Assembly (NCBI GenBank): GCA_004298335.1
Contig: SCTG01000015.1
Coordinates: forward strand, 6,092-70,091
Source of the DNA: Nitrospirota bacterium
Lineage (GTDB): Bacteria; Nitrospirota; Nitrospiria; Nitrospirales; NS-4
Length of the DNA stretch: 64,000 nucleotides
Direction: 5' to 3'
The notes under the pieces were generated by a model. That model was not told the DNA's origin. It worked only from the letters and a program-made list of their open reading frames with translations, and did no database searches. Shown here one piece after another: positions 1 through 64,000 of this stretch. A program made the position numbers and the translations under genes. Each line of letters begins with the position of its first letter. Positions within the stretch are counted from its first letter, which is position 1.

Positions 1-1
1 G

Positions 2-940
2 GACGCCTCGCCGTCGGACCGGCGGCTGACCGAAGTCAACGCGGGCACCTACGTGGTCGAGGGGGAGTTCCTGTTTTCGGCGCTGGCGGCGCTCAAGCCG
101 GCGAACGCGCAGAAGGAGTATTACCTGACCGACATCGTGGAGGCGGCGATCCGGCAGGGGAAGAAAGTGACGGCCTCCATCGCCTCCAATCCCATCGAAG
201 CGCTGGGCATCAACACGCGGGCCGAGATGGCCGAGGCCGAACGGGTGCTCCGCGGCCGTATCCGGAAGCGGCTGATGGACGCGGGCGCGACCTTTCTGGC
301 GCCCGAGACGAGCTTCGTGGACGAGAGCGTGAAAGTCGGGCGCGACTCCGTCGTGCATCCGCATGTCACGCTGGAGGGCCGGACGATCATCGGGGAAGAC
401 TGCGTGATCCGCTCCCACAGCCGGCTCGTGGAGAGCGTGCTCGGCGACGGCGTCACCGTCCTGGACGGCTGCGTCATCGAAGGCAGCCGCCTGGAAGAAG
501 GGTGCCGCGTCGGTCCGTTCGCGCACCTGCGGCCCGGCACGATCGTCAGGCGCAACGCCCGGGTGGGCAATTTCGTGGAACTGAAAAAAACGGAGCTCGG
601 CGAGGGCTCCAAGGCCAACCACCTCAGCTATCTCGGCGACGCGCGGATCGGCAAGCGGGTGAACGTCGGCGCCGGCACCATCACGTGCAACTACGACGGG
701 ATCAACAAGCACCAGACGGTGATCGACGACGACGTGTTCATCGGGAGCGACGTGTCGCTGGTTGCGCCGGTGAAGGTGGGCAAGGGCGCCGTGATCGGGG
801 CGGGCTCGGTCGTCACGCAGGACGTGGCGGCGGACGCGCTCGCGCTCGGGCGGGCCCGGCAGGTGGTCAAGCCGGGGTGGGTCAAGGGCTGGCGGGAGAA
901 GGCGAAGAAGGTTTCCTCCCACTCGAAGGGGAAGCACTAG
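2..940 (+). CDS. glmU: GlcNAc-1-P uridyltransferase / GlcN-1-P acetyltransferase, C-terminal part (5' end outside window)
   Basis: Frame is open from the window edge. Translation shows hexapeptide-repeat beta-helix text (IGEDCVIRSHSRL, VGNFVELKKT, ANHLSYLGDA, TITCNYDG). It sits 6 nt upstream of glmS. Confidence 0.9.
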   Translation, partial: DASPSDRRLTEVNAGTYVVEGEFLFSALAALKPANAQKEYYLTDIVEAAIRQGKKVTASIASNPIEALGINTRAEMAEAERVLRGRIRKRLMDAGATFLAPETSFVDESVKVGRDSVVHPHVTLEGRTIIGEDCVIRSHSRLVESVLGDGVTVLDGCVIEGSRLEEGCRVGPFAHLRPGTIVRRNARVGNFVELKKTELGEGSKANHLSYLGDARIGKRVNVGAGTITCNYDGINKHQTVIDDDVFIGSDVSLVAPVKVGKGAVIGAGSVVTQDVAADALALGRARQVVKPGWVKGWREKAKKVSSHSKGKH

Positions 941-946
941 ACGGCC

Positions 947-2776
<1,830 letters not shown>

Positions 2777-2781
2777 TGGGT

Positions 2782-2813
2782 ACGGGAGGGGCGTCTGCGG
2801 GGCCCCCTCCCGT
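2782..2813 (+). terminator. GC-rich hairpin after glmS (possible terminator or attenuator, no T-tract)
   Basis: ACGGGAGGGG (2782-2791) pairs perfectly with CCCCTCCCGT (2804-2813) around a 12-nt loop. It lies between the glmS stop and the gatC start. Confidence 0.3.
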
Positions 2814-2827
2814 CTAGTGGAGAACGT

Positions 2828-3121
2828 ATGGAGATCCGCAAGGAACAGGTCGAGCATGTGGCGAAGCTGGCGCGGCTGGAGGTCAGCGAGGACGAGAAGA
2901 CGACCTTCGCCCGGCAGCTCAGCGGGATCCTGACGCATATCGACCAGCTCAAGGAGCTCGACACGGCGGGCGTGGAACCGACCGCGACCGTGCTCCCGAC
3001 CGACAACGTGTTCCGCGACGACGAGGTGCGGCCGTCGCTGTCGCAGGAGCAGGCGCTGGCCAACGCGCCGGACCAGGCGGACGGCTTCTTCCGCGTGCCG
3101 AAGATTCTGGAAGACCGCTAA
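2828..3121 (+). CDS. gatC: Asp/Glu-tRNA(Asn/Gln) amidotransferase subunit C
   Basis: 97 aa. Begins MEIRKEQVEHVAKLARLEVSEDE, a typical GatC N-terminus. Operon context with gatA and gatB. Confidence 0.9.
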   Translation: MEIRKEQVEHVAKLARLEVSEDEKTTFARQLSGILTHIDQLKELDTAGVEPTATVLPTDNVFRDDEVRPSLSQEQALANAPDQADGFFRVPKILEDR

Positions 3122-3140
3122 CCGAGGATAGAGACCAACG

Positions 3141-3491
3141 ATGTTTCGACAAATGCTGCGATCGAAGATTCACCGGGCGACGGTCACCGACGCCTGCCTG
3201 GAATATGAGGGGAGCCTGACCGTGGACGAGACCCTGCTGGAGGCGGCCGGCATCCTGCCGTACGAGGCCGTGGTCATCTCCAACCTCAACAACGGGGAGC
3301 GGTTCACGACCTACGTCATCCCCGGCGCGCGCGGGAGCGGCATGATTTCGCTGAACGGCCCCACGGCCCGCAAGGGCGCCATCGCGGACAAGATCATCGT
3401 CTTCTGCTACGAGTTCTACAACGAGGACGAGATCAAGCGGCACGAGCCCAAGATCATCAAAGTGGACGAGAAGAACAGGATAGTCGCCTGA
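3141..3491 (+). CDS. panD: Aspartate 1-decarboxylase proenzyme
   Basis: 116 aa. [29 protein letters not shown] contains the self-processing Gly-Ser site. Length is typical of PanD. Confidence 0.93.
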
Positions 3492-4954
3492 TGTCGCTGC
3501 GGAAACTGACGCTCTTCGAGCTCAAGGACAAGTTCACCAAGGGGGAGGTGTCCGCCGCCGAGATCGTGAAGGCCTATTTCCAGCGCATCACCGTCGTCGA
3601 ATCCAAGGTCAAGGCCTACATCACGCCGGCGAAGAAGGACGCGCTGCTGAAGGAGGCCGATGATCTCGATTACAAGCTGCGCGGCTGGCGGAAGATCGCG
3701 CCCCTGATGGCCATGCCGATCGCGGTCAAGGACAACATCTGCACGGAGGGCGTCAAGACGACCTGCGGCTCCCGCATGCTGGAGAACTTCGTGCCGTCCT
3801 ACGATGCGACGGTGGTCTCGCGCCTGAGGGAGCAGGGGTACTTCTTGATCGGCAAGACGAACCTGGACGAGTTTGCGATGGGCTCCTCGACCGAGAACTC
3901 GGCCTTCGGCCCGACGCGGAACCCCTGGAACCTGGCCTGCATCCCGGGCGGCTCCAGCGGCGGCTCCGCCGCGGCCGTGGCCGCCGACCTCTGCGCGGCG
4001 GCGCTGGGCTCGGACACCGGCGGCTCGATCCGGCAGCCGGCCGCCTGCTGCGGCGTGGTGGGGCTCAAGCCCACCTACGGCCGGGTGTCGCGCTACGGGC
4101 TGGTCGCCTTCGCCTCGTCGCTCGACCAGATCGGCCCGATCACGAAGGACGTGCGGGACGCGGCCCTGATGCTGCAGCTCATCGCGGGGCACGATCCGCT
4201 GGACTCCACGTCGGCCGATGTGCCGGTGCCGGACTACCAGAAGGCGCTCAAGTTCACCATGCGCGGGATGAAGGTCGGCGTGCCGCTGGAGTTCTTCGCC
4301 GAGGGGCTCGACCCGGAGGTGGAACTCGCGGTGCGGACGGCGATCATCAAGATGCAGGAGCTCAAGGCCGAGATCAGGGAGATCTCGCTTCCGATGACGA
4401 CGTATGCCGTCGCGACGTACTACCTGATCGCCACGGCGGAGGCGTCCTCCAACCTCGCCCGGTATGACGGGGTGAAATACGGGTACCGGGCCGCGAAGGA
4501 GAAGGGCCTGCTGGAGACATACATGAAGACCCGGCAGGAGGGATTTGGCCCGGAGGTGAAGCGGCGCATCATGCTCGGCACCTACGCGCTCTCGGCCGGC
4601 TACTACGACGCCTACTACGGCAAGGCGCAGTCCGTCCGCACGCTGATCAAGCGCGACTTCGACGAGGCGTTCAAGGATGTCGACATGATCGTCACGCCCA
4701 CGATGCCGACGCCGGCCTTCAAGCTCGGCGAGAAGGTGCAGGACCCGTTGCAGATGTACCTGTCGGACATCTACACGATCTCGGTGAACCTGGCCGGGGT
4801 GCCCGCGATCGTGCTGCCCTGCGGGTTCAGCAGCGGGAAGCTGCCCATCGGCCTGCAGATCATCGGGCGCCCGTTTGAGGAGGAGAAGATCATCCGGGCG
4901 GCGTATGCCTACGAGCAGGCGACGGACTGGCACAAGAAACGGCCGACATTGTAG
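3491..4954 (+). CDS. gatA: Asp/Glu-tRNA amidotransferase subunit A
   Basis: 487 aa with the amidase signature ([13 protein letters not shown]...[12 protein letters not shown]). Its start shares one base with the panD stop (TGATG at 3489-3493). Confidence 0.95.
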
Positions 4955-4976
4955 AAGCGGGGTAAGGGAGGCGGAT

Positions 4977-5387
4977 ATGTTTATCGAAATTGCAGTGGGA
5001 ATCGTGGCGCTGGCGGCGGTGGTGCTGGTGGCCTTCCTCGTGCCGGTGCTGATGCAGCTCCGCAAGACGGCCGAGGAGTCGGAGCGGCTGCTCCGGCGCA
5101 TGAACGAGGACCTGCCGGTCCTGTTCCGGGAGGCGACGCAGGCGGCCCAGAACATGAACCAGGTGGCGGGCCAGATGCAGGAAGCCGCCGCCCATGCGCG
5201 GGTGCTGGGCAACGCGATCGGCGAGGTCGGGGAGACGATCAATCAGGTGCACGGACTGGTCCGTGGAGGAGCCGGCACGTTGCTGACGAACGTCGGCAGC
5301 CTGCTGGCGGGATTTCGGGCGGCGTACGGAGTGTTCACGAAAAAATCGGAATCACATCAACAGGGAGGTTCTTCCAATGGCGGCTGA
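4977..5387 (+). CDS. DUF948-like small membrane protein
   Basis: An internal ATG at 4977 is preceded by AAGGGAGG. Translation starts MFIEIAVGIVALAAVVLVAFLVPVLMQLRKTAEE: an N-terminal TM helix followed by a helical region, as in DUF948. The longer track ORF from 4875 overlaps gatA. Confidence 0.6.
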   Translation: MFIEIAVGIVALAAVVLVAFLVPVLMQLRKTAEESERLLRRMNEDLPVLFREATQAAQNMNQVAGQMQEAAAHARVLGNAIGEVGETINQVHGLVRGGAGTLLTNVGSLLAGFRAAYGVFTKKSESHQQGGSSNGG

Positions 5388-5676
5388 AGACAACGGATTT
5401 TCGTCAGGAGCGGTTGCGTTCGCGTTTCTCGCCGGGGCCATCATCGGCGTCGGCGCGGCGTTATTGTTGGCGCCCCAGTCCGGAGCGGAGACCAGGAAGT
5501 TGCTCAGGAACTACGCCGAGAAGGCCGAAGAGGAAGCGCTCGAGAAGGCCAAGGAGGCCAAGGTGGCGCTCGATAAGGCCATCGAGCAGGGCAAGCAGTT
5601 CGTCAGCGAGAAGAAGACGGTCCTGACGGCGGCCTTCGAGGCGGGCAAGGAAGCCATGCGGAAGGGCGGCGCATAA
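5377..5676 (+). CDS. YtxH-like protein
   Basis: 99 aa. Has a glycine-rich hydrophobic N-terminal segment (FLAGAIIGVGAALLLAPQSG) and then a charged helical tail, the YtxH pattern. Overlaps the DUF948 gene by 11 nt. Confidence 0.65.
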   Translation: MAAEDNGFSSGAVAFAFLAGAIIGVGAALLLAPQSGAETRKLLRNYAEKAEEEALEKAKEAKVALDKAIEQGKQFVSEKKTVLTAAFEAGKEAMRKGGA

Positions 5677-5685
5677 CGGCCGGCA

Positions 5686-7125
5686 GTGGCCTATGAAGTC
5701 GTCATCGGGCTGGAGGTGCACGCGCAGCTCCTGACCGCGTCCAAGATGTTCTGCGGCTGCGGCACGGCGTTCGGCGCCGCGCCCAACACCCAGACGTGCC
5801 CGGTGTGCCTCGGCATGCCGGGCGTCCTGCCGGTCATCAACCGCAAGGCCGTCGAGTTCGCCGTCCGCACGGGGCTCGCGCTGCACTGCACCATCGCGCC
5901 GATGAACCGGTTTGCCCGCAAGCACTACTTCTATCCGGACCTGCCGAAAAACTACCAGGTCTCGCAGTACGAGCTGCCGATCTGCGAGCACGGCTGGCTG
6001 GAGATCGGGCAGAACGGGACGAGCAAGCGCGTCCGCATCCGGCGGGCCCACCTGGAGGAGGACGCGGGCAAGAACCTCCATGCCGGGATCGCCGGGGCGT
6101 CGCACGTGGACCTGAACCGGGCCGGCACGCCGCTGCTGGAGATCGTGACCGAGCCGGACATGGGCTCGCCGGACGAGGCGGTCGCCTATCTCAAAACGCT
6201 GCGGGACATTCTGGTCTCCCAAAAGGTCTGCGACGGCAACATGGAGGAGGGGAGTTTCCGGTGCGAGCCGAACCTCTCGCTCCGCCCGGCCGGTTCGAAA
6301 GAACTCGGCACCAAGGTCGAACTCAAGAACATCAACTCTTTCAAGTTCGTGAAGGCGGCGATGGAGTACGAGATCAAGCGGCAGACGAAGGTCCTGGACG
6401 AAGGCGGGAAGGTCGTCCAGGAGACGCGGCTGTGGGACACGGAGAAGGGCGAGACGGCGGTGATGCGGAGCAAGGAAGAGGCGCACGACTATCGCTATTT
6501 TCCGGACCCCGATCTGGTTCCGCTACGAATCACGGAGGAGATGATCGCGGAGGCGCGGAAGTCTCTGCAGGAGCTGCCGGAGGCGAAACACAAGCGATTC
6601 GTCAGTGAATTCGGACTGACGGAGCAGACGGCCGCTGTGTTAACCGCAAATCCCGTCGTCGCGGACTATTTCGTAGCGTCGGTGACGGCCGTCTGCACGA
6701 GTGGGGCGTCGAAGACTGACGTCAGCCGAGACATCGCCAATTGGATCACCGTTGACCTGCCGGGCTTGGCAAAGGATTTTTGGACGCACATCCCCGCCGG
6801 TGAGATCGGAGAACTCTCAGCGCTGAAGCGAAAAGGCGAGATCAGCGGCCCGATCGTCAAGGCTGTCTTGGAGGAAAGGCTCAAGACCGGCAAGAGCGTT
6901 GCTGAAATCATCAAGGCCAAGGGGCTTGTGCAGGTCTCGGATGAGGGCGCGCTGGAGAAGATCATCGACGAGGTCATGGCCAAGAATCCGCAGCAGGTCG
7001 CGCAATACAAGAGCGGCAAGGAGGCGGTGTTCGGGTTCTTCGTCGGGCAGGTGATGAAGGCCTCCGGTGGCAAAGCTAATCCGGCCAAGGTGAACGAATT
7101 GCTGAAGAGGAAGTTAACTCAATGA
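5686..7125 (+). CDS. gatB: Asp/Glu-tRNA amidotransferase subunit B
   Basis: 479 aa with a GTG start. [15 protein letters not shown]..., the cysteine cluster CGCG...CPVCLGMPG, and a C-terminal YqeY-like tail. Confidence 0.95.
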
Positions 7126-7267
7126 GGTGGGGGGCCTGTCACCGCATCACCCGGACGTGCTCAGGCCGTTTCGCCCTACAAGGCACGCAGACCGGGCTGT
7201 ACGGCCCTCCGCTCCGCCCGGGTCCCATGCGGCGCCACCCCTTCATGAATATTCCCTTGAGGGCTGA

Positions 7268-8936
<1,669 letters not shown>

Positions 8937-8940
<4 letters not shown>

Positions 8941-9827
8941 GCGCGGCCGTGTCCTACCGCTCGGGGTTCGTCGCGCTGGTGGGCCGGCCGAACGTGGGGA
9001 AGTCGACGCTCCTGAACCGCATCCTCGGCGAGAAGATCGCCATCATCTCGGACAAGCCGCAGACGACCCGGACCCGGATCCTCGGCGTCAAGCATCTGCC
9101 CGGCGCCCAGGTGGTGTTCCTCGACACGCCCGGCATTCACAAGCCCAAGTTCGAGCTCAACAAGCGCATGGTCGACGTGGCCCTGCACGTGCTCGATGAA
9201 GTGGACCTAGCCTGCTTCATGGTCGAGGCCACGGAGCCGCCGGGCCCCGGCGACCGGTTTGTGCTCGAGCGGCTCAAGGAGCGCGACGTGCCGGCGGTGC
9301 TCGTCATCAACAAGGTGGACCTGGTGAAGAAGCTGCGCCTGCTGCCGCTGATCGACGAATACAGCCGGATGCACCGGTTCGCCGAGATCGTGCCCGTCTC
9401 GGCGAAGACCGGCGACGGCGTGGATCGCCTGCTGGAGCTGGCCCTGGCCCGCATGCCGGAAGGGCCGTCCTATTTTGCGGAGGACGTGGTGACGGACCAG
9501 CCGATGCGCGTGCTCGCGGCGGAGATCATCCGGGAGAAGCTCCTGCAGAAGACGCGCGACGAGCTGCCGTTCGCGGTGGCGGTGTTCATCGACTCCTTTA
9601 AAGAAGAAGGGCGGATGGCGCGGATCAGCGCGACCGTCTACGTGGAGAAGGACTCCCAGAAGGCCATCGTGATCGGCAAGCACGGCGAGATTCTCAAGGC
9701 GGTGGGCACCCATGCCCGCATCGACATGGAAAACCTCTTCGGCATGAAGGTGTTCCTGGAGCTGTGGGTGAAGGTGAAGGCGTCCTGGCGGCAGGATGAG
9801 CGCATGCTTGTGGAGCTGGGGTACTAG
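8937..9827 (+). CDS. era: GTPase Era
   Basis: 296 aa. G1 GRPNVGKST, G3 DTPG, NKVD, and a C-terminal KH domain. GTG start overlaps the ftsB stop. Confidence 0.95.
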
Positions 9828-11249
9828 ATGGATCGTCTGGACGCCAGGAACGAGCGGCCCGACAAAGGGGCCGGAGCCACGAGGACCGCGAGCCGGTTCG
9901 ACGTGATCCTGGACTCCGTGGGCCGCCTGCTGCGCCGGGGCGCCATCGGCAACCTGGAGCGCATGGTCTCCAAGATGCACCCGGCCGACGTCGCCAAGAT
10001 GCTGCACCACTTGAACAGCGCGCAGGAGAAGCGGACCGTCTTCGAGCTGATCAAGCCGGAGGGCAACAAGGCCCAGGTGCTGAGCGAAATGGACCAGGGG
10101 GACATCGGCGAGACGCTGACCGACGTCCCGGCGGCCGACATCGCCATGCTGATCCGGGACCTGCCGGACGACGACCAGGCCTATGTCCTGACCACCATGC
10201 CGGAGGAGCGGTCCCAGGAAATCCTGAGACTGATGAAGCCGGAGGACTCGGCGGAGGTCAAGGACCTCCTGCAATACGAACCCAAGACCGCCGGCGCCAT
10301 CATGACGACGGAATATTTTTCCCTCCTGGAGGACACGACGGCGGAAGCGGCGATCCACAGGCTCCAGGGGTCCAAGGACACCGGCAACGTGTTCTACGTC
10401 TACGTCACCGACTCGACCGAGAAGCTGGTGGGCGTGCTCTCGTTGCGCCAGCTCCTGCAGGTGCCCCCGCACACCCGCCTCGGGACCATGATCAAGCGGG
10501 AGGTCATCAGCGTCGCCACCGACACCGACCAGGAGGAGGTGGCCAAGCTGGTGGCCCGCTACAACCTGCTCGCGATTCCGGTCGTGGATCGGGACAATGC
10601 TTTGGTCGGGATCATCACGGTGGACGACGTGGTGGACATCATCCACGACGCCGCCACCGAGGACATGCTGAAGATGTCCGGCACGAAGAGCGAGGAGGAG
10701 GAAGACCTCCTGCACTCGCCGGTGATCAAGTCGCTCCGTCTCCGGGTCCCGTGGCTCCTGACCAACCTGATCGGGAGCATGGTGTCGGGCATGATCCTCT
10801 GGTTCTTCCGGCACACGATCCAGGAGGTGGTGGCGCTGGTCACGTTCATCCCGGTGATCGCGGCCATGGGCGGCAACGTGGGGCTGCAATCGTCCACCCT
10901 GGTCATCCGCGGACTGGCGACCGGGCAGATCGAGCTGTCCGACGTGAGAAAGGTCTTTCTGCGCCAGGTGACGATCGGGTTTCTGATCAGCATGCTCTGC
11001 GGCGTCGTGGCGCTGGCGGCGGCCGCCATCATGCACATCAACCTGACGCTGGGTCTCGTCGTGGGCATCGCCATGGTGTTCGCGCTGGTCGTGTCCACGG
11101 CCATGGCCACGATCATGCCGGTCATCCTGAAGCGCTACGGCGTGGATCCGGCCGTGGCCGCCGGCCCGTTCGTGACCACGGCGAACGACATCACGGGGAT
11201 CGCGATCTATCTCAGCCTCGCCACGGCCGTCCTGGCCCACCTGCAATAA
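9828..11249 (+). CDS. mgtE: Magnesium transporter MgtE
   Basis: 473 aa with an MgtE N-domain, a tandem CBS region, and a C-terminal five-TM channel carrying the PFVTTANDITGI motif. Confidence 0.93.
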   Translation: MDRLDARNERPDKGAGATRTASRFDVILDSVGRLLRRGAIGNLERMVSKMHPADVAKMLHHLNSAQEKRTVFELIKPEGNKAQVLSEMDQGDIGETLTDVPAADIAMLIRDLPDDDQAYVLTTMPEERSQEILRLMKPEDSAEVKDLLQYEPKTAGAIMTTEYFSLLEDTTAEAAIHRLQGSKDTGNVFYVYVTDSTEKLVGVLSLRQLLQVPPHTRLGTMIKREVISVATDTDQEEVAKLVARYNLLAIPVVDRDNALVGIITVDDVVDIIHDAATEDMLKMSGTKSEEEEDLLHSPVIKSLRLRVPWLLTNLIGSMVSGMILWFFRHTIQEVVALVTFIPVIAAMGGNVGLQSSTLVIRGLATGQIELSDVRKVFLRQVTIGFLISMLCGVVALAAAAIMHINLTLGLVVGIAMVFALVVSTAMATIMPVILKRYGVDPAVAAGPFVTTANDITGIAIYLSLATAVLAHLQ

Positions 11250-11260
11250 GGCCGGGCCGG

Positions 11261-12097
11261 ATGTCCCTGCTCAAAACCCCCGCCGTCGTCCTCAAGAGCC
11301 GCAAGTGGGGGGACGCCGACCGGATCGTCACCTTCTTCACGTTGAAGCACGGCAAGGTCCGGGGCGTCGCCCGGGGGGCCCGGCGGATGAAGAGCCGCTT
11401 CGGCAGCTCCCTGGAGCCCTTCGTCCACTGCGACCTCGTGCTGTTCGAAAAGCCGGGCGACACCCTGTATCGCATTTCCCAGACCGACATCCGCCACGCC
11501 TTTCCGTCCATCCGGACGTCGCTCGAGGCGATCACCGGCGCGGCCCGGCTCGCCAACCTGGCAGGCGCGGTGACGGCCGACGGCGATGCGGTGCCGCGCG
11601 TGTTCCAGGCGCTGCTGGAAGGGTTGCGGGCGGTCGGGGAGAGCGGCGACCCGGTGCTCACGGCGGCCCTGTACGAGCTGGAGATCCTGCGCTTCGCGGG
11701 CTACCTGCCGCACCTGGATCGCTGCAACGCCTGCCAGCAGCGGACCAATGGCGGGACGTGGTTCTTCTCGCCGCGGGCGGGCGGCACGGTCTGCTCGGCC
11801 TGTGTCCGGCAGGAGCCCGTGCGGTGCCCATCCGTGTCGCCGGCGTGCCTGGCGTTTTTCCGCCAGGCGCTCCGCATGGAACTGGCCCTCCTGCCGCGCC
11901 TCAAGCCGACGGCGGCCATCCGCAACGAGCTGTACGACGTGATCGAACTCTACGTGGAGTGCGTGGCCGGCCGGCGCATGCCGAGGACGCATGGAGTCAC
12001 GGGAGAAGAGCGCGTCCCGGGGCGCTCGGGGTGGGCGGGTGGAAAAGTAGCGGAGAAGCGGCCCGTGTATCGATCGAGAGCGGCCGCGCATGTCTGA
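11261..12097 (+). CDS. recO: DNA repair protein RecO
   Basis: Internal ATG at 11261. MSLLKTPAVVLKSRKWGDADRIVTFFT is a RecO OB-fold N-terminus. Zinc motif CNAC...CSAC is present. The upstream part of the track ORF (from 10751) is an out-of-frame read-through of mgtE. Confidence 0.85.
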   Translation: MSLLKTPAVVLKSRKWGDADRIVTFFTLKHGKVRGVARGARRMKSRFGSSLEPFVHCDLVLFEKPGDTLYRISQTDIRHAFPSIRTSLEAITGAARLANLAGAVTADGDAVPRVFQALLEGLRAVGESGDPVLTAALYELEILRFAGYLPHLDRCNACQQRTNGGTWFFSPRAGGTVCSACVRQEPVRCPSVSPACLAFFRQALRMELALLPRLKPTAAIRNELYDVIELYVECVAGRRMPRTHGVTGEERVPGRSGWAGGKVAEKRPVYRSRAAAHV

Positions 12098-12317
12098 CCC
12101 TGTCGGGTACGGCGGCGCGATCGCGCGGTTCGCCGGCAAGGCCTTCGTGGCCTTCGGATTCATCCTGGGCACCTACGGGCTGACGGAGGGCAATGAGGCG
12201 ATCAAGCAGACGGCGCTGGGTCTGCTGGTGGCGGGCGTCCTCGCATCCGCCTACGGGGCGTACCATTGGATCAGGAATAAAGGCGTGACGACCGACCAGG
12301 GGGAAGCGGATCAGTGA
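12090..12317 (+). CDS. Small two-TM membrane protein, hypothetical
   Basis: 75 aa with two hydrophobic helices (FVAFGFILGTYGL, LLVAGVLASAYGAY). Start and stop both overlap their neighbours. No family recognised. Confidence 0.4.
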   Translation: MSDPVGYGGAIARFAGKAFVAFGFILGTYGLTEGNEAIKQTALGLLVAGVLASAYGAYHWIRNKGVTTDQGEADQ

Positions 12318-12652
12318 TGAGCGAGACGGCCGTCGAACCCAAGGACATGGCGTGGATCGAGAACGGCGTGCTCGGCATCGAGTGGAACGACGGCCACAAG
12401 GGCGTCTACCCGATCCGCTACCTCCGCCAGCATTGTCCCTGCGCGGCCTGCACGGACGAGTGGACGGGCGAGCTGCGGGTCAAGCCGGACAGCATCCCGA
12501 TGTTCATCGGGGTCCAGGACATCGAGCCGGTCGGGCGCTACGGGCTGCGGTTCCGGTGGAGCGACGGCCACGACACGGGCATCTACTCCTTTTCCATCCT
12601 GCGCGACAAGTTCTGCCGCTGCCCGCTCTGCAAGAGCGACCCAAAGAAATAG
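12314..12652 (+). CDS. DUF971 domain protein
   Basis: 112 aa. LGIEWNDGHKGVYPIRYLRQHCPCAACTDEWTG...YGLRFRWSDGHDTGIYSF matches my memory of the DUF971 pattern. Confidence 0.7.
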   Translation: MMSETAVEPKDMAWIENGVLGIEWNDGHKGVYPIRYLRQHCPCAACTDEWTGELRVKPDSIPMFIGVQDIEPVGRYGLRFRWSDGHDTGIYSFSILRDKFCRCPLCKSDPKK

Positions 12653-12660
12653 GAGGCGCC

Positions 12661-13023
12661 ATGGCTGCCCAATCTGCCTCGTCCCCGCACCTCGAGATCA
12701 CCGAGACGTTCGTGCGGCTCTATGTCTTTCTCTCCCAAACGCTCGACCGGTGCCTCGATCAAGGCCAGCGGGAATCGTTTCCGGAGAAGGAGCATCAGGC
12801 GTTCCTGACCGCGGCCCGGAACCGGATGCGGGACATGCTCGCGGTGAATCCCGTGGTCAAAAGCAAGGTCGAGGAGGAGTCCGGCCGCGTGCTGGCCCTG
12901 GCGGAATCCTACCTGAAGAAGCCCTCGAAGGACTTGGCCGCGCAGATCGCGCACGAGCGGGCGGCCTTGAAGACCAAGCTGGTCGCCTTGAGCGATCTCC
13001 TGGCCGTCTTCCGCGCCCTGTGA
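12661..13023 (+). CDS. Hypothetical helical protein
   Basis: ATG at 12661 is preceded by AGGAGG. 120 aa, all-helical-looking, no family recognised. The longer track ORF from 12352 overlaps the DUF971 gene out of frame. Confidence 0.45.
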   Translation: MAAQSASSPHLEITETFVRLYVFLSQTLDRCLDQGQRESFPEKEHQAFLTAARNRMRDMLAVNPVVKSKVEEESGRVLALAESYLKKPSKDLAAQIAHERAALKTKLVALSDLLAVFRAL

Positions 13024-13034
13024 AGTTTCCTCCC

Positions 13035-13796
13035 ATGGCTCCCCTTGTTCGCGCCGGTGTGTTCGCGGCTGCTCTGTGTGCGGCGTCCGTTGCCGTCTTC
13101 GCCGCGACCGCGCAGGAGCTGCTGGAGCAGGGGGATCGGCTGACGCAGACCGATGAGGGCTTTCCGGACTCGTTCACGCGCGCGCTCACGCTGTACGAGC
13201 AGGCGGCGTCGCTCGACCCGAAAAATCCGCTTCCGCACGTGCGGATGGCCAGGGCCTGCCTGGCGATAGGCGACTGGCTCGGCAAAGACGAACTGCGCTG
13301 GTACGAGCGGGGCGAGCAGGCCGCCGAACGGGCGCTGGCGCTGAAGGAGGACAGCGCCGAGGCGCACTTTTTCCTCGCCGCGAACCGGGGCAACGTCGTC
13401 AACCTGCGCCCGTTCTGGAAAGTCTCGCCGACGGTCATCGCCGACCTCGAGAAGCACCTCCTGCGCGCGCTGGAGCTGGACCCGCGCCATGCCCGCGCGC
13501 TGCACATGATGGGGGCGGTGCTCGACGAAACGCCGGGTCCGTTGCGTCTGCTTCTGGCCGGGAAGAAGGACCAGGTGGAAGGCTATTGGACGCGGGCCGT
13601 GGAGGCGGACGCCGGCCGGTACGCCTACATCCGGTGGAGTCTCGTCGAGTTCTATCGCGATGCGGGTCGGCCGGTCCAGGCCCGCGCGCAGGCGCAGGCC
13701 CTGCTGGCGATGGCGCATCCCGTGGACCGCCGCCTGTGGGCGGAGAAGTACCGTCCGGCGGCCGAAGCGCTGCTCAAGCATCTTGCCGCTCCGTAA
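13035..13796 (+). CDS. Secreted TPR-like protein
   Basis: Internal ATG at 13035. Signal-peptide-like MAPLVRAGVFAAALCAASVAVFAATA, then TPR-like helical repeats. Confidence 0.55.
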   Translation: MAPLVRAGVFAAALCAASVAVFAATAQELLEQGDRLTQTDEGFPDSFTRALTLYEQAASLDPKNPLPHVRMARACLAIGDWLGKDELRWYERGEQAAERALALKEDSAEAHFFLAANRGNVVNLRPFWKVSPTVIADLEKHLLRALELDPRHARALHMMGAVLDETPGPLRLLLAGKKDQVEGYWTRAVEADAGRYAYIRWSLVEFYRDAGRPVQARAQAQALLAMAHPVDRRLWAEKYRPAAEALLKHLAAP

Positions 13797-13817
13797 CAAG
13801 TTCTCTAGAATGGCCGC

Positions 13818-14462
13818 ATGGCTGCTCCCGACCTGCCGTCACTGATCCGGGCCGACCTGGCCCGCCACGCCTGGTGGGTCATCTACCTGCGCTACGTTTG
13901 CGCCGCCGCGGTCCTTCTGGGCGCCGTCATCCTGACGCAGAGCATGGGCGCCAGATTGGACGGCGGGCCGCTGTACGGGATCGCCGGGGCCCTGGTCGCC
14001 GCCAACGTCCTGTATGGAATTCATCTCGGCCGCGCCGCGAGGCGAACGGGGGCGGCGTCGTTCGATGCGGCGGCCCGCTCGCTGATCTTGCAATGCGGCA
14101 TGGATCTGTTCCTGCTGACCCTGCTGCTGCATTTCTCGGGCGGGGTGACGAATCCGCTCACGGCGCTCTATGTCGGCCCGGTCCTCCTGGCAGGCTTTCT
14201 GCTCTCCGTGCGGGCCGCGTACGCGCTGGCCGCGCTGGCCCTGTGTCTGTACGCCGGCATGGCGATCTTGGAATACCGGCTGCTCATCCCGCACGTGCCG
14301 GTCCCGGGGCTCTTCCCTCCGGCGGCGTTTCGCAATGAATCCTTTCTGGTGGTGGCGCTCGCGGCGCTCGCCGTGACGGTCGGGATGGCCGCGCTGATCA
14401 GTCTGACGGTAAGTGGGCGGCTGCGCGGGCCGGACGCGGGAGAGGACAACGCCGGGCCATGA
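13818..14462 (+). CDS. Polytopic membrane protein resembling the N-terminal membrane module of sensor kinases (no kinase core)
   Basis: 214 aa with about 6 hydrophobic segments. The WWVIYLRYVCAAAVLLGAVIL opening resembles RegB-like kinase membrane domains. No H-box or ATPase region follows. Confidence 0.5.
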   Translation: MAAPDLPSLIRADLARHAWWVIYLRYVCAAAVLLGAVILTQSMGARLDGGPLYGIAGALVAANVLYGIHLGRAARRTGAASFDAAARSLILQCGMDLFLLTLLLHFSGGVTNPLTALYVGPVLLAGFLLSVRAAYALAALALCLYAGMAILEYRLLIPHVPVPGLFPPAAFRNESFLVVALAALAVTVGMAALISLTVSGRLRGPDAGEDNAGP

Positions 14463-15073
14463 TGGCCGAAGCGCTGCTGTTCGGGATCATGCTGGCCGCC
14501 CAGCCCGGCGAGTCCGGACCTCCTCCGCCCGGCGCGCCGCCTGTCGAAGAACGGCTCGCGGCCGTGCGGCGCGCGCCGACCGACCCCCGCGCCAGGCTGG
14601 AGCTCGGCCTGGCGTATCTGCAGGCGGAAGAGTACGACTTCGCGATGGCCGAGCTGGTCGAGGCGATCCGGCTCAATCCCGACAACAAGGACAACCTGGC
14701 GGCCCGGGCGAATTACCATCTCGGGGTTGCGCTCCTGGCGATCGACCGCGCGGCGCTGGCGGTCAACGCCTTTCGCGAGGCGCTCACGCTCGGCTGGAGG
14801 GACGCCGGGGTGTACCTGGCGCTGGGGCAGGCGCTCACCGGCCAGGGGAAATTCGACGAGGCGATCGCGCAGTACCGGGAAGCCCTGCGGCTGGCGCCGG
14901 GAACGACCGAGGCCCATGCGGGGCTCGGTCTCGCTTACGAGGCGTCCGGTCGCGTGGACGAGGCGGTGGCGCAGTACGAACGCTACCTCCAGTCCGCGCC
15001 GGCGACGGACGACCACGGGGTCGATGCGATCAGGCAACGGCTGGCGAAACTGAAAGAGCGGCGGAAGATGTAA
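14459..15073 (+). CDS. TPR repeat protein
   Basis: 204 aa with repeated 34-residue TPR text (LGLAYLQAEEYDFAMAELVEAIRLNPDN, LALGQALTGQGKFDEAIAQYREALRLAPG, GLGLAYEASGRVDEAVAQYERYL). ATGATG start overlaps the upstream stop. Confidence 0.75.
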   Translation: MMAEALLFGIMLAAQPGESGPPPPGAPPVEERLAAVRRAPTDPRARLELGLAYLQAEEYDFAMAELVEAIRLNPDNKDNLAARANYHLGVALLAIDRAALAVNAFREALTLGWRDAGVYLALGQALTGQGKFDEAIAQYREALRLAPGTTEAHAGLGLAYEASGRVDEAVAQYERYLQSAPATDDHGVDAIRQRLAKLKERRKM

Positions 15074-15097
15074 TGGCTCCGGTAAATATTTTCTCGC

Positions 15098-15126
15098 TTG
15101 TCATGAATTGGCATTCCTGCTAGCAT
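15098..15126 (+). promoter_or_regulatory. Candidate sigma70-type promoter
   Basis: TTGTCA (15098-15103), 17-nt spacer, TAGCAT (15121-15126). About 40 nt upstream of the 15166 start. Confidence 0.3.
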
Positions 15127-15165
15127 CCCGCCGTTCATCCCACCTTCTAACGTCGGGAGGGCGTC

Positions 15166-16299
15166 ATGGCCGACTGGCTCTCTGGAACTTTTCGGAAGGT
15201 CGCCGGACTTTCCGATCCCGGCCCCATCTTTACCCAGAAGACGAACGCCGGCAACGCGGCGTTGAAGCGAGGCCGCCCCGACGAGGCCGAACCGCTGTTC
15301 AAGGACGCCCTCAAGGAAGCTGAAAAATTCGGCGAGCAGGACCTGCGCAAAGCGGCCGCCATGACCAACCTGGCGATGGCCTATCGCGAGCAGAACAAGC
15401 ACAGCGAGGCGGAGTCACTCTATCGCCAGTCCTTCGCGATCCAGGAAAAGGCCCTCGGCCCCGAGCATCCCGAGGTGGTGGCGGGCCTCGCCAAGTTAGC
15501 CGACTTTTTCCGGGTGCGGAACCTGCCGGCCAAGGCGGAGCCGCTGCTGCGGCGGGTGTTGGCGGCGCAGGAGAAGGCACTGGGGCCCGAGCACGCGGAC
15601 GTGCTGGCCACCGTGACGGCACTCGGAGAAGTCTGCCGCGAGACGGGCAAATACGACAAGGCCCTGCCGTTGTTGCAACGCGCGCTGGACGTTCAGGTGA
15701 AGCTGCTGGGCGAGGATCACCTGAGCGTGGCGATGGCGCTCGACAAACTGGCGATGGTGTACCAGGCGCTCGGGCGGTATGTGGATGCCGAGCCGTTCTA
15801 TTTCCATGCGCTGACCATTCGCGAAGAGAAGTTGGGCAGGGACGATCCCTACGTGGGCCACGGCCTGGAAAAGCTGGCCGACGTCTATCGCGAGCAGGGG
15901 AAGTATGACGAGGCGGAAAAGCTCTACCTGCGGGCGATCAAGATCTGGCAGGACACGCTCGGGCAGGAGCACCCGGACTATGCCGGCAGCCTTGAACACT
16001 TCGCCGGTCTGAAATACGCGCAGGGCAAGTTCGATGAGGCGGAGAACATCTACCGCAAGGTGCTGGCGATCCTTGAGACCGCCCACGGCAAGCATCATCC
16101 CAGCCGCGCGGACACGATGGATCAGTACGCCATGGTGTTGCGGACGCAGAAGAAGGATGAGCTGGCGCAGCGGGTGGAGGAGCGCGCCAAGGAGATCCGG
16201 GACGAATGCGCCAAGATGGCGGCCGATCCGGCGGCCTATGCCGAGAAAAACAAGGACCCGCTGAAGGACTTCAAGTTCAACCTCCCGGGGGCCAAATGA
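15166..16299 (+). CDS. TPR repeat protein (kinesin-light-chain-like TPR_10/12 repeats)
   Basis: 377 aa with about 7 repeats of the 42-residue pattern A..L..LA.vY..qGkY.eAEpLY.RAL.I.EkaLGpeHP. Confidence 0.8.
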   Translation: MADWLSGTFRKVAGLSDPGPIFTQKTNAGNAALKRGRPDEAEPLFKDALKEAEKFGEQDLRKAAAMTNLAMAYREQNKHSEAESLYRQSFAIQEKALGPEHPEVVAGLAKLADFFRVRNLPAKAEPLLRRVLAAQEKALGPEHADVLATVTALGEVCRETGKYDKALPLLQRALDVQVKLLGEDHLSVAMALDKLAMVYQALGRYVDAEPFYFHALTIREEKLGRDDPYVGHGLEKLADVYREQGKYDEAEKLYLRAIKIWQDTLGQEHPDYAGSLEHFAGLKYAQGKFDEAENIYRKVLAILETAHGKHHPSRADTMDQYAMVLRTQKKDELAQRVEERAKEIRDECAKMAADPAAYAEKNKDPLKDFKFNLPGAK

Positions 16300-16808
16300 T
16301 CAAAACGGCCGGCGCATCGGTCATGAAATCGGCGCTGCTGGCTCTGGCGTCTGGTTGCTATGCGGTGATGGTTTTAGCCGGGTGCTCCGTGGCGATGGCC
16401 TTGAATGGGACTCCCGAGCCGAACTTCAAAGCATTCGAGATTGGTTCAAGCCGGCAAATAGTGGAGATACAACTTGGTAAGCCGGTCGCCTCGCAGCCGC
16501 TTGGGGACGGAAAGAAAAAGGACACGTATCGCTTCGAAATGGGGAACTCGCCGAACGGGCACCGGGCATTGATGAATTTGTATATTGATCTTGCCACGAT
16601 TGGGCTATGGGAAATCCCCGGTACCATCGTGGAAGCCAGAATGGGACGTCAGGAGGAAACGCGAATTACCTATGATGCCAACGACCGAGTGCTTGCGATC
16701 GAAGGTTATGCGCCGCCCGAGCCGACCGGAGCATTGAAAGAGGCGATAGAAGCGCACGAGAAGTTTGATCAGCCGGCCCCGGCCCCAAACAGTGCTGTGT
16801 CAAGGTAA
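16296..16808 (+). CDS. Putative lipoprotein, hypothetical
   Basis: ATGA overlap with the upstream stop. Lipobox-like VLAGC. An alternative start MKSALL lies at 16323. Visibly lower GC than upstream genes. Confidence 0.5.
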   Translation: MIKTAGASVMKSALLALASGCYAVMVLAGCSVAMALNGTPEPNFKAFEIGSSRQIVEIQLGKPVASQPLGDGKKKDTYRFEMGNSPNGHRALMNLYIDLATIGLWEIPGTIVEARMGRQEETRITYDANDRVLAIEGYAPPEPTGALKEAIEAHEKFDQPAPAPNSAVSR

Positions 16809-16934
16809 AGTATTGCGCGGCAGAGGGCCACACCCACTGCAGGGAAGCTCGCTTCCCGTCCGAAAGGGAACTGGGAATCTGCAAAATTGGCCTGTTGTCA
16901 TGATCTGTCTGGGGTAAGGGCGGGGGATTAGGTA

Positions 16935-16963
16935 TTGACACTCTTTTCACTCACCCATATACT
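16935..16963 (+). promoter_or_regulatory. Candidate sigma70-type promoter for the DUF3015 gene
   Basis: TTGACA (16935-16940), 17-nt spacer, TATACT (16958-16963). Followed by AAGGAGG just before the ATG at 17019. Confidence 0.45.
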
Positions 16964-17018
16964 CGCCTCCGAAACGCGGCCGCATGATTGCACTGCAACC
17001 AAACCATAAGGAGGTGTC

Positions 17019-17534
17019 ATGATGAAAAAGCTGGGACTGATGCTAGTAGCAATAGCGGTCGTGTGTTTTCCGGCCGTGGGGGCAATGGCGGCCAATCCCG
17101 ATAACGGCCCGGGTTGCGGCCTTGGGAAACTCGCATGGTCGGATTTTGGCCACCAGAAGAATATTGGCCCCCAGGTCATGATGGCCACGACCAACGGAAC
17201 CTTCGGGAGCCAGACGTTCGGTATCAGTTCCGGCACGTCAGGTTGCACGAACGACGGGGTCGTATTCGCGGAAGAGAAAGTGAATGTATTTGCCGCGATC
17301 AACTTTGAAAATCTGTCGCAGGAAATGGCGCAAGGACGGGGAGAGCATCTTGCCTCCCTGGCGACGCTCATGGGAGTTCCGGCCGAGCACCAGGCCGAGT
17401 TCTTCGCGATGACCCAGGAGAAGTACACCACCCTGATCCAGGCGGGTGATGCGGCACCGGTTGCCATGCTCAAGGCCTTGAATGCGGCGATGGCCGGCCA
17501 CCCGGCGCTTGCGAAACTTTCCGCGAAGCGGTAG
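17019..17534 (+). CDS. DUF3015 family secreted protein
   Basis: 171 aa with a signal peptide. GPGCGLGK...TTNGTFGSQTFGISSGTSGC...LSQEMAQGRGEHL matches my memory of DUF3015. Confidence 0.75.
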   Translation: MMKKLGLMLVAIAVVCFPAVGAMAANPDNGPGCGLGKLAWSDFGHQKNIGPQVMMATTNGTFGSQTFGISSGTSGCTNDGVVFAEEKVNVFAAINFENLSQEMAQGRGEHLASLATLMGVPAEHQAEFFAMTQEKYTTLIQAGDAAPVAMLKALNAAMAGHPALAKLSAKR

Positions 17535-17542
17535 TCGCCTTC

Positions 17543-17587
17543 AAAACGGGGCTTCCGGTCCCAAAGCCGGGAGCCCCGTTTTCTTTT
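17543..17587 (+). terminator. Intrinsic terminator after the DUF3015 gene
   Basis: 16-bp stem: AAAACGGGGCTTCCGG (17543-17558) pairs with CCGGGAGCCCCGTTTT (17567-17582), including one G-U pair, around an 8-nt loop. Followed by CTTTT. Confidence 0.6.
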
Positions 17588-17601
17588 GGCCTTCCTCGAT
17601 C

Positions 17602-19509
17602 TTGCACGCACTGGCCGGCTTTCTCCTGGGCCTTCTGCTTCTCTCAACGACGGCCGGCACCGCCGATGCGAAAGACGACGCCTACCTTGCCGAACTGATC
17701 AGCCGTTCTTCCGAAGCGCGTCTCTCCGAGCAGCGGTACTGGCATCTCCTGCTGCATTACCGTGAAGACTTCGGAGGCGGGTACACGAGTGAGGCGGATG
17801 ACCCCGGCTTCTTCCTGGCGCCAACCGGCAAGACCGACCCTCGGGCCGAACTGGAAGCGACGCTGGCCCGGTTTTTTTCCGATGAGCTTGTCGGCCGGTC
17901 ACGCCAACCGGCGCAATGCGCCTTCATCGCGCGCTACCATTGGCTGAAATCCAGACTGGCGATCGATGACCAGCGTCTCCCCCCGCTGCCCTGTGACCGC
18001 TTCAAGGCGTGGTACGCCGAACTGAATCCCCAATCCGTATCGTATATTTTTGCCGCGGCTTTCATGAACAACCCTTCGTCCATGTTCGGCCATACATTTT
18101 TGCGCATTGACCAAAAAGGGCAAACCGAGCAGACGCGCTTGCTGGCGTATACGATCAACTATGCGGCCGACGTCACGACCGATAGCGGCGTCGCTTTTGC
18201 GTTTCTGGGAATAACCGGCGGCTTCAAAGGGTATTTTTCGACGATGCCGTACTACCTGAAGGTCCAGGAATACCGGGATTTCGAGAATCGCGACATCTGG
18301 GAGTACCGGCTTAATCTGACTGAGGCGCAGGTCGAGCGGATGCTGCAACACGCCTGGGAGTTGGGCAATGCCTACTTTGATTATTATTTCTTCAAGGAGA
18401 ATTGCTCCTATCACCTCCTCTCCCTGCTGGAGATCGCCGATCCCGAACTGCATCTCGCCGATCAGTTCGTATTCTGGACAGTTCCCGCCGATACCGTGAA
18501 GCTGGTCACCAGGCAGACGGGTCTTGTCGAGACAGTCACGTACCGACCTTCGCGGAGCACGCAGATCCGCCGCAAACGGGAGACGCTGACGGATGAGGAA
18601 CAACAGTGGCTCCATCGGATCATTGCCGATCCTGCCGCCGCACACGCCACAGAGTTTACCGGCCTGCCGCTTCAGCGACGCACGCTGATTTTGGACGTCG
18701 CCTCTGACTACCTTCTCTACCGCAGCGCAACGGATGGGGCGCATGCCGCTTCCTATAAGGAGAAAACCAGGAACGTGCTCACGGCCCGCAGTGGGCTCAA
18801 AGTCCCATCGGAAGAATTGGCGGTCCGGCCGTTCGCCCAACGGCCGGAACTCGGACATCTGACATCGCGGGCCGGAGTGGGAGCCGGGTGGCGCCAGGAC
18901 GAATGGTTCGAAGAACTGAACATTCGCACCGGCTACCACGATCTGCTCGATCCCGAGACCGGCTACACGCCCGGCGCCCAGATCGAGCTGCTGGCGCTGA
19001 GCCTCCGTCACTATGAAAAGCGGGACCGAACCCGGCTGGAACGCGCCACGCTGGTGAACATCCTGTCCCTGTCTCCGTCCGATGCCTTGTTCCAGGCGCC
19101 GTCATGGAAACTCAACGCCGGCTATGAGACGGTGAACCGGCCCGGCTGCCGCTACTGCGGCAACGCCAACCTGAACGTCGGGATCGGACCCTCCTTCGAG
19201 ACGCACTGGCTTCGGCGCGAAGTCTTCTTCGCTTTCGCCGAGGCCGACGCCAACTACAGCCACGCGTTCGAGCGGAACCACCGGATCGGCGGAGGCGGCA
19301 CCGTCGGCATGCTGGCCGATCTCACCGAACGCTGGAGGGTGCTGGTGTCGGGGACGTATCTCGGATTCCCGCTGGGGGAAAACTCCGACGAACTGCGCGC
19401 GTCGGTCCAGCAGCGGTACACGCTCCGGAAAGACCTCGCGCTTCGGCTGGAGTTCAATCACCGGCCGCACGACAATGACGCGGTGCTCTCGATCCAGGTC
19501 TATTTCTGA
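17602..19509 (+). CDS. DUF4105 (Lnb N-terminal periplasmic domain-like) protein with C-terminal beta-barrel-like region
   Basis: Start placed at the in-frame TTG 17602, because the track start at 17482 lies upstream of, and reads through, the terminator. Signal-like LHALAGFLLGLLLLSTTAGTADA. The GHTFLRID motif region is typical of DUF4105. The C-terminus ...AVLSIQVYF looks like an OMP beta-signal. Exact start uncertain. Confidence 0.7.
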   Translation: MHALAGFLLGLLLLSTTAGTADAKDDAYLAELISRSSEARLSEQRYWHLLLHYREDFGGGYTSEADDPGFFLAPTGKTDPRAELEATLARFFSDELVGRSRQPAQCAFIARYHWLKSRLAIDDQRLPPLPCDRFKAWYAELNPQSVSYIFAAAFMNNPSSMFGHTFLRIDQKGQTEQTRLLAYTINYAADVTTDSGVAFAFLGITGGFKGYFSTMPYYLKVQEYRDFENRDIWEYRLNLTEAQVERMLQHAWELGNAYFDYYFFKENCSYHLLSLLEIADPELHLADQFVFWTVPADTVKLVTRQTGLVETVTYRPSRSTQIRRKRETLTDEEQQWLHRIIADPAAAHATEFTGLPLQRRTLILDVASDYLLYRSATDGAHAASYKEKTRNVLTARSGLKVPSEELAVRPFAQRPELGHLTSRAGVGAGWRQDEWFEELNIRTGYHDLLDPETGYTPGAQIELLALSLRHYEKRDRTRLERATLVNILSLSPSDALFQAPSWKLNAGYETVNRPGCRYCGNANLNVGIGPSFETHWLRREVFFAFAEADANYSHAFERNHRIGGGGTVGMLADLTERWRVLVSGTYLGFPLGENSDELRASVQQRYTLRKDLALRLEFNHRPHDNDAVLSIQVYF

Positions 19510-19529
19510 AGGGATGAGGCGGGACGGCG

Positions 19530-20120
19530 TCAGGAGCCTTTGGGCGGCTTGATGCGGATGTGGCTGATGATGGTTTTCACGCCGTCCGTGGCGCGCGTGA
19601 CGCTCATGACTTTGTCGAGCTCTTCCTTGCTGTGGACCGCGCCGATGTAATAGACCACGCCGTTGACCGACCGCCAGCGGAGGTTGATGGACCCCACGCC
19701 TTTGGTGCCTAACAGGTTGGCCTTCAGCTTGAGCTCGATGCCGATGTCCTTGGCGGAGGCGCTGAATCCGCCTTCCTCGGTGACCTGGATCTCGTTGTAC
19801 AGGTTCTTCACTCCCTCCGCGCGCCGCGCCAGCTCGACCGCCTTCCGGCGGTCCTCGCTCTTTTTGACGGACCCCGTCAGCATCACTTCTCCCTCGTAGA
19901 CATCGGTGTTGACGTCCACCAGGAGGCCCTTGGCCTCCTCCGCAAAGGCCTTGAGGATGGAGGCCTTGATGCCGAGATCGTCTTTGGTTTCGCTGAAGGG
20001 GCGGTCTTCCGCGACCGTTGTCACGGCGTCCATCGGGACGGAGAGGATCTGCGTGCAGCCGGCCAGCAGGCCGGACAACGCCAGTACCGGCACAAGGTTC
20101 CAGCGCCTGCGCATGGTCAT
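19530..20120 (-). CDS. BON-domain lipoprotein (OsmY-like, two BON domains)
   Basis: Start at MTMRRRW (20120; alternative ATG at 20114 has better GGAG spacing). Lipobox LLAGC. Two BON-like repeats (VDVNTDVYEGEVMLTGSV...; INLRWRSVNGVVYYIGAV...). Confidence 0.8.
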   Translation of the reverse strand: MTMRRRWNLVPVLALSGLLAGCTQILSVPMDAVTTVAEDRPFSETKDDLGIKASILKAFAEEAKGLLVDVNTDVYEGEVMLTGSVKKSEDRRKAVELARRAEGVKNLYNEIQVTEEGGFSASAKDIGIELKLKANLLGTKGVGSINLRWRSVNGVVYYIGAVHSKEELDKVMSVTRATDGVKTIISHIRIKPPKGS

Positions 20121-20131
20121 GCTCCAGAATC

Positions 20132-21994
20132 TCAAAACGACTGGTTCACCGGCAGGGCGAGCGTGAGGTAGCGGCCCTTTTCCTCGTAGAGGATCCGTTT
20201 CCGCAGCAGGTCGTCGAGCGCGCGCGTGACCGCCGCGTCGTCGTACGAGCCGGCGCCTCTCCGATCGTGCACCTCGCCGCGGATCTGCCCGAAGTAGCGG
20301 GGCGCCTCGTTGCAAAAGTCGATGATGCCGGCGTGCGGCCAGTCATAGCGTTCCTTGACGGGCTTGTCGGCCGCGCGGTTGTCGAAGATCGTGACGAAGT
20401 CGGGGGCCTTCGAATAGTAGAGGAACGGCTTGTCGTCCGTCGCGTGTCGGCCCTTCCAGTCCTGCGTCGCGCGGGTCAGCTCCTCGATCAGGCCGGGGTC
20501 CACGCGCTTCTCGATGAGCTCGTACTCGAAATCGTAGGCGATTTTCGCGACGTCCACGAGCCGGGGATCGTAGGCGTAAGCGTACGCCAGGCCGGGGCCG
20601 GTGATCCGGATGCCGTTCTGCTCGGGCCACTTCCAGTAGGGACTGAACCGCTCGAGCCACAGCTCCCCCACAGCCTCCGGCGGCTGGAAATGGAGGATCG
20701 AGGGAATCAAGCCGATCTGGCGCCGGTAGTCCTCGTTGGTCTCTCCGGGGAACCCGAGCAGGATGTTCCAGGACACGTGGATGCCGTAGTAGGTGCTCCA
20801 CTTCAGCATCTGGAGGTTCTGCAGGGGACTGACCCCCTTTTTCATCTCCGCGAGCTGGTTCTGGCTCAGGCTTTCGATGCCGGGCTGCATGGACTTCACC
20901 CCGCCGCGCGCGAGCGTCCGGATCTGGGACTTGTTCAGGTTGCTCTTGGTCTCGATGAAGACTTCGAAGTCGAGCCGCTCCGCCGCGAACTTGGCGAACA
21001 GCTCGTCGATGTACTTCATGTCGATGATGTTGTCCACGAAGCGGAACCGGGTGGTGTTGTAGCGGCTGGACAGGAACTTGAATTCGCCGTAGACCTGCGC
21101 GGGCGATTTGGAGCGGAACTCCATGCTCTGCGCGTTCAGCCCGCAGAAGGTGCAGTGGTGTTTCTCGCCCCACCAGCAGCCGCGGGACGCTTCATGCAGC
21201 AGGATGCGGTTGAGGCCCTGCGACCGTTGCGGGTCCAGCTGATCGAGAAGCTCGAAGTAATCGTCGTAATCGGGCGGGCCGGTCTTGTGAAACTCGGTGA
21301 ACAGGTGGGGAGACGGCGTGAACTGGATTGTGCCGCCCCTTCTGTAGGCCACGCCGGCCGGGGGCGCGCCGTCCTTGTTTTCCAGGATGTGCGTCACGAG
21401 CGCCGGGAACGGCACTTCCCCTTCGCCCACCACCACGTAGTCGATCCAGGGCCAGGCCCGCAAGTGCTCCAGCCCCATCTCGCCGTCGAAGTTCGCGCCG
21501 CCGAACACGATCTTGACGGAGGGATGGACCTCCTTGATCAGCTTCGCCATCGTCAGGCTGGCGATGTTCTGATCGAAGGTCGAGGTGAAGCCGACGATTT
21601 GATATTGGCCCCAGGCAATCTCGGCCAGCATCCGCGTGAGGTATTGCGGGGCGCCGTTCACCTTGAGTTCTTCCAGATGGGCGGGCGGGCAACCGGTCTC
21701 GCGGGCCACCGATTCGAAGATGGGTTTGAAAGTGCGGGGGTACTCGCTGTTCTTCGGGTTGTCGCGGAACAGGAGGTGCGAGAAGAGCCAGTCGCCGAGC
21801 AGGCCCCGTTTCTCGGACAGCACTTCGTACAGGGGGGGGCCGATCTGGTAGGCGAAGTGCAGGTACAGGTGGTAGGTCTTGACGCCGACCCCCCGCGATT
21901 TCAGGAGCGAGGCCAGGGTGCCCAGTTGAATGGATGGGTACCGGCTCGAGCTGAACGGCATGTTGACGAGCGCCACCGGCGCGTTGGTGCTCAT
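20132..21994 (-). CDS. B12-binding-domain radical SAM enzyme, RiPP-maturase-like (TIGR03975-type by recollection)
   Basis: 620 aa from MSTNAPVALVNMPF (alternative start 22057). N-terminal cobalamin-binding-like region. Cys motif RGCWWGEKHHCTFCGLN (Cx7Cx2C) and a radical SAM core (GGVKSMQPGIESLS). Confidence 0.85.
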   Translation of the reverse strand: MSTNAPVALVNMPFSSSRYPSIQLGTLASLLKSRGVGVKTYHLYLHFAYQIGPPLYEVLSEKRGLLGDWLFSHLLFRDNPKNSEYPRTFKPIFESVARETGCPPAHLEELKVNGAPQYLTRMLAEIAWGQYQIVGFTSTFDQNIASLTMAKLIKEVHPSVKIVFGGANFDGEMGLEHLRAWPWIDYVVVGEGEVPFPALVTHILENKDGAPPAGVAYRRGGTIQFTPSPHLFTEFHKTGPPDYDDYFELLDQLDPQRSQGLNRILLHEASRGCWWGEKHHCTFCGLNAQSMEFRSKSPAQVYGEFKFLSSRYNTTRFRFVDNIIDMKYIDELFAKFAAERLDFEVFIETKSNLNKSQIRTLARGGVKSMQPGIESLSQNQLAEMKKGVSPLQNLQMLKWSTYYGIHVSWNILLGFPGETNEDYRRQIGLIPSILHFQPPEAVGELWLERFSPYWKWPEQNGIRITGPGLAYAYAYDPRLVDVAKIAYDFEYELIEKRVDPGLIEELTRATQDWKGRHATDDKPFLYYSKAPDFVTIFDNRAADKPVKERYDWPHAGIIDFCNEAPRYFGQIRGEVHDRRGAGSYDDAAVTRALDDLLRKRILYEEKGRYLTLALPVNQSF

Positions 21995-22094
21995 GGAATT
22001 CGAGGCTACACCCCCTTCTTGGAATTCGTCAAGCAGGGGCCCCACCCCCCTTTTCATCTCACGCGAAGCCGGGTATATTATTGCAGGAACAGCC

Positions 22095-23744
22095 ATGGCT
22101 GAGCACAATCTCTGGTCCGTCGCCTTTCCGACCCTCGCCGAGGCCCAAATCAGCGACCTCGCCCGCTGCGCCTCCGCGACGCCGAGGTTGTTTCGCGACG
22201 GGCAGACGCTCTTTGCGGTCGGCGACCGCGACTTCCCGTTCTTTATCGTCAAGTCGGGCGAAGTCGAGATCGTCGATCACTCCGGCGACGTGCCGAAGAC
22301 CCTCGTGGTCCATGCCCAGGGCAGTTTCACCGGAGATGTGTCGTTCCTCACCGGCAATCCGGCGGTGGTCAGCGGGGTCGCCCGGGGCGACTGCGACGTG
22401 TTTGAGATCTCGGGAGACGCCCTCCGGCGAAGCCTGAATCAGTGCCCGGCCGTCAGCGACATCATCCTCCAGGCGTTCATCGCCCGCCGGCAACTTCTGC
22501 GTGAATCGGCAGACTTTATCGGTCTGCGAGTGATCGGGTCCCGCTACTCCGCCGATACCTTCCGCGTCCGCGACTTCCTGGCCAAGAACCGCGTGCTCTT
22601 CACCTGGGTGGACGTGGAGACGGACCCGCAGGTGGACCAACTGCTCAAACAGTTCGGCGTCACCGAGGCCGATACGCCCGTGATCGCCTGCAGCAGCATG
22701 CTGCTGCTGCGCAACCCCTCGAACCGCGACCTGGCGGAGCGGATCGGCATCCGCCATCCGCTGGAGCAGACGGTGTACGACCTCGTGGTGGTGGGGGGCG
22801 GGCTGGCGGGGCTGGCGGCCGCGGTCTATGGGGCCTCCGAAGGGCTGCGGACGGTGGTGCTGGAGCGTACGGCGCCCGGAGGGCAGGCGGGCAGCAGCAT
22901 GCGGATCGAAAACTACCTCGGCTTTCCCACCGGCCTGACCGGGAGCGAACTGGCGGACCGCGCGATTCTCCAAGCGAATAAGTTCGGAGCACGCCTCTCT
23001 GTCCCTACTCCGGTTCTCCGCCTGGAGTTCGAGAAGACCTATTCCATCCTGCACCTGGACGACGGCGAGTCCGTCACCGCGAAGTGCCTCCTCATCGCCA
23101 CGGGAGCTGATTATCGCCGGCTGGGTGTCGAGGGGTGCGAGCGGCTTGAGGGGAAAGGCGTCTATTACGCGGCGACCGTGGCCGAGGCGCAGCTGTCGCG
23201 GGGAGCCCAGGTGGTGATCGTGGGCGGCGGCAACTCCGCCGGCCAGGCCGCCGTCTTTCTCGCTCAGTACGCCAGCCAGGTGCTGCTCGTGATCCGCGGC
23301 GATAGCCTGGACAAAAACATGTCCAGCTATCTCGCCCGGAGGATCGAGCAGACGGGCAACATCGAGGTGCTCTGCAACACGACGGTGCGCCGGATACAGG
23401 GCGATGGCTACCTCACCGCCGTGGGGATCGCCAACGGCAAGACCGGGGAAGAGCGGACGGTGGAGACACCGGCGGTGTTCAGCTTCATCGGGGCGGTGCC
23501 GCGGACCGACTGGCTGCCCCCGGAGATAGTGAGGGACGCGGAGGGATTTATCCAGACCGGGGCGGCCCTGGCGGAGTCCCCGCACTGGACCGCTCGTCGG
23601 CAGCCGTTCCTGCTGGAGACCAGCCGGCCGGGGGTGTTTGCCGCCGGGGACGTGCGGTCCGGCTCGGTGAAGCGCGTCGCCTCGGCTGTCGGCGAGGGCT
23701 CGATGGCGGTCCAGTTCGTGCATGAGTACCTCAAGGAGGTGTGA
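22095..23744 (+). CDS. Cyclic-nucleotide-binding domain fused to thioredoxin-reductase-like FAD/NAD(P) oxidoreductase
   Basis: Start at MAEHNLW (22095). cNMP-binding beta-roll text (FFIVKSGEVEIVD...GSFTGDVSFLTG). FAD motif VVVGGGLAGLAAAVYGASEG and NAD(P) motif VVIVGGGNSAGQAA. The canonical TrxR CATC position reads AATV. Confidence 0.85.
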   Translation: MAEHNLWSVAFPTLAEAQISDLARCASATPRLFRDGQTLFAVGDRDFPFFIVKSGEVEIVDHSGDVPKTLVVHAQGSFTGDVSFLTGNPAVVSGVARGDCDVFEISGDALRRSLNQCPAVSDIILQAFIARRQLLRESADFIGLRVIGSRYSADTFRVRDFLAKNRVLFTWVDVETDPQVDQLLKQFGVTEADTPVIACSSMLLLRNPSNRDLAERIGIRHPLEQTVYDLVVVGGGLAGLAAAVYGASEGLRTVVLERTAPGGQAGSSMRIENYLGFPTGLTGSELADRAILQANKFGARLSVPTPVLRLEFEKTYSILHLDDGESVTAKCLLIATGADYRRLGVEGCERLEGKGVYYAATVAEAQLSRGAQVVIVGGGNSAGQAAVFLAQYASQVLLVIRGDSLDKNMSSYLARRIEQTGNIEVLCNTTVRRIQGDGYLTAVGIANGKTGEERTVETPAVFSFIGAVPRTDWLPPEIVRDAEGFIQTGAALAESPHWTARRQPFLLETSRPGVFAAGDVRSGSVKRVASAVGEGSMAVQFVHEYLKEV

Positions 23745-23746
23745 TC

Positions 23747-24010
23747 ATGCCCCCAGCATCCTGCACCCACCTCAACCAGATCCGCGACGTCAAACCGGGC
23801 ACCGCCGGCTGCGAGGAATGTTTGAAAATGAAGGACCGATGGGTCCATTTGAGAATGTGCCTCACCTGCGGCCACGTCGGCTGCTGCGATTCTTCGAAGA
23901 ATAAGCACGCCACGAAGCACTTCCGCGCGACCAGCCACCCCATCGTCCGCTCCATTGAGCCAGGGGAGGACTGGCGCTGGTGTTATGCGGACGAGCTGGG
24001 ACTGGACTAG
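23747..24010 (+). CDS. UBP-type zinc-finger protein
   Basis: CTHL...C.EC...WVHLRMCLTCGHVGCCDSSKNKHATKHF is a zf-UBP pattern. AAGGAGG lies 7 nt before ATG 23747; a GTG at 23741 is an alternative start. Confidence 0.8.
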   Translation: MPPASCTHLNQIRDVKPGTAGCEECLKMKDRWVHLRMCLTCGHVGCCDSSKNKHATKHFRATSHPIVRSIEPGEDWRWCYADELGLD

Positions 24011-24523
24011 CTACTTGTGCTCGCCGAGGCTGCGCTCGTAGAGCAGCACTTTCCAGCCTTCTTCCTCGCTCAGGAATTGGCCGACGATGGGGAGCATGCC
24101 CGTGCCGGGGATCTGGCCGGTCTGCCCGAGGCTGCCGTTCTTCAGCACCCACATCATCTCGCCGGGCGTCCGCACCTTATTGAATTTCGGGTTGGTGAAA
24201 TTGCGCGGCTGGATAGGCAGGATCTTGGCGGCGCCGCCGTCGCCCTTGCCTTCGGGACCGTGGCATTGAAAGCACGTGCCCCGTCCCAGGAAAATGGCCT
24301 TGCCCTCCGCCAGGATTTCCGGCGTCGGCTGGATGGGCGGCTGCAGGGCCTTGGCGGCGACGCGGTCTTTTGTGGGCACGCGGGAGAGGGTGATGTCGAA
24401 CTCGCCGCTGGCCTGCCCGTACCCGGCTGGAGGCACTTCGGCATCGGCGAGACTTCCTCCAAGCGAGAGTGCGAATGCAAGAGCTGCGACGATTGTGTTG
24501 ATACTCGGATGACCACGCTTCAT
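24011..24523 (-). CDS. Mono-heme c-type cytochrome (secreted)
   Basis: Start MKRGHPS at 24523, preceded by AAGGAGG. Signal peptide and a single CFQCH heme motif. The longer track ORF is an N-terminal artefact. Confidence 0.8.
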   Translation of the reverse strand: MKRGHPSINTIVAALAFALSLGGSLADAEVPPAGYGQASGEFDITLSRVPTKDRVAAKALQPPIQPTPEILAEGKAIFLGRGTCFQCHGPEGKGDGGAAKILPIQPRNFTNPKFNKVRTPGEMMWVLKNGSLGQTGQIPGTGMLPIVGQFLSEEEGWKVLLYERSLGEHK

Positions 24524-24534
24524 TGAAACCTCCT

Positions 24535-25329
24535 TTACGATTGCACTGACGGTTTCCGCCGCACCGACCAGATCATGAACAGGCCCAGCGCGAGCATGGG
24601 CAGGCTGAGCGCCTGCCCCATCGAGATCAGGCCCGCCAGGAGCCCCAGGTGCGCGTCCGGTTCGCGGAACAGTTCCACGAAGGCCCGGCACGCGCCATAG
24701 CCCGCGATGAAGGTCCAGAACAGCGTTCCCGGCGCGCGCGGGCGGCGGTCCAGGGCCCACACCAGCGCAAAGAGAAGGACCCCCTCCAGGAACGCTTCAT
24801 ATAATTGAGAAGGATGCCGGCACAAGGGCCCGCCGCCGGTTCTGTCGAAGACCATGCACCAGGGCACGTCGGTCGCGCGCCCGTACAGTTCGCCGTTGAT
24901 GAAGTTGCCGAGACGGCCCAGGCCGAGCCCGATGGGAACGGCCGGAGTGGCCAGGTCGGCGATCGCATAGAACGCATGGCCTTTTCGCTTGCAGAAAACG
25001 CCGACCGCCACGATCACGCCGAGCAGGCCTCCGTGGAAGGACATGCCGCCCTCCCATACCGCAAGCAGCTTGAGCGGGTTCTCCAGGTAGTAGGGGAGAT
25101 TGTAGAAAAGGATGTAGCCAAAGCGGCCTCCCAGGATGACGCCGATGGCGGCATAGAGAAGGAGATCGTGCAGGTCGTCGAGCGACAGGGTCACTCTGCG
25201 GCTCGCGGCCCTGGCCTTGATCATGAAGAACGCCGTGGTGAGTCCGAACACATACATGAGTCCGTACCACCGGATGGCGATCGGGCCCAGCCTGAGGAGC
25301 ACGGGGTCAATGTCTGGATTCGGCAGCAC
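24535..25329 (-). CDS. lgt: Prolipoprotein diacylglyceryl transferase
   Basis: 264 aa. IRWYGLMY, GGRFGY, GMSFHGGLLG and RHPSQLYEA motifs are typical of Lgt. Confidence 0.93.
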   Translation of the reverse strand: MLPNPDIDPVLLRLGPIAIRWYGLMYVFGLTTAFFMIKARAASRRVTLSLDDLHDLLLYAAIGVILGGRFGYILFYNLPYYLENPLKLLAVWEGGMSFHGGLLGVIVAVGVFCKRKGHAFYAIADLATPAVPIGLGLGRLGNFINGELYGRATDVPWCMVFDRTGGGPLCRHPSQLYEAFLEGVLLFALVWALDRRPRAPGTLFWTFIAGYGACRAFVELFREPDAHLGLLAGLISMGQALSLPMLALGLFMIWSVRRKPSVQS

Positions 25330-25446
25330 GGGGGGCCATCCTACGGAGGTCGCGGGCTCTTTTCAAGTCCGTCGCCTTGACGAACGGGCGTCTTTCCGAT
25401 ACACAAAGAGACCGAGTGGGCGAAATGGGGGAGGAGGACGCGGAGC

Positions 25447-25617
25447 ATGGCATTGGAAGGAAAGAGGGCCTACACCCTGTATGACGCCATCCGGCGGGTG
25501 CTCGACCCGCTGAGACGTGACTGGGATACCTTCACGCCGGCCGAACGCGAACTGGTTCTCAAGGAAATCGAAGGCTTCATCAGAAGCGTGAAGACGGAGG
25601 AGACCCCTCCCAAATAA
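25447..25617 (+). CDS. Small hypothetical protein (56 aa, below the ORF-track cutoff)
   Basis: Read manually: ATG 25447 to TAA 25615-25617, giving MALEGKRAYTLYDAIRRVLDPLRRDWDTFTPAERELVLKEIEGFIRSVKTEETPPK. GGAGGAGG lies upstream. It fills an otherwise empty gap. Confidence 0.3.
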   Translation: MALEGKRAYTLYDAIRRVLDPLRRDWDTFTPAERELVLKEIEGFIRSVKTEETPPK

Positions 25618-25635
25618 CCTGCCGCCATTCCGCTG

Positions 25636-26148
25636 TCAGGGTTTTTCAATTTTGAGGATGGTGACCGCGACGATCACGTCTTTGCCGGCGAGCTGATCGT
25701 TTTCATCAATCTCCGCCGAGTCGCCGAAGATCTTCACGACACGGGCTTCGACGCCGGTCTCCTTGCTGCGGACCTTCGTGCCGACCTTTGTGCCGAGCGG
25801 GAGTTGTGCCAGCTTGACCGTGCGCCTCTTGCTTTCATCGTACGGGCCGCCCGCCTGTTCCGCCGTCAATGCGAATGTTTTCCGATCGCCAGGTCGCATG
25901 CCGGTAATCTCGATTTCCAGGCTTGGCCAGACGTCATGCTTGCCCAGAATGAATGTGAGCGGCGCTTTCTGCGCGGAGTTGATGGCCACCGTTTTGTCCG
26001 GCAGCGTGACCGTCATGTTCATGGTGACCTTCAGGCCATCCGCCACGGTCAACGGGCTCTTGGGGGTGGACTTGCAGGAAACCATCGAGCCGGGCAAGCC
26101 CGCCAGCACGATGCCCAACAGAATCCGGCCTGCGAGGCGGCCGTTCAT
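25636..26148 (-). CDS. FKBP-type (SlyD-like) peptidyl-prolyl isomerase lipoprotein
   Basis: Start MNGRLAG at 26148, with ATGA overlap onto the upstream stop. Possible lipobox around MVSC. The C-terminal IDENDQLAGKDVIVAVTILKIE parallels the SlyD/FKBP NHPLAGK...F.V.I motif. Confidence 0.7.
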   Translation of the reverse strand: MNGRLAGRILLGIVLAGLPGSMVSCKSTPKSPLTVADGLKVTMNMTVTLPDKTVAINSAQKAPLTFILGKHDVWPSLEIEITGMRPGDRKTFALTAEQAGGPYDESKRRTVKLAQLPLGTKVGTKVRSKETGVEARVVKIFGDSAEIDENDQLAGKDVIVAVTILKIEKP

Positions 26149-26945
26149 TTCTTGGGCTTCCATCCGCGGGCGAGTTTTTGGGCCTGGGCGAGCTGATCGG
26201 CGGTCATCTTCTTTGCGAGGAGGTCGCGTTCCTTGGCGGCGCTCTTGTCGCCGCGCGCCGCCGCAAGGCTCAACCACAGGTGCGCCTGGACGACATCCTT
26301 TACAGCGCCTTGCGCATTGGCGTACAGGAGTCCCAGGTTGTTCTGGGCTTCGGGGTCCCCTTGCTCGGCCGCCATGCGATACCAGCGAACGGCCTTGGCG
26401 TAGCTCTGCGGGACGCCTTGCCCGGTTGCGTAGAGCAGTCCCAGGTTGCTTTGGGCGTCGGTATCGCCCTGCTCGGCTGCGCGGCGATACCAGTGGACGG
26501 CCTCGGCATAGTCCTGCTTGACCCCCTGGCCTTTTTCGTACAACACCCCGAGGTTAAACTGGGCCATCGCATATTCCTGTTCGGCCGCGCGGCGATACCA
26601 TTGGGCGGCTTCGGCGTAGTCCTGCTTGACGCCCTCCCCCCTGGCATACAGCACGCCCAGGTTGCTTTGGGCGCTGGCCAGGCCCTGTTCCGCCGCCTTG
26701 CGATACCAGCGGGCGGCTTCGGTGTTGTCCTGCGGAACGCCCTTGCCGCTGTCGTAGATGAGGCCCAGGCCGTATTGGGCGTCGGTGTTTCCCTGCTCGG
26801 CCACCGGGCGCCACGCCTTCAAGGCGGTGGCGTAATCGCCGGCTTCGTAAGCCGCCATGCCTTTTTTGAAGTCGGCCATGGCCGGAGAGGCCAGGCAGTG
26901 GAGGAGCAGCGCAAGAACGGTCAGAAATCCAGCTAACAGTCTCAT
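26145..26945 (-). CDS. Sel1-repeat (TPR-like) secreted protein
   Basis: Start MRLLAGF at 26945, since the longer track ORF runs toward the tRNA. Signal peptide, then six or more repeats of AA.WYRKAAEQG...AQ.NLG.LY..G.GV.QDY. Confidence 0.85.
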   Translation of the reverse strand: MRLLAGFLTVLALLLHCLASPAMADFKKGMAAYEAGDYATALKAWRPVAEQGNTDAQYGLGLIYDSGKGVPQDNTEAARWYRKAAEQGLASAQSNLGVLYARGEGVKQDYAEAAQWYRRAAEQEYAMAQFNLGVLYEKGQGVKQDYAEAVHWYRRAAEQGDTDAQSNLGLLYATGQGVPQSYAKAVRWYRMAAEQGDPEAQNNLGLLYANAQGAVKDVVQAHLWLSLAAARGDKSAAKERDLLAKKMTADQLAQAQKLARGWKPKK

Positions 26946-27078
26946 TTCACCTGCTATTGTGATGCGCGTTGCGTAGGGAAGCGATTCTAGCACCTTCACC
27001 CGGCCAACTCCAGCGTACTGGTGGTATTGCATATCCCGAACCATCTGATCGAAGGTTCGGGTACGAGTAAGCTTGGTT

Positions 27079-27155
27079 TGGTGGCCCCGGCGAGAATTGA
27101 ACTCACGACAAACGGTTTAGGAAACCGCTGCTCTATCCAACTGAGCTACGGGGCC
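27079..27155 (-). tRNA. tRNA-Arg (anticodon CCT)
   Basis: The reverse complement folds as a cloverleaf: GGCCCCG-TA-GCTC-AGTTGGATA-GAGC-A-GCGGT-TTCCTAA-ACCGT-TTGTC-GTGAG-TTCAATT-CTCGC-CGGGGCC-A-CCA. The CCA tail is encoded. Confidence 0.9.
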
Positions 27156-27242
27156 ACGGCGCATGTGCCTGGGCAAACGGTACCACGCAAGGTCGTAGGG
27201 GTCAATGTGGCGCGGTGGTGAGACCGGTTCAGGCGTGATGCG

Positions 27243-28340
27243 CTAGCGGGCGAAGTCCTTGAGACGGACCGGCAGGCGTTTGGCACCCCAGTTTCCGGGC
27301 TGGGCGTCGAAGACGCCGGCGCAAGGCGCGCCGCAATACAGGCACAGGCCGTCGGGCGTGAGATGCCACTCCGTCATCACGTACCAGTCCCGGCCGATGA
27401 GCGTCCGCCCGCACTGATGGCAATAGGTGCTGCCGCCTTGCTCGTCGTGGACGTTGCCGGTGTACGCGTACCGGATGCCGTTTTTCACCGCGATGCGGCG
27501 GGCCATGGTGAGGGTGGAGGGCGGCGTCGGCGGCTTCTCCAGCATTTTGTAGTCCGGGTGGAAGGCGGAGAAGTGCAGCGGCACGTCCGGCCCGAGGTGC
27601 TCCATCACCCACTGGGTCAGTTCCTCGAGTTCCTTCTCCGAATCATTCTCGCCGGGAATCAACAGCGTGGTGATCTCGAACCAAACGTGCGTCTCGCGTT
27701 TGAGATAGACCAGCGTATCGAGCACCGGCTGGAGCTGGCTGGCGGTGGTCTGCTTGTAGAACCGCTCGGTGAAGGCCTTCAGGTCCACGTTGGCCGCGTC
27801 CATGTAGCGGTAGAATTCCGCCCGCGGCGCCTCGCATTGATAGCCCGCCGTCACGGCCACGGCTTTCACGCCGACCTCGTGGCAGGCCTGGGCGACGTCG
27901 ATGGCGTACTCATGGAAGATGACCGGATCATTGTACGTGAAGGCCACGCTCCGGCAGCCGAGCTGCTTGGCGGCTTTCGCAATCACCTCGGGCAAAGCCT
28001 CGTCGGCCAGGGTATCGATTTCGCGGGACTTGCTGATGTCCCAGTTCTGGCAGAACTTGCAGGACAGATTGCAGCCCGCCGTCCCAAAGGACAGGATCGG
28101 CGTCCCCGGCAGGAAATGGTTCAGCGGCTTCTTCTCGATCGGGTCCACGCAGAAGCCGCTGGAACGGCCGTAGGTCGTCAGCACGACCTGGCCGTGCTCG
28201 CAGGCGCGTACGAAGCACAGTCCGCGCTGCCCCTCCTGAAGTTTGCAAAAGCGGGGACACACGTCGCATTGGACGCGCCCATCGTCGAGGCGGTGCCAGT
28301 ACTTCGTCGGCACGACCGATGTTTTTGCTGGTGTGCTCAT
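27243..28340 (-). CDS. amrS: AmmeMemoRadiSam-system-type radical SAM enzyme (PFL-activase-like)
   Basis: 365 aa. N-terminal Cys cluster (CDVCPRFCKL...C), DPIEKKPLNHFLPG, and radical SAM motif GCNLSCKFCQNW. Confidence 0.85.
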   Translation of the reverse strand: MSTPAKTSVVPTKYWHRLDDGRVQCDVCPRFCKLQEGQRGLCFVRACEHGQVVLTTYGRSSGFCVDPIEKKPLNHFLPGTPILSFGTAGCNLSCKFCQNWDISKSREIDTLADEALPEVIAKAAKQLGCRSVAFTYNDPVIFHEYAIDVAQACHEVGVKAVAVTAGYQCEAPRAEFYRYMDAANVDLKAFTERFYKQTTASQLQPVLDTLVYLKRETHVWFEITTLLIPGENDSEKELEELTQWVMEHLGPDVPLHFSAFHPDYKMLEKPPTPPSTLTMARRIAVKNGIRYAYTGNVHDEQGGSTYCHQCGRTLIGRDWYVMTEWHLTPDGLCLYCGAPCAGVFDAQPGNWGAKRLPVRLKDFAR

Positions 28341-28354
28341 GATGAAAAATTATA

Positions 28355-29095
28355 TCACTTTGTCTCCGTGCCCGACGGGAAGTCCTCGATCGCCATCGCG
28401 ACGCTCTGATCCGCGGCCCGCTGCACGGCCTGCCGCAATTGCATGGCCAGGCCGGCTCGGTTGAGGGCCCAGAACGCCGACAGCGGCAGACCGGCCTCCC
28501 GCAGCGCCAGAGCCGCGTACTGGTGGCACTGGTGGAACAGGTGGTAGGGGCGTGCGGAAGGGTAGAATTTGGATCCGCCCGTCACGAGCAGCGGTTCCGA
28601 CGCGGCGATCGTCGCGCGCAGGTGGCGGCGGAGTCGTTGATAGCCGGTCTCGCTCAGGCGGATGACGAACACGTCGGACGGCGGCTGGGGCGTCCGCGCG
28701 GCCCAGATCCGCCCGTACAGGCCCACCTCGACAACGCCCGGGGACGGCCAGAAAAGCGCGCGCATGGCACCGGTTACTCCCTGGCGGCCTTCCAGGTACC
28801 AGCCCTGCTCGGCATAGCCCCATTCCTCGAACGCCGCTTTTTGGTCCAGCAAGGGCGCGGGCCTGGAATCGGGGCCCGATCCGGATTGTCGCCGCGGTTC
28901 CTCCAGGGCAAAGGCGATCATCGCGTGCCAGGTGTCGAGCGAGACCACGATCGTGCGGGTTGGGGCGTCCTTCTGGGGCGGCCACAGCTCCTGGACGGGA
29001 GCCGCGCAGCCGCCGACGGCAAGCAACAGGCCGGCAAGAAACCATGCAGAGAGTCGCGTGTGGCCGTGCTCGACCGCCATCCCGGCCTCCTTCAT
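28355..29095 (-). CDS. Putative lipoprotein, DUF2459/TIGR02117-like
   Basis: Lipobox AVGGC. WHAMIAF, EEWGYAEQGWY, ALFWPSPGVVEV and FYPSARPYHLFHQCHQYAALALREAGLP parallel the DUF2459 pattern as I recall it. Confidence 0.5.
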   Translation of the reverse strand: MKEAGMAVEHGHTRLSAWFLAGLLLAVGGCAAPVQELWPPQKDAPTRTIVVSLDTWHAMIAFALEEPRRQSGSGPDSRPAPLLDQKAAFEEWGYAEQGWYLEGRQGVTGAMRALFWPSPGVVEVGLYGRIWAARTPQPPSDVFVIRLSETGYQRLRRHLRATIAASEPLLVTGGSKFYPSARPYHLFHQCHQYAALALREAGLPLSAFWALNRAGLAMQLRQAVQRAADQSVAMAIEDFPSGTETK

Positions 29096-29167
29096 CGTCG
29101 GCGCAGACGATTATCTCATTGATCGCACAGAGTTTTCAGGGATAGGCGCAATTTATTTCGGGGAGAC

Positions 29168-29196
29168 TTGACAATCGTTCTAGTTAGGACTATCAT
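29168..29196 (+). promoter_or_regulatory. Candidate sigma70 promoter of the marR-headed block
   Basis: TTGACA (29168-29173), 17-nt spacer, TATCAT (29191-29196). The track ORF start at 29168 is actually the -35 hexamer. Confidence 0.45.
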
Positions 29197-29206
29197 CATC
29201 CGAACA

Positions 29207-29677
29207 ATGAGGCGGGCGATGGCGAAGAAGCCGACGATAGAACCAGGCAAGGACCCCTTCATGAAAGTGCTGCGGCCGCTTGTGGAGACATACTTTGTGC
29301 TCATGGACAAGGGCGCCGCCCACATCCGCTCGCTGGGGCTGACCTGCTCCCAGTTCGATGTGATCGTCACGTTGGGTGATACCGGGGGGATGACGTGCAA
29401 GGAGCTGTCGGAGCAGACGCTGGTCACGAAGGGGACGCTCACCGGCGTCCTGGACCGGCTGGCGAAGAAGGGCATGATCGTCCGGGTGCCGTCCCGTGAG
29501 GACCGGCGCTGCACATTCATCCGGTTGACGCCGAAAGGCGATGCACGGTTTCGCGAGGTCTTTCCGGCGCACATCAACTATATGAAGCCGCATTTCGAGC
29601 GGGCGCTCACGGCCGTGGAGGCCACGAAGTTACACGGGTTGCTGCTCAGGCTCAAGAACAGCTTCGAGAAAAACTAA
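29207..29677 (+). CDS. MarR family transcriptional regulator
   Basis: Winged-helix text: LTCSQFDVIVTLGDTGGMTCKELSEQTLVTKGTLTGVLDRLAKKGMIVR...DRR...LTPKG. An alternative ATG at 29219 has GAGG 6 nt upstream. Confidence 0.85.
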   Translation: MRRAMAKKPTIEPGKDPFMKVLRPLVETYFVLMDKGAAHIRSLGLTCSQFDVIVTLGDTGGMTCKELSEQTLVTKGTLTGVLDRLAKKGMIVRVPSREDRRCTFIRLTPKGDARFREVFPAHINYMKPHFERALTAVEATKLHGLLLRLKNSFEKN

Positions 29678-29692
29678 CCGGGGAGGAAGACC

Positions 29693-30136
29693 ATGAAGAC
29701 CCTATTTCAGACGGATGAGGCCTGGTCCGGTTTGATCCTTCGGGTGATGCTGGGGCTGGTCATGTTGCCCCACGGCGCCCAGAAGTTGCTGGGCTGGTTC
29801 GGCGGGTTCGGCTTCGCGGGCACGATGGGTTTCTTCACGGAGCAGCTGCACATCCCGGCTACAATCGCGTTTCTGGTGATCATCGGGGAGTCCTTCGGTA
29901 GCCTCGGCCTGATCCTGGGTTTCCTGACGCGGTTCACGGCGGCCAGCCTCTCCCTCATCATGGTCGGCGCGGTCGCGATGGTGCATTGGCCCAACGGTTT
30001 CTTTATGAACTGGTCCGGCAAACAGGCCGGCGAGGGGTTCGAGTACCACCTGCTGGTCATCGGCATGAGCCTCGCCTTGCTGGTCGCGGGTGGCGGCAAG
30101 TGGTCGGTGGACGGGGCGATCGCCAAGAAGCTGTAA
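29693..30136 (+). CDS. DoxX family membrane protein
   Basis: 147 aa with four TM segments. [25 protein letters not shown] is a typical DoxX opening. Confidence 0.85.
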
Positions 30137-30155
30137 GGAATGAAAGGAGACGGAC

Positions 30156-30893
30156 ATGAAAACGATTCCAAGAAGCACGGTGAAGCCGGCGATCGACATC
30201 CGGCGCGCCGGCGAGCGGTTTCATACGAAGATCGAGTGGCTCGACTCTAATCACAGCTTCAGTTTCGCGGACCACTACGATCCGGCGAATACGCACCACG
30301 GGCTGCTGCTGGTGAGCAACGACGACGTCATCAAGGCCGGCACCGGGTTCCGGACCCATCCGCATCAGGACATGGAGATCGTCACGTGGGTATTGTCCGG
30401 AGAGATCGAGCACAAGGATTCGGTCGGCAATAAAGGCATCATCTATCCGGGCCTCGCCCAGCGCATGAGCGCGGGAAGCGGCATCTGGCACTCGGAGATG
30501 AACCCGCGCGCCGACAAGGATGTCCACCTGGTCCAGATGTGGGTCCTGCCGGATCAGGAGCGGATCGCGCCCAGCTATGAGCAGCTGGACATCAATGCCC
30601 AACTGGATCGCGGCGGGCTTGTTCCGATCTCCTCGGGCCGGGGGCACGATGCGGCGATCCGGATCCGCCAAGGTGGGGCCGTCCTGTGGGGCGGGCGTCT
30701 CAAGCCGGGCGAAACCGTCCAGGTTCCCGATGCGCCGTTCGCGCATGTGTACATCGCCACGGGGGCCGCGGAGGTGGAGGGGGTCGGCCGCCTGGGGCCC
30801 GGCGACGCGGTTCGCCTGACGGCTGTGGGTGCTCCGCGCTTGACCGCGGATGCGGCAACCGGCGCCGAAGTGCTGATTTGGGAGATGAACTGA
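30156..30893 (+). CDS. Pirin family protein
   Basis: 245 aa. The cupin metal site HPHQDMEIVTWVL...H.E is typical of pirin/YhhW. Confidence 0.9.
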   Translation: MKTIPRSTVKPAIDIRRAGERFHTKIEWLDSNHSFSFADHYDPANTHHGLLLVSNDDVIKAGTGFRTHPHQDMEIVTWVLSGEIEHKDSVGNKGIIYPGLAQRMSAGSGIWHSEMNPRADKDVHLVQMWVLPDQERIAPSYEQLDINAQLDRGGLVPISSGRGHDAAIRIRQGGAVLWGGRLKPGETVQVPDAPFAHVYIATGAAEVEGVGRLGPGDAVRLTAVGAPRLTADAATGAEVLIWEMN

Positions 30894-30906
30894 GGAGGGC
30901 AGGACG

Positions 30907-31335
30907 ATGGCGGTCCAGGTCTATGGCTGCAACCACATTGTGATTGAAGTGAGCGACGCCAAGAAAGCCGTGCAGTTCTATTCCGACGTGTTCGGCTTGA
31001 AGATGCTGCGTGGAGGCGAGGGGGCCGCGTGGTGCAAACTCGGCGAGCACCAGTTCATGGCCATCTTCGAAGTGGAGAAGCTTCAGCCGGACCGAGTGAA
31101 GCACTTTGGCCTGATGGTTCGTGACGCGCGGCAGATCAAAGAGGTCCGACGGAAACTCACGAAGAAGTACAAGCTCAAGCTGCATCCGGGTTTCCGCTGT
31201 GACTTCCGTGACCCATGGGGAAACCGCATTCAGGTCGGAGACCTCAACGATGAGTCGCTGGTCTGGCTGCTCCCCTATCAGGAAGTGCAGAAAGCAGGGA
31301 TCACGTTTTCGGCTCATCGAAACAAGGGAGCGTGA
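30907..31335 (+). CDS. VOC (glyoxalase/bleomycin-resistance/dioxygenase) family protein
   Basis: 142 aa. NHIVIEVSDAKKAVQFYSDVFGLK followed by FRDPWGNRIQV is a VOC fold pattern. Confidence 0.75.
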   Translation: MAVQVYGCNHIVIEVSDAKKAVQFYSDVFGLKMLRGGEGAAWCKLGEHQFMAIFEVEKLQPDRVKHFGLMVRDARQIKEVRRKLTKKYKLKLHPGFRCDFRDPWGNRIQVGDLNDESLVWLLPYQEVQKAGITFSAHRNKGA

Positions 31336-31940
31336 TGATGGAAAAGCCGGCCGACACACGGCACCCAATACACGATCTGCTGAAGCGGCGGTGGAGCCCG
31401 CGGGCGTTCTCCGACCGGCCGGTCGAGCCCGATACGCTGCGGAGTCTGCTGGAAGCCGCACGCTGGGCGCCGTCTTCCAGCAATGAACAGCCCTGGAACT
31501 TCCTCGTGGCAACGAAGGACGATCAGGCCGAATTCAGCCGCTTGCTGAGCTGCCTGATGGAAGGCAACATCCTGTGGGCGCAGCGCGCGCCCGTGCTCAT
31601 GGTCTCCGTGGCCAGGATGTCCTTCGAAGAAGGCGGGGAACCGAACCGCCATGCGTATTACGATGTCGGCCAGGCGGTGGCCGATCTCTCCGTCCAGGCG
31701 ACCGCGCTCGGACTGTTCGTGCACCAGATGGCGGGCTTTCATCCGGACAAGGTCAGAGAGCTCTATGGTGTCCCGAAGGAGTTCGAGCCGGTAGCGATGA
31801 TTGCGCTGGGCTATCCAGGCGATCCGGAGAGTCTGCCGGAAAAGTTCAGGACGCGCGAGGTGGCTCCTCGGGGGCGGAAGCCGTTGGCCGAATTCGTGTT
31901 TGCCGGCCGTTGGGGAAAGAAGTCGCCGCTAATAATATGA
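31332..31940 (+). CDS. Nitroreductase family protein
   Basis: 202 aa. LLKRRWSPRAFSDRPV...LLEAARWAPSSSNEQPW is the nitroreductase signature region. Confidence 0.85.
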   Translation: MMMEKPADTRHPIHDLLKRRWSPRAFSDRPVEPDTLRSLLEAARWAPSSSNEQPWNFLVATKDDQAEFSRLLSCLMEGNILWAQRAPVLMVSVARMSFEEGGEPNRHAYYDVGQAVADLSVQATALGLFVHQMAGFHPDKVRELYGVPKEFEPVAMIALGYPGDPESLPEKFRTREVAPRGRKPLAEFVFAGRWGKKSPLII

Positions 31941-32383
31941 AAGCGCACTACCTGGGTCACGTCGTGTTTTATGTGCAGGACTTGCCGCGGTCGCTGGCGT
32001 TCTACCGCGATCTGCTGGGGTTCACGGAAATCGGCCGCGTCTTTGACGGCAAGGCGGCGGCGCTGACGTCCGGCCGCACGCATCATGAGCTGCTGCTGAT
32101 CGAAGTCGGCGCCGCGCCCGGCCCGCCGCCCGGCCTGAGGCGCGGGCTGTATCACATCGGAATCAAAGTCGGCGATTCGCTGGATGACTTGCGTGCGGCG
32201 AAGCGCGATCTCGAACGGGCCGGTGTCGCCATTGATGGCATGAGCGACCACACCGTCAGCCAGAGTCTCTACTTGGCCGATCCCGACGGCAACGAGATTG
32301 AACTGTACGTGGACGCCGACGAGGCGATCTGGAAGAACAACCCGGCGGCCGTCCTGTCGCCGATCAAGCAGCTTCGCCTGTAA
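31937..32383 (+). CDS. VOC family protein (extradiol-dioxygenase-like)
   Basis: ATGA overlap with the nitroreductase stop. LGHVVFYVQDLPRSLAFYRDLLGF...HHELLLIE...LYHIGIKV...YLADPDGNEIELY. Confidence 0.8.
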   Translation: MKAHYLGHVVFYVQDLPRSLAFYRDLLGFTEIGRVFDGKAAALTSGRTHHELLLIEVGAAPGPPPGLRRGLYHIGIKVGDSLDDLRAAKRDLERAGVAIDGMSDHTVSQSLYLADPDGNEIELYVDADEAIWKNNPAAVLSPIKQLRL

Positions 32384-32456
32384 GGCGAACCCTGTGCCGC
32401 TTGTCAGTGGCGACTGGGTCCACGGCGAACGACACCGGGCAGAAAGGAGGCAAGAG

Positions 32457-33209
32457 ATGGCACAGAAACTCGCAGGGAAAGTCGCGGTCGTCACGGGTGC
32501 TTCCAAAGGCATAGGCGCTTCCATCGCACTGCATTTGGCAGCCGAAGGCGCGGCCGTGGTCGTCAATTACAGTTCGAGCAAGGAAGGCGCCGACCGTGTT
32601 GTCGGCGAGATCACTGGCAAAGGTGGAAAGGCCATCGCGGTGCACGCCAACGTCGCGAAAGAAGCGGACATCCGGCGCCTTTTCGCCGAGGCCGGAAAAG
32701 CGTTTGGCCCGCTCGACATCCTCATCAACAACGCCGGCATTTACGAGTTTGCACCGCTCGAGAGCGTAACGGCCGAGCATTTCCATAAAATGTTTGATCT
32801 CAACGTGCTGGGTCTGATTCTCGCGTCGCAGGAGGCGGTCAAGCATTTCGGCCCTGCGGGCGGCACCATCGTCAATATCAGTTCGTTGGCCGCCACGGCG
32901 GCTTTTCCGACGACGTCGGTGTACAGCGGGACCAAGGCCGCCGTCGACGCCGTGACCAAGTCGCTCGCTAAAGAGTTGGGGCCGCGCAACATCCGCGTGA
33001 ACTCGATCAACCCCGGCATGGTCGAAACCGAAGGCGTGCATGCCGCCGGAATTGCCGGCAGCGATTTCCGCAAACAGATCGAATCGCAAACGCCGCTCGG
33101 CCGGATCGGGCAGCCTCAGGACATCGCGCCGGCCGCCGTGTTCCTGTCATCCTCCGATTCCGCCTGGATCACCGGTGAAACGCTCGTCATCTCGGGCGGG
33201 CTTCGGTAA
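32457..33209 (+). CDS. SDR family oxidoreductase (FabG-like)
   Basis: AAAGGAGG RBS. TGASKGIG cofactor motif, NNAG, and catalytic S...YSGTK. Confidence 0.9.
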   Translation: MAQKLAGKVAVVTGASKGIGASIALHLAAEGAAVVVNYSSSKEGADRVVGEITGKGGKAIAVHANVAKEADIRRLFAEAGKAFGPLDILINNAGIYEFAPLESVTAEHFHKMFDLNVLGLILASQEAVKHFGPAGGTIVNISSLAATAAFPTTSVYSGTKAAVDAVTKSLAKELGPRNIRVNSINPGMVETEGVHAAGIAGSDFRKQIESQTPLGRIGQPQDIAPAAVFLSSSDSAWITGETLVISGGLR

Positions 33210-33224
33210 GGAGGAACGGCTCTG

Positions 33225-34172
33225 ATGGATGATGTGACGCAATTTTTGATCCGGCATGGCGGGTTGGTCCTCTTCGCAGCCGTGCTGGCCGAGCAGGTCG
33301 GGCTGCCGATTCCGGCCGTCCCGGTGCTGCTCGCCGCCGGGGCGCTGGCGGGAGCCGGCAAGATGAATCTCGCCTTCGCCGTCGTCTTGGGGATGACCGC
33401 CTGCCTGCTGGGCGACTTTCTCTGGTACTACCTGGGGCGCCATCGTGGGTCGCAGGTTCTCAAGGTACTCTGCCGCATTTCGCTCGAGCCGGATTCCTGC
33501 GTGCGCCGCACGGAGACCTTCTTTGTCCGGCACGGGACGCGGTCGCTGGTGCTCGCCAAGTTCATTCCGGGCCTGAGCACGGTGACGCCGGCCCTCGCGG
33601 GGCTCTTCAAGGTCAGCGTGGGGCGCTTTTTGCTGTATAACGGCCTCGGCGCGCTGCTTTGGACGGCGGCCTTCATCGCTCCGGGGTATCTGTTCAGCGA
33701 TCAGCTCGAATGGGTCGCGGCGCAGGCGGCCAGCTTCGGCAGTTCGCTGGTGGTGCTGATCGTCGGGGTGTTGGCCCTGTACATCGCCTACAAATACGTC
33801 CACCGGCAACTCCTGCTGCGCGAGCTGCGCATTGCGCGAATCACGCCGGACGAGCTCAAGCACCTGCTGGATGCCGGGCATGAACCGGTGATCGTGGACC
33901 TGCGCCAGCCGCTCGATCGCCAGGCCAATCCCTATTCGGTTCCAGGCGCGCTGTGGATGGCGGTGGAGGACCTGGAGCGCCGGCACCACGAGATTCCACG
34001 CGATCGCGACGTGATCCTGTACTGCGCCTGTCCCAATGAAGTGACCGCCGCCCGCATGGCTCTCCTGCTCAAGAAGAACGGCATCACGCGGGTCCGGCCT
34101 CTCGCCGGCGGAGTCGAGGCCTGGCGCGCGCGCAATTTCCCTGTCGACGAACTGGGTGAACTCGTCGGCTGA
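33225..34172 (+). CDS. DedA-family membrane protein fused to a C-terminal rhodanese domain
   Basis: N-terminal DedA text (GLPIPAVPVLLAAGALAG...FIPGLSTVTPALAG). The C-terminal approximately 100 aa is rhodanese-like, with active-site-loop-like LYCACPNE. Confidence 0.8.
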   Translation: MDDVTQFLIRHGGLVLFAAVLAEQVGLPIPAVPVLLAAGALAGAGKMNLAFAVVLGMTACLLGDFLWYYLGRHRGSQVLKVLCRISLEPDSCVRRTETFFVRHGTRSLVLAKFIPGLSTVTPALAGLFKVSVGRFLLYNGLGALLWTAAFIAPGYLFSDQLEWVAAQAASFGSSLVVLIVGVLALYIAYKYVHRQLLLRELRIARITPDELKHLLDAGHEPVIVDLRQPLDRQANPYSVPGALWMAVEDLERRHHEIPRDRDVILYCACPNEVTAARMALLLKKNGITRVRPLAGGVEAWRARNFPVDELGELVG

Positions 34173-34190
34173 CGGCGATTGGCGGCTCGC

Positions 34191-34220
34191 TTGTATGTTT
34201 CTGAGCATTATCAGTATCAT
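34191..34220 (+). promoter_or_regulatory. Candidate promoter upstream of the glcG-like gene
   Basis: TTGTAT (34191-34196), 18-nt spacer, TATCAT (34215-34220). Confidence 0.25.
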
Positions 34221-34258
34221 CGGGCGGCAGTTGGCGTCACCATGAACGAGGAGGAGCG

Positions 34259-34807
34259 ATGATGGCGATCAATCGGTTTGGAAGCGTGCCAGTCCATGCC
34301 TTAGTGATTTCGCTCGGCATGCTGCTGTCTCTCGGATTCGCGCAAGCCATGGCTGCGGCCGACGAGCTGCCTCGCGAAGCGGTGCTGCCGCTGGCGCTGG
34401 CGACGAAGGCCGCCGCCGCCGCGCAGGAAAAGTGCAGGCAGGACGGCTATCGCGTCGCCGTGGCGGTGGTGGATCGGGCCGGGATATTGAGAGCGCTGGT
34501 GAGGGGAGACGGAGCGGCGCCGCACGCGGTCGACAGCAGCACCAAGAAAGCCTACACGGCGGCCAGCCTGCGCCGGCCGACCGGTGAATTGGCGAAGATG
34601 ATCGCCGAGAACCCCGGCGCGCAGGGGCTGCGGGACATCAACGACAAGGTCATCTTTCTCGGCGGGGGCCTGCCGATCGACATGGGTGGCGAGATCGTCG
34701 GCGGCATCGGCGTCGGCGGCGCGCCGGGAGGGCATCTGGACGAGGCCTGCGCGCAGGCCGGCCTGGACAGCATCGGCGCGGCGCCGAAGGTCCCGGCGGC
34801 CAAGTAA
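34259..34807 (+). CDS. GlcG/HbpS-like (DUF336) heme-binding protein, secreted
   Basis: Signal peptide. AVAVVDRAG......A.TA......GGGLPI..GGEIVGGIGVGGAPGG..DE.CA is the pattern of the family. Confidence 0.8.
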   Translation: MMAINRFGSVPVHALVISLGMLLSLGFAQAMAAADELPREAVLPLALATKAAAAAQEKCRQDGYRVAVAVVDRAGILRALVRGDGAAPHAVDSSTKKAYTAASLRRPTGELAKMIAENPGAQGLRDINDKVIFLGGGLPIDMGGEIVGGIGVGGAPGGHLDEACAQAGLDSIGAAPKVPAAK

Positions 34808-34840
34808 GCGGTGAGGCGCGGGCTGAATAGGGGAGATGTT

Positions 34841-36031
34841 ATGACGAACCCTGCTCGAACGCTGAGACTTGCGGCAGGCTTTTTCGCGTGGATAGGACTG
34901 GCCGGGCTTTGGGGCTGTCAAAAGGAAGCCGCCGCTCCCGCGGGGCCCCTCCCGGAAGTCGGGGTGCTGACGGTGGTGGCCCAGACCATCCCCGACGACC
35001 CGGAGTTCATCGGGCAGGCGGAAGCCTCCCGCATCGTCGAAATCCGGTCCCAGGTGACAGGCATCATCAAGAGCTTCTCCTTTCGCGAGGGCCGCGACGT
35101 CAAAAAAGGCCAGCGGCTGTATCAAATCGATCCCGTGCCGTTCCAGGCGGCCGTGTCGAGCGCCAGGGCGATGGTGGCCCAGGCCGAGGCGCGGGTGGTC
35201 CAGGCGAAGCAGAATCTCGCCCGCGTCAAGCCGTTGCTGGCGGAACAGGCCGTGAGCCAGAAGGACGTGGATGACGCCGTCGCGGAGGATCTCGCGGCGC
35301 AAGCGGCGCTCGAATCGGCCAAGGGGCAACTGGTGAAGGCCCAGTTCGACCTGGACAACACGCTCATCATCGCGCCCATCTCCGGGCTGATCGAGCGGAC
35401 CAAGTTCTACGAAGGCCGCCTCATCTCCGCACAGACCGACCTCCTCACCGTCATCCACCAGGTGGATCCCATGTACGTCGTCGGGAGCGCGCCGGAGAGC
35501 TACCTCCTGCAGCGGCGCCGGGAACTCGCCACGAAGAAGGTCCAGCGGCCGGACCTCTACCAACTCAAGGGCCGGCTCACCTTCGTGGACGGCACCACCT
35601 ATCCGCATGAGGGGTCGCTGGATTTCGCCTCCGTGGGGTTGAGTACGGAAACGGGAGCCAGGCAGGGGCGGTTCGTCTTTCCCAATCACGACCGGGTCCT
35701 GCTGCCCGGGCAGTTCGTCAAGATCCGCGTCACGGGCTACACGAGAACCGGCGCGATCCTGGTGCCGCAGCGCGCCGTGCAGCAGGGGCCCAAGGGGTCC
35801 GTCGTCTATGTCGTGGGCGCGGGCGACAAGGCGGAAATCCGTAACGTGCAGGCCACCAACTGGCGGGGCAACCAGTGGCTCATCGAAGAAGGCCTCCGCG
35901 CGGGTGAGCGGATTGTGGTGGACGGAATGCACAGAATTTCGCCTGGCGCGCCCGTGAAGCCGGTTCCCGCCGCTGACGGCGCGGCCTCCGACGGGAAGCC
36001 GATCGACACCAAGGTGAAGGAAGATCTGTGA
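34841..36031 (+). CDS. RND efflux periplasmic adaptor (membrane fusion protein)
   Basis: Start MTNPAR after GGGGAG (alternative start at 34811). Lipobox LWGC. Biotinyl-lipoyl, hairpin and beta-barrel text typical of AcrA/MexA. Confidence 0.9.
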   Translation: MTNPARTLRLAAGFFAWIGLAGLWGCQKEAAAPAGPLPEVGVLTVVAQTIPDDPEFIGQAEASRIVEIRSQVTGIIKSFSFREGRDVKKGQRLYQIDPVPFQAAVSSARAMVAQAEARVVQAKQNLARVKPLLAEQAVSQKDVDDAVAEDLAAQAALESAKGQLVKAQFDLDNTLIIAPISGLIERTKFYEGRLISAQTDLLTVIHQVDPMYVVGSAPESYLLQRRRELATKKVQRPDLYQLKGRLTFVDGTTYPHEGSLDFASVGLSTETGARQGRFVFPNHDRVLLPGQFVKIRVTGYTRTGAILVPQRAVQQGPKGSVVYVVGAGDKAEIRNVQATNWRGNQWLIEEGLRAGERIVVDGMHRISPGAPVKPVPAADGAASDGKPIDTKVKEDL

Positions 36032-39000
36032 TCTCCCGCTTTTTCATCGACCGTCCGATCTTCGCGTCCGTCCTGTCCATCGTCATCGTGGTGGTGGGCC
36101 TCGCGGCGATGAAGGCCCTGCCCATCTCCCAGTTTCCGGAAATTACGCCGCCCGTGGTGCAGATCGAAGCCGACTATCCGGGCGCGAACGCGGAGGTGGT
36201 GGCGGATTCGGTGGCGAGGCCCATCGAGGTGCAGCTCCCCGGCATCGACAATCTCCTCTATTACGATTCGACCAGCACCAACGACGGACACATGACCATC
36301 AAGCTCACGTTCGAGATCGGGACCGACGTGGATATCGCGCAGGTCCAGACGCAGAACCGTGAGAAGCTGGCGGAACCGCAGATCCCGAACGAGGTCATCC
36401 GCCAGGGCATCTCGGTAAAAAAAACGTCTCCGGATCTGCTCACGGTCGTAGCGCTCAGTTCCAGCGATCCGCGCTTCGACATGCTCTATTTGTCCAACTA
36501 CGCGATCATCAACGTGCTCGACAATATCAAGCGGCTCCGCGGCGTGGGCGACGCCGTGGTCTTCGGGGGCCAGAACTACAGCATGCGGCTGATCCTGGAC
36601 CCGGTCCGGATGGCGCAGCTCAACCTCACGCCGAGCGACATTACGAACGTGGTCCGCGAGCAGAATCGGGATTTCCCGGCCGGCACGGTCGGGCGGGAGC
36701 CCGCCCCCAAGGGCACGCAGCTTACCATCCCGGTGATCACGCAGGGTCGCCTGACGGAGGTGAAGGACTTCGAGGAGATGATCGTCAGGGCCCTTCCGAA
36801 CGGGGACATGGTGCGGCTCAAGGATGTGGCCAGGATCGAGCTGGGAGCCCAATCCTACAACCTGGAAGGACGGTGGAACGGCAAGCCCAACACGTTTCTC
36901 ATCACATTCCTTTCGCCGGGCGCCAACGCGCTCGATACCGCCAAGCGCATTCAACGGGAGATGGATGAGCTCGCCAAGAGCTTTCCACCCGGCGTGAAGT
37001 ACGACATTCCCTATGACACGACCCGCTTCATCGAGGTGTCCATCCACGAGGTGGCGCTGACGTTGGGAATCGCGATGGTCCTGGTCGTGCTCGTCGTGTA
37101 CCTGTTCCTCCAGAGCTGGCGGACGACGCTGATTCCGGCCGTGGCCGTGCCCGTCTCCCTCATCGGCGCCCTGGCCGGCATGCAGGCCCTCGGGTTCTCC
37201 ATCAACACCCTGACGCTCTTCGGCATGGTGCTGGCCATCGGCATCGTGGTGGATGACGCCATCGTGGTGGTCGAGAACGTCGAACGCCACATGAAGGAGG
37301 AATGTTGCTCGTCCAAGGAAGCCGCCAAGCGGGCCATGGAGGAAGTCACCGCCCCCATCATCGCGATCGTGCTCGTGCTCGCGGCGGTGTTCGTCCCCGT
37401 GGGCTTCCTGGGCGGGATCACGGGCCAGCTCTACAAGCAGTTTGCGATCACGATCGCGATCTCCGTCACGATTTCCGGGTTCGTCGCGCTCACGCTCAGC
37501 CCGGCCCTCTGCGCTCTGGTGCTGAAGCCGGGCGGTGAGGAGGCGCCGCGCACAGGCTTTTTCCCGCTCTTCAACAAGGTCTTCGATTGGACGAGGGACC
37601 GCTACACGGCGTTCGCCGGCCGGATCATCAAGAGGGCGGCGCTGGCCATAGTGGTCTTTGGCGTCGTGATTGCCATCGGCATCGGTCTGTTCCGGGTGAT
37701 TCCGTCCAGTTTTCTGCCTGAGGAGGACCAGGGCTACTTCATCACCATCGTGCAGCTTCCCGACGGCGCTTCCCTGCAGCGGACGACCGAGGTGATGAGC
37801 AAGCTGGAAAAATACTTCCTGTCCATTCCGGTGATCCACAGCACGGACGCCCTGGTCGGCCAGAATTTCGTGTTCAACACGCGCGGGCCCAATTCCGCGA
37901 CCATGTTCGTTCCCTTGCATCTCTGGGACCAGCGCCAGCGTCCGGAGCATCACGTGAAGGCGCTCATCGGCGGCGCCTTCCGGGAATTCGCGAAGATCCC
38001 CGAGGCCCTGGTGCTGGCCTTCAACGCGCCTTCGATCCGGGGCCTGGGCGCAACGGGCGGGTTCTCGGTGCAGATTCAAGATCCCAGCGGAGGCGACTTC
38101 AAGAAGTTTTCGGCCGTCACCGAGGAGTTCCTCGCGAAGGCCAGGCAGGACCCGGCCATCGGGGCGGTCGGCACAAATTTTCGCGTCAGCGCGCCCCGGC
38201 TCTATGCCCACGTAAACCGGGAGCGGGCCAAGACGCTGGGCGTGTCCATCTCCGAGGTCTTCGACACCCTGCAGGCCTATTTCGGCAATTTCTACGTCAA
38301 CGACTTCCTCAAGTTCGGCCGGGTCTACCGGGTCCAGACGGAGGCCGACGCGCAGTACCGGATGAGCCCCGGCGATCTTGCCAAGATATACGTGCGCGCG
38401 CAGAACGGGCCGAGCGTGTCCATGATCCCGCTCAACACCGTGGTCACGACGGAGTTCACCAGCGGGCCCGACCCGGTGACGCACTTCAACGGATTCAACA
38501 CGGCTTTCGTGCTGGGAGCGGCGGCGCCCGGCGCGAGTTCGGGGCAGGCGCTCGATGCGCTGGAGCGGGCGGCCAAGGAGGTGCTCGTCCCCAAAGGCTA
38601 CGGGCTCGACTGGAGCGGGATTTCCTACCAGGAACGGAACGTCGGAGGGAAGTCGGTTGCGGCGTTCGCGTTCGGTTTGCTCATGGTCTTTCTGGTGCTG
38701 GCCGCCCAATACGAGAGCTGGACGGTGCCCTTTGCCGTGATCCTGGCCGTCCCCTTCGGCGTCTTCGGGGCCCTGTCCGCCGTCTGGCTTCGTGGAATGA
38801 CCAACGACATCTACTTCCAGATCGGGCTGGTCACCCTGATCGGCCTCTCGGCCAAGAATGCGATCCTCCTCGTGGATTTCGCCAATCATCGATACCACGC
38901 CGGCATGCCAGCCGCCGAGGCGGCCGCCGAGGCGGCGAAGCTTCGCTTCCGGCCGATCATTATGACCTCCATGGCCTTCATCATGGGCGTGACGCCTCTG

Positions 39001-39207
39001 GTCTTCGCTGCGGGCGCCGGCGCCGCCGGCCGCCAGTCCATCGGCACCGGCGTTTTCGGGGGCATGCTCGCCGCGACCTTCATGGCTATCTTCTTCGTGC
39101 CGCTGTTCTTCGTGCTGACGCGGAAGCTGGCCCGGCGTCCCGTGGGGGGCGGCGCGGCGACGTTGCCGGCGACACCGGCCGGGCCTCCTTCGGAAGGCGC
39201 GCCCTGA
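36028..39207 (+). CDS. RND multidrug efflux transporter (HAE1, AcrB/MexB-like)
   Basis: 1059 aa. Begins MISRFFIDRPIFASVLSIVIVVVG, has 12 TM segments with two large periplasmic loops, and overlaps the adaptor gene. Confidence 0.95.
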   Translation: MISRFFIDRPIFASVLSIVIVVVGLAAMKALPISQFPEITPPVVQIEADYPGANAEVVADSVARPIEVQLPGIDNLLYYDSTSTNDGHMTIKLTFEIGTDVDIAQVQTQNREKLAEPQIPNEVIRQGISVKKTSPDLLTVVALSSSDPRFDMLYLSNYAIINVLDNIKRLRGVGDAVVFGGQNYSMRLILDPVRMAQLNLTPSDITNVVREQNRDFPAGTVGREPAPKGTQLTIPVITQGRLTEVKDFEEMIVRALPNGDMVRLKDVARIELGAQSYNLEGRWNGKPNTFLITFLSPGANALDTAKRIQREMDELAKSFPPGVKYDIPYDTTRFIEVSIHEVALTLGIAMVLVVLVVYLFLQSWRTTLIPAVAVPVSLIGALAGMQALGFSINTLTLFGMVLAIGIVVDDAIVVVENVERHMKEECCSSKEAAKRAMEEVTAPIIAIVLVLAAVFVPVGFLGGITGQLYKQFAITIAISVTISGFVALTLSPALCALVLKPGGEEAPRTGFFPLFNKVFDWTRDRYTAFAGRIIKRAALAIVVFGVVIAIGIGLFRVIPSSFLPEEDQGYFITIVQLPDGASLQRTTEVMSKLEKYFLSIPVIHSTDALVGQNFVFNTRGPNSATMFVPLHLWDQRQRPEHHVKALIGGAFREFAKIPEALVLAFNAPSIRGLGATGGFSVQIQDPSGGDFKKFSAVTEEFLAKARQDPAIGAVGTNFRVSAPRLYAHVNRERAKTLGVSISEVFDTLQAYFGNFYVNDFLKFGRVYRVQTEADAQYRMSPGDLAKIYVRAQNGPSVSMIPLNTVVTTEFTSGPDPVTHFNGFNTAFVLGAAAPGASSGQALDALERAAKEVLVPKGYGLDWSGISYQERNVGGKSVAAFAFGLLMVFLVLAAQYESWTVPFAVILAVPFGVFGALSAVWLRGMTNDIYFQIGLVTLIGLSAKNAILLVDFANHRYHAGMPAAEAAAEAAKLRFRPIIMTSMAFIMGVTPLVFAAGAGAAGRQSIGTGVFGGMLAATFMAIFFVPLFFVLTRKLARRPVGGGAATLPATPAGPPSEGAP

Positions 39208-40589
39208 TGCGCCGCCTTGCCACGGCCATGCTCTCGATCGTCTTGGCCTCCTGCGCGATGGGGCCGGATTACGAGCGACCCACGGTCCCTGTCCAGCAAA
39301 CCTGGCGCATGGCAGTCCAGGAGGGCGAATCCATCGCCAACATGCCCTGGTGGGAACTCCTCAGCGATGACGAACTGCACACCTTGATCCGAATCGCGCT
39401 CGAGGAGAACAAGGACCTGCAACGCGCCGTTGCGAACGTCGAAGAATTCGAAGCCCGGCTGTCCATTGCCAGGACCGACTTTGCACCCCAAATCAGCGTG
39501 GACGCCAATGCCCCCGCGTTCGGCCGTTTGAAGGGCGCCAGAATCCCGGGTTTTCCGACTCCGTTCAGCTATTCCGGGCAGGGCCACCTGTCCTGGGAGC
39601 TCGATTTTTGGGGGCGGGTCCGCAGGGAGAATGAAGCGGCCCGGGCCGATCTCCTGGCCCAGGAGGAGAACCGGCGGGCCGTCGTGCTGCAGCTCGTGGC
39701 CGGCGTGGCCCAGGCCTATTTCGACCTGCGCCAGCTGGATATGCAGTTGGACATCACCAGGCGCACGCTGCAGTCTTGGGAAGAGTCCGTCAGAATCTCC
39801 AGGGCCAGGCTGCGGCAGGGGCTGACCCCCAAGCTGGACGCCGACCAATTCGAGGCGGAGCGGGCCAACGCCGTGGCCCGCGCGGCGGAACTGGAGCGTC
39901 AGATGGTCCAGAAGGAGAACGAACTCAGCGTGCTGTTGGGGAGCAACCCCATTAAAATCCCACGGGGACGGGCGCTCACCGAGCAGGTGATGCCACCCGC
40001 GGTGCCGGCGGGACTGCCCTCCGAGTTGCTCCAGCGCCGCCCGGACGTCTTGCAATCGGAGCAGCAACTGGCCGCGGCGACCGCCCGGATCGGGGTCGCC
40101 AAGGCCCAGCGGTTCCCGCAAATCACGCTCACGGGGCTCCTCGGCGTGGCGAGTCCGCAACTCTCGACTCTGGGAGGCAGCGACTATGCCGTTGCCGGCC
40201 TGGGGCTGGCCGGTCCGCTGCTCAACGCCCAGACGCTGGGTTTCCAACAAGAGGCGGCCGAAGCCCAGGCCCGGCAGGCGCTGGCTCACTACCAGCAGAC
40301 GATCCTGGTGGCCTTCAAGGAAGTCGAGGATGCCCTGGTGGCGGTCCGCACGGCCCGCCAGCAGATCGAGGCGCAGGAAACCCAGGTCGCCGCGCTGCGG
40401 TCGGCCCTGCACCTGGCCGACTTACGGTACAAGGGGGGGGTCTCGAATTATCTGGACGTGCTCATTGCCCAACGGAACCTGTTTGACGCCGAACTGTCGC
40501 TCGCGGCCACCCGCCGGCTGCACCTGGTGTCGGTGGTCCAGCTCTACAAGGCCCTCGGCGGGGGCTGGTCAACGACCAGTCTTCCCTGA
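39207..40589 (+). CDS. Efflux outer-membrane factor lipoprotein (NodT/OprM family)
   Basis: 460 aa. Lipobox LASC, PDYERP, and two TolC-like repeats. Start overlaps the RND stop. Confidence 0.9.
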   Translation: MRRLATAMLSIVLASCAMGPDYERPTVPVQQTWRMAVQEGESIANMPWWELLSDDELHTLIRIALEENKDLQRAVANVEEFEARLSIARTDFAPQISVDANAPAFGRLKGARIPGFPTPFSYSGQGHLSWELDFWGRVRRENEAARADLLAQEENRRAVVLQLVAGVAQAYFDLRQLDMQLDITRRTLQSWEESVRISRARLRQGLTPKLDADQFEAERANAVARAAELERQMVQKENELSVLLGSNPIKIPRGRALTEQVMPPAVPAGLPSELLQRRPDVLQSEQQLAAATARIGVAKAQRFPQITLTGLLGVASPQLSTLGGSDYAVAGLGLAGPLLNAQTLGFQQEAAEAQARQALAHYQQTILVAFKEVEDALVAVRTARQQIEAQETQVAALRSALHLADLRYKGGVSNYLDVLIAQRNLFDAELSLAATRRLHLVSVVQLYKALGGGWSTTSLP

Positions 40590-42005
40590 GATCAACTCGT
40601 CTCTCCCGGGAATGTCCTTCAGGATGTCCGGTCGCACCTGAAAGACGCCCGGCATTGCGGTGCCCATCGCGTAGGCCAGGCTCTGTTCTTCCCGCCCGAA
40701 GGCGATCCGGCCGGCTAGTTTACCCTGCGCGTCGGCGGCAATCAGCTCGATCCTGGGCGGCGCCAGGCCGTAGGATTTCAGGTCGGCCGGTTTCTCCGCC
40801 ACGATCCGTTCCGCCTGGATCCGCACCACGCGGGTGACGAACATGTTGATGCGGGCGGCGTCCGCCTGCAGCGCGGGGTCGCCGTCGACCAGCCAGCCGC
40901 CCCCCTCGCGGGTGAGGGAGAACTCCAGGCCGCCGCGCTTGACGACGAGCGTTTTGACGCGGTCGGGCTCGGCCGCGATGAGCTGCTTGTTCCGCAGGGC
41001 GAACAGCCCCTTGGCGAGGTCCTGGGCCACGGCCGGCGTAATCCTGTACAGGGGGTCATGGGGAGCGCTCTCCGCATATGCCAGCCGCTTGTCCCGCGGG
41101 TCGATGAACAGGGACAGCGTGCGGTCGGCCGCTCCTTCGCGCAGGGTGAACGTCGCCAGCGGCCGGCCCAGCCGGGCGCGCGTGGCCGCCCTGTCCGTCG
41201 GGTCGTCGAGGAAGTCCTGCGCCCTGAGGTCCTGGAGGCCGAGCAACAGGCTTTTGACTTCCGGCTGGTCCGCCGGCGTCTCGGCCGGACTCTTGATCGT
41301 CCACGTCTCCTTGTCGCCGTGGCCGTCCTTATACAGCACGACGGTCTCGCGCGCGGTCGCGACCTTCAGTCTGGTCACCTGATTCCGATCGAACTGGAAG
41401 ACCCGGCGGCGGCGGAACTCCCGGATGTTTTTCGCCAGGACGTCGCGGCCCGAGAGGGTGGTCAGGAGGACCTTGGGGGCGCCCTCGCGCAGGGCATAGA
41501 GGGTGGCGGAGAGGGGCTCTGAATCTCCGAGGCGGATCGTCCGGGCTCCCGAGGTCAGATGGAACGAGACGGTCAGGGAGGGGGCGGCCAGGCCATAGCC
41601 TTCAAGGTCCGCTCCGGATTCATCCACGACGCGGGACACCTCCGCCAGCAGCAGGGTGCGGAGGAACTCGTCCACGGCCGCGGCATCGGCCTCCATTCCA
41701 GCGGGAGGGGGCCCCGAAGACGCCCCTCCCGTGCCCACGGCGTTCGGCTTGCGGATGAGCCAGCGCCCGTCCGGCTCGCGAATGAGCTCCATCTCGCCCT
41801 GCAACGAGGTGAGCGTGAACGCCTGGATGTCCTCGTCCTTGAAGTCCAGCAGCTTCCGGGCGGCGCTTTCGGACGCAGTCCGCTTCTGCTCGGTCGGCAT
41901 CTCCACCAGCTTGAGATACAGCACCAGGCCGGCGGCGATGAGCAGGAGGGCCAGGACGCTGCGTGACATGGGGCGGGGCGCTACAACCGGCGGCGGCGGC
42001 GCCAC
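40569..42005 (-). CDS. DUF4340 domain protein
   Basis: N-terminal TM anchor, then a repetitive beta-rich region of the kind found downstream of GldG-like genes. The true start may be MSRSVLALLL (41969). Its 3' end overlaps the convergent OMF gene by 21 nt. Confidence 0.65.
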   Translation of the reverse strand: MAPPPPVVAPRPMSRSVLALLLIAAGLVLYLKLVEMPTEQKRTASESAARKLLDFKDEDIQAFTLTSLQGEMELIREPDGRWLIRKPNAVGTGGASSGPPPAGMEADAAAVDEFLRTLLLAEVSRVVDESGADLEGYGLAAPSLTVSFHLTSGARTIRLGDSEPLSATLYALREGAPKVLLTTLSGRDVLAKNIREFRRRRVFQFDRNQVTRLKVATARETVVLYKDGHGDKETWTIKSPAETPADQPEVKSLLLGLQDLRAQDFLDDPTDRAATRARLGRPLATFTLREGAADRTLSLFIDPRDKRLAYAESAPHDPLYRITPAVAQDLAKGLFALRNKQLIAAEPDRVKTLVVKRGGLEFSLTREGGGWLVDGDPALQADAARINMFVTRVVRIQAERIVAEKPADLKSYGLAPPRIELIAADAQGKLAGRIAFGREEQSLAYAMGTAMPGVFQVRPDILKDIPGRDELISGKTGR

Positions 42006-43528
42006 ACGGCAAGGCCGGCGGCCAGGAAGGAACTCGGGAGGCCCAGGACTTGGATCGCAAACAGCGCGTTGGATTGGGCCACCGTCAGCAGGAATGTGCC
42101 GGACGAGCCGTCCTTGGGCGCGATCGAGACCAGGTCCTTCTCCTCGGCAAGCCAGGCCACGACGTGCAGGATGAAATCAGCGTTGCCGGAGAAGTCCAGG
42201 TAGGTGTTGCTGGCGAAATCCGAGTCGCCGATGAACAGGACCGCCGGCGGCCTGGCGTTCTCCGCCGGATTTGTGCGGGAGACGACAAGGCCCGCCAGCG
42301 TCAGCGGCCCGGACTGGTCGCTCTTGGGGTCGAAATCGCGGGGCGGGCTCCCGTCCGTCGTCACTTCGCCGGATCGTCCCCAACTGCGGGCGCTGGATTT
42401 GGCCAGGGGGTGAAACGCCCACTCCTTGGCCTTGCTGTCGAGGAAGACGACCGGGCGGGCGTGGGGAAACATCGTGAAGACCTGCCCCAGATCCTGGGTA
42501 ATCTCGTGGGTGCCGTAGCTGTTTACCACCGGCATGGTCAGATCGCCGCCCATGATGGTCTGGGTGTCGAGGACAGTCCGGTTGTCCGCCTGCAGTCCCC
42601 AATTCGCCAGGGCGCTCTCAAGGCCGGCGCGGGACCCTGGATCCAGCAGCACGAGCAGCCGGCCGCCCTTCCTGACGTAATCGGCGAGGAGGGCCTGCTC
42701 CTCGGGAGACACCGCTTTTTGCGGCCCCCCCAGCACCAGCACGGAGGCGCTCGGAGGAATCGTCTTGGATGCGTAGAGGGAGAGGCTCCGTGTGACGTAG
42801 CCCTGCCGCTCCAGCGCCTCTTTCAGGAACGAATAGCCTCCCTTGTCAGTCTCCTCCAGCAGATGCTCCGCGTGGCCCGTCAGAAAATAGAGGGCCTTCT
42901 TGTCGTCCTTGGTCACGCGGATCAGCGCGTTCGTGAGCTCTTGCTCGGTTGCGGACGTGATCCGGGTCTCCTGTTTGCCGCTCGCCAGCACCGCCGTGTC
43001 CGGCCTGGTGATGCCGAACTGGCGCGCGACGCCGGGTTTTTTCTCCGGGTCCACGTAGTCCACCGTCAGCCTGGCGGTGCGGGCCTGGTAGTTGTCCAAC
43101 AGATCGCGATAGGCCGCGCGCGCGGGGCCCTGGTCGCCGGCGAAGACGGTCACTTTGACCTCCCGCGGCAGCTCGCGCAGCAGGCGGGCCGTCTGCGGGG
43201 CGAGGGTGAACCGTTTCGTCTCCGAGAAGTCCCAGCGCACGTTGTGGCGGGCGGCGAGGAAATTGATGATGCCGAGAATGGTCGCGAACAGCACGACCAG
43301 CAGCAGGCTGTTCAGGCCCAGCCTGGTGGAGCGGCGGGCCGAGATCTCCCTGAACATCTCATAGTGCGCGACCAGGAAGACGGTCAGGCAGACCGCCGCC
43401 AGGCCTTCCACGCCGGCGATGATCCCGGTGCGCTCGGGCGCCACCAGATAGACCACCGCGCCGGCTCCGGCCAGGACGCCGCCCAGCGTGCCCAGCAGGA
43501 AGGTCGTTCGTTCGGACATCATCGCCAT
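41981..43528 (-). CDS. GldG-like ABC-type uncharacterised transport system auxiliary protein
   Basis: Start MAMMSERTTF (43528; the ATG at 43522 forms an ATGA overlap with the permease stop). TM segments at both ends flank a large extracytoplasmic domain. The track ORF to 44314 is an out-of-frame artefact over the permease gene. Confidence 0.75.
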   Translation of the reverse strand: MAMMSERTTFLLGTLGGVLAGAGAVVYLVAPERTGIIAGVEGLAAVCLTVFLVAHYEMFREISARRSTRLGLNSLLLVVLFATILGIINFLAARHNVRWDFSETKRFTLAPQTARLLRELPREVKVTVFAGDQGPARAAYRDLLDNYQARTARLTVDYVDPEKKPGVARQFGITRPDTAVLASGKQETRITSATEQELTNALIRVTKDDKKALYFLTGHAEHLLEETDKGGYSFLKEALERQGYVTRSLSLYASKTIPPSASVLVLGGPQKAVSPEEQALLADYVRKGGRLLVLLDPGSRAGLESALANWGLQADNRTVLDTQTIMGGDLTMPVVNSYGTHEITQDLGQVFTMFPHARPVVFLDSKAKEWAFHPLAKSSARSWGRSGEVTTDGSPPRDFDPKSDQSGPLTLAGLVVSRTNPAENARPPAVLFIGDSDFASNTYLDFSGNADFILHVVAWLAEEKDLVSIAPKDGSSGTFLLTVAQSNALFAIQVLGLPSSFLAAGLAVWRRRRRL

Positions 43529-44289
43529 CGCTGGGACTCGATGACCCGGTGCGTGAGGAACAGCAGGAAGACGATGCCTGCCGTGAAGTAGACCAGGTCG
43601 CCCGTCGCCACCAGGCCCTTCACCAGGTGCTCGAAGTGCTCGAGGGGGGAGAGGTGGGACAGGACCTTGCCGAGCACCGAATCGGCGAACACCTGCCCGG
43701 CCCAGCCGAACAGCCAGAACAGGAGCAGGGCGCCGAAGCTGAGGATCACGGCGATGATCTGGTTCTCGGTCAGACTCGAAGCCAGGATGCCGGCGCTCAG
43801 GAACAGCCCGCCCATGAGGAGCACGCCGAGGTAGGCGGTCAGGAGGGGCTCCCAGCGGAACGGCGCGAAGGGGGCCAGGGCGAGCGGGCCGACCGCAGTC
43901 AGGGCCAGCATGCCGGCGAACACCATGAAAGCCGCGAGGAATTTTCCGACGACGATGTCCGTGACCGTGAGCGGCGAGGTCATGAGGAGTTCCATGGTCT
44001 TGAGCTTTTTCTCTTCGGCGAACAGGCGCATGGTCAGGATGGGGACGACCAGGAGCAGGACGACGGCCATGTTGTAGAACACCGGCCGGAAGACGAGGTC
44101 GTTCAAGTTCAGCTCGGGCAGGTTGCCCTGGCCGCGCAGCATCTGGAGGCTCCGGTTGCTGGCGGTCATGGCCGCCAGGAACGACAGCAGGCCGGTGAGC
44201 AGGAGAAAGACGGCGGCGACGACGTAGGCGATCGGCGACACGAAATACGAGCGGATCTCCTTGCGCGCGATGGCGCCGACCGGGCTCAT
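43519..44289 (-). CDS. ABC-2 type transporter permease
   Basis: 256 aa with about 6 TM segments. Begins ARKEIRSYFVSPIAYVV, typical of GldF-like ABC-2 permeases. Confidence 0.8.
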   Translation of the reverse strand: MSPVGAIARKEIRSYFVSPIAYVVAAVFLLLTGLLSFLAAMTASNRSLQMLRGQGNLPELNLNDLVFRPVFYNMAVVLLLVVPILTMRLFAEEKKLKTMELLMTSPLTVTDIVVGKFLAAFMVFAGMLALTAVGPLALAPFAPFRWEPLLTAYLGVLLMGGLFLSAGILASSLTENQIIAVILSFGALLLFWLFGWAGQVFADSVLGKVLSHLSPLEHFEHLVKGLVATGDLVYFTAGIVFLLFLTHRVIESQRWR

Positions 44290-45227
44290 GAGGGGGCCTC
44301 CATGCCTTCTTCATGCTGGGTCAGGCGGAGGAAGACGTCTTCCAGGGTCATCGTCACGAGTTTCAGTTCCAAGAGGCCCCAGTCACTCCGCACGGCGAAG
44401 CGGGCGAGATCGTCGCGGAGGTCGTGCCCCAGCTCCGCCTCGACCAGGAACGTGGCGGGCCCTTCCTGGTGGACCGACAACACGCCGGGGAGGGCCTGGA
44501 GGCGCTCCCGCGCGTCGGGCGTCGGGCGCGTGAGCGTCAGACTGACCTTCTCGGAGCGCCGCAGGCGGGCCGAGAGCTGGTCCTGGGAATCTTCCGCCAC
44601 GATCCTGCCCTCGTGGATGATGACCACGCGCTGCGCCACCGCCGTGGCTTCGGGCAGGATGTGCGTGCTCAGGATGATGGTATGCGAGCCCGCCAGCGTC
44701 TTGATCAGCTGCCGGATCTCGATGATCTGCTTCGGGTCCAGCCCGACGGTCGGCTCGTCCAGGATGAGGACCGGGGGATCGTGGATGAGGGCCTGCGCGA
44801 GGCCCACCCGCTGCTTGAAGCCGCGCGAAAGGTTGGCGATCAGCCGGCCCCGCACCTCGCCGAGCGAGAGCTTCTCCAACGCCTGGTCCAGGGCTTGCGG
44901 GAGGCGCTCGATCCCGATCCCCTTGATGCGGCCCACGAAGGTGAGGTATTCGCTGACCGTCATCTCGGTGTAGAGAGGAGGCACTTCCGGCAGGTAGCCG
45001 ATGGCGCGTTTCACCTCACGCGGCTGGTCGAAGCAGTCGTAGCCCGCCACCCGCGCGGAGCCGGACGTGGCGGGCATGGAGGCGGTGAGAATCCGCATCG
45101 TGGTGGTCTTGCCGGCGCCGTTCGGGCCGAGAAAGGCGAGGACTTCGCCCTTGTCGACGGAGAAGCTGACGTCGGCGATCGCAGTCTTCGGACCGTAGTG
45201 CTTGGTGAGGTGCTCGACCTGGATCAT
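44286..45227 (-). CDS. ABC transporter ATP-binding protein
   Basis: Walker A GPNGAGKTT, signature LSRGFKQR, Walker B LILDEPT. Confidence 0.93.
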   Translation of the reverse strand: MIQVEHLTKHYGPKTAIADVSFSVDKGEVLAFLGPNGAGKTTTMRILTASMPATSGSARVAGYDCFDQPREVKRAIGYLPEVPPLYTEMTVSEYLTFVGRIKGIGIERLPQALDQALEKLSLGEVRGRLIANLSRGFKQRVGLAQALIHDPPVLILDEPTVGLDPKQIIEIRQLIKTLAGSHTIILSTHILPEATAVAQRVVIIHEGRIVAEDSQDQLSARLRRSEKVSLTLTRPTPDARERLQALPGVLSVHQEGPATFLVEAELGHDLRDDLARFAVRSDWGLLELKLVTMTLEDVFLRLTQHEEGMEAPS

Positions 45228-45351
45228 GGATGTGATGATTTGAAGCGCGCGATTCCGTTACGCGTGCATCTTAGCCATTGCTCCGGAGGCAGTCAAGCAA
45301 GGGAGCACGGACACCCGGGAAGAGTTTTCTCGACTCCGGCGAAAAAATTTA

Positions 45352-45379
45352 TTGACAATTGAAATCGTTCCGCTATATT
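45352..45379 (+). promoter_or_regulatory. Candidate sigma70 promoter of speH-speE
   Basis: TTGACA (45352-45357), 16-nt spacer, TATATT (45374-45379). Confidence 0.45.
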
Positions 45380-45391
45380 CACACGAAACTT

Positions 45392-45422
45392 TCGGGAAAC
45401 TGAAATTTCAGAAATTTCCCGA
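45392..45422 (+). promoter_or_regulatory. Nested palindrome / leader hairpin upstream of speH
   Basis: TCGGGAAA-CTGAAA|TTTCAG-AAA-TTTCCCGA. The outer 8-bp arms and inner 6-bp arms are reverse complements. It lies between the promoter candidate and the speH start. Confidence 0.35.
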
Positions 45423-45484
45423 TTGGGGAGGTGCGATAGACAACAAATTGGCCACTCTCAATACAGCGAAAGGGGGAAAATAAA

Positions 45485-45928
45485 TTGCACGCACTAGGTC
45501 GTCACTTGGTGCTCGAGTTGAACGGGTGCAACCCCAAACTCCTGAATGATGTAAAGAGAGTGGAAGAGATCATGGTCGCCGCGGCCAAGATCGCCAAGGC
45601 CACCATCGTCGGCAGCCACTTCCACCAATTCAGTCCCTTCGGCATCAGCGGCGTCGTCGTCATCGCCGAATCCCACGTCGCCATCCATACCTGGCCCGAG
45701 CACGGCTATGCCGCGGTGGACATCTTCACCTGCGGCGAGACCCTCAGCCCCGAAGTCGCGGCCCAGTATCTCGTGGAGAAATTCCAATCCCGCCAGCCTG
45801 CGCTCATGGAACTCAAGCGCGGACTGATTCCCGACTCCAAGCCATCCAAGGTGTCCGCCAAGGTGACCAAGGTGGCGAAGGAGGTCTTTGCCTATGGCCG
45901 GCCCAAAGAACTCCAAGTGGTTTCATGA
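45485..45928 (+). CDS. speH: S-adenosylmethionine decarboxylase proenzyme (SpeH type)
   Basis: 147 aa with a TTG start. [11 protein letters not shown], self-cleavage region [15 protein letters not shown], and AVDIFTCG. Confidence 0.88.
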
Positions 45929-46814
45929 GCGGCTGGGGCCGGGCGAGGAACACGTCCACGAAGTAAAGACCGTCCTCTTCTCGAAGAAGACCCCTTTCCA
46001 GCAGATCGACGTCGTCGAACTGGGCGGTTACGGCCGCTCGCTCATCCTGGACGGCAAGGTCCAGTCCACGCAGACGGACGAATTCATCTACCACGAGGTC
46101 CTCGTCCACCCGGCCATGCTGACGCACCCGGACCCGAAGCGGGTCCTGGTCGTCGGCGGGGGCGAGGGCGCGACGCTGCGCGAGGTGCTCCGGCACCGCA
46201 CGGTCGAGAGGGCGCTGATGGTGGACATCGACCGGGAGGTCGTAGAGGTCTCCCGCACGATGTTCCCGGAGTTCCATGCGGGCGCCTTCGATGATCCCCG
46301 GACCGAACTCGCCTTCGAGGACGCGCGGCGCTGGATCGAGACGCACGATGAAGTCTTCGACGTCATCATCATCGACCTGTCCGATCCGATCGAAGAGGGG
46401 CCGTGCTATCGGCTCTATACGCGGGAGTTTTACCGGCTGGTCAGCCGGCGGCTGTCCCCGATGGGCACGATCGCGCTCCAGTCGGGGACGGTGGCGCCGC
46501 ACGACCTGCTCAACTTCAGCGCGATCTACAAGACGCTCCAAACCGCCTTTCCGGTCGTGTGTCCTTATACCGCCAACGTGCCCTGTTTCGGCCTGCCCTG
46601 GGGATTCCAGGTGGCCTCGAAGCAGGTCAACCCGCGTTCCTTCTCAGCCGGCGACTACGACGGCATGATCGGCCGGCGGATCAACGGCGCGCTAAGGTAC
46701 CTTGCCGGAGAGGTCTGCGCGGCGCAGTTCGCCCTGCCCAGGCACCTCCGGGAACGCATCGAGCGCGAGACCCGCGTCATCGAGGACGACGCGCCGCTGT
46801 ATATCTATCATTGA
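45888..46814 (+). CDS. speE: Spermidine synthase
   Basis: 308 aa with WFHE..., [19 protein letters not shown] and [16 protein letters not shown] motifs. Overlaps the speH 3' end (alternative ATG at 45894). Confidence 0.92.
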
Positions 46815-46838
46815 CCCCATCCCCGTCCGTTTCGCCTC

Positions 46839-46847
46839 TGGTATAAT
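46839..46847 (+). promoter_or_regulatory. Extended -10 promoter element immediately upstream of the response regulator gene
   Basis: TGGTATAAT (46839-46847), only 8 nt before the ATG at 46856. This implies a leaderless or near-leaderless transcript. Confidence 0.45.
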
Positions 46848-46855
46848 TCTTAGGT

Positions 46856-47527
46856 ATGCGGATTCTGGTCGTCGAAGACGAGGCCAAGGTGGCCTCCTTC
46901 GTCCGGCGGGCGCTGGAGGAGGAGAGCTACGCCGTCGATGTGTGCGACGACGGCGCCAAGGGCTTGGAGCTTGCCCTGGCCGGGTGCTACGACCTGATCG
47001 TCCTGGATCTCATGCTGCCGGGAATGCCCGGCCTCGAGGTGCTCAAGGCCCTGCGCAAGGAGCAGGTGACCGCGCCCGTCCTGATTCTCACCGCGCGCTC
47101 CGAGCTCGACCAGAAGGTGAAGGGGCTGGATGCCGGCGCCGACGACTACCTGACGAAACCCTTTGCGATCGAGGAGCTGGTGGCGCGCGTGCGCGCGCTC
47201 CTGCGGCGGGGCACGGGCGAGGCCGCGGGCGTGCTGCAGGTGGGGGACCTGGCCTTGAATCCGGCCACCCGCGAGGTGACCCGGGGCGGGCAGCGGATTG
47301 AGCTGACGGCCAAGGAATACGCCCTCCTCGAATATCTGATGCGTAATGCCGGCCGCGTGCTGACGCGGCCGATGATCGCCGAGCATGTCTGGAACCAGGA
47401 CTTCGACACCTTCACCAACGTCATTGACGTGTACGTCAACTACCTGCGCAACAAGATCGACCGCGGGCAGGAGCGCAAGCTGATCCAGACGGTCCGCGGC
47501 AGCGGCTACACGCTGAAGGCCGATTAA
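46856..47527 (+). CDS. OmpR/PhoB-family response regulator
   Basis: MRILVVEDE... receiver domain with D...DLMLPG...K, and a C-terminal winged helix (ELTAKEYALLEYLM...VRGSGY). Confidence 0.93.
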   Translation: MRILVVEDEAKVASFVRRALEEESYAVDVCDDGAKGLELALAGCYDLIVLDLMLPGMPGLEVLKALRKEQVTAPVLILTARSELDQKVKGLDAGADDYLTKPFAIEELVARVRALLRRGTGEAAGVLQVGDLALNPATREVTRGGQRIELTAKEYALLEYLMRNAGRVLTRPMIAEHVWNQDFDTFTNVIDVYVNYLRNKIDRGQERKLIQTVRGSGYTLKAD

Positions 47528-48924
47528 TGCCTCTACGCCTACGCCTCACGCTCTGGTACGGGACGGCGCTGGCCCTCATTCTGGTCATCCTCGGCGGCGC
47601 GCTCTATGCCATGCTGGCGCACGGGCTCAGGGACCAGATCGATCGCTCGCTGGCGGAAACGGCCGCGGTGGCGGTGCGGGCGTTGGAGCAGCATCGCGTC
47701 GGCGCCTTCCTGCCGTTCGCCGATCTCGCCGCGGAGTTTCCGGAGCTCGCCGTCCTGGACAAGTCCTTTCAGATCTTCAGCCCGGCCGGGAAGGTGACCA
47801 TCCAGTCCCCGAACCTCGGCCGCCTGGACATCCCGCTCAGCCGCACGGCCCTGGAATCGGCACTGAACGGCCGCGCGACGTACGAGTCGGCGCGTTTTCC
47901 CGGCGGCTCGTCCTACCGCCTCCTGTCGGTCCCGATTCTGCTCGACGGCGTTCTGGCGAATATCGTCCAGGTGGGCACGTCCTTGCGTCCTGTCGAGGAG
48001 ATGCTGCAGCGCCTGTTGCTGGTCCTGCTGGTGTCGCTGCCGGTCGCGCTGGCTGTTGCGCTGGGCGGAGGATGGTTTCTGGCGGGACGCGCCTTGCGCC
48101 CGGTTGACGCCATCACCCTGGCCGCCCAGCGGCTCGCGGAGGGGGATTTGACGCAACGGCTCGCGGTTTCGCAGGCGCAGGACGAGATCGGCCGGCTGTC
48201 GGCGACTTTCAATGCCATGATCGCCCGCCTGGAAACGTCCTTCCGGCAGGTCCGCCAGTTCAGCGCCGATGCGTCCCATGAACTCCGCACCCCGCTGACC
48301 GTCATGAAGGGAGAGACCGAGCTGGCGCTGCGGCGCGCGAGGCCGGCCGAGGATTACAGGCTGGTGCTGGAGAGCAACCTGGAAGAGATCGATCGGATGG
48401 TCCGGATCGTGGATGAGCTGTTGTTCCTCTCGCGGGCCGACCTGGGCGAGGTCCGGATCGAGTCCCGGCCGGTCCGGCTCGATGCGCTGGTCGAGGACGT
48501 CCAGCGGCAGGCGGTCGTGCTGGGGCAGGAACGGGACGTCCAGGTCATGATGGGGACCATGGAGCCGGTCACCGTCCAGGGCGACGAGTTGCGTCTCCGG
48601 GAGCTCCTGCTGAACCTTGTGGACAATGCCGTGAAGTATTCGCGGCCGGGGGAAAAGGTCGAACTTGCCCTGGCGCGCGACGGCGCGACGGCCCGGCTTT
48701 CGGTCGCGGATCGGGGCATCGGCATCTCCGCCGAGGCCCAGGGCCGCATCTTCGACCGGTTCTATCGCACGGACGAGGCCCGGGCACACGCCCCAAAAGG
48801 CACGGGTCTGGGCCTGGCCATCTGCAAGTGGATCGTGGAGGCCCACCATGGCCGGATCGAGGTCCAGAGCGCGGTCGGCCAGGGGGCGAAATTCACGGTC
48901 ATCCTGCCGGTCGTGACCCCGTAG
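47527..48924 (+). CDS. Sensor histidine kinase (two TM, HAMP, HisKA, HATPase_c)
   Basis: H-box FSADASHELRTPLT, N-box LLNLVDNAVKY, and G-boxes DRGIGI / GTGLGLAI. Its start shares one base (47527) with the RR stop codon (TAATG). Confidence 0.9.
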   Translation: MPLRLRLTLWYGTALALILVILGGALYAMLAHGLRDQIDRSLAETAAVAVRALEQHRVGAFLPFADLAAEFPELAVLDKSFQIFSPAGKVTIQSPNLGRLDIPLSRTALESALNGRATYESARFPGGSSYRLLSVPILLDGVLANIVQVGTSLRPVEEMLQRLLLVLLVSLPVALAVALGGGWFLAGRALRPVDAITLAAQRLAEGDLTQRLAVSQAQDEIGRLSATFNAMIARLETSFRQVRQFSADASHELRTPLTVMKGETELALRRARPAEDYRLVLESNLEEIDRMVRIVDELLFLSRADLGEVRIESRPVRLDALVEDVQRQAVVLGQERDVQVMMGTMEPVTVQGDELRLRELLLNLVDNAVKYSRPGEKVELALARDGATARLSVADRGIGISAEAQGRIFDRFYRTDEARAHAPKGTGLGLAICKWIVEAHHGRIEVQSAVGQGAKFTVILPVVTP

Positions 48925-48948
48925 GGGCGGTTCGCGAACCGCCCCTAC
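48921..48948. repeat. Perfect 28-bp palindrome (REP-like, terminator-like) containing the kinase stop codon
   Basis: GTAGGGGCGGTTCG|CGAACCGCCCCTAC, with 14-bp arms and no spacer. The TAG at 48922-48924 is the kinase stop. A related copy lies at 59730-59752. Confidence 0.65.
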
Positions 48949-49049
48949 AATTAACGAAATCTAATTTCCCGTTAATCCCCCTTTCATCTTCGGCTGCTAT
49001 TCTCCCCGTAAAGCGAAAGCAACGAGCTTTCAACGAAGGGAGAGAAGCC

Positions 49050-50519
49050 ATGAAGATGATGCTCTATCGCAACCTGGGAATGGTCGCCGGGTTGCTCCTG
49101 CTGGGGTCGTTGGCGTTCCTGGGCGGGGAATACGCCACCTATTCGGACGCGGCCGGCGCCGCCACGCCGGTCGTGGCAAGTCCGGCCGTCCCGGCCGTTC
49201 AAGGAGCGGCGCCGGGCTTTACGGAAGTCGCCAGGGCCGTCACGCCGGCGGTGGTCAATATTACATCGCGCGCCGCGCGCGGTCATGGTCGAGGCCAGCA
49301 CGATCCGGAAGAGTTCTTCGGCTCGCCCTTCGGCCCGTTCGGTCCGCAGGGGCCGATGCCGCCACGGGAACCGCGAGGGGGCGGGATGGGCTCCGGTGTG
49401 ATCGTCTCCCCAGACGGGCACATCATCACCAACAATCATGTCGTGGAGGGCGCCAATGAGCTCACGGTCACGCTTCCGGACAAGCGGGAATTCAAAGGCA
49501 GGATCATCGGAACGGATCCGAAGACCGATCTTGCCGTCGTCAAAGTTGACGCGTCCGGTCTCCCCTTCGTGCGGTGGGGAGACGCCTCGAAACTCCAGGT
49601 AGGGGAGTACGTGCTCGCGATCGGCAACCCGTTCGGGCTGAATTCGACCGTGACGTTGGGAATCGTGAGCGCGTTGGGTCGCGGCCGGATGGGGATCACG
49701 CAATATGAGGATTTCATCCAGACCGACGCCGCGATCAACCCGGGTAATTCCGGCGGGGCGTTGGTCAACACTGCCGGGGAACTGGTGGGGATCAACACGG
49801 CCATCATCTCGCAGACCGGCGGCTCCGCCGGAGTCGGCTTTGCGGTGCCGGCCACCATGGCCAGGCCGATCCTGGAGAGTCTCGTCAGCACGGGGAAGGT
49901 CGTCCGCGGGTATCTGGGAGTGGCGATCCAGGACCTGACGCCTGACCTCGCGAAGTCTTTCGGCCTGAAGCAGGCCAAGGGGGCGTTGGTGAGCAGCATC
50001 GCCGAGGACAGCCCGGCCGAGCGCGCGGGGCTCAAGCAGGGTGATGTGATCACGGCCTACCAGGGCAAACCCATCGAAGAGCCGGCGGCCCTGCAGCGGG
50101 AAGTGACGCGCACCCCGGTCGGCACGAAGGCCGTCCTGAAGGTCATCCGGGAGGGACGCGACATGGACCTGACGGTTACCGTCGGCGAGCAGTCGGAGCG
50201 GGCGCGGGTGGCCGGCGCCGGTCCCGCCATGGAGAATGCCCTGGCGGGCCTGGAGGTCCAGAGCCTCAATCAGCAGATGGCGCGCGAGCTGGGCATCGCC
50301 GGCAAGGCGAGCGGCGTGGTCGTCGTGGGCGTGGAGCCGGGGAGCCTGGCCGAGCGCGCGGGGCTGGCGCAGGGCGACGTGATCCGCGAGGTCAACCGGC
50401 AGCCGGTCAAGTCCGTGAAGGACTACGAGAAGGTCGCCGGGAACCTCAAAAAGGACGAGCCGGCGCTCTTGCTCATCAACCGCCGCGGGGCGTCGCTGTT
50501 CATCACGATCAAGGCGTGA
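49050..50519 (+). CDS. Do/DegP/HtrA-family periplasmic serine protease with two PDZ domains
   Basis: Start MKMMLYRN at 49050. Catalytic text TNNHV..., D..., GNSGGAL. Two PDZ-like regions (GYLGV...; GVVVVGVEPGSLAERAGL). Confidence 0.93.
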   Translation: MKMMLYRNLGMVAGLLLLGSLAFLGGEYATYSDAAGAATPVVASPAVPAVQGAAPGFTEVARAVTPAVVNITSRAARGHGRGQHDPEEFFGSPFGPFGPQGPMPPREPRGGGMGSGVIVSPDGHIITNNHVVEGANELTVTLPDKREFKGRIIGTDPKTDLAVVKVDASGLPFVRWGDASKLQVGEYVLAIGNPFGLNSTVTLGIVSALGRGRMGITQYEDFIQTDAAINPGNSGGALVNTAGELVGINTAIISQTGGSAGVGFAVPATMARPILESLVSTGKVVRGYLGVAIQDLTPDLAKSFGLKQAKGALVSSIAEDSPAERAGLKQGDVITAYQGKPIEEPAALQREVTRTPVGTKAVLKVIREGRDMDLTVTVGEQSERARVAGAGPAMENALAGLEVQSLNQQMARELGIAGKASGVVVVGVEPGSLAERAGLAQGDVIREVNRQPVKSVKDYEKVAGNLKKDEPALLLINRRGASLFITIKA

Positions 50520-50660
50520 AGGAAGCTTTAGGGGCGGGTGGCGCCGAATGGGACCCGGGCGGAGCGGAAGAGCCTACAGCCGAGTCTGCGGGGCTGCGAC
50601 GGCGAAAGGATCTGAGCACGTCCGGGTGATTCGGCGACAGGACCCGCACCTAGGCCAAAA

Positions 50661-52061
50661 TCAGCCGACGATGCGGCCGACGAGGTCGTAGGCGGCCGCG
50701 TCGGTGATCTCGGCCTTGACGAAAGTTCCGGGGGGGACAGATTTGAAATCTGTCCCCCTCGAATCATCGTTCAGGTAGACGACGCCGTCGATCTCCGGGG
50801 CCTGGCCTTCGTGGCGCGCGGCGAGCAGCAGGTCCGTCTCCTCCGAGACGCCCTCCACCAGGACTTCCAGCGTGCGGCCGATCATGCCGCGGCTCTTCTT
50901 CAGCGAGATGGCTTCCTGGACCGCCAGCAGCTCGGCCCGCCGCTCCTCCATCACCGCGCGATCGACCTTCTTGTCCATGGCGACGGCCGGCGTCCCCTCC
51001 TCGTCGGAGTAGAGGAACACGCCGACGCGGTCGAACTCCATGTCGGCGAGCCAGCGCTTGAGCTCGGTGAAGGCGGCCTTGGTCTCGCCGGGGAACCCGA
51101 CGATGAAGGCGGTCCGGAAGCTGAGCCCGGGGATGCGCGTGCGCAGCCGATCCACGAGTGTCGTGATGTGCGCCTTGTCGCCCAGGCGATGCATGCGCTT
51201 GAGCATGGCGTCGTTCACGTGCTGAAAGGGCATGTCGATGTACTTGGTGATGGTTTCTTCGCCGGCGTAGAGATCGATCAGCTCGTCCGTCACCTGTTGG
51301 GGATAGAGATAGAAGGGGCGGATCCAGCGGAGCCCGTTCACCTTCACCAGTTCGCGCAGCAGAGTGACGAGGCCGTTCCGAACGCCCAGGTCCACGCCGT
51401 AGTTGATCGTATCCTGGGAGATGAGGTTGAGTTCCTTGACCCCCTCGGCCGCCAGGATGCGGGCCTCCGCGGCGATGGACTCGACGGGGCGGCTGCGCTG
51501 CTTGCCCCGCATGATCGGGATGGCGCAGAACGCGCAGTTCCGGTTGCAGCCTTCGGCGATCTTCACGTAGGCGGAGTGCGTTTTGCCGAGCCGCAGCCGC
51601 GGCGTCATCTCATCGTACAGGTACGGCGGCGGGCTGGCCCACACGCGCCGGGTCTTGCGGCCAGGCCCGAGGAGGGTCCGGCAGATCTCGACGATGCGGC
51701 CGGTATCTCCGGTCCCGACGACGCCGTCCAGTTCCGGGAGTTCCTTCAGCAGTTCGCCCTGGTAGCGCTGGGAGAGGCAGCCGGCGGCAATCAGGACCTT
51801 GCAGAGCCCGTTCTTTTTCAGCGCCCCATGTTCGATGATGGCGTTGATGGATTCCTGCTTGGCTTCTTCGATGAACCCGCAGGTGTTGATGATGACCACC
51901 TCGGCGCGGGCCGGGTCGGCGGTCAGTTCGAAGCCGTCCCTCGCCAGCACCCCCAGCATCACCTCGCTGTCCACCTGGTTTTTGGAGCAGCCGAGGTTCA
52001 CGAAGCCGACGGTGGTCGGACGGGTCGCGGCGCCAGGCGTCTGGGTGGATGATGCGATCAC
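50661..52061 (-). CDS. rimO: Ribosomal protein S12 methylthiotransferase
   Basis: 466 aa. MTTase N-domain (GFVNLGCSKNQVDSE, INTCGF), radical SAM motif CNRNCAFCAIP, and a C-terminal TRAM domain. Confidence 0.92.
   Translation of the reverse strand: MIASSTQTPGAATRPTTVGFVNLGCSKNQVDSEVMLGVLARDGFELTADPARAEVVIINTCGFIEEAKQESINAIIEHGALKKNGLCKVLIAAGCLSQRYQGELLKELPELDGVVGTGDTGRIVEICRTLLGPGRKTRRVWASPPPYLYDEMTPRLRLGKTHSAYVKIAEGCNRNCAFCAIPIMRGKQRSRPVESIAAEARILAAEGVKELNLISQDTINYGVDLGVRNGLVTLLRELVKVNGLRWIRPFYLYPQQVTDELIDLYAGEETITKYIDMPFQHVNDAMLKRMHRLGDKAHITTLVDRLRTRIPGLSFRTAFIVGFPGETKAAFTELKRWLADMEFDRVGVFLYSDEEGTPAVAMDKKVDRAVMEERRAELLAVQEAISLKKSRGMIGRTLEVLVEGVSEETDLLLAARHEGQAPEIDGVVYLNDDSRGTDFKSVPPGTFVKAEITDAAAYDLVGRIVG
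50731..50757. repeat. Perfect 27-bp palindrome embedded in-frame in the rimO TRAM-domain coding region
   Basis: GGGGGACAGATTT-G-AAATCTGTCCCCC, with 13-bp arms. On the coding strand it lies within the codons for ...GTDFKSVPP... Confidence 0.7.
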
Positions 52062-52105
52062 GGCCTGTCAGTGTAGGTGACGGGGGAAAGCTCTGTCAAT
52101 TCCGC

Positions 52106-52134
52106 TTGACTTTGAAAGGTATTTTGGATAGACT
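52106..52134 (+). promoter_or_regulatory. Candidate promoter in the A/T-rich rimO/rlpA divergent region
   Basis: TTGACT (52106-52111), 17-nt spacer, TAGACT (52129-52134). This would give a leader of about 165 nt before the rlpA-like gene. Confidence 0.3.
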
Positions 52135-52303
52135 TAAGTCGTATTTAATACATATCATCAAGCCTGTATTCTACAGGCGATCTTCGCAGCACCCAAATCA
52201 ACGGGCTGAAGTAGAGCCAAACCCGGCGGGGCCGCTGGGCACACGAAAGCAGCATGTTCGGTGTGCCGGTTGCACTTGGTATGGACCTGGGGCAAAGGAG
52301 AAA

Positions 52304-52984
52304 ATGAATCTAACTAGTCGAATAGCAAAGAGTATTTGCATGGTGGCGATCCTCGCATTGCCGGCCTGCATGACGGTTCCCAAAGGCGTGGGGGACTATG
52401 ATGCCGGGTATGTGGAGCAGGGCATCGCGTCGTGGTACGGGGGCTACTTTCATGGCCGGCCGACCGCCAACGGGGAGGTTTACGATCAATTCCAGCTGAC
52501 CGCCGCCCACCGGCTGCTGCCGTTGGGGTCCGTGGTCCGCGTCACCAATGCGGAGAATGGACGGGTAGTGGAGGTTGTGATCAACGACCGCGGGCCTTAC
52601 ATCAGGGGCCGCATCATCGATCTCTCCTATGCCGCGGCCGAGCACCTCGGCGCCGTTGACCCCGGAACGCTTCCTGTCGTGGTCGAAGTGATCCAGATGG
52701 GGCCCCGCGGGTCGAGCCTGGTATCAGGCCGTCCGGCTGTTCAGGAGCCGGAGGAGAGCCTGGGTGTCGGCCTGGGCGCGACGCTCGTCCATGATGAAGG
52801 CGCGCAGGCCGTTCAGTCCGCGATTTATGCGGTGGGCGCCCGGCCGGGGCCGGCGTATCGCGGCCACATGGATGTCCTCCTGGATCCGCGACGGACCCGC
52901 CGGATGGCGGAACCGGCAGAGGTGCCCGAGGACCATCCCGACCACGCGGAATTGGTTGAAGGCATGGCCGTTGCTCTCTCCTGA
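52304..52984 (+). CDS. rlpA: RlpA-like (DPBB domain) septal lytic-transglycosylase-family lipoprotein
   Basis: AAAGGAG RBS. Lipobox LPAC. GIASWYGGYFHGRPTANGEVYD...AAHRLLPLGSVVRVTN..NGR.V.V.INDRGPY is the RlpA double-psi beta-barrel. Confidence 0.8.
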   Translation: MNLTSRIAKSICMVAILALPACMTVPKGVGDYDAGYVEQGIASWYGGYFHGRPTANGEVYDQFQLTAAHRLLPLGSVVRVTNAENGRVVEVVINDRGPYIRGRIIDLSYAAAEHLGAVDPGTLPVVVEVIQMGPRGSSLVSGRPAVQEPEESLGVGLGATLVHDEGAQAVQSAIYAVGARPGPAYRGHMDVLLDPRRTRRMAEPAEVPEDHPDHAELVEGMAVALS

Positions 52985-53114
52985 CCCTCCATTGACACGT
53001 CCTTAGGCGACCCGATACACTCACCACTTGTGCCTGCCATTCCGGGCGAAGCGAAGAATCTGACGCTTCGCTTTGCCCGGGGTGACGCTGGTTAACTCTT
53101 TATTTGAGGACTAC

Positions 53115-53369
53115 ATGGCGAAAAAGAAGAAGGAACCCCTCGAGACGGACATCAAGCGGCTGCAAGAAAAGGTCGGCGCCCGGAAGGCCAAGACCGACAA
53201 TGCCGAGGGGGACGCCTCGCTTCGCGCTCTTCACAAGCGTTTGAAGCGGGCGCAACGGAGGAAGCGAGCCTTGGCGTTGCGGTTGGCGCACGCGCGAGGG
53301 AAGAAAAAGGAAGCCAAGCCCGCCGCGGCACCGGCACCTGCACCGGCGCCGGCTGTGGCCGCCAGCTGA
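53115..53369 (+). CDS. Small highly basic protein with Pro/Ala tail, hypothetical
   Basis: ATG 53115 follows GAGGA. Translation MAKKKKEPLETDIKRLQEK...KRLKRAQRRKRALALRLAHARGKKKEAKPAAAPAPAPAPA. No family recognised. Confidence 0.45.
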   Translation: MAKKKKEPLETDIKRLQEKVGARKAKTDNAEGDASLRALHKRLKRAQRRKRALALRLAHARGKKKEAKPAAAPAPAPAPAVAAS

Positions 53370-53384
53370 TCGGCAGGGACCATC

Positions 53385-54272
53385 ATGGCTGAAGAAAGCA
53401 AGAAGAAAGAAGACCTCGACAAGGCGAAGGCCGAGCCGAAACCCGCGGACGCGACGTCGGCCATGCCCGATGGGTCGAACAAGTCCGACTACATCCCGAC
53501 GGGTATCGAACAGGCCGTTGCCGCGGCTGAGACGCCGGCGGCGGAGGCCGCTGCGCCCGTTGAAGAAAAAGCCCCGGAGCCGAAGGTCAAGGACGAGGTC
53601 GAGATCCAGATCGACCTTCTGAAGGAAAAGGACTGGTTCCGCCGCAAGGAAGCCGCCATCACGCTGGGCGAGATGGGCGACGAGCGGGCGGTGGCCCCCC
53701 TCATCGCGGCGTTGCGGGATGACGAATGGAACGTCCGCGAGGCGGCCGAGGACTCGCTGGCGATGATCGGCTCCCCCGCCGTCGAGCCGCTGATCAAGTC
53801 CCTGCGCGAGTACCAGACCCGGCGCTATGTCATCAAGGTCCTCGGCAGGATCAAGGACGAACGGGTGCTGGATCCGCTGTTCGTCCAGCTTCGCAACGAA
53901 GAGTTCAAGGATGACGCCACGGCGGCGCTGGTGGAGGTGGGCCTTCCGGCCGTGGAGCGGCTCACGGCGGTGCTCAACGACAAAGACAAGAACGTCCGCA
54001 AGCACGCCGTCCTGGCGCTCGGCGCGATCGGGCTCCCGGAGGCGGTGGAATTGCTGATCGAGGCCACCAAGGACGATGAGTGGGAGGTGCGCATGGCGGC
54101 GATTGCGGGCCTCGACGGCATCGGCGACGATCGGGGCAAGCCCGCCATCAAAGCCCTGACCAAAGACCCCGACTTCGCGGTCCAGATGCGCGCGGAACGC
54201 ATCATCTGGGGCTGGAAGAAGAAAGACAAGCAGGTCAAGGAAGAAATCAAAGAGAAGTCCGGGACCGCGTAA
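53385..54272 (+). CDS. HEAT-repeat (PBS-lyase HEAT-like) protein, cytoplasmic-looking
   Basis: An acidic/Lys-rich N-terminal approximately 90 aa, then about 6 repeats of D..W.VR..A...LG.IGD..AV.PLI..L.D. Confidence 0.75.
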   Translation: MAEESKKKEDLDKAKAEPKPADATSAMPDGSNKSDYIPTGIEQAVAAAETPAAEAAAPVEEKAPEPKVKDEVEIQIDLLKEKDWFRRKEAAITLGEMGDERAVAPLIAALRDDEWNVREAAEDSLAMIGSPAVEPLIKSLREYQTRRYVIKVLGRIKDERVLDPLFVQLRNEEFKDDATAALVEVGLPAVERLTAVLNDKDKNVRKHAVLALGAIGLPEAVELLIEATKDDEWEVRMAAIAGLDGIGDDRGKPAIKALTKDPDFAVQMRAERIIWGWKKKDKQVKEEIKEKSGTA

Positions 54273-54275
54273 TCC

Positions 54276-54707
54276 CTATTTCGCCAGCAGCTGATCCAGT
54301 TCCTTCACCAGTTCATCCACGCGCGCATGCAGTCCCGTCTTGAGGGCCTGCGCCTCGGTCTTTACGCCTGACAGTTTTTCGGCGACCTTCCGGAGTTTCC
54401 CCTGGAGTTCCTCGCCGCCGGCATCCCCGGCCTTGGTGAGGGACTGTGCGGCTTCCTCGAGGCTGGCGACGGCCTTGCCGTAGTTCTTGTCGAGCAATTC
54501 CGACTTCGCCTGCACCAGCCGCTCCTTTGCGTTCACGATCCCCGTGCGGACGGCGAGGCTGCGCTCCACCGAACTCGTCTTGGCGACGACGTCGGCGCCA
54601 AGCTGCTTGGCCTTGTGCAGCACATTTTCAGGCCCTTTCTGGCCGACGTATACGCCGAGCCCGAACGCGAGACCGAGCACCACCAGGAACCCCAGGAATT
54701 TGAGCAT
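54276..54707 (-). CDS. N-terminally anchored coiled-coil membrane protein, hypothetical
   Basis: 143 aa. TM helix MLKFLGFLVVLGLAFGLGVYVG, then an Ala/Lys/Glu-rich helical region. Confidence 0.5.
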   Translation of the reverse strand: MLKFLGFLVVLGLAFGLGVYVGQKGPENVLHKAKQLGADVVAKTSSVERSLAVRTGIVNAKERLVQAKSELLDKNYGKAVASLEEAAQSLTKAGDAGGEELQGKLRKVAEKLSGVKTEAQALKTGLHARVDELVKELDQLLAK

Positions 54708-54731
54708 GGCGTTCTCCTCGTTAATCTACGG

Positions 54732-55859
54732 CTACGGTTTCTTTCCGCCCGCGACGGCGCCGAGATGGCCCGCGGCGAATGCGCGGACGGTCAGGTCCTT
54801 GTCCAGCAGCGCGCGTCTCAGATAGGGGATGGCCGTCCTGCCCCCGATCCGCCCGAGCGCCTGGACCGACGCCACGCGCACCCGCGGGGCGGGATCGTCG
54901 AACGTCTCCAACGCAAGGGCCGTGGCGCGGCTCGGATCGCTTCGGGCCATCGCCCCGACGGCCGCGCTCCGGACGCCGTAATCGGGGTCCCTGACCAGCT
55001 CGCGGATGGCCAGCGCCGCCTCGCCCTCCCCCAGCCGGACGAGCGATTCCGCCGCGGCCACGCGGACGAGCGAATCGGAATCCTTGACGGCCCCCCACAA
55101 CGCGGGAATGGCCACCTTGGCGTTGAGCCGGCCCAGGCTCGCCGCGGCGAAGTTGCGGACGTAGGGGTCCTGATCGCTCAGCGCGTCCACCAGGGCGGAC
55201 ACGGCCGACATCGCGCCGAGATCGCCCAACGCTCCGGCGGCGAACGAACGGACCGAGGGCTCCGGGTCGTGCAGGCCGAGAGTCAATGCCGAGAGGGCCG
55301 ACGGATCCTTCAAGCGGCCGAGAATGCCCATGGCCGCGCCGCGCACGCCGGGACTGAAGTCCCGCGCCGCCGCCAGGAAAGGCTGTACCGCCGTGGTCTG
55401 TTTGAGGCGCACCAGGGCCTCGCGCGCCACCAGTTGGACGATGGGGTCTTTATCGTTCAGGCCCTGCCGCACCACGCCGACGACCGACGGGTCCCTGGAG
55501 AGTCCCAGGGCGGACAGTGCGGCGATACGGACGTTGCTGTCAGGGTCGTTCGCCGCCGCGCGCACCGTCGGAAGCGTCGCGGCGACCCCCATGCGGCCTG
55601 CGGTCTGGATTGCAAACGCGCGTACCCTGGGAGACGGGTCGCGCAGCGCCGTTGCCAGCACGGCCTGTGTGCCCGACGGTCCCAATTCAGCCAGCGCGGT
55701 CGCCGCTGCGCCCCGGACGAATTCCTGGTCGTGCGTCAGTAGCGTCGTCAGCACCTCCAGGGACAGTCTCACGTCGTCATCTGCCGCCGAGACGGGCACG
55801 CCCGGCAAGAGCAGGAGCCACCAGGCAAGCATGAGGGAGCAAGCGACGAGCCTGTTCAT
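54732..55859 (-). CDS. Secreted HEAT-repeat protein
   Basis: Signal peptide (LLLLPGVPVSAADD), then about 11 HEAT-like repeats (D.D..VR..AA.ALG.LG...A...L...L.D). Confidence 0.8.
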   Translation of the reverse strand: MNRLVACSLMLAWWLLLLPGVPVSAADDDVRLSLEVLTTLLTHDQEFVRGAAATALAELGPSGTQAVLATALRDPSPRVRAFAIQTAGRMGVAATLPTVRAAANDPDSNVRIAALSALGLSRDPSVVGVVRQGLNDKDPIVQLVAREALVRLKQTTAVQPFLAAARDFSPGVRGAAMGILGRLKDPSALSALTLGLHDPEPSVRSFAAGALGDLGAMSAVSALVDALSDQDPYVRNFAAASLGRLNAKVAIPALWGAVKDSDSLVRVAAAESLVRLGEGEAALAIRELVRDPDYGVRSAAVGAMARSDPSRATALALETFDDPAPRVRVASVQALGRIGGRTAIPYLRRALLDKDLTVRAFAAGHLGAVAGGKKP

Positions 55860-55939
55860 GGCGCGATCTTACCAGTAATTCCGGCCGGTGGGAATGCCGG
55901 GAATGGCCCCGGTGCGTTCATTGACAGGGGTAGGTAAAT

Positions 55940-56878
55940 GTGCGACCTTTGCGCATCCCGCTCATGGCTACAGAAATTGACCAGGAACGGCCCAGGGTCC
56001 GGGTTCCGCCGTCATGGATTGCGCTGCTTGCGCTTGTCGGCGCCGGGGTCCTCGGGGCGGTGTATTGGCTGGAGCCGACCTGGAGGCAGGTCAATGAAAG
56101 CCTGGACGGCGTCGGCCAAGTGTCTTCGACCGCAGAACAACCGGCCGTCCAGGTCCCGGAAGCGATGTTTCCCGCGCGGCGTTCCACAGCGCCCGGTCCG
56201 GGCCCGCCGGAGAGGGCGCGCGCGGCGGATCCCGCGGCGGCCGTGGCCCAGCTCAAGAATGCCCGGCTGACGGCAACGCTCGCGCTGTTGCAGCGGTGGG
56301 GGTTCTTTCGATCCGCCACGGCCGAGAAGCTGGCGGGGCGGGACCCCGCCCGTTTGATCAAGCAGTCCGGCCTGAAGTCGGCCAGGCTGCCGGTTGACTG
56401 GGCGCTGCTGGAACGGCTTGATTATCCCTGCCTGCTGGACTGGAAGGAAACCCCCGATGATTTCCGGCATGCCGTCGCGCTCCTGGAACTCAGCCCGACG
56501 GAAGCCGTGATTTTTGATCCGCTCATGGGCCGGCGGGTCGTGAGCCGCGAGGACCTGCCGGGGCATATCGATGGCGAAGCGATCATTTTGTGGAAGGGCC
56601 TGCCCGGCATCAGGGTTCCGCTGCGGGCCAGGAAGGGGACGGACCCCGCGGTGGCGGCCCTCCAACAGGCGCTCAAAAAGCAGGGACTGCTGGGCGCGGC
56701 CGTGCCCGGGGTGTACGATTCCTCCACGCGCGCGGCCGTGGTTCGGCTCCAGTCCGAGCACGGCCTGAAGGCGACGGGCGTTTTCGGCGTGCGCAGCTAC
56801 ATGGTTCTGTCCAAACGCGTGCTGGGCGCGAAGGCGCCGAGCGTCAAAGCCGGACCGGGCGCGCCTGTGAAGGACTAG
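55940..56878 (+). CDS. Membrane-anchored peptidoglycan-binding-domain protein (GspA/ExeA C-terminal-half-like, no ATPase domain)
   Basis: TM helix WIALLALVGAGVLGAVYWL. C-terminal PG_binding_1-like text (VAALQQALKKQGLL...GVYDSSTRAAVVRLQSEHGLKATGV). Start is GTG 55940 or ATG 55964. Confidence 0.65.
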   Translation: MRPLRIPLMATEIDQERPRVRVPPSWIALLALVGAGVLGAVYWLEPTWRQVNESLDGVGQVSSTAEQPAVQVPEAMFPARRSTAPGPGPPERARAADPAAAVAQLKNARLTATLALLQRWGFFRSATAEKLAGRDPARLIKQSGLKSARLPVDWALLERLDYPCLLDWKETPDDFRHAVALLELSPTEAVIFDPLMGRRVVSREDLPGHIDGEAIILWKGLPGIRVPLRARKGTDPAVAALQQALKKQGLLGAAVPGVYDSSTRAAVVRLQSEHGLKATGVFGVRSYMVLSKRVLGAKAPSVKAGPGAPVKD

Positions 56879-56914
56879 GCATGGTTTCCCTGGATGGTAG
56901 CTCTACGGGGTCTG

Positions 56915-56923
56915 TGGTATTAT
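56915..56923 (+). promoter_or_regulatory. Extended -10-like element upstream of the PstS-like gene
   Basis: TGGTATTAT (56915-56923), about 50 nt before the ATG at 56974. AGGAGAGG RBS follows. Confidence 0.3.
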
Positions 56924-56973
56924 CGGCGGCAGGGTGCCCGGAGACGCACGATTTTTAACGAGGAGAGGATGAT

Positions 56974-57804
56974 ATGTTCGCGCGCGTGATCATTTTGTTC
57001 GCAATCCTATTCGGATGGGCGGGGATTCCGCTCGCAGAAGCGGCCTCGGATCTCAGCGGCAAGCTGACCTTGTTCGCGGCCGGGCGGGAACAGGCCCTCT
57101 TCGAGAAGGCGGCGGTGAAATTCGAGAAGCTGAATCCCAGGGTCCGCACTCGGTTCGGGGTGACGGACGGCGCCGAGCCGCTGGCGGCGCTGGCCGACGG
57201 CTCGGCGGACGTGGCGGTTCTGGGGAGAGCCCTGAAGCCCGAGGAGAAGGAGTGGGCCGGCACGGTGGTGGGCTGGGAGGGGATCGCCGTCATGGTCAAC
57301 GCCTCCAACCGGGTCATGGACGTCACGATGAAACAGATCGCCGACCTCTTTGAAGGGAAGGCCAAGACCTGGGATGAGCTGGGGGGGCTGGAAGCCAGGG
57401 TCTCCGTCATCCACCGGGAGGACGGCAAGGGTGTGCGGCCCTACCTGGAACAGCAATTGAACCTGGTCGGCAAGCTTGTGAACGGGAAGGGCGTGGTGGA
57501 GCCCGACAAGGAGGCCATCCGCATGGTGTCGGGGAACCTCAATGCGGTCTCCTACGTCAACCTCAGCACGGGGCTCGGCAACGTCAACGTCGGCGTGCCG
57601 ATCCGCCTGCTGTCGATCAGCAAAGTCGAGCCGGAACCTGCCAACGTGTCCTCCGGCGCGTATCCCCTGCGCCGGCCGCTCGTGCTCGTGACGAAAACGC
57701 CGCCGTCGCCGGTTGCCAAGGCCTTCATCGACTTCATGCTGGACAAGGAAGGCCAGAAGACCGTCCTGGAAGAGGATTTCGTGCCGCTCCTCGTCACGAA
57801 GTAG
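56974..57804 (+). CDS. PstS-family (PBP-like_2) periplasmic substrate-binding protein, orphan
   Basis: Signal peptide. GADVAVLGRALKPEE......IAVMVN..N.V...T..QIADLFEGK...W.ELGG is typical of PstS/PhoT-family binding proteins. No pstCAB genes are adjacent. Confidence 0.8.
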   Translation: MFARVIILFAILFGWAGIPLAEAASDLSGKLTLFAAGREQALFEKAAVKFEKLNPRVRTRFGVTDGAEPLAALADGSADVAVLGRALKPEEKEWAGTVVGWEGIAVMVNASNRVMDVTMKQIADLFEGKAKTWDELGGLEARVSVIHREDGKGVRPYLEQQLNLVGKLVNGKGVVEPDKEAIRMVSGNLNAVSYVNLSTGLGNVNVGVPIRLLSISKVEPEPANVSSGAYPLRRPLVLVTKTPPSPVAKAFIDFMLDKEGQKTVLEEDFVPLLVTK

Positions 57805-57818
57805 GCGACGCGCAAAGG

Positions 57819-59732
57819 ATGGACGCCGGGCACCAGAGACCGACGAAACCGGGCAAGGCCCCGGAGACGCCGGGCCGGCTAAGGCTCGGCGAACTGCTGG
57901 CGGCGCGCGGGCTCATCACGCGCCAGATCCTCGATCAGGCGCTTGCCGCGCAACGCCAGTCGGGAAAGCGCATCGGGGACATTCTCCTCGACTTCGGCCA
58001 TGTGACTGAAGTGCAGATCCTCCCTCTGCTCAGCGATCACCTGAAGGTCCCCTACACCGACGTGTCCTCCCTCACCCTGAGCCCGGATACACTGGACCTC
58101 CTGCCGGAGGACCTGGCGCGCAAGTACACGGCCATCCCGATCAGCCGGCACGGAAAACGATTGGAGTTGGTGATGGCCGATCCCATGGACTACGAGGCGG
58201 TCCGGGATCTCTCATTTGCGACGGGGAGCAAGGTCACGGCCAAACTCGGAGGCCGGTCCCAAATCCTGGAAGCCATCGACCGGTTCTATGCGCGGCATTT
58301 GGAAGGGGCGGAACGCCTGATGGCGAAAGGCGTCGGGCATGCGCCCGCCGAGCCGATGCTCACGGCGCGCTCCCAGGCGCCCAGCGCGCTGGACGCGGAC
58401 GTCGAGGGCGCGCCCGTCATCCAGCTCATGAACCTCATCATGCGCAAGGCGATCCAGATGGGGGCCAGCGACATCCACATCGAGCCCGGCGTGCCGGATG
58501 GCACCGTCCGGTTCCGGCTCGACGGCTTGCTGTCCGATCAGCTCAAGGTGCCGGCCGCGCTCCATCCGGCCCTGGTGTCCCGCCTCAAAGTCATCGGCCG
58601 GCTCGACATCGCGGAGCGCCGCCTGCCGCAGGACGGTTCGGTCCGGGTGACGGTGGAAGGGAGCGAGGCGGATCTCCGGGTCTCGATCATTCCGCTCCAG
58701 CACGGCGAGAAAGCGGTGATCCGGGTCCTGGACACCTCGACCAGAAGCCTGGAACTCGAAGACGTCGGCCTGGTGGCCGACGATCTGAAGAAGGTCCAGA
58801 GCCTCATCGAGCGCCACCGGGGGATGGTCGTGGTGACAGGGCCGACCGGCAGCGGCAAGACCACGACCCTGTACGGCATCCTGAACCGGATCAAGTCGCC
58901 GACGACCAACATCGTGACCGTGGAAGATCCGGTCGAGTACCAGCATCCGGGGCTCAACCAGGTGCAGGTCAACGCGGACATCGGGCTGACCTTCGCCGCG
59001 GGCCTCCGGTCGATCCTCCGCCAGGACCCGGACATCATCCTGGTCGGGGAGATCCGCGACGCCGAAACGGCCGAGATCGCCTGCCGGGCGGCGCTGACCG
59101 GCCACCTGGTCTTCACCACGCTCCATACGAACGACGCGCCCTCCACCATCACGCGCCTGCTGGACATCGGCGTGCCCGCGTACCTGGTGTCCTCGGTGCT
59201 GATCGGCATCATCGCCCAGCGCCTGGTCCGGACGGTGTGCAAAAACTGCAAGGCCCCGTCTTCGCCCGACGCCAGCGGGATCGTCGGGCTGGGCCTGTCC
59301 GCCGTCAGCCTGGCGGGCGGCACGTTCATGGCCGGCAAGGGCTGCGTCAAGTGTCAGGAGAGCGGGTACAAGGGCCGGACCGGCGTCTTTGAAACGCTGG
59401 TGATGAATCCGCGCATCCGCGACCTCATTCTCCGCCAGTCGGCGGAGGAGGACATCCGGCTTGCCGCCCAGGAGAGCGGCATGCGCAGCCTTGTGCAGGA
59501 CGGGCTGGACAAGGCCAAGGAGGGCCTGACGACCGTCGAGGAACTCGGCCGGGTGCTGGAGGTCAGCGAGTACGCCTCGATCAGCTGTCCGGGGTGCGGC
59601 CGCCTGCTCAACTCCGAATACCGGTTCTGTCCCACCTGCCGGGCGACCCTCCGCCGCCTCTGTCTCGGCTGCGGGCGCGTCCTTCAGTCCGGCTGGATCG
59701 TCTGCGCCCATTGCGGGCAAGAGTACAAGTAG
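57819..59732 (+). CDS. GspE/PilB-family secretion ATPase with MshEN-type N-domain and additional C-terminal double zinc ribbon
   Basis: Walker A GPTGSGKTT, Walker B/Asp box DPDIILVGEIRD, His box TGHLVFTTLHTN, and internal CKNC...CVKC. N-terminal RLGELLAARGLITRQILDQALAAQ-RQSGK-RIGDILLDFGHV.... Tail CPGC..(x11)..CPTC...CLGC..(x10)..CAHC. Confidence 0.9.
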   Translation: MDAGHQRPTKPGKAPETPGRLRLGELLAARGLITRQILDQALAAQRQSGKRIGDILLDFGHVTEVQILPLLSDHLKVPYTDVSSLTLSPDTLDLLPEDLARKYTAIPISRHGKRLELVMADPMDYEAVRDLSFATGSKVTAKLGGRSQILEAIDRFYARHLEGAERLMAKGVGHAPAEPMLTARSQAPSALDADVEGAPVIQLMNLIMRKAIQMGASDIHIEPGVPDGTVRFRLDGLLSDQLKVPAALHPALVSRLKVIGRLDIAERRLPQDGSVRVTVEGSEADLRVSIIPLQHGEKAVIRVLDTSTRSLELEDVGLVADDLKKVQSLIERHRGMVVVTGPTGSGKTTTLYGILNRIKSPTTNIVTVEDPVEYQHPGLNQVQVNADIGLTFAAGLRSILRQDPDIILVGEIRDAETAEIACRAALTGHLVFTTLHTNDAPSTITRLLDIGVPAYLVSSVLIGIIAQRLVRTVCKNCKAPSSPDASGIVGLGLSAVSLAGGTFMAGKGCVKCQESGYKGRTGVFETLVMNPRIRDLILRQSAEEDIRLAAQESGMRSLVQDGLDKAKEGLTTVEELGRVLEVSEYASISCPGCGRLLNSEYRFCPTCRATLRRLCLGCGRVLQSGWIVCAHCGQEYK

Positions 59733-59752
59733 GGGCGATTCGTGAATCGCCC
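59730..59752. repeat. Second copy of the TAG-GGGCG..CGCCC palindromic element
   Basis: TAG GGGCGATTC-GT-GAATCGCCC. The TAG (59730-59732) is the gspE-like stop. The central GTG (59742-59744) is the predicted pepF start. Confidence 0.55.
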
Positions 59753-61511
59753 AGACTCCAAATCCGCCTCCTGGAACCTCCAAGATCTGCTCTCTGATCC
59801 GCTCCGGGACCTCGAGCTGTTGCGCAAAGAGGTGGACGGCCAGGCCCGGCGGTTCGAGGAATTCCGGGCGCGGCTGTCGCCCGACATCCCGTTCGAGACA
59901 TTTCTGGACGCCCTGCGCCTGGCCGACACGATCGCGCGGACGACGAGCCGGCTCGGAGCCTATGCCTTTCTCTGGTTCTCGGAGAACACGAAGGACCAGC
60001 GCGCGCGCTCGTTCAAGGCGATCGTCGAAGAGCTGCAGGCGGGGCTCGCCAACCGCATGCTGTTCTTCGATCTCTGGTGGCAGAAGCTCGATGACGCGAA
60101 CGCCGGACGGCTGCTGGCCCGGTCGGGAGACTACGCCTACCACCTGGAGTCCCTGCGCCGCTTCCGGGAGCATGCGCTCAGCGAGCCGGAAGAGAAGATC
60201 GTCAACGTCAAAAGCGTCACCGGCCGGCAGGCGGTCGTCGGGCTCTACGACATCCTTACCAGCGGCCTGAGCTACCGGCTGAAGGTCGGGGGCCGGGTGC
60301 GCGCGCTGACCCGCGAGGACCTGATGCGGTACGTGCGCGATCCGGACGCCCGCATGCGGGAGGCGGCCTATCGCGAGCACTTCCGGGTGTATGCCGCGAA
60401 CGCCGACGTGATCGGCGACATCTACAAGACGCTGGTGCTGGACTGGAAGCAGGAGAACCTGGGCCTCCGCCGGCACCGCTCGCCGATCGCGGTGCGCAAT
60501 CTGTCGAACGACATTCCCGAGGACGCCGTCGAGGCCCTGCTGAACGTCTGCGCCGCGAACGCCGGCGTTTTCCAGGACTATTTCAAGCTCAAGGCCCGGC
60601 TGTGCCGCATCAGGAAGATGAGCCGGTACCACATCTACGCGCGCTTTCAGGAGCCCGGCAAGCGGCACACGTTCGCGCGCGGGTCGAAGATGGTGCTGGA
60701 CGCCTATCGCGGCTTCTCGCCCCGGCTGGCGGACCTGGCGCAGCGCGTGCTCGATGAGCGCCACGTGGATGCGGCCATTCACCCCGGCAAGGTCGGCGGC
60801 GCTTTCTGCTACAGCGTGGTCCCGGAATTCACGCCGTACGTGCTGCTGAACTTCAAAGGCGACGTCCGGGACATCGCCACGCTGGCCCACGAACTGGGAC
60901 ACGCCGTGCACGGGATGCTGGCGGCCGGCCATTCGGTCTTCACCTTCCATGCCACGCTGCCGCTGGCCGAGACGGCCTCGGTGTTCGGCGAGCGCATCCT
61001 GTCCGACGCGCTGATGGCGGGCGAGCGGGACCGGGCGGTCAAGCAGGGGCTGCTCATCCGGCAGCTCGATGACGTGTACGCCACCATCTTGCGACAGGCG
61101 TATTTCGTCCGGTTCGAGCGCGAGGCGCACCGGATCATCGGCGAGGGCGGCACGATGGACGACCTCTGCGGCGTCTATCTGTCCGAGCTGCGGCGGCAGT
61201 TCGGCCGGGCCGTGGCGGTGCCGGATGAATTCCGGTGGGAGTGGCTGACGATCCCGCATCTCTTCGCCAGTCCCTTCTATTGCTACGCCTACAGCTTCGG
61301 CAATTTGCTGGTCCTGGCGCTCTACGGGCTGTACAAGACGCAGGGGGCCTCGTTCGTGCCGCGGTATCTCGATCTGCTGGCGGCCGGCGGCTCGCGGGCG
61401 CCGGAGTCGCTGCTCAAGGACTTCGGCGTGGACATCCGGTCGGAGGCGTTCTGGCAGACGGGGTTCGAGACGATCAAGGGGATGGTGCGGGAGCTGGAGG
61501 CGACGGCATGA
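59742..61511 (+). CDS. pepF: M3-family oligoendopeptidase F
   Basis: 589 aa with a GTG start. SWNLQDLL opening and zinc motif HELGHAVH with a downstream E. Confidence 0.88.
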   Translation: MNRPDSKSASWNLQDLLSDPLRDLELLRKEVDGQARRFEEFRARLSPDIPFETFLDALRLADTIARTTSRLGAYAFLWFSENTKDQRARSFKAIVEELQAGLANRMLFFDLWWQKLDDANAGRLLARSGDYAYHLESLRRFREHALSEPEEKIVNVKSVTGRQAVVGLYDILTSGLSYRLKVGGRVRALTREDLMRYVRDPDARMREAAYREHFRVYAANADVIGDIYKTLVLDWKQENLGLRRHRSPIAVRNLSNDIPEDAVEALLNVCAANAGVFQDYFKLKARLCRIRKMSRYHIYARFQEPGKRHTFARGSKMVLDAYRGFSPRLADLAQRVLDERHVDAAIHPGKVGGAFCYSVVPEFTPYVLLNFKGDVRDIATLAHELGHAVHGMLAAGHSVFTFHATLPLAETASVFGERILSDALMAGERDRAVKQGLLIRQLDDVYATILRQAYFVRFEREAHRIIGEGGTMDDLCGVYLSELRRQFGRAVAVPDEFRWEWLTIPHLFASPFYCYAYSFGNLLVLALYGLYKTQGASFVPRYLDLLAAGGSRAPESLLKDFGVDIRSEAFWQTGFETIKGMVRELEATA

Positions 61512-61516
61512 GTCTC

Positions 61517-61634
61517 ATCGCTGAACTTTCGAGGGTCCTGCCGCCGATTTCCCCCGCCGGCTTCAGCTGCGAAGACTGGCCTCTAGGCGGCGGGGGGCCC
61601 CCAATCGGCGTCACCCATTCTCAAGTTCAGCGAT
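61517..61634 (+). other. About 118-nt nested inverted-repeat element (structured RNA, complex terminator or MITE-like remnant)
   Basis: Three nested complementary pairs: ATCGCTGAACTT (61517-61528) with AAGTTCAGCGAT (61623-61634); CGCCGATT (61542-61549) with AATCGGCG (61603-61610); CCCCCGCCG (61551-61559) with CGGCGGGGG (61588-61596). Confidence 0.5.
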
Positions 61635-63062
61635 TTGGTTAAGCCGATGAATATCTTTGACGGCCTCGATCAGCATATCCAACAAAGTCGCCCGCGGTTT
61701 GAGGAGTGGCTGGGGCGGCTGGTGGAGGTGCCGACGGTCAGCATGGACCCGGCCCGGCGCGGGGACATGCGGCGGGGGGCCGGGGTCGCCGTCGAGTACC
61801 TGCGGGAGCTCAAGGCCGAGGCCGCGATCGTTGAGACCGGCGGCCATCCGATGGTCGTGGGCGGCTGGGTGCGCAATCCAGCCTGGCCGACGGTCACGGT
61901 GTACAACCATCTCGACGTGCAGCCGGCGATGGAGCCGGAATGGACACGCGAGCCCTTCACGTTTGCCGTAGACGGCGATCACTATTACGGCCGGGGAACG
62001 ACGGATGACAAGGGCCCGGCGCTGACCGCGCTGCTGGCGGCCTACTTCGCCGTCGAGCACGGCGTCCCGCTGAATATCCAGTTCCTCTGGGAGCTTGAGG
62101 AAGAAATCGGCAGCCCGCATTTCGCGGCGGGCCTGGCCAATCTCACCCGCCCGCCCAAGGCGCGCCAAGACGCGCCCCTTCCCGTTTTCCGCAAACCGGA
62201 TTCTGTGGTTGTTTCGGATACGATCTGGCTGGCGGGGGGACGCCCGGCGGCGCCCTACGGTTTGCGGGGCAACCTGGCCGCGCGGCTCACGCTGGAAACC
62301 GCGAAGCGCGAGGCGCATTCCGGGTTGACGGGAGGCGTGGCCCGCAATCCCCTGACGGAGCTGGCCGCCGTGGTCTCGGCCTGCGTGGATGCGAAGAGCG
62401 GCCGCGTCACGATCCCGGGTTTTTACCGCGCGGTCAAGCCGTTGGGGAAGGCAGACCGGGCGCAATTCCTGAAGTCGGGCTTCCAGGTCGCCTCCTTTGC
62501 CGCGGCGCATCAACTGACGAAGCTGCGCGTGCGGGACCGCGCCGAGGCCATGCGCCGCCTCTGGGCGGAACCGACCTTCGAAGTCCACGGCTTCGTCGGA
62601 GGCTACCAGGGTCCGGGAGTCAAGACGTCCATCCCGCCCCGGGCCGAGGCGAAGGTCAGCATGCGGCTGGTGCCCGACCAGGACCCGGCCGCCCTGTTCT
62701 CGCTGTTCCGGAAATACGTCCGCAAGCTCAACCCGGACGTTCGCGTGGAGGCAGACGGCATGTTGCGGCCCTACGCGGCTGATCTTGGAGGGCCCTATGC
62801 CGAAACGTTGCGACGGGCCCTGCGGTTCGGCTTTGGGAAAGAGCCGGCCTTCATCCGGGAAGGCGGGTCCATCGGCGCGGTCGTGACCATGGCGGAACAA
62901 TGGAAGGCGCCCGTCATGTTCCTGGGATTGAGCCTGCCGGAGCACGGGTACCACGCGCCGAACGAGCGGTTCGATTGGGGCCAGGCGTCCGGCGGGATGA
63001 AGGCCTTCGTCAAGTACTTCGAGGAAGTCAGCCGGATACCGGTGAAGAGGAGGGTGCGATGA
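61635..63062 (+). CDS. M20-family metallopeptidase (dipeptidase / ArgE-DapE-CPG2 family)
   Basis: 475 aa. YNHLDVQP, GRGTTDDKGP and EEEIGSP are typical M20 metal-site motifs. Start is TTG 61635 or ATG 61647. Confidence 0.85.
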   Translation: MVKPMNIFDGLDQHIQQSRPRFEEWLGRLVEVPTVSMDPARRGDMRRGAGVAVEYLRELKAEAAIVETGGHPMVVGGWVRNPAWPTVTVYNHLDVQPAMEPEWTREPFTFAVDGDHYYGRGTTDDKGPALTALLAAYFAVEHGVPLNIQFLWELEEEIGSPHFAAGLANLTRPPKARQDAPLPVFRKPDSVVVSDTIWLAGGRPAAPYGLRGNLAARLTLETAKREAHSGLTGGVARNPLTELAAVVSACVDAKSGRVTIPGFYRAVKPLGKADRAQFLKSGFQVASFAAAHQLTKLRVRDRAEAMRRLWAEPTFEVHGFVGGYQGPGVKTSIPPRAEAKVSMRLVPDQDPAALFSLFRKYVRKLNPDVRVEADGMLRPYAADLGGPYAETLRRALRFGFGKEPAFIREGGSIGAVVTMAEQWKAPVMFLGLSLPEHGYHAPNERFDWGQASGGMKAFVKYFEEVSRIPVKRRVR

Positions 63063-63619
63063 AACGAGTCTATGTCCTCACGGCGCTGCTGGCGGTGCTG
63101 CTGACGGCGACCGGGTGTCTCTTCGGCTATGGGGCGGTGGACTACATCGTGCCGGATCCCAAGGCTGAAACGAACATGGTGTTTGCAGCACGAACCGTCG
63201 CGCAGCTCAAGACGCTGGCCATCGGGCAATCCCGCGACGAGGTGTTGGAGCGGCTGCGCTTGGAGCCGGTCGAAGGCTGCGTGGAGTGGAGCTGGGAGAG
63301 CCGCGAGTTTTATTTGCGCCACAACGGCTGGCTGCGCTGCGTCAAGTCCACAATGCTGCAGAGCCCCTATCGGACCGCGTTGCTTGATCTTGACGGGATC
63401 CGCCATGAGGCGCTGTTCTATTACACGGGCGGAACCGGTCCGGAGGGCGGCATTACCGATGAGCAACTCACGCCGGTGTTGATCGTCGGCGGCAAGCTGG
63501 TCGGGTGGGGATGGAATCACCCGCTGATGAAGCAGCTCAAGGCGGGCCTTGCGGCCGCGCAAGCCGCCGCCGTGTCTGTCCAGATGGATGACCGCCCGCC
63601 GCCCCAGTCTCCGCGCTGA
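63059..63619 (+). CDS. Putative lipoprotein, hypothetical
   Basis: ATGA overlap with the M20 stop. Lipobox LTATGC. No family recognised. Confidence 0.5.
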   Translation: MKRVYVLTALLAVLLTATGCLFGYGAVDYIVPDPKAETNMVFAARTVAQLKTLAIGQSRDEVLERLRLEPVEGCVEWSWESREFYLRHNGWLRCVKSTMLQSPYRTALLDLDGIRHEALFYYTGGTGPEGGITDEQLTPVLIVGGKLVGWGWNHPLMKQLKAGLAAAQAAAVSVQMDDRPPPQSPR

Positions 63620-63630
63620 AAGGAGGCCGC

Positions 63631-63999
63631 CATGGCGACGATCCTGGTTGTGGACGACGAGCTCATGTTGTGCGATCTGCTGAGGATAGAGCTGAGCACG
63701 TTCGGTCACGAGGTGGTGACGGCCAGCAACGGCCGTGAGGGCGTCGCGCTCTTCGCGCACCGGAAACCGGACCTGACCCTGCTGGATCTGCACATGCCCG
63801 ACATGAACGGCATCGAGGTGCTCACGCGGATCCGCGAGCTCGATCCGCAGGCCAGCGTGATCGTGCTGACGGGCGGCGGGACCGATGAGCTGGAGAACCA
63901 GGCCCGGGAGTTGGGCGTGCACGAATTTCTCCGCAAGGGGTTGTCGCTGGCCATCCTGGTCAGGGCCCTCGGGAAGGCCATGCAGTCCCCCGGCCAGGC
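63631..63999 (+). CDS. CheY-like response regulator receiver domain (3' end outside window)
   Basis: Not in the ORF track because there is no stop within the window. AAGGAGG RBS. MATILVVDDE...DLTLLDLHMPDMNG...VIVLTG is a receiver-domain pattern. Confidence 0.8.
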
Positions 64000-64000
64000 G

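Follow-up and report, generated by a model that had tools for sequence, protein, structure and literature searches.

What does a GspE/PilB-type secretion ATPase do where the genes of its machine do not surround it? The question is raised by a trio of genes on the plus strand of a 64-kb stretch of Nitrospirota DNA (the window, taken at its full length), in which the gene of a peptidoglycan-binding anchor (ORF1) and that of a PstS-like binding protein (PBP; ORF2) precede the ATPase gene (ORF3). A sequence-only reading had joined the three into one module of a c-di-GMP-gated, ligand-sensing machine. In the ORF list of the window, the three ORFs and the 14-nt spacing between ORF2 and ORF3 were found as described. 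The features of the locus are as follows:

55940–56878 (ATG at 55964 likelier as start), plus strand: ORF1, GspA/ExeA-type anchor without the AAA+ half (Pfam, family alignment, AF2 fold match)
56915–56923, plus strand: extended −10-like element TGGTATTAT, about 50 nt 5′ of the PBP start codon
56974–57804, plus strand: ORF2, secreted PstS-fold (PBP_like_2) protein (Pfam, PstS structure alignments, pocket conservation)
57819–59732, plus strand: ORF3, hexameric ATPase of the MshEN-PilB/GspE type that ends in a double zinc ribbon (DZR) (TAL12503.1, named GspE at NCBI)
57882–58040, plus strand: MshEN-type c-di-GMP-binding motif of 53 residues, 2 × 24 with a 5-residue spacer (NF053729, regex check)
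58839–59138, plus strand: catalytic boxes, namely Walker A, Asp box, Walker B, and His box (at least 90% conserved in the family)
59238–59354, plus strand: canonical tetracysteine zinc site of the C-terminal ATPase domain (motif and family conservation)
59586–59714, plus strand: double zinc ribbon with CPGC, CPTC, CLGC, and CAHC (PF12773; cluster representatives)
59742–61511, plus strand: M3-family oligoendopeptidase (PepF-like), cytoplasmic (Pfam and TIGR02290; synteny)
61635–63062, plus strand: M20-family peptidase, cytoplasmic, the final conserved gene of the string (Pfam; synteny)

Gene order and partners of the ATPase

In 37 of 38 loci, the ATPase gene comes next after the PstS-like gene, at a distance of 12–58 nt. 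Of 53 loci that retain the PBP–ATPase pair, only 18 have the anchor gene and 35 lack it; the usual upstream neighbour in these loci is a rhomboid gene, none of which was found in the source window. Of the supposed three-gene module, the PBP–ATPase adjacency is therefore what stood, and the anchor gene is an optional accessory to the locus, not a fixed member. The co-occurrence of the PstS-like and GspE-DZR genes also has its limit, as ATPases from beyond a single Nitrospirales group lack both partners. The synteny is kept within one order and could in part reflect inheritance rather than selection.

The sequence-only reading ended the module at 59732 and omitted the two cytoplasmic peptidase genes downstream. 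The M3 gene starts 9 nt past the ATPase stop (at locus L081 it overlaps the stop by 4 nt), and it lies directly 3′ of the ATPase gene in 22 of 23 loci, usually with M20 next; the transcription unit therefore probably runs beyond 59732 into the M3 gene. A terminator scan found no terminator-like site between the operon genes. On the 5′ side, the extended −10 ascribed to the PstS-like gene is present, and its TGGTAnnAT is invariant across eight loci with diverged flanks; a consensus promoter scan that also required a −35 hexamer gave no match at the locus. The PstS-like and ATPase genes would be co-transcribed from this conserved element. Among ORFs of at least 150 aa in the window (short ORFs, a possible home of pilin genes, fall below this limit), no GspF/PilC, pilin, secretin, or pstCAB gene was found, and within that scope the earlier statements on missing partners of the ATPase and of the PstS-like gene hold.

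ORF1 probably starts at ATG 55964, in agreement with the 304-aa call at NCBI and with homologues. In its product, a short cytoplasmic tail, itself conserved, leads into a single TM helix; a linker rich in Pro and Ala then connects to a C39-like domain (approximately residues 100–220), and PG_binding_1 (residues 235–283) comes last. In the Pfam/NCBIfam search, PG_binding_1 scored 45 bits (cut-off 23), and the Peptidase_C39 match was sub-threshold. Sequence similarity to E. coli GspA alone is not significant. The AF2 model has its best PDB match in 4g54 (EpsAB periplasmic domain, E 1.2e-6), and ORF1 is 46% identical to residues 308–647 of a full-length AAA_22 orthologue (L127:2289-4256) that occupies the position of the anchor in locus L127. 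The resemblance to the C-terminal half of GspA/ExeA was thus rightly recognized: ORF1 is the membrane/periplasmic half of a GspA/ExeA-type factor, with the AAA+ domain deleted in the sub-lineage. The cytoplasmic tail (DQERPxVRVPxSW) and the periplasmic domains are conserved despite this loss.

ORF2 carries a Sec signal peptide of the ordinary kind (AEA/AS). It matches PBP_like_2 with 95 bits in Pfam and solved PstS structures at E of about 1e-26, but its TIGR02136 score of 124.7 is under the cut-off of 206.6. As for its description as PstS-like, the fold family stood, but the phosphate-site residues are replaced (GRE at residues 37–39, DGAEP at 65–69, and GKGV at 151–154), and these substitutions are conserved among 123 members of the family, which was found only on Nitrospirales-type contigs. 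Since the phosphate-site residues are lost, phosphate sensing is unlikely and, judged from the sequence, the ligand is probably not phosphate.

The ATPase and its subfamily

ORF3 matches T2SSE with 429 bits, MshEN with 66.5 bits, the c-di-GMP motif model NF053729 at residues 22–72 (56.7 bits, cut-off 38), and DZR (PF12773) at residues 590–633 (35.6 bits, cut-off 27.3), so that, with PBP_like_2 and PG_binding_1, all the domains proposed for the trio were matched. Its scores are below the equivalog cut-offs of both PilB (TIGR02538, 577 against 675) and GspE (557 against 630); the BasE model gives only a generic match, at 37.6 bits where the cut-off is 1000. The 637-aa product had been credited with all GspE/PilB motifs, and the Walker A (residues 341–348), Asp (366–374), Walker B (403–414), and His (433–440) boxes and the tetracysteine site (CKNC 474, CVKC 509) are indeed intact. 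The Cys pairs of the DZR are CPGC 590, CPTC 604, CLGC 615, and CAHC 629. These elements and the c-di-GMP motif are conserved in 95 relatives, and the ribbon, as had been noticed, goes beyond standard GspE.

The N-terminus had been said to match the MshEN consensus almost exactly. Motif 1 (residues 22–45) fits the relaxed consensus, with Ala at position 7 as one miss against the strict published form, and the spacer RQSGK (46–50) is in place, but positions 11 and 24 of motif 2 (51–74) are both His, outside even the relaxed consensus (regex check). In PilF, a GSPII domain whose second motif is degenerate does not bind c-di-GMP; with this precedent, the two deviations are counted against the explanation favoured below, and binding of c-di-GMP by the N-terminus is a prediction from sequence motifs.

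The same DZR was found in 46 of the best 150 cluster representatives (50% identity), and long C-terminal add-ons in 25 of the best 150. Nine long members were sampled, with Response_reg in eight and GAF plus HD_5 (HD-GYP) in one; one fusion gene is flanked by an Hpt gene on one side and a sigma-factor gene on the other. In 12 independent contexts outside the lineage, from several phyla, no T2SSF (platform), pilin, or secretin gene was found within about 8 kb of the ATPase gene, and some of the solitary genes sit amid housekeeping genes. The orphan state noticed in the window is therefore common to the whole subfamily and not an accident of this window. In a neighbour-joining tree without support values, the DZR proteins cluster together, with a few DZR-less proteins among them, apart from E. 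coli GspE and from a group of possible MshE proteins of gammaproteobacteria (Vibrio, Aeromonas, and others). ORF3 belongs to a large, widespread, and apparently distinct subfamily with MshEN, T2SSE, and DZR in this order, on which a literature search found no paper. A separate DZR-less GspE/PilB-type protein (P0114) occurs in Nitrospirota.

Possible roles of the ATPase

The explanation we favour, with about even confidence, is that ORF3 is a functional PilB/MshE-class ATPase of a solitary DZR subfamily, accompanied here by a remodelled PstS-fold partner, an M3/M20 operon, and an optional GspA-derived anchor; its gene is unlikely to be the housekeeping pilB or gspE. At the heart of the locus would be a working hexameric ATPase, and by homology the four-helix MshEN module at its N-terminus may bind c-di-GMP and tune the motor. 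The DZR, with about two extra Zn per chain, may be the docking module of the subfamily for a partner encoded elsewhere; the target of the ATPase, reached in trans, would be an unlinked type IV filament or T2SS platform, or another membrane partner. The solitary genes in every context seen and the frequent receiver/GAF-HD-GYP fusions point to a motor or switch under second-messenger or phosphorelay control as the most likely role.

Such fusions, the neighbourhood of Hpt, sigma-factor, and DZR-protein genes, and the solitary genes amid housekeeping genes would also suit a signalling ATPase independent of any filament: a nucleotide-dependent switch, whose DZR recruits a regulatory target and whose operon partners are co-regulated and not physical partners. 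PilB of Myxococcus has been proposed to act in exopolysaccharide control (PMC5544727), which would be a precedent. However, the full catalytic apparatus and the hexamer-forming domains are conserved, which fits a mechanical role equally well, and canonical PilB is also regulated by c-di-GMP and yet drives filaments. We regard this alternative as unlikely.

Still less probable is a self-contained envelope machine, in which anchor, PstS-fold protein, and ATPase are in contact and a periplasmic ligand is coupled to c-di-GMP-gated ATP hydrolysis; the cytoplasmic tail of the anchor would bind the DZR, and the PstS-fold protein would dock on its periplasmic domain. GspA-type and MshE/GspE-type genes, of one machine class, do share the locus, tail and periplasmic domains of the anchor outlasted the AAA+ domain, and the PBP–ATPase pairing is nearly invariant. 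Against it, the anchor is missing from most loci with that pair, the PBP gene has its own promoter-like element 3′ of the anchor gene, and outside the lineage the ATPase retains its DZR without either partner. The anchor-less loci also have no membrane platform to transmit a signal except the rhomboid, itself missing from the source window. Equally improbable is a displaced housekeeping ATPase, the sole PilB/GspE serving an ATPase-less type IV pilus or T2SS cluster elsewhere, with irrelevant neighbours: ORF3 is PilB-like over its full length and the partner-gene scan spanned the 64-kb window only, but both equivalog scores are under their cut-offs, the DZR is subfamily-specific and covered by no solved PilB/GspE chain, many members carry fused signalling domains, Nitrospirota has P0114, and the gene is solitary in 12 of 12 contexts, a pattern that a single displacement would not preserve.

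Comparison with known systems

In the bindosome assembly system (Bas) of Sulfolobus, the positioning of substrate-binding proteins at the surface requires a secretion-type ATPase. The encoding of a secretion-superfamily ATPase beside a substrate-binding protein is a conceptual parallel only, as the signal peptide of ORF2 is Sec and not class III (pilin-like), and the ORF3 locus has neither pilin-like genes nor one for a BasF-type membrane protein. PstS shares its fold family and Sec signal peptide with ORF2, but in the latter the loops GSTS, GSSAG, and GSGT are changed to the family-conserved AGRE, DGAEP, and GKGV, the TIGR02136 score is below the cut-off, and pstCAB is absent among window ORFs of at least 150 aa.

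GspA/ExeA, with GspB/ExeB, is a peptidoglycan-binding assembly factor for the T2SS secretin. In ORF1, the TM helix, the C39-like domain, and PG_binding_1 follow one another as they do in this factor; 4g54 is its best fold match, and full-length AAA_22 orthologues stand at its position in related contigs. In contrast, the ORF1 lineage lost the AAA+ half, no GspB was recognized, and no secretin was found among window ORFs of at least 150 aa.

Among solved structures, ORF3 is matched best by PilB of Geobacter (5tsg), PilB of Myxococcus (3jc8), and Thermus PilF; the alignments span residues 21 to about 580 (E 1e-135 to 1e-144), and domain order and catalytic boxes are shared. ORF3 differs in its score under the TIGR02538 cut-off, in not adjoining pilC, pilD, or pilT, in residues 588–637, which no solved chain (PilB, GspE, or PilF) covers, and in a single GSPII domain against three in Thermus PilF.

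MshE of Vibrio cholerae is the extension ATPase of the MSHA pilus, and its MshEN domain is a c-di-GMP receptor (PMC5013675). ORF3 differs from it in the extra C-terminal DZR and the two His of motif 2, in having no msh platform, pilin, or secretin nearby (window ORFs of at least 150 aa), and in its place outside the Vibrio/Aeromonas tree group of possible MshE proteins. Both have the tandem 53-residue c-di-GMP motif, the MshEN C-subdomain, the T2SSE ATPase, and the tetracysteine site. The msh gene order is mshM-mshN-mshE, and it is echoed by the GspA/MshM-type AAA+ gene upstream of some relatives of ORF3.

Architecture of the ATPase

The region 55940-59732 contains three forward-strand ORFs with GC3 of 0.81-0.89, as for real genes in this window of 65% GC. 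They code for a GspA/ExeA-like peptidoglycan-binding protein (the anchor), a PstS-like periplasmic binding-fold protein (PBP), and an ATPase of PilB/GspE/MshE type, and two peptidase genes (M3 and M20) follow.

Features in the window
27082-27155, reverse strand: tRNA gene, the sole Rfam match at gathering level in the window
55940-56878, forward strand: ORF1, the anchor, 312 aa when read from GTG; PG_binding_1, 45 bits
56915-56923: extended -10-like element TGGTATTAT in the leader of the PBP gene, conserved across loci
56974-57804, forward strand: ORF2, PstS-like protein, 276 aa; PBP_like_2, 95 bits
57819-59732, forward strand: ORF3, ATPase, 637 aa; T2SSE, MshEN, NF053729, and double zinc ribbon (DZR) matches
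58212-61259, reverse strand: open frame of 1015 aa, antisense to the ATPase and M3 genes

The long antisense frame was rejected as a GC-rich shadow ORF; the forward-strand ORFs have GC3 of 0.88-0.91.

The window matches metagenome-assembled genomes of Nitrospirales, and ORF3 corresponds to NCBI TAL12503.1, annotated as 'type II secretion system protein GspE [Nitrospirae bacterium]'. Its core belongs to the secretion ATPase superfamily (T2SSE, PF00437, 429 bits in Pfam), and the MshEN domain scores 66.5 bits. Walker A, Asp box, Walker B, and His box lie at residues 341-440 and are at least 90% conserved among 95 relatives. The tetracysteine zinc site (CKNC at 474-477 and CVKC at 509-512) is conserved too. 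All the motifs listed in the sequence-only reading were found where it had placed them and recur in the 95 relatives, and the domain HMMs that it proposed as a check (MshEN, T2SSE, DZR, PBP_like_2, and PG_binding_1) all matched. Scores for the two equivalog models are below cut-off, namely 577.1 bits against 675.65 for PilB (TIGR02538) and 557.3 bits against 630.25 for GspE (TIGR02533).

At the C-terminus, residues 590-633 match DZR (PF12773) with 35.6 bits against a gathering cut-off of 27.3, and four CxxC pairs in DZR spacing predict a metal-binding double zinc ribbon. Solved PilB, PilF, and GspE chains align with the ATPase only to about residue 587, and therefore no solved structure covers the ribbon. 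The earlier claim that this element is additional to standard GspE thus agrees with both the Pfam score and the position of the ribbon outside all of these alignments.

The N-terminus matches the NCBIfam c-di-GMP motif domain NF053729 at residues 22-72 (56.7 bits, cut-off 38) and has the tandem 24-residue motifs and 5-residue spacer of the MshEN type. The published motif, which occurs as two copies separated by 5 residues, is RLGxx(L/V/I)(L/V/I)xxG(L/V/I)(L/V/I)xxxxLxxxLxxQ, and a relaxed search form has also been published (PMC5013675). The almost exact match claimed earlier holds in part: the spacer is as expected and motif 1 fits the relaxed form, but motif 1 misses the strict form at one position, and motif 2, with His at positions 11 and 24, does not fit even the relaxed one. 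The His at position 11 of motif 2 is the family consensus. In the GSPII-A domain of Thermus PilF, one motif is good and the other degenerate, and this domain fails to bind c-di-GMP (PMC11731258). Because motif 1 fits, motif 2 deviates, and this precedent exists, c-di-GMP binding by the ATPase is likely but not certain.

Breadth and solitary habit of the DZR subfamily

To gauge the breadth of the subfamily, 1.84 billion cluster representatives were searched exhaustively with HMMER, and the best 150 matches were inspected. In 46 of these 150, the ATPase core is followed by the DZR spacing CxxC-x13/14-CPxC-x7/9-CxxC-x11 (conserved Trp)-CPYC. DZR-bearing close relatives, found in Nitrospirales, other Nitrospirota, Holophagaceae, Solibacteraceae, and Syntrophobacteraceae, range from 92% down to about 41% identity. 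Ten of the 46 DZR proteins have N-terminal extensions, and 25 extend more than 100 residues past the ribbon; a sample of nine long proteins comprised eight with a C-terminal receiver domain and one with GAF and an HD-GYP-type HD_5 domain. As part of the best-supported reading, these receiver and GAF/HD_5 fusions show a strong tie of the DZR-ATPases to signal transduction. In a rough neighbor-joining tree, computed with no support values, DZR proteins cluster together with three DZR-less sequences inside the group, and apart from E. coli GspE and a gammaproteobacterial group (Vibrio, Aeromonas, and others; MshE identity unconfirmed). In the literature searched, no paper was found that combines MshEN with a zinc ribbon, or GspE/PilB with a double zinc ribbon.

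A Pfam scan of window ORFs of at least 150 aa (pilin genes could be shorter) found no GspF/PilC platform, secretin, prepilin peptidase, or pstCAB. Genes gspC-M are absent from the window, and pilC, pilD, pilT, and other pilus genes were found neither in its ORFs of at least 150 aa nor in 12 contexts of relatives. The neighbours in the window are HEAT-repeat proteins, RimO, an RlpA-like protein, HtrA, a two-component pair, an RND efflux pump, and housekeeping genes.

The 12 neighbourhoods compared, all outside the lineage of the window, represent Holophagae (three), two Nitrospirota lineages, Syntrophobacteraceae, Solibacteraceae, several unassigned contigs, one receiver fusion, and one DZR-less relative from within the clade. 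No platform, pilin, or secretin gene lies within about 8 kb of the ATPase in any of them, and the flanks are mostly unrelated housekeeping genes. Orphan status, noted earlier for this ATPase and borne out by the window scan, is a trait of the subfamily.

In a lineage with 49% identity, a ComEC gene (DUF4131, Competence, and Lactamase_B) is directly upstream of the DZR-ATPase (5413-7941 on related contigs L083 and L084), and in another, with 46% identity, ComEC is two genes upstream (L090:3296-5899), with a PF04185 phosphoesterase gene between. This repeated neighbourhood may hint at a link of the DZR-ATPase to DNA uptake. On contig L089 (7637-11565), a Hpt gene, a DZR-ATPase/receiver fusion, a sigma-70 region-4 gene, and a stand-alone DZR protein gene are found in this order.

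The ATPase could simply be a displaced pilB acting for a filament system elsewhere. This explanation is weakened by the solitary habit across the subfamily, by the sub-threshold PilB and GspE equivalog scores, and by the signalling-domain fusions. Best supported by the sequence data is that the ATPase would be a working, c-di-GMP-responsive motor of PilB/MshE class, from a separate DZR subfamily. The partner on which it acts would be encoded away from the locus, and the zinc ribbon would serve as the docking element specific to the subfamily. The ATPase may drive an unlinked filament system or may work as a switch independent of filaments, and contact among the PBP, the anchor, and the ATPase, as in the machine suggested earlier, is a further possibility.

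The likely operon, the PstS-like protein, and the anchor

Metagenome contigs were scanned from the PBP side, and 62 loci were obtained. The DZR-ATPase gene is next after the PBP gene in 37 of the 38 loci with room downstream (gap 12-58 nt), so the co-occurrence of PstS-like and GspE-DZR proteins, proposed earlier as a check, is well sustained. An M3 peptidase gene follows the ATPase gene in 22 of 23 loci with more room, usually with M20 next, and the PBP gene precedes the ATPase gene in every Nitrospirales-type locus (at least 68% identity) that has upstream sequence. In the window, ORF3 starts 14 nt past the end of ORF2, and the M3 gene 9 nt after the ATPase gene; on the related contig L081, the M3 gene begins within the ATPase gene, with 4 nt shared. 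Because of these gaps and this overlap, and because no terminator-like site was found between the PBP and M3 genes, the PBP, ATPase, M3, and M20 genes likely form one operon, which would run past position 59732, where the sequence-only reading had ended the module.

The extended -10 that had been proposed for the PBP gene is conserved: TGGTAnnAT is invariant in eight loci, including those with PBPs only 65-72% identical and unalignable intergenic flanks. A pattern scan for sigma-70 promoters and intrinsic terminators in 55700-63400 returned no promoter and no informative terminator, and cross-locus conservation is the one line of evidence that supports the putative element. No known RNA or riboswitch was recognized in the conserved leader; Rfam gave no match at gathering level in 55700-57900, and only chance-level ones at E up to 1.

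ORF2 starts with a standard Sec signal peptide (MFARVIILFAILFGWAGIPLAEA/AS) and scores 124.7 against a cut-off of 206.6 in the PstS subfamily model TIGR02136. When compared with solved PstS structures (4h1x, 4gd5, and 4q8r), GSTS is replaced by AGRE, GSSAG by DGAEP, and R-x3-SGT by REDGKGV, and these substitutions are conserved in 123 family members. By reference to E. coli PstS, the altered loops are taken to be the phosphate-binding site. The family is narrow, with 197 database matches at E 1e-10 and at least 71% identity among the matches listed. The lack of pstCAB partners reported earlier was upheld, as pstC, pstA, and pstB were found neither in window ORFs of at least 150 aa nor linked in the 62 related loci. 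Phosphate sensing or uptake was rejected, since the binding-loop residues are replaced and pstCAB is absent. ORF2 is predicted to be a periplasmic binding-fold protein with a ligand that is probably other than phosphate.

For the anchor, the ORF reported earlier is present, but homologues and NCBI place its start at the ATG at 55964 (304 aa). It has one TM helix, a C39-like domain, and PG_binding_1, as in the periplasmic architecture of GspA/ExeA. Peptidase_C39 scores 17.2 bits, below the cut-off of 22, on ORF1, and 23-28 bits, above it, on orthologues. An AlphaFold2 model from a 12-sequence alignment (mean pLDDT 63, and 80-88 at residues 100-220) was searched with Foldseek, and the best PDB match was 4g54 (E 1.2e-6, 220 of 222 columns), the periplasmic domain of the Vibrio vulnificus EpsAB (GspA-GspB) fusion, followed by C39 peptidase and C39-like domains. 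Alignment with E. coli GspA in pairwise BLAST and hhalign is collinear, but not significant. A full-length orthologue occupies the corresponding position on a related contig:

L127:2289-4256: full-length GspA orthologue, 655 aa; AAA_22 (99.9 bits), TM helix, C39-like domain, and PG_binding_1

ORF1 shares 46% identity with residues 308-647 of this protein (E 3e-91). The fold search together with this orthologue settles the GspA relationship, and the earlier comparison with the C-terminal half of GspA/ExeA was correct. The AAA+-bearing full-length form occurs on contigs L102, L103, L106, L127, and L141, and the AAA+-less form in the window and its closest relatives. ORF1 has no AAA+ domain, and a divergent HEAT-repeat gene is only 80 nt away. 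The half-gene looks to be under maintenance, because 74-80% identity is kept among these closest relatives. No recognisable candidate for GspB/ExeB or a secretin was found in the window. On L091 (2-400), a GspA-like ORF open to the contig edge joins a Mur-ligase-like stretch to the end of an ExeA-type AAA+ domain (GLPRLINFLCDKAL); an assembly chimera and a gene rearrangement are both possible explanations.

The linkage of the GspA-like gene to the PBP gene is loose. Among 53 loci with enough upstream sequence, the PBP gene is preceded by a rhomboid gene in 34, by GspA-like and rhomboid genes in 10, by a GspA-like gene alone in eight, including the window, and by neither in one. With a GspA-like gene in only 18 of 53 loci, the anchor, PBP, and ATPase do not form the single fixed module proposed earlier. 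In 44 of the 53, the gene next upstream of the PstS-like gene encodes a rhomboid-family intramembrane protease, as in these examples, which have no counterpart in the window:

L005:8392-9090: rhomboid gene
L127:4253-4924: rhomboid gene
L081:6406-7086: rhomboid gene

The rhomboid gene is lost from the lineage of the window, and protease-related genes (rhomboid, C39-like domain, M3, and M20) are numerous in the ancestral locus.

Further upstream, at 53385-55859, are a HEAT-repeat gene (forward strand), a gene for a 143-aa coiled-coil membrane protein (reverse strand), and a HEAT-repeat gene with signal peptide (reverse strand); most related contigs keep this trio directly next to the locus, on its upstream side. 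A Lnb_N/DUF7840/DUF7843 protein is encoded at 17482-19509 in the window, 38 kb from the locus, and at L081:2262-4172, about 3 kb upstream of the PBP gene, in a relative with 68% identity. This difference in distance indicates that the regions around the conserved four-gene string are rearranged.

Interpretation and comparison with known systems

In one Nitrospirales group, the ATPase would have been recruited to an operon that also encodes a repurposed PstS-fold protein and two cytoplasmic peptidases, and this operon would adjoin an optional, GspA-derived cell-wall anchor. Such a locus would hold two evolutionary cases, a PstS fold repurposed away from phosphate and a GspA factor kept without its ATPase half.

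PilB/GspE/MshE ATPases are regarded as motors devoted to type IV filaments and type II secretion. The DZR subfamily has an extra zinc ribbon, is found apart from filament genes (12 contexts), and is often fused to two-component or c-di-GMP-turnover domains, a pattern that suggests either a common trans-acting regulation of these machines or an undescribed motor job. A bolder reading takes MshEN-T2SSE-DZR proteins as a separate functional class of PilB-like motors with no pilus or pseudopilus, controlled by c-di-GMP and phosphorelay, with the zinc-ribbon tail on a non-pilin client and a wiring specific to Nitrospirales; all parts taken jointly, it is rather unlikely. Clients of such pilus-free motors might be nucleic acid during uptake, as the ComEC neighbourhood would allow, or a membrane or regulatory protein, and in Nitrospirales the motor might be wired to a secreted binding protein of new ligand specificity and to the GspA anchor remnant.

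Nitrospirales, Holophagae, Solibacteraceae, and Syntrophobacteraceae are environmentally important and genetically hard to study. The current labels GspE/PilB/TadA and 'phosphate transport substrate-binding protein' are probably misleading, and specialists in type IV filaments and c-di-GMP signalling have a solid lead in this locus.

Surface assembly of the PBP in the manner of a bindosome was rejected: in the Bindosome (Bas), the binding protein has a class III (prepilin-type) signal peptide, whereas that of ORF2 is of the ordinary Sec type. GspA/ExeA has an N-terminal cytoplasmic AAA+ half, which the anchor in the window lacks; the order of the periplasmic domains is the same. The parts are all of known kinds (secretion-superfamily ATPase, MshEN, DZR, PBP fold, and GspA); the broad orphan subfamily of MshEN-T2SSE-DZR proteins, the PstS-fold partner devoid of the phosphate site, and the AAA+-less GspA appear to be undescribed.
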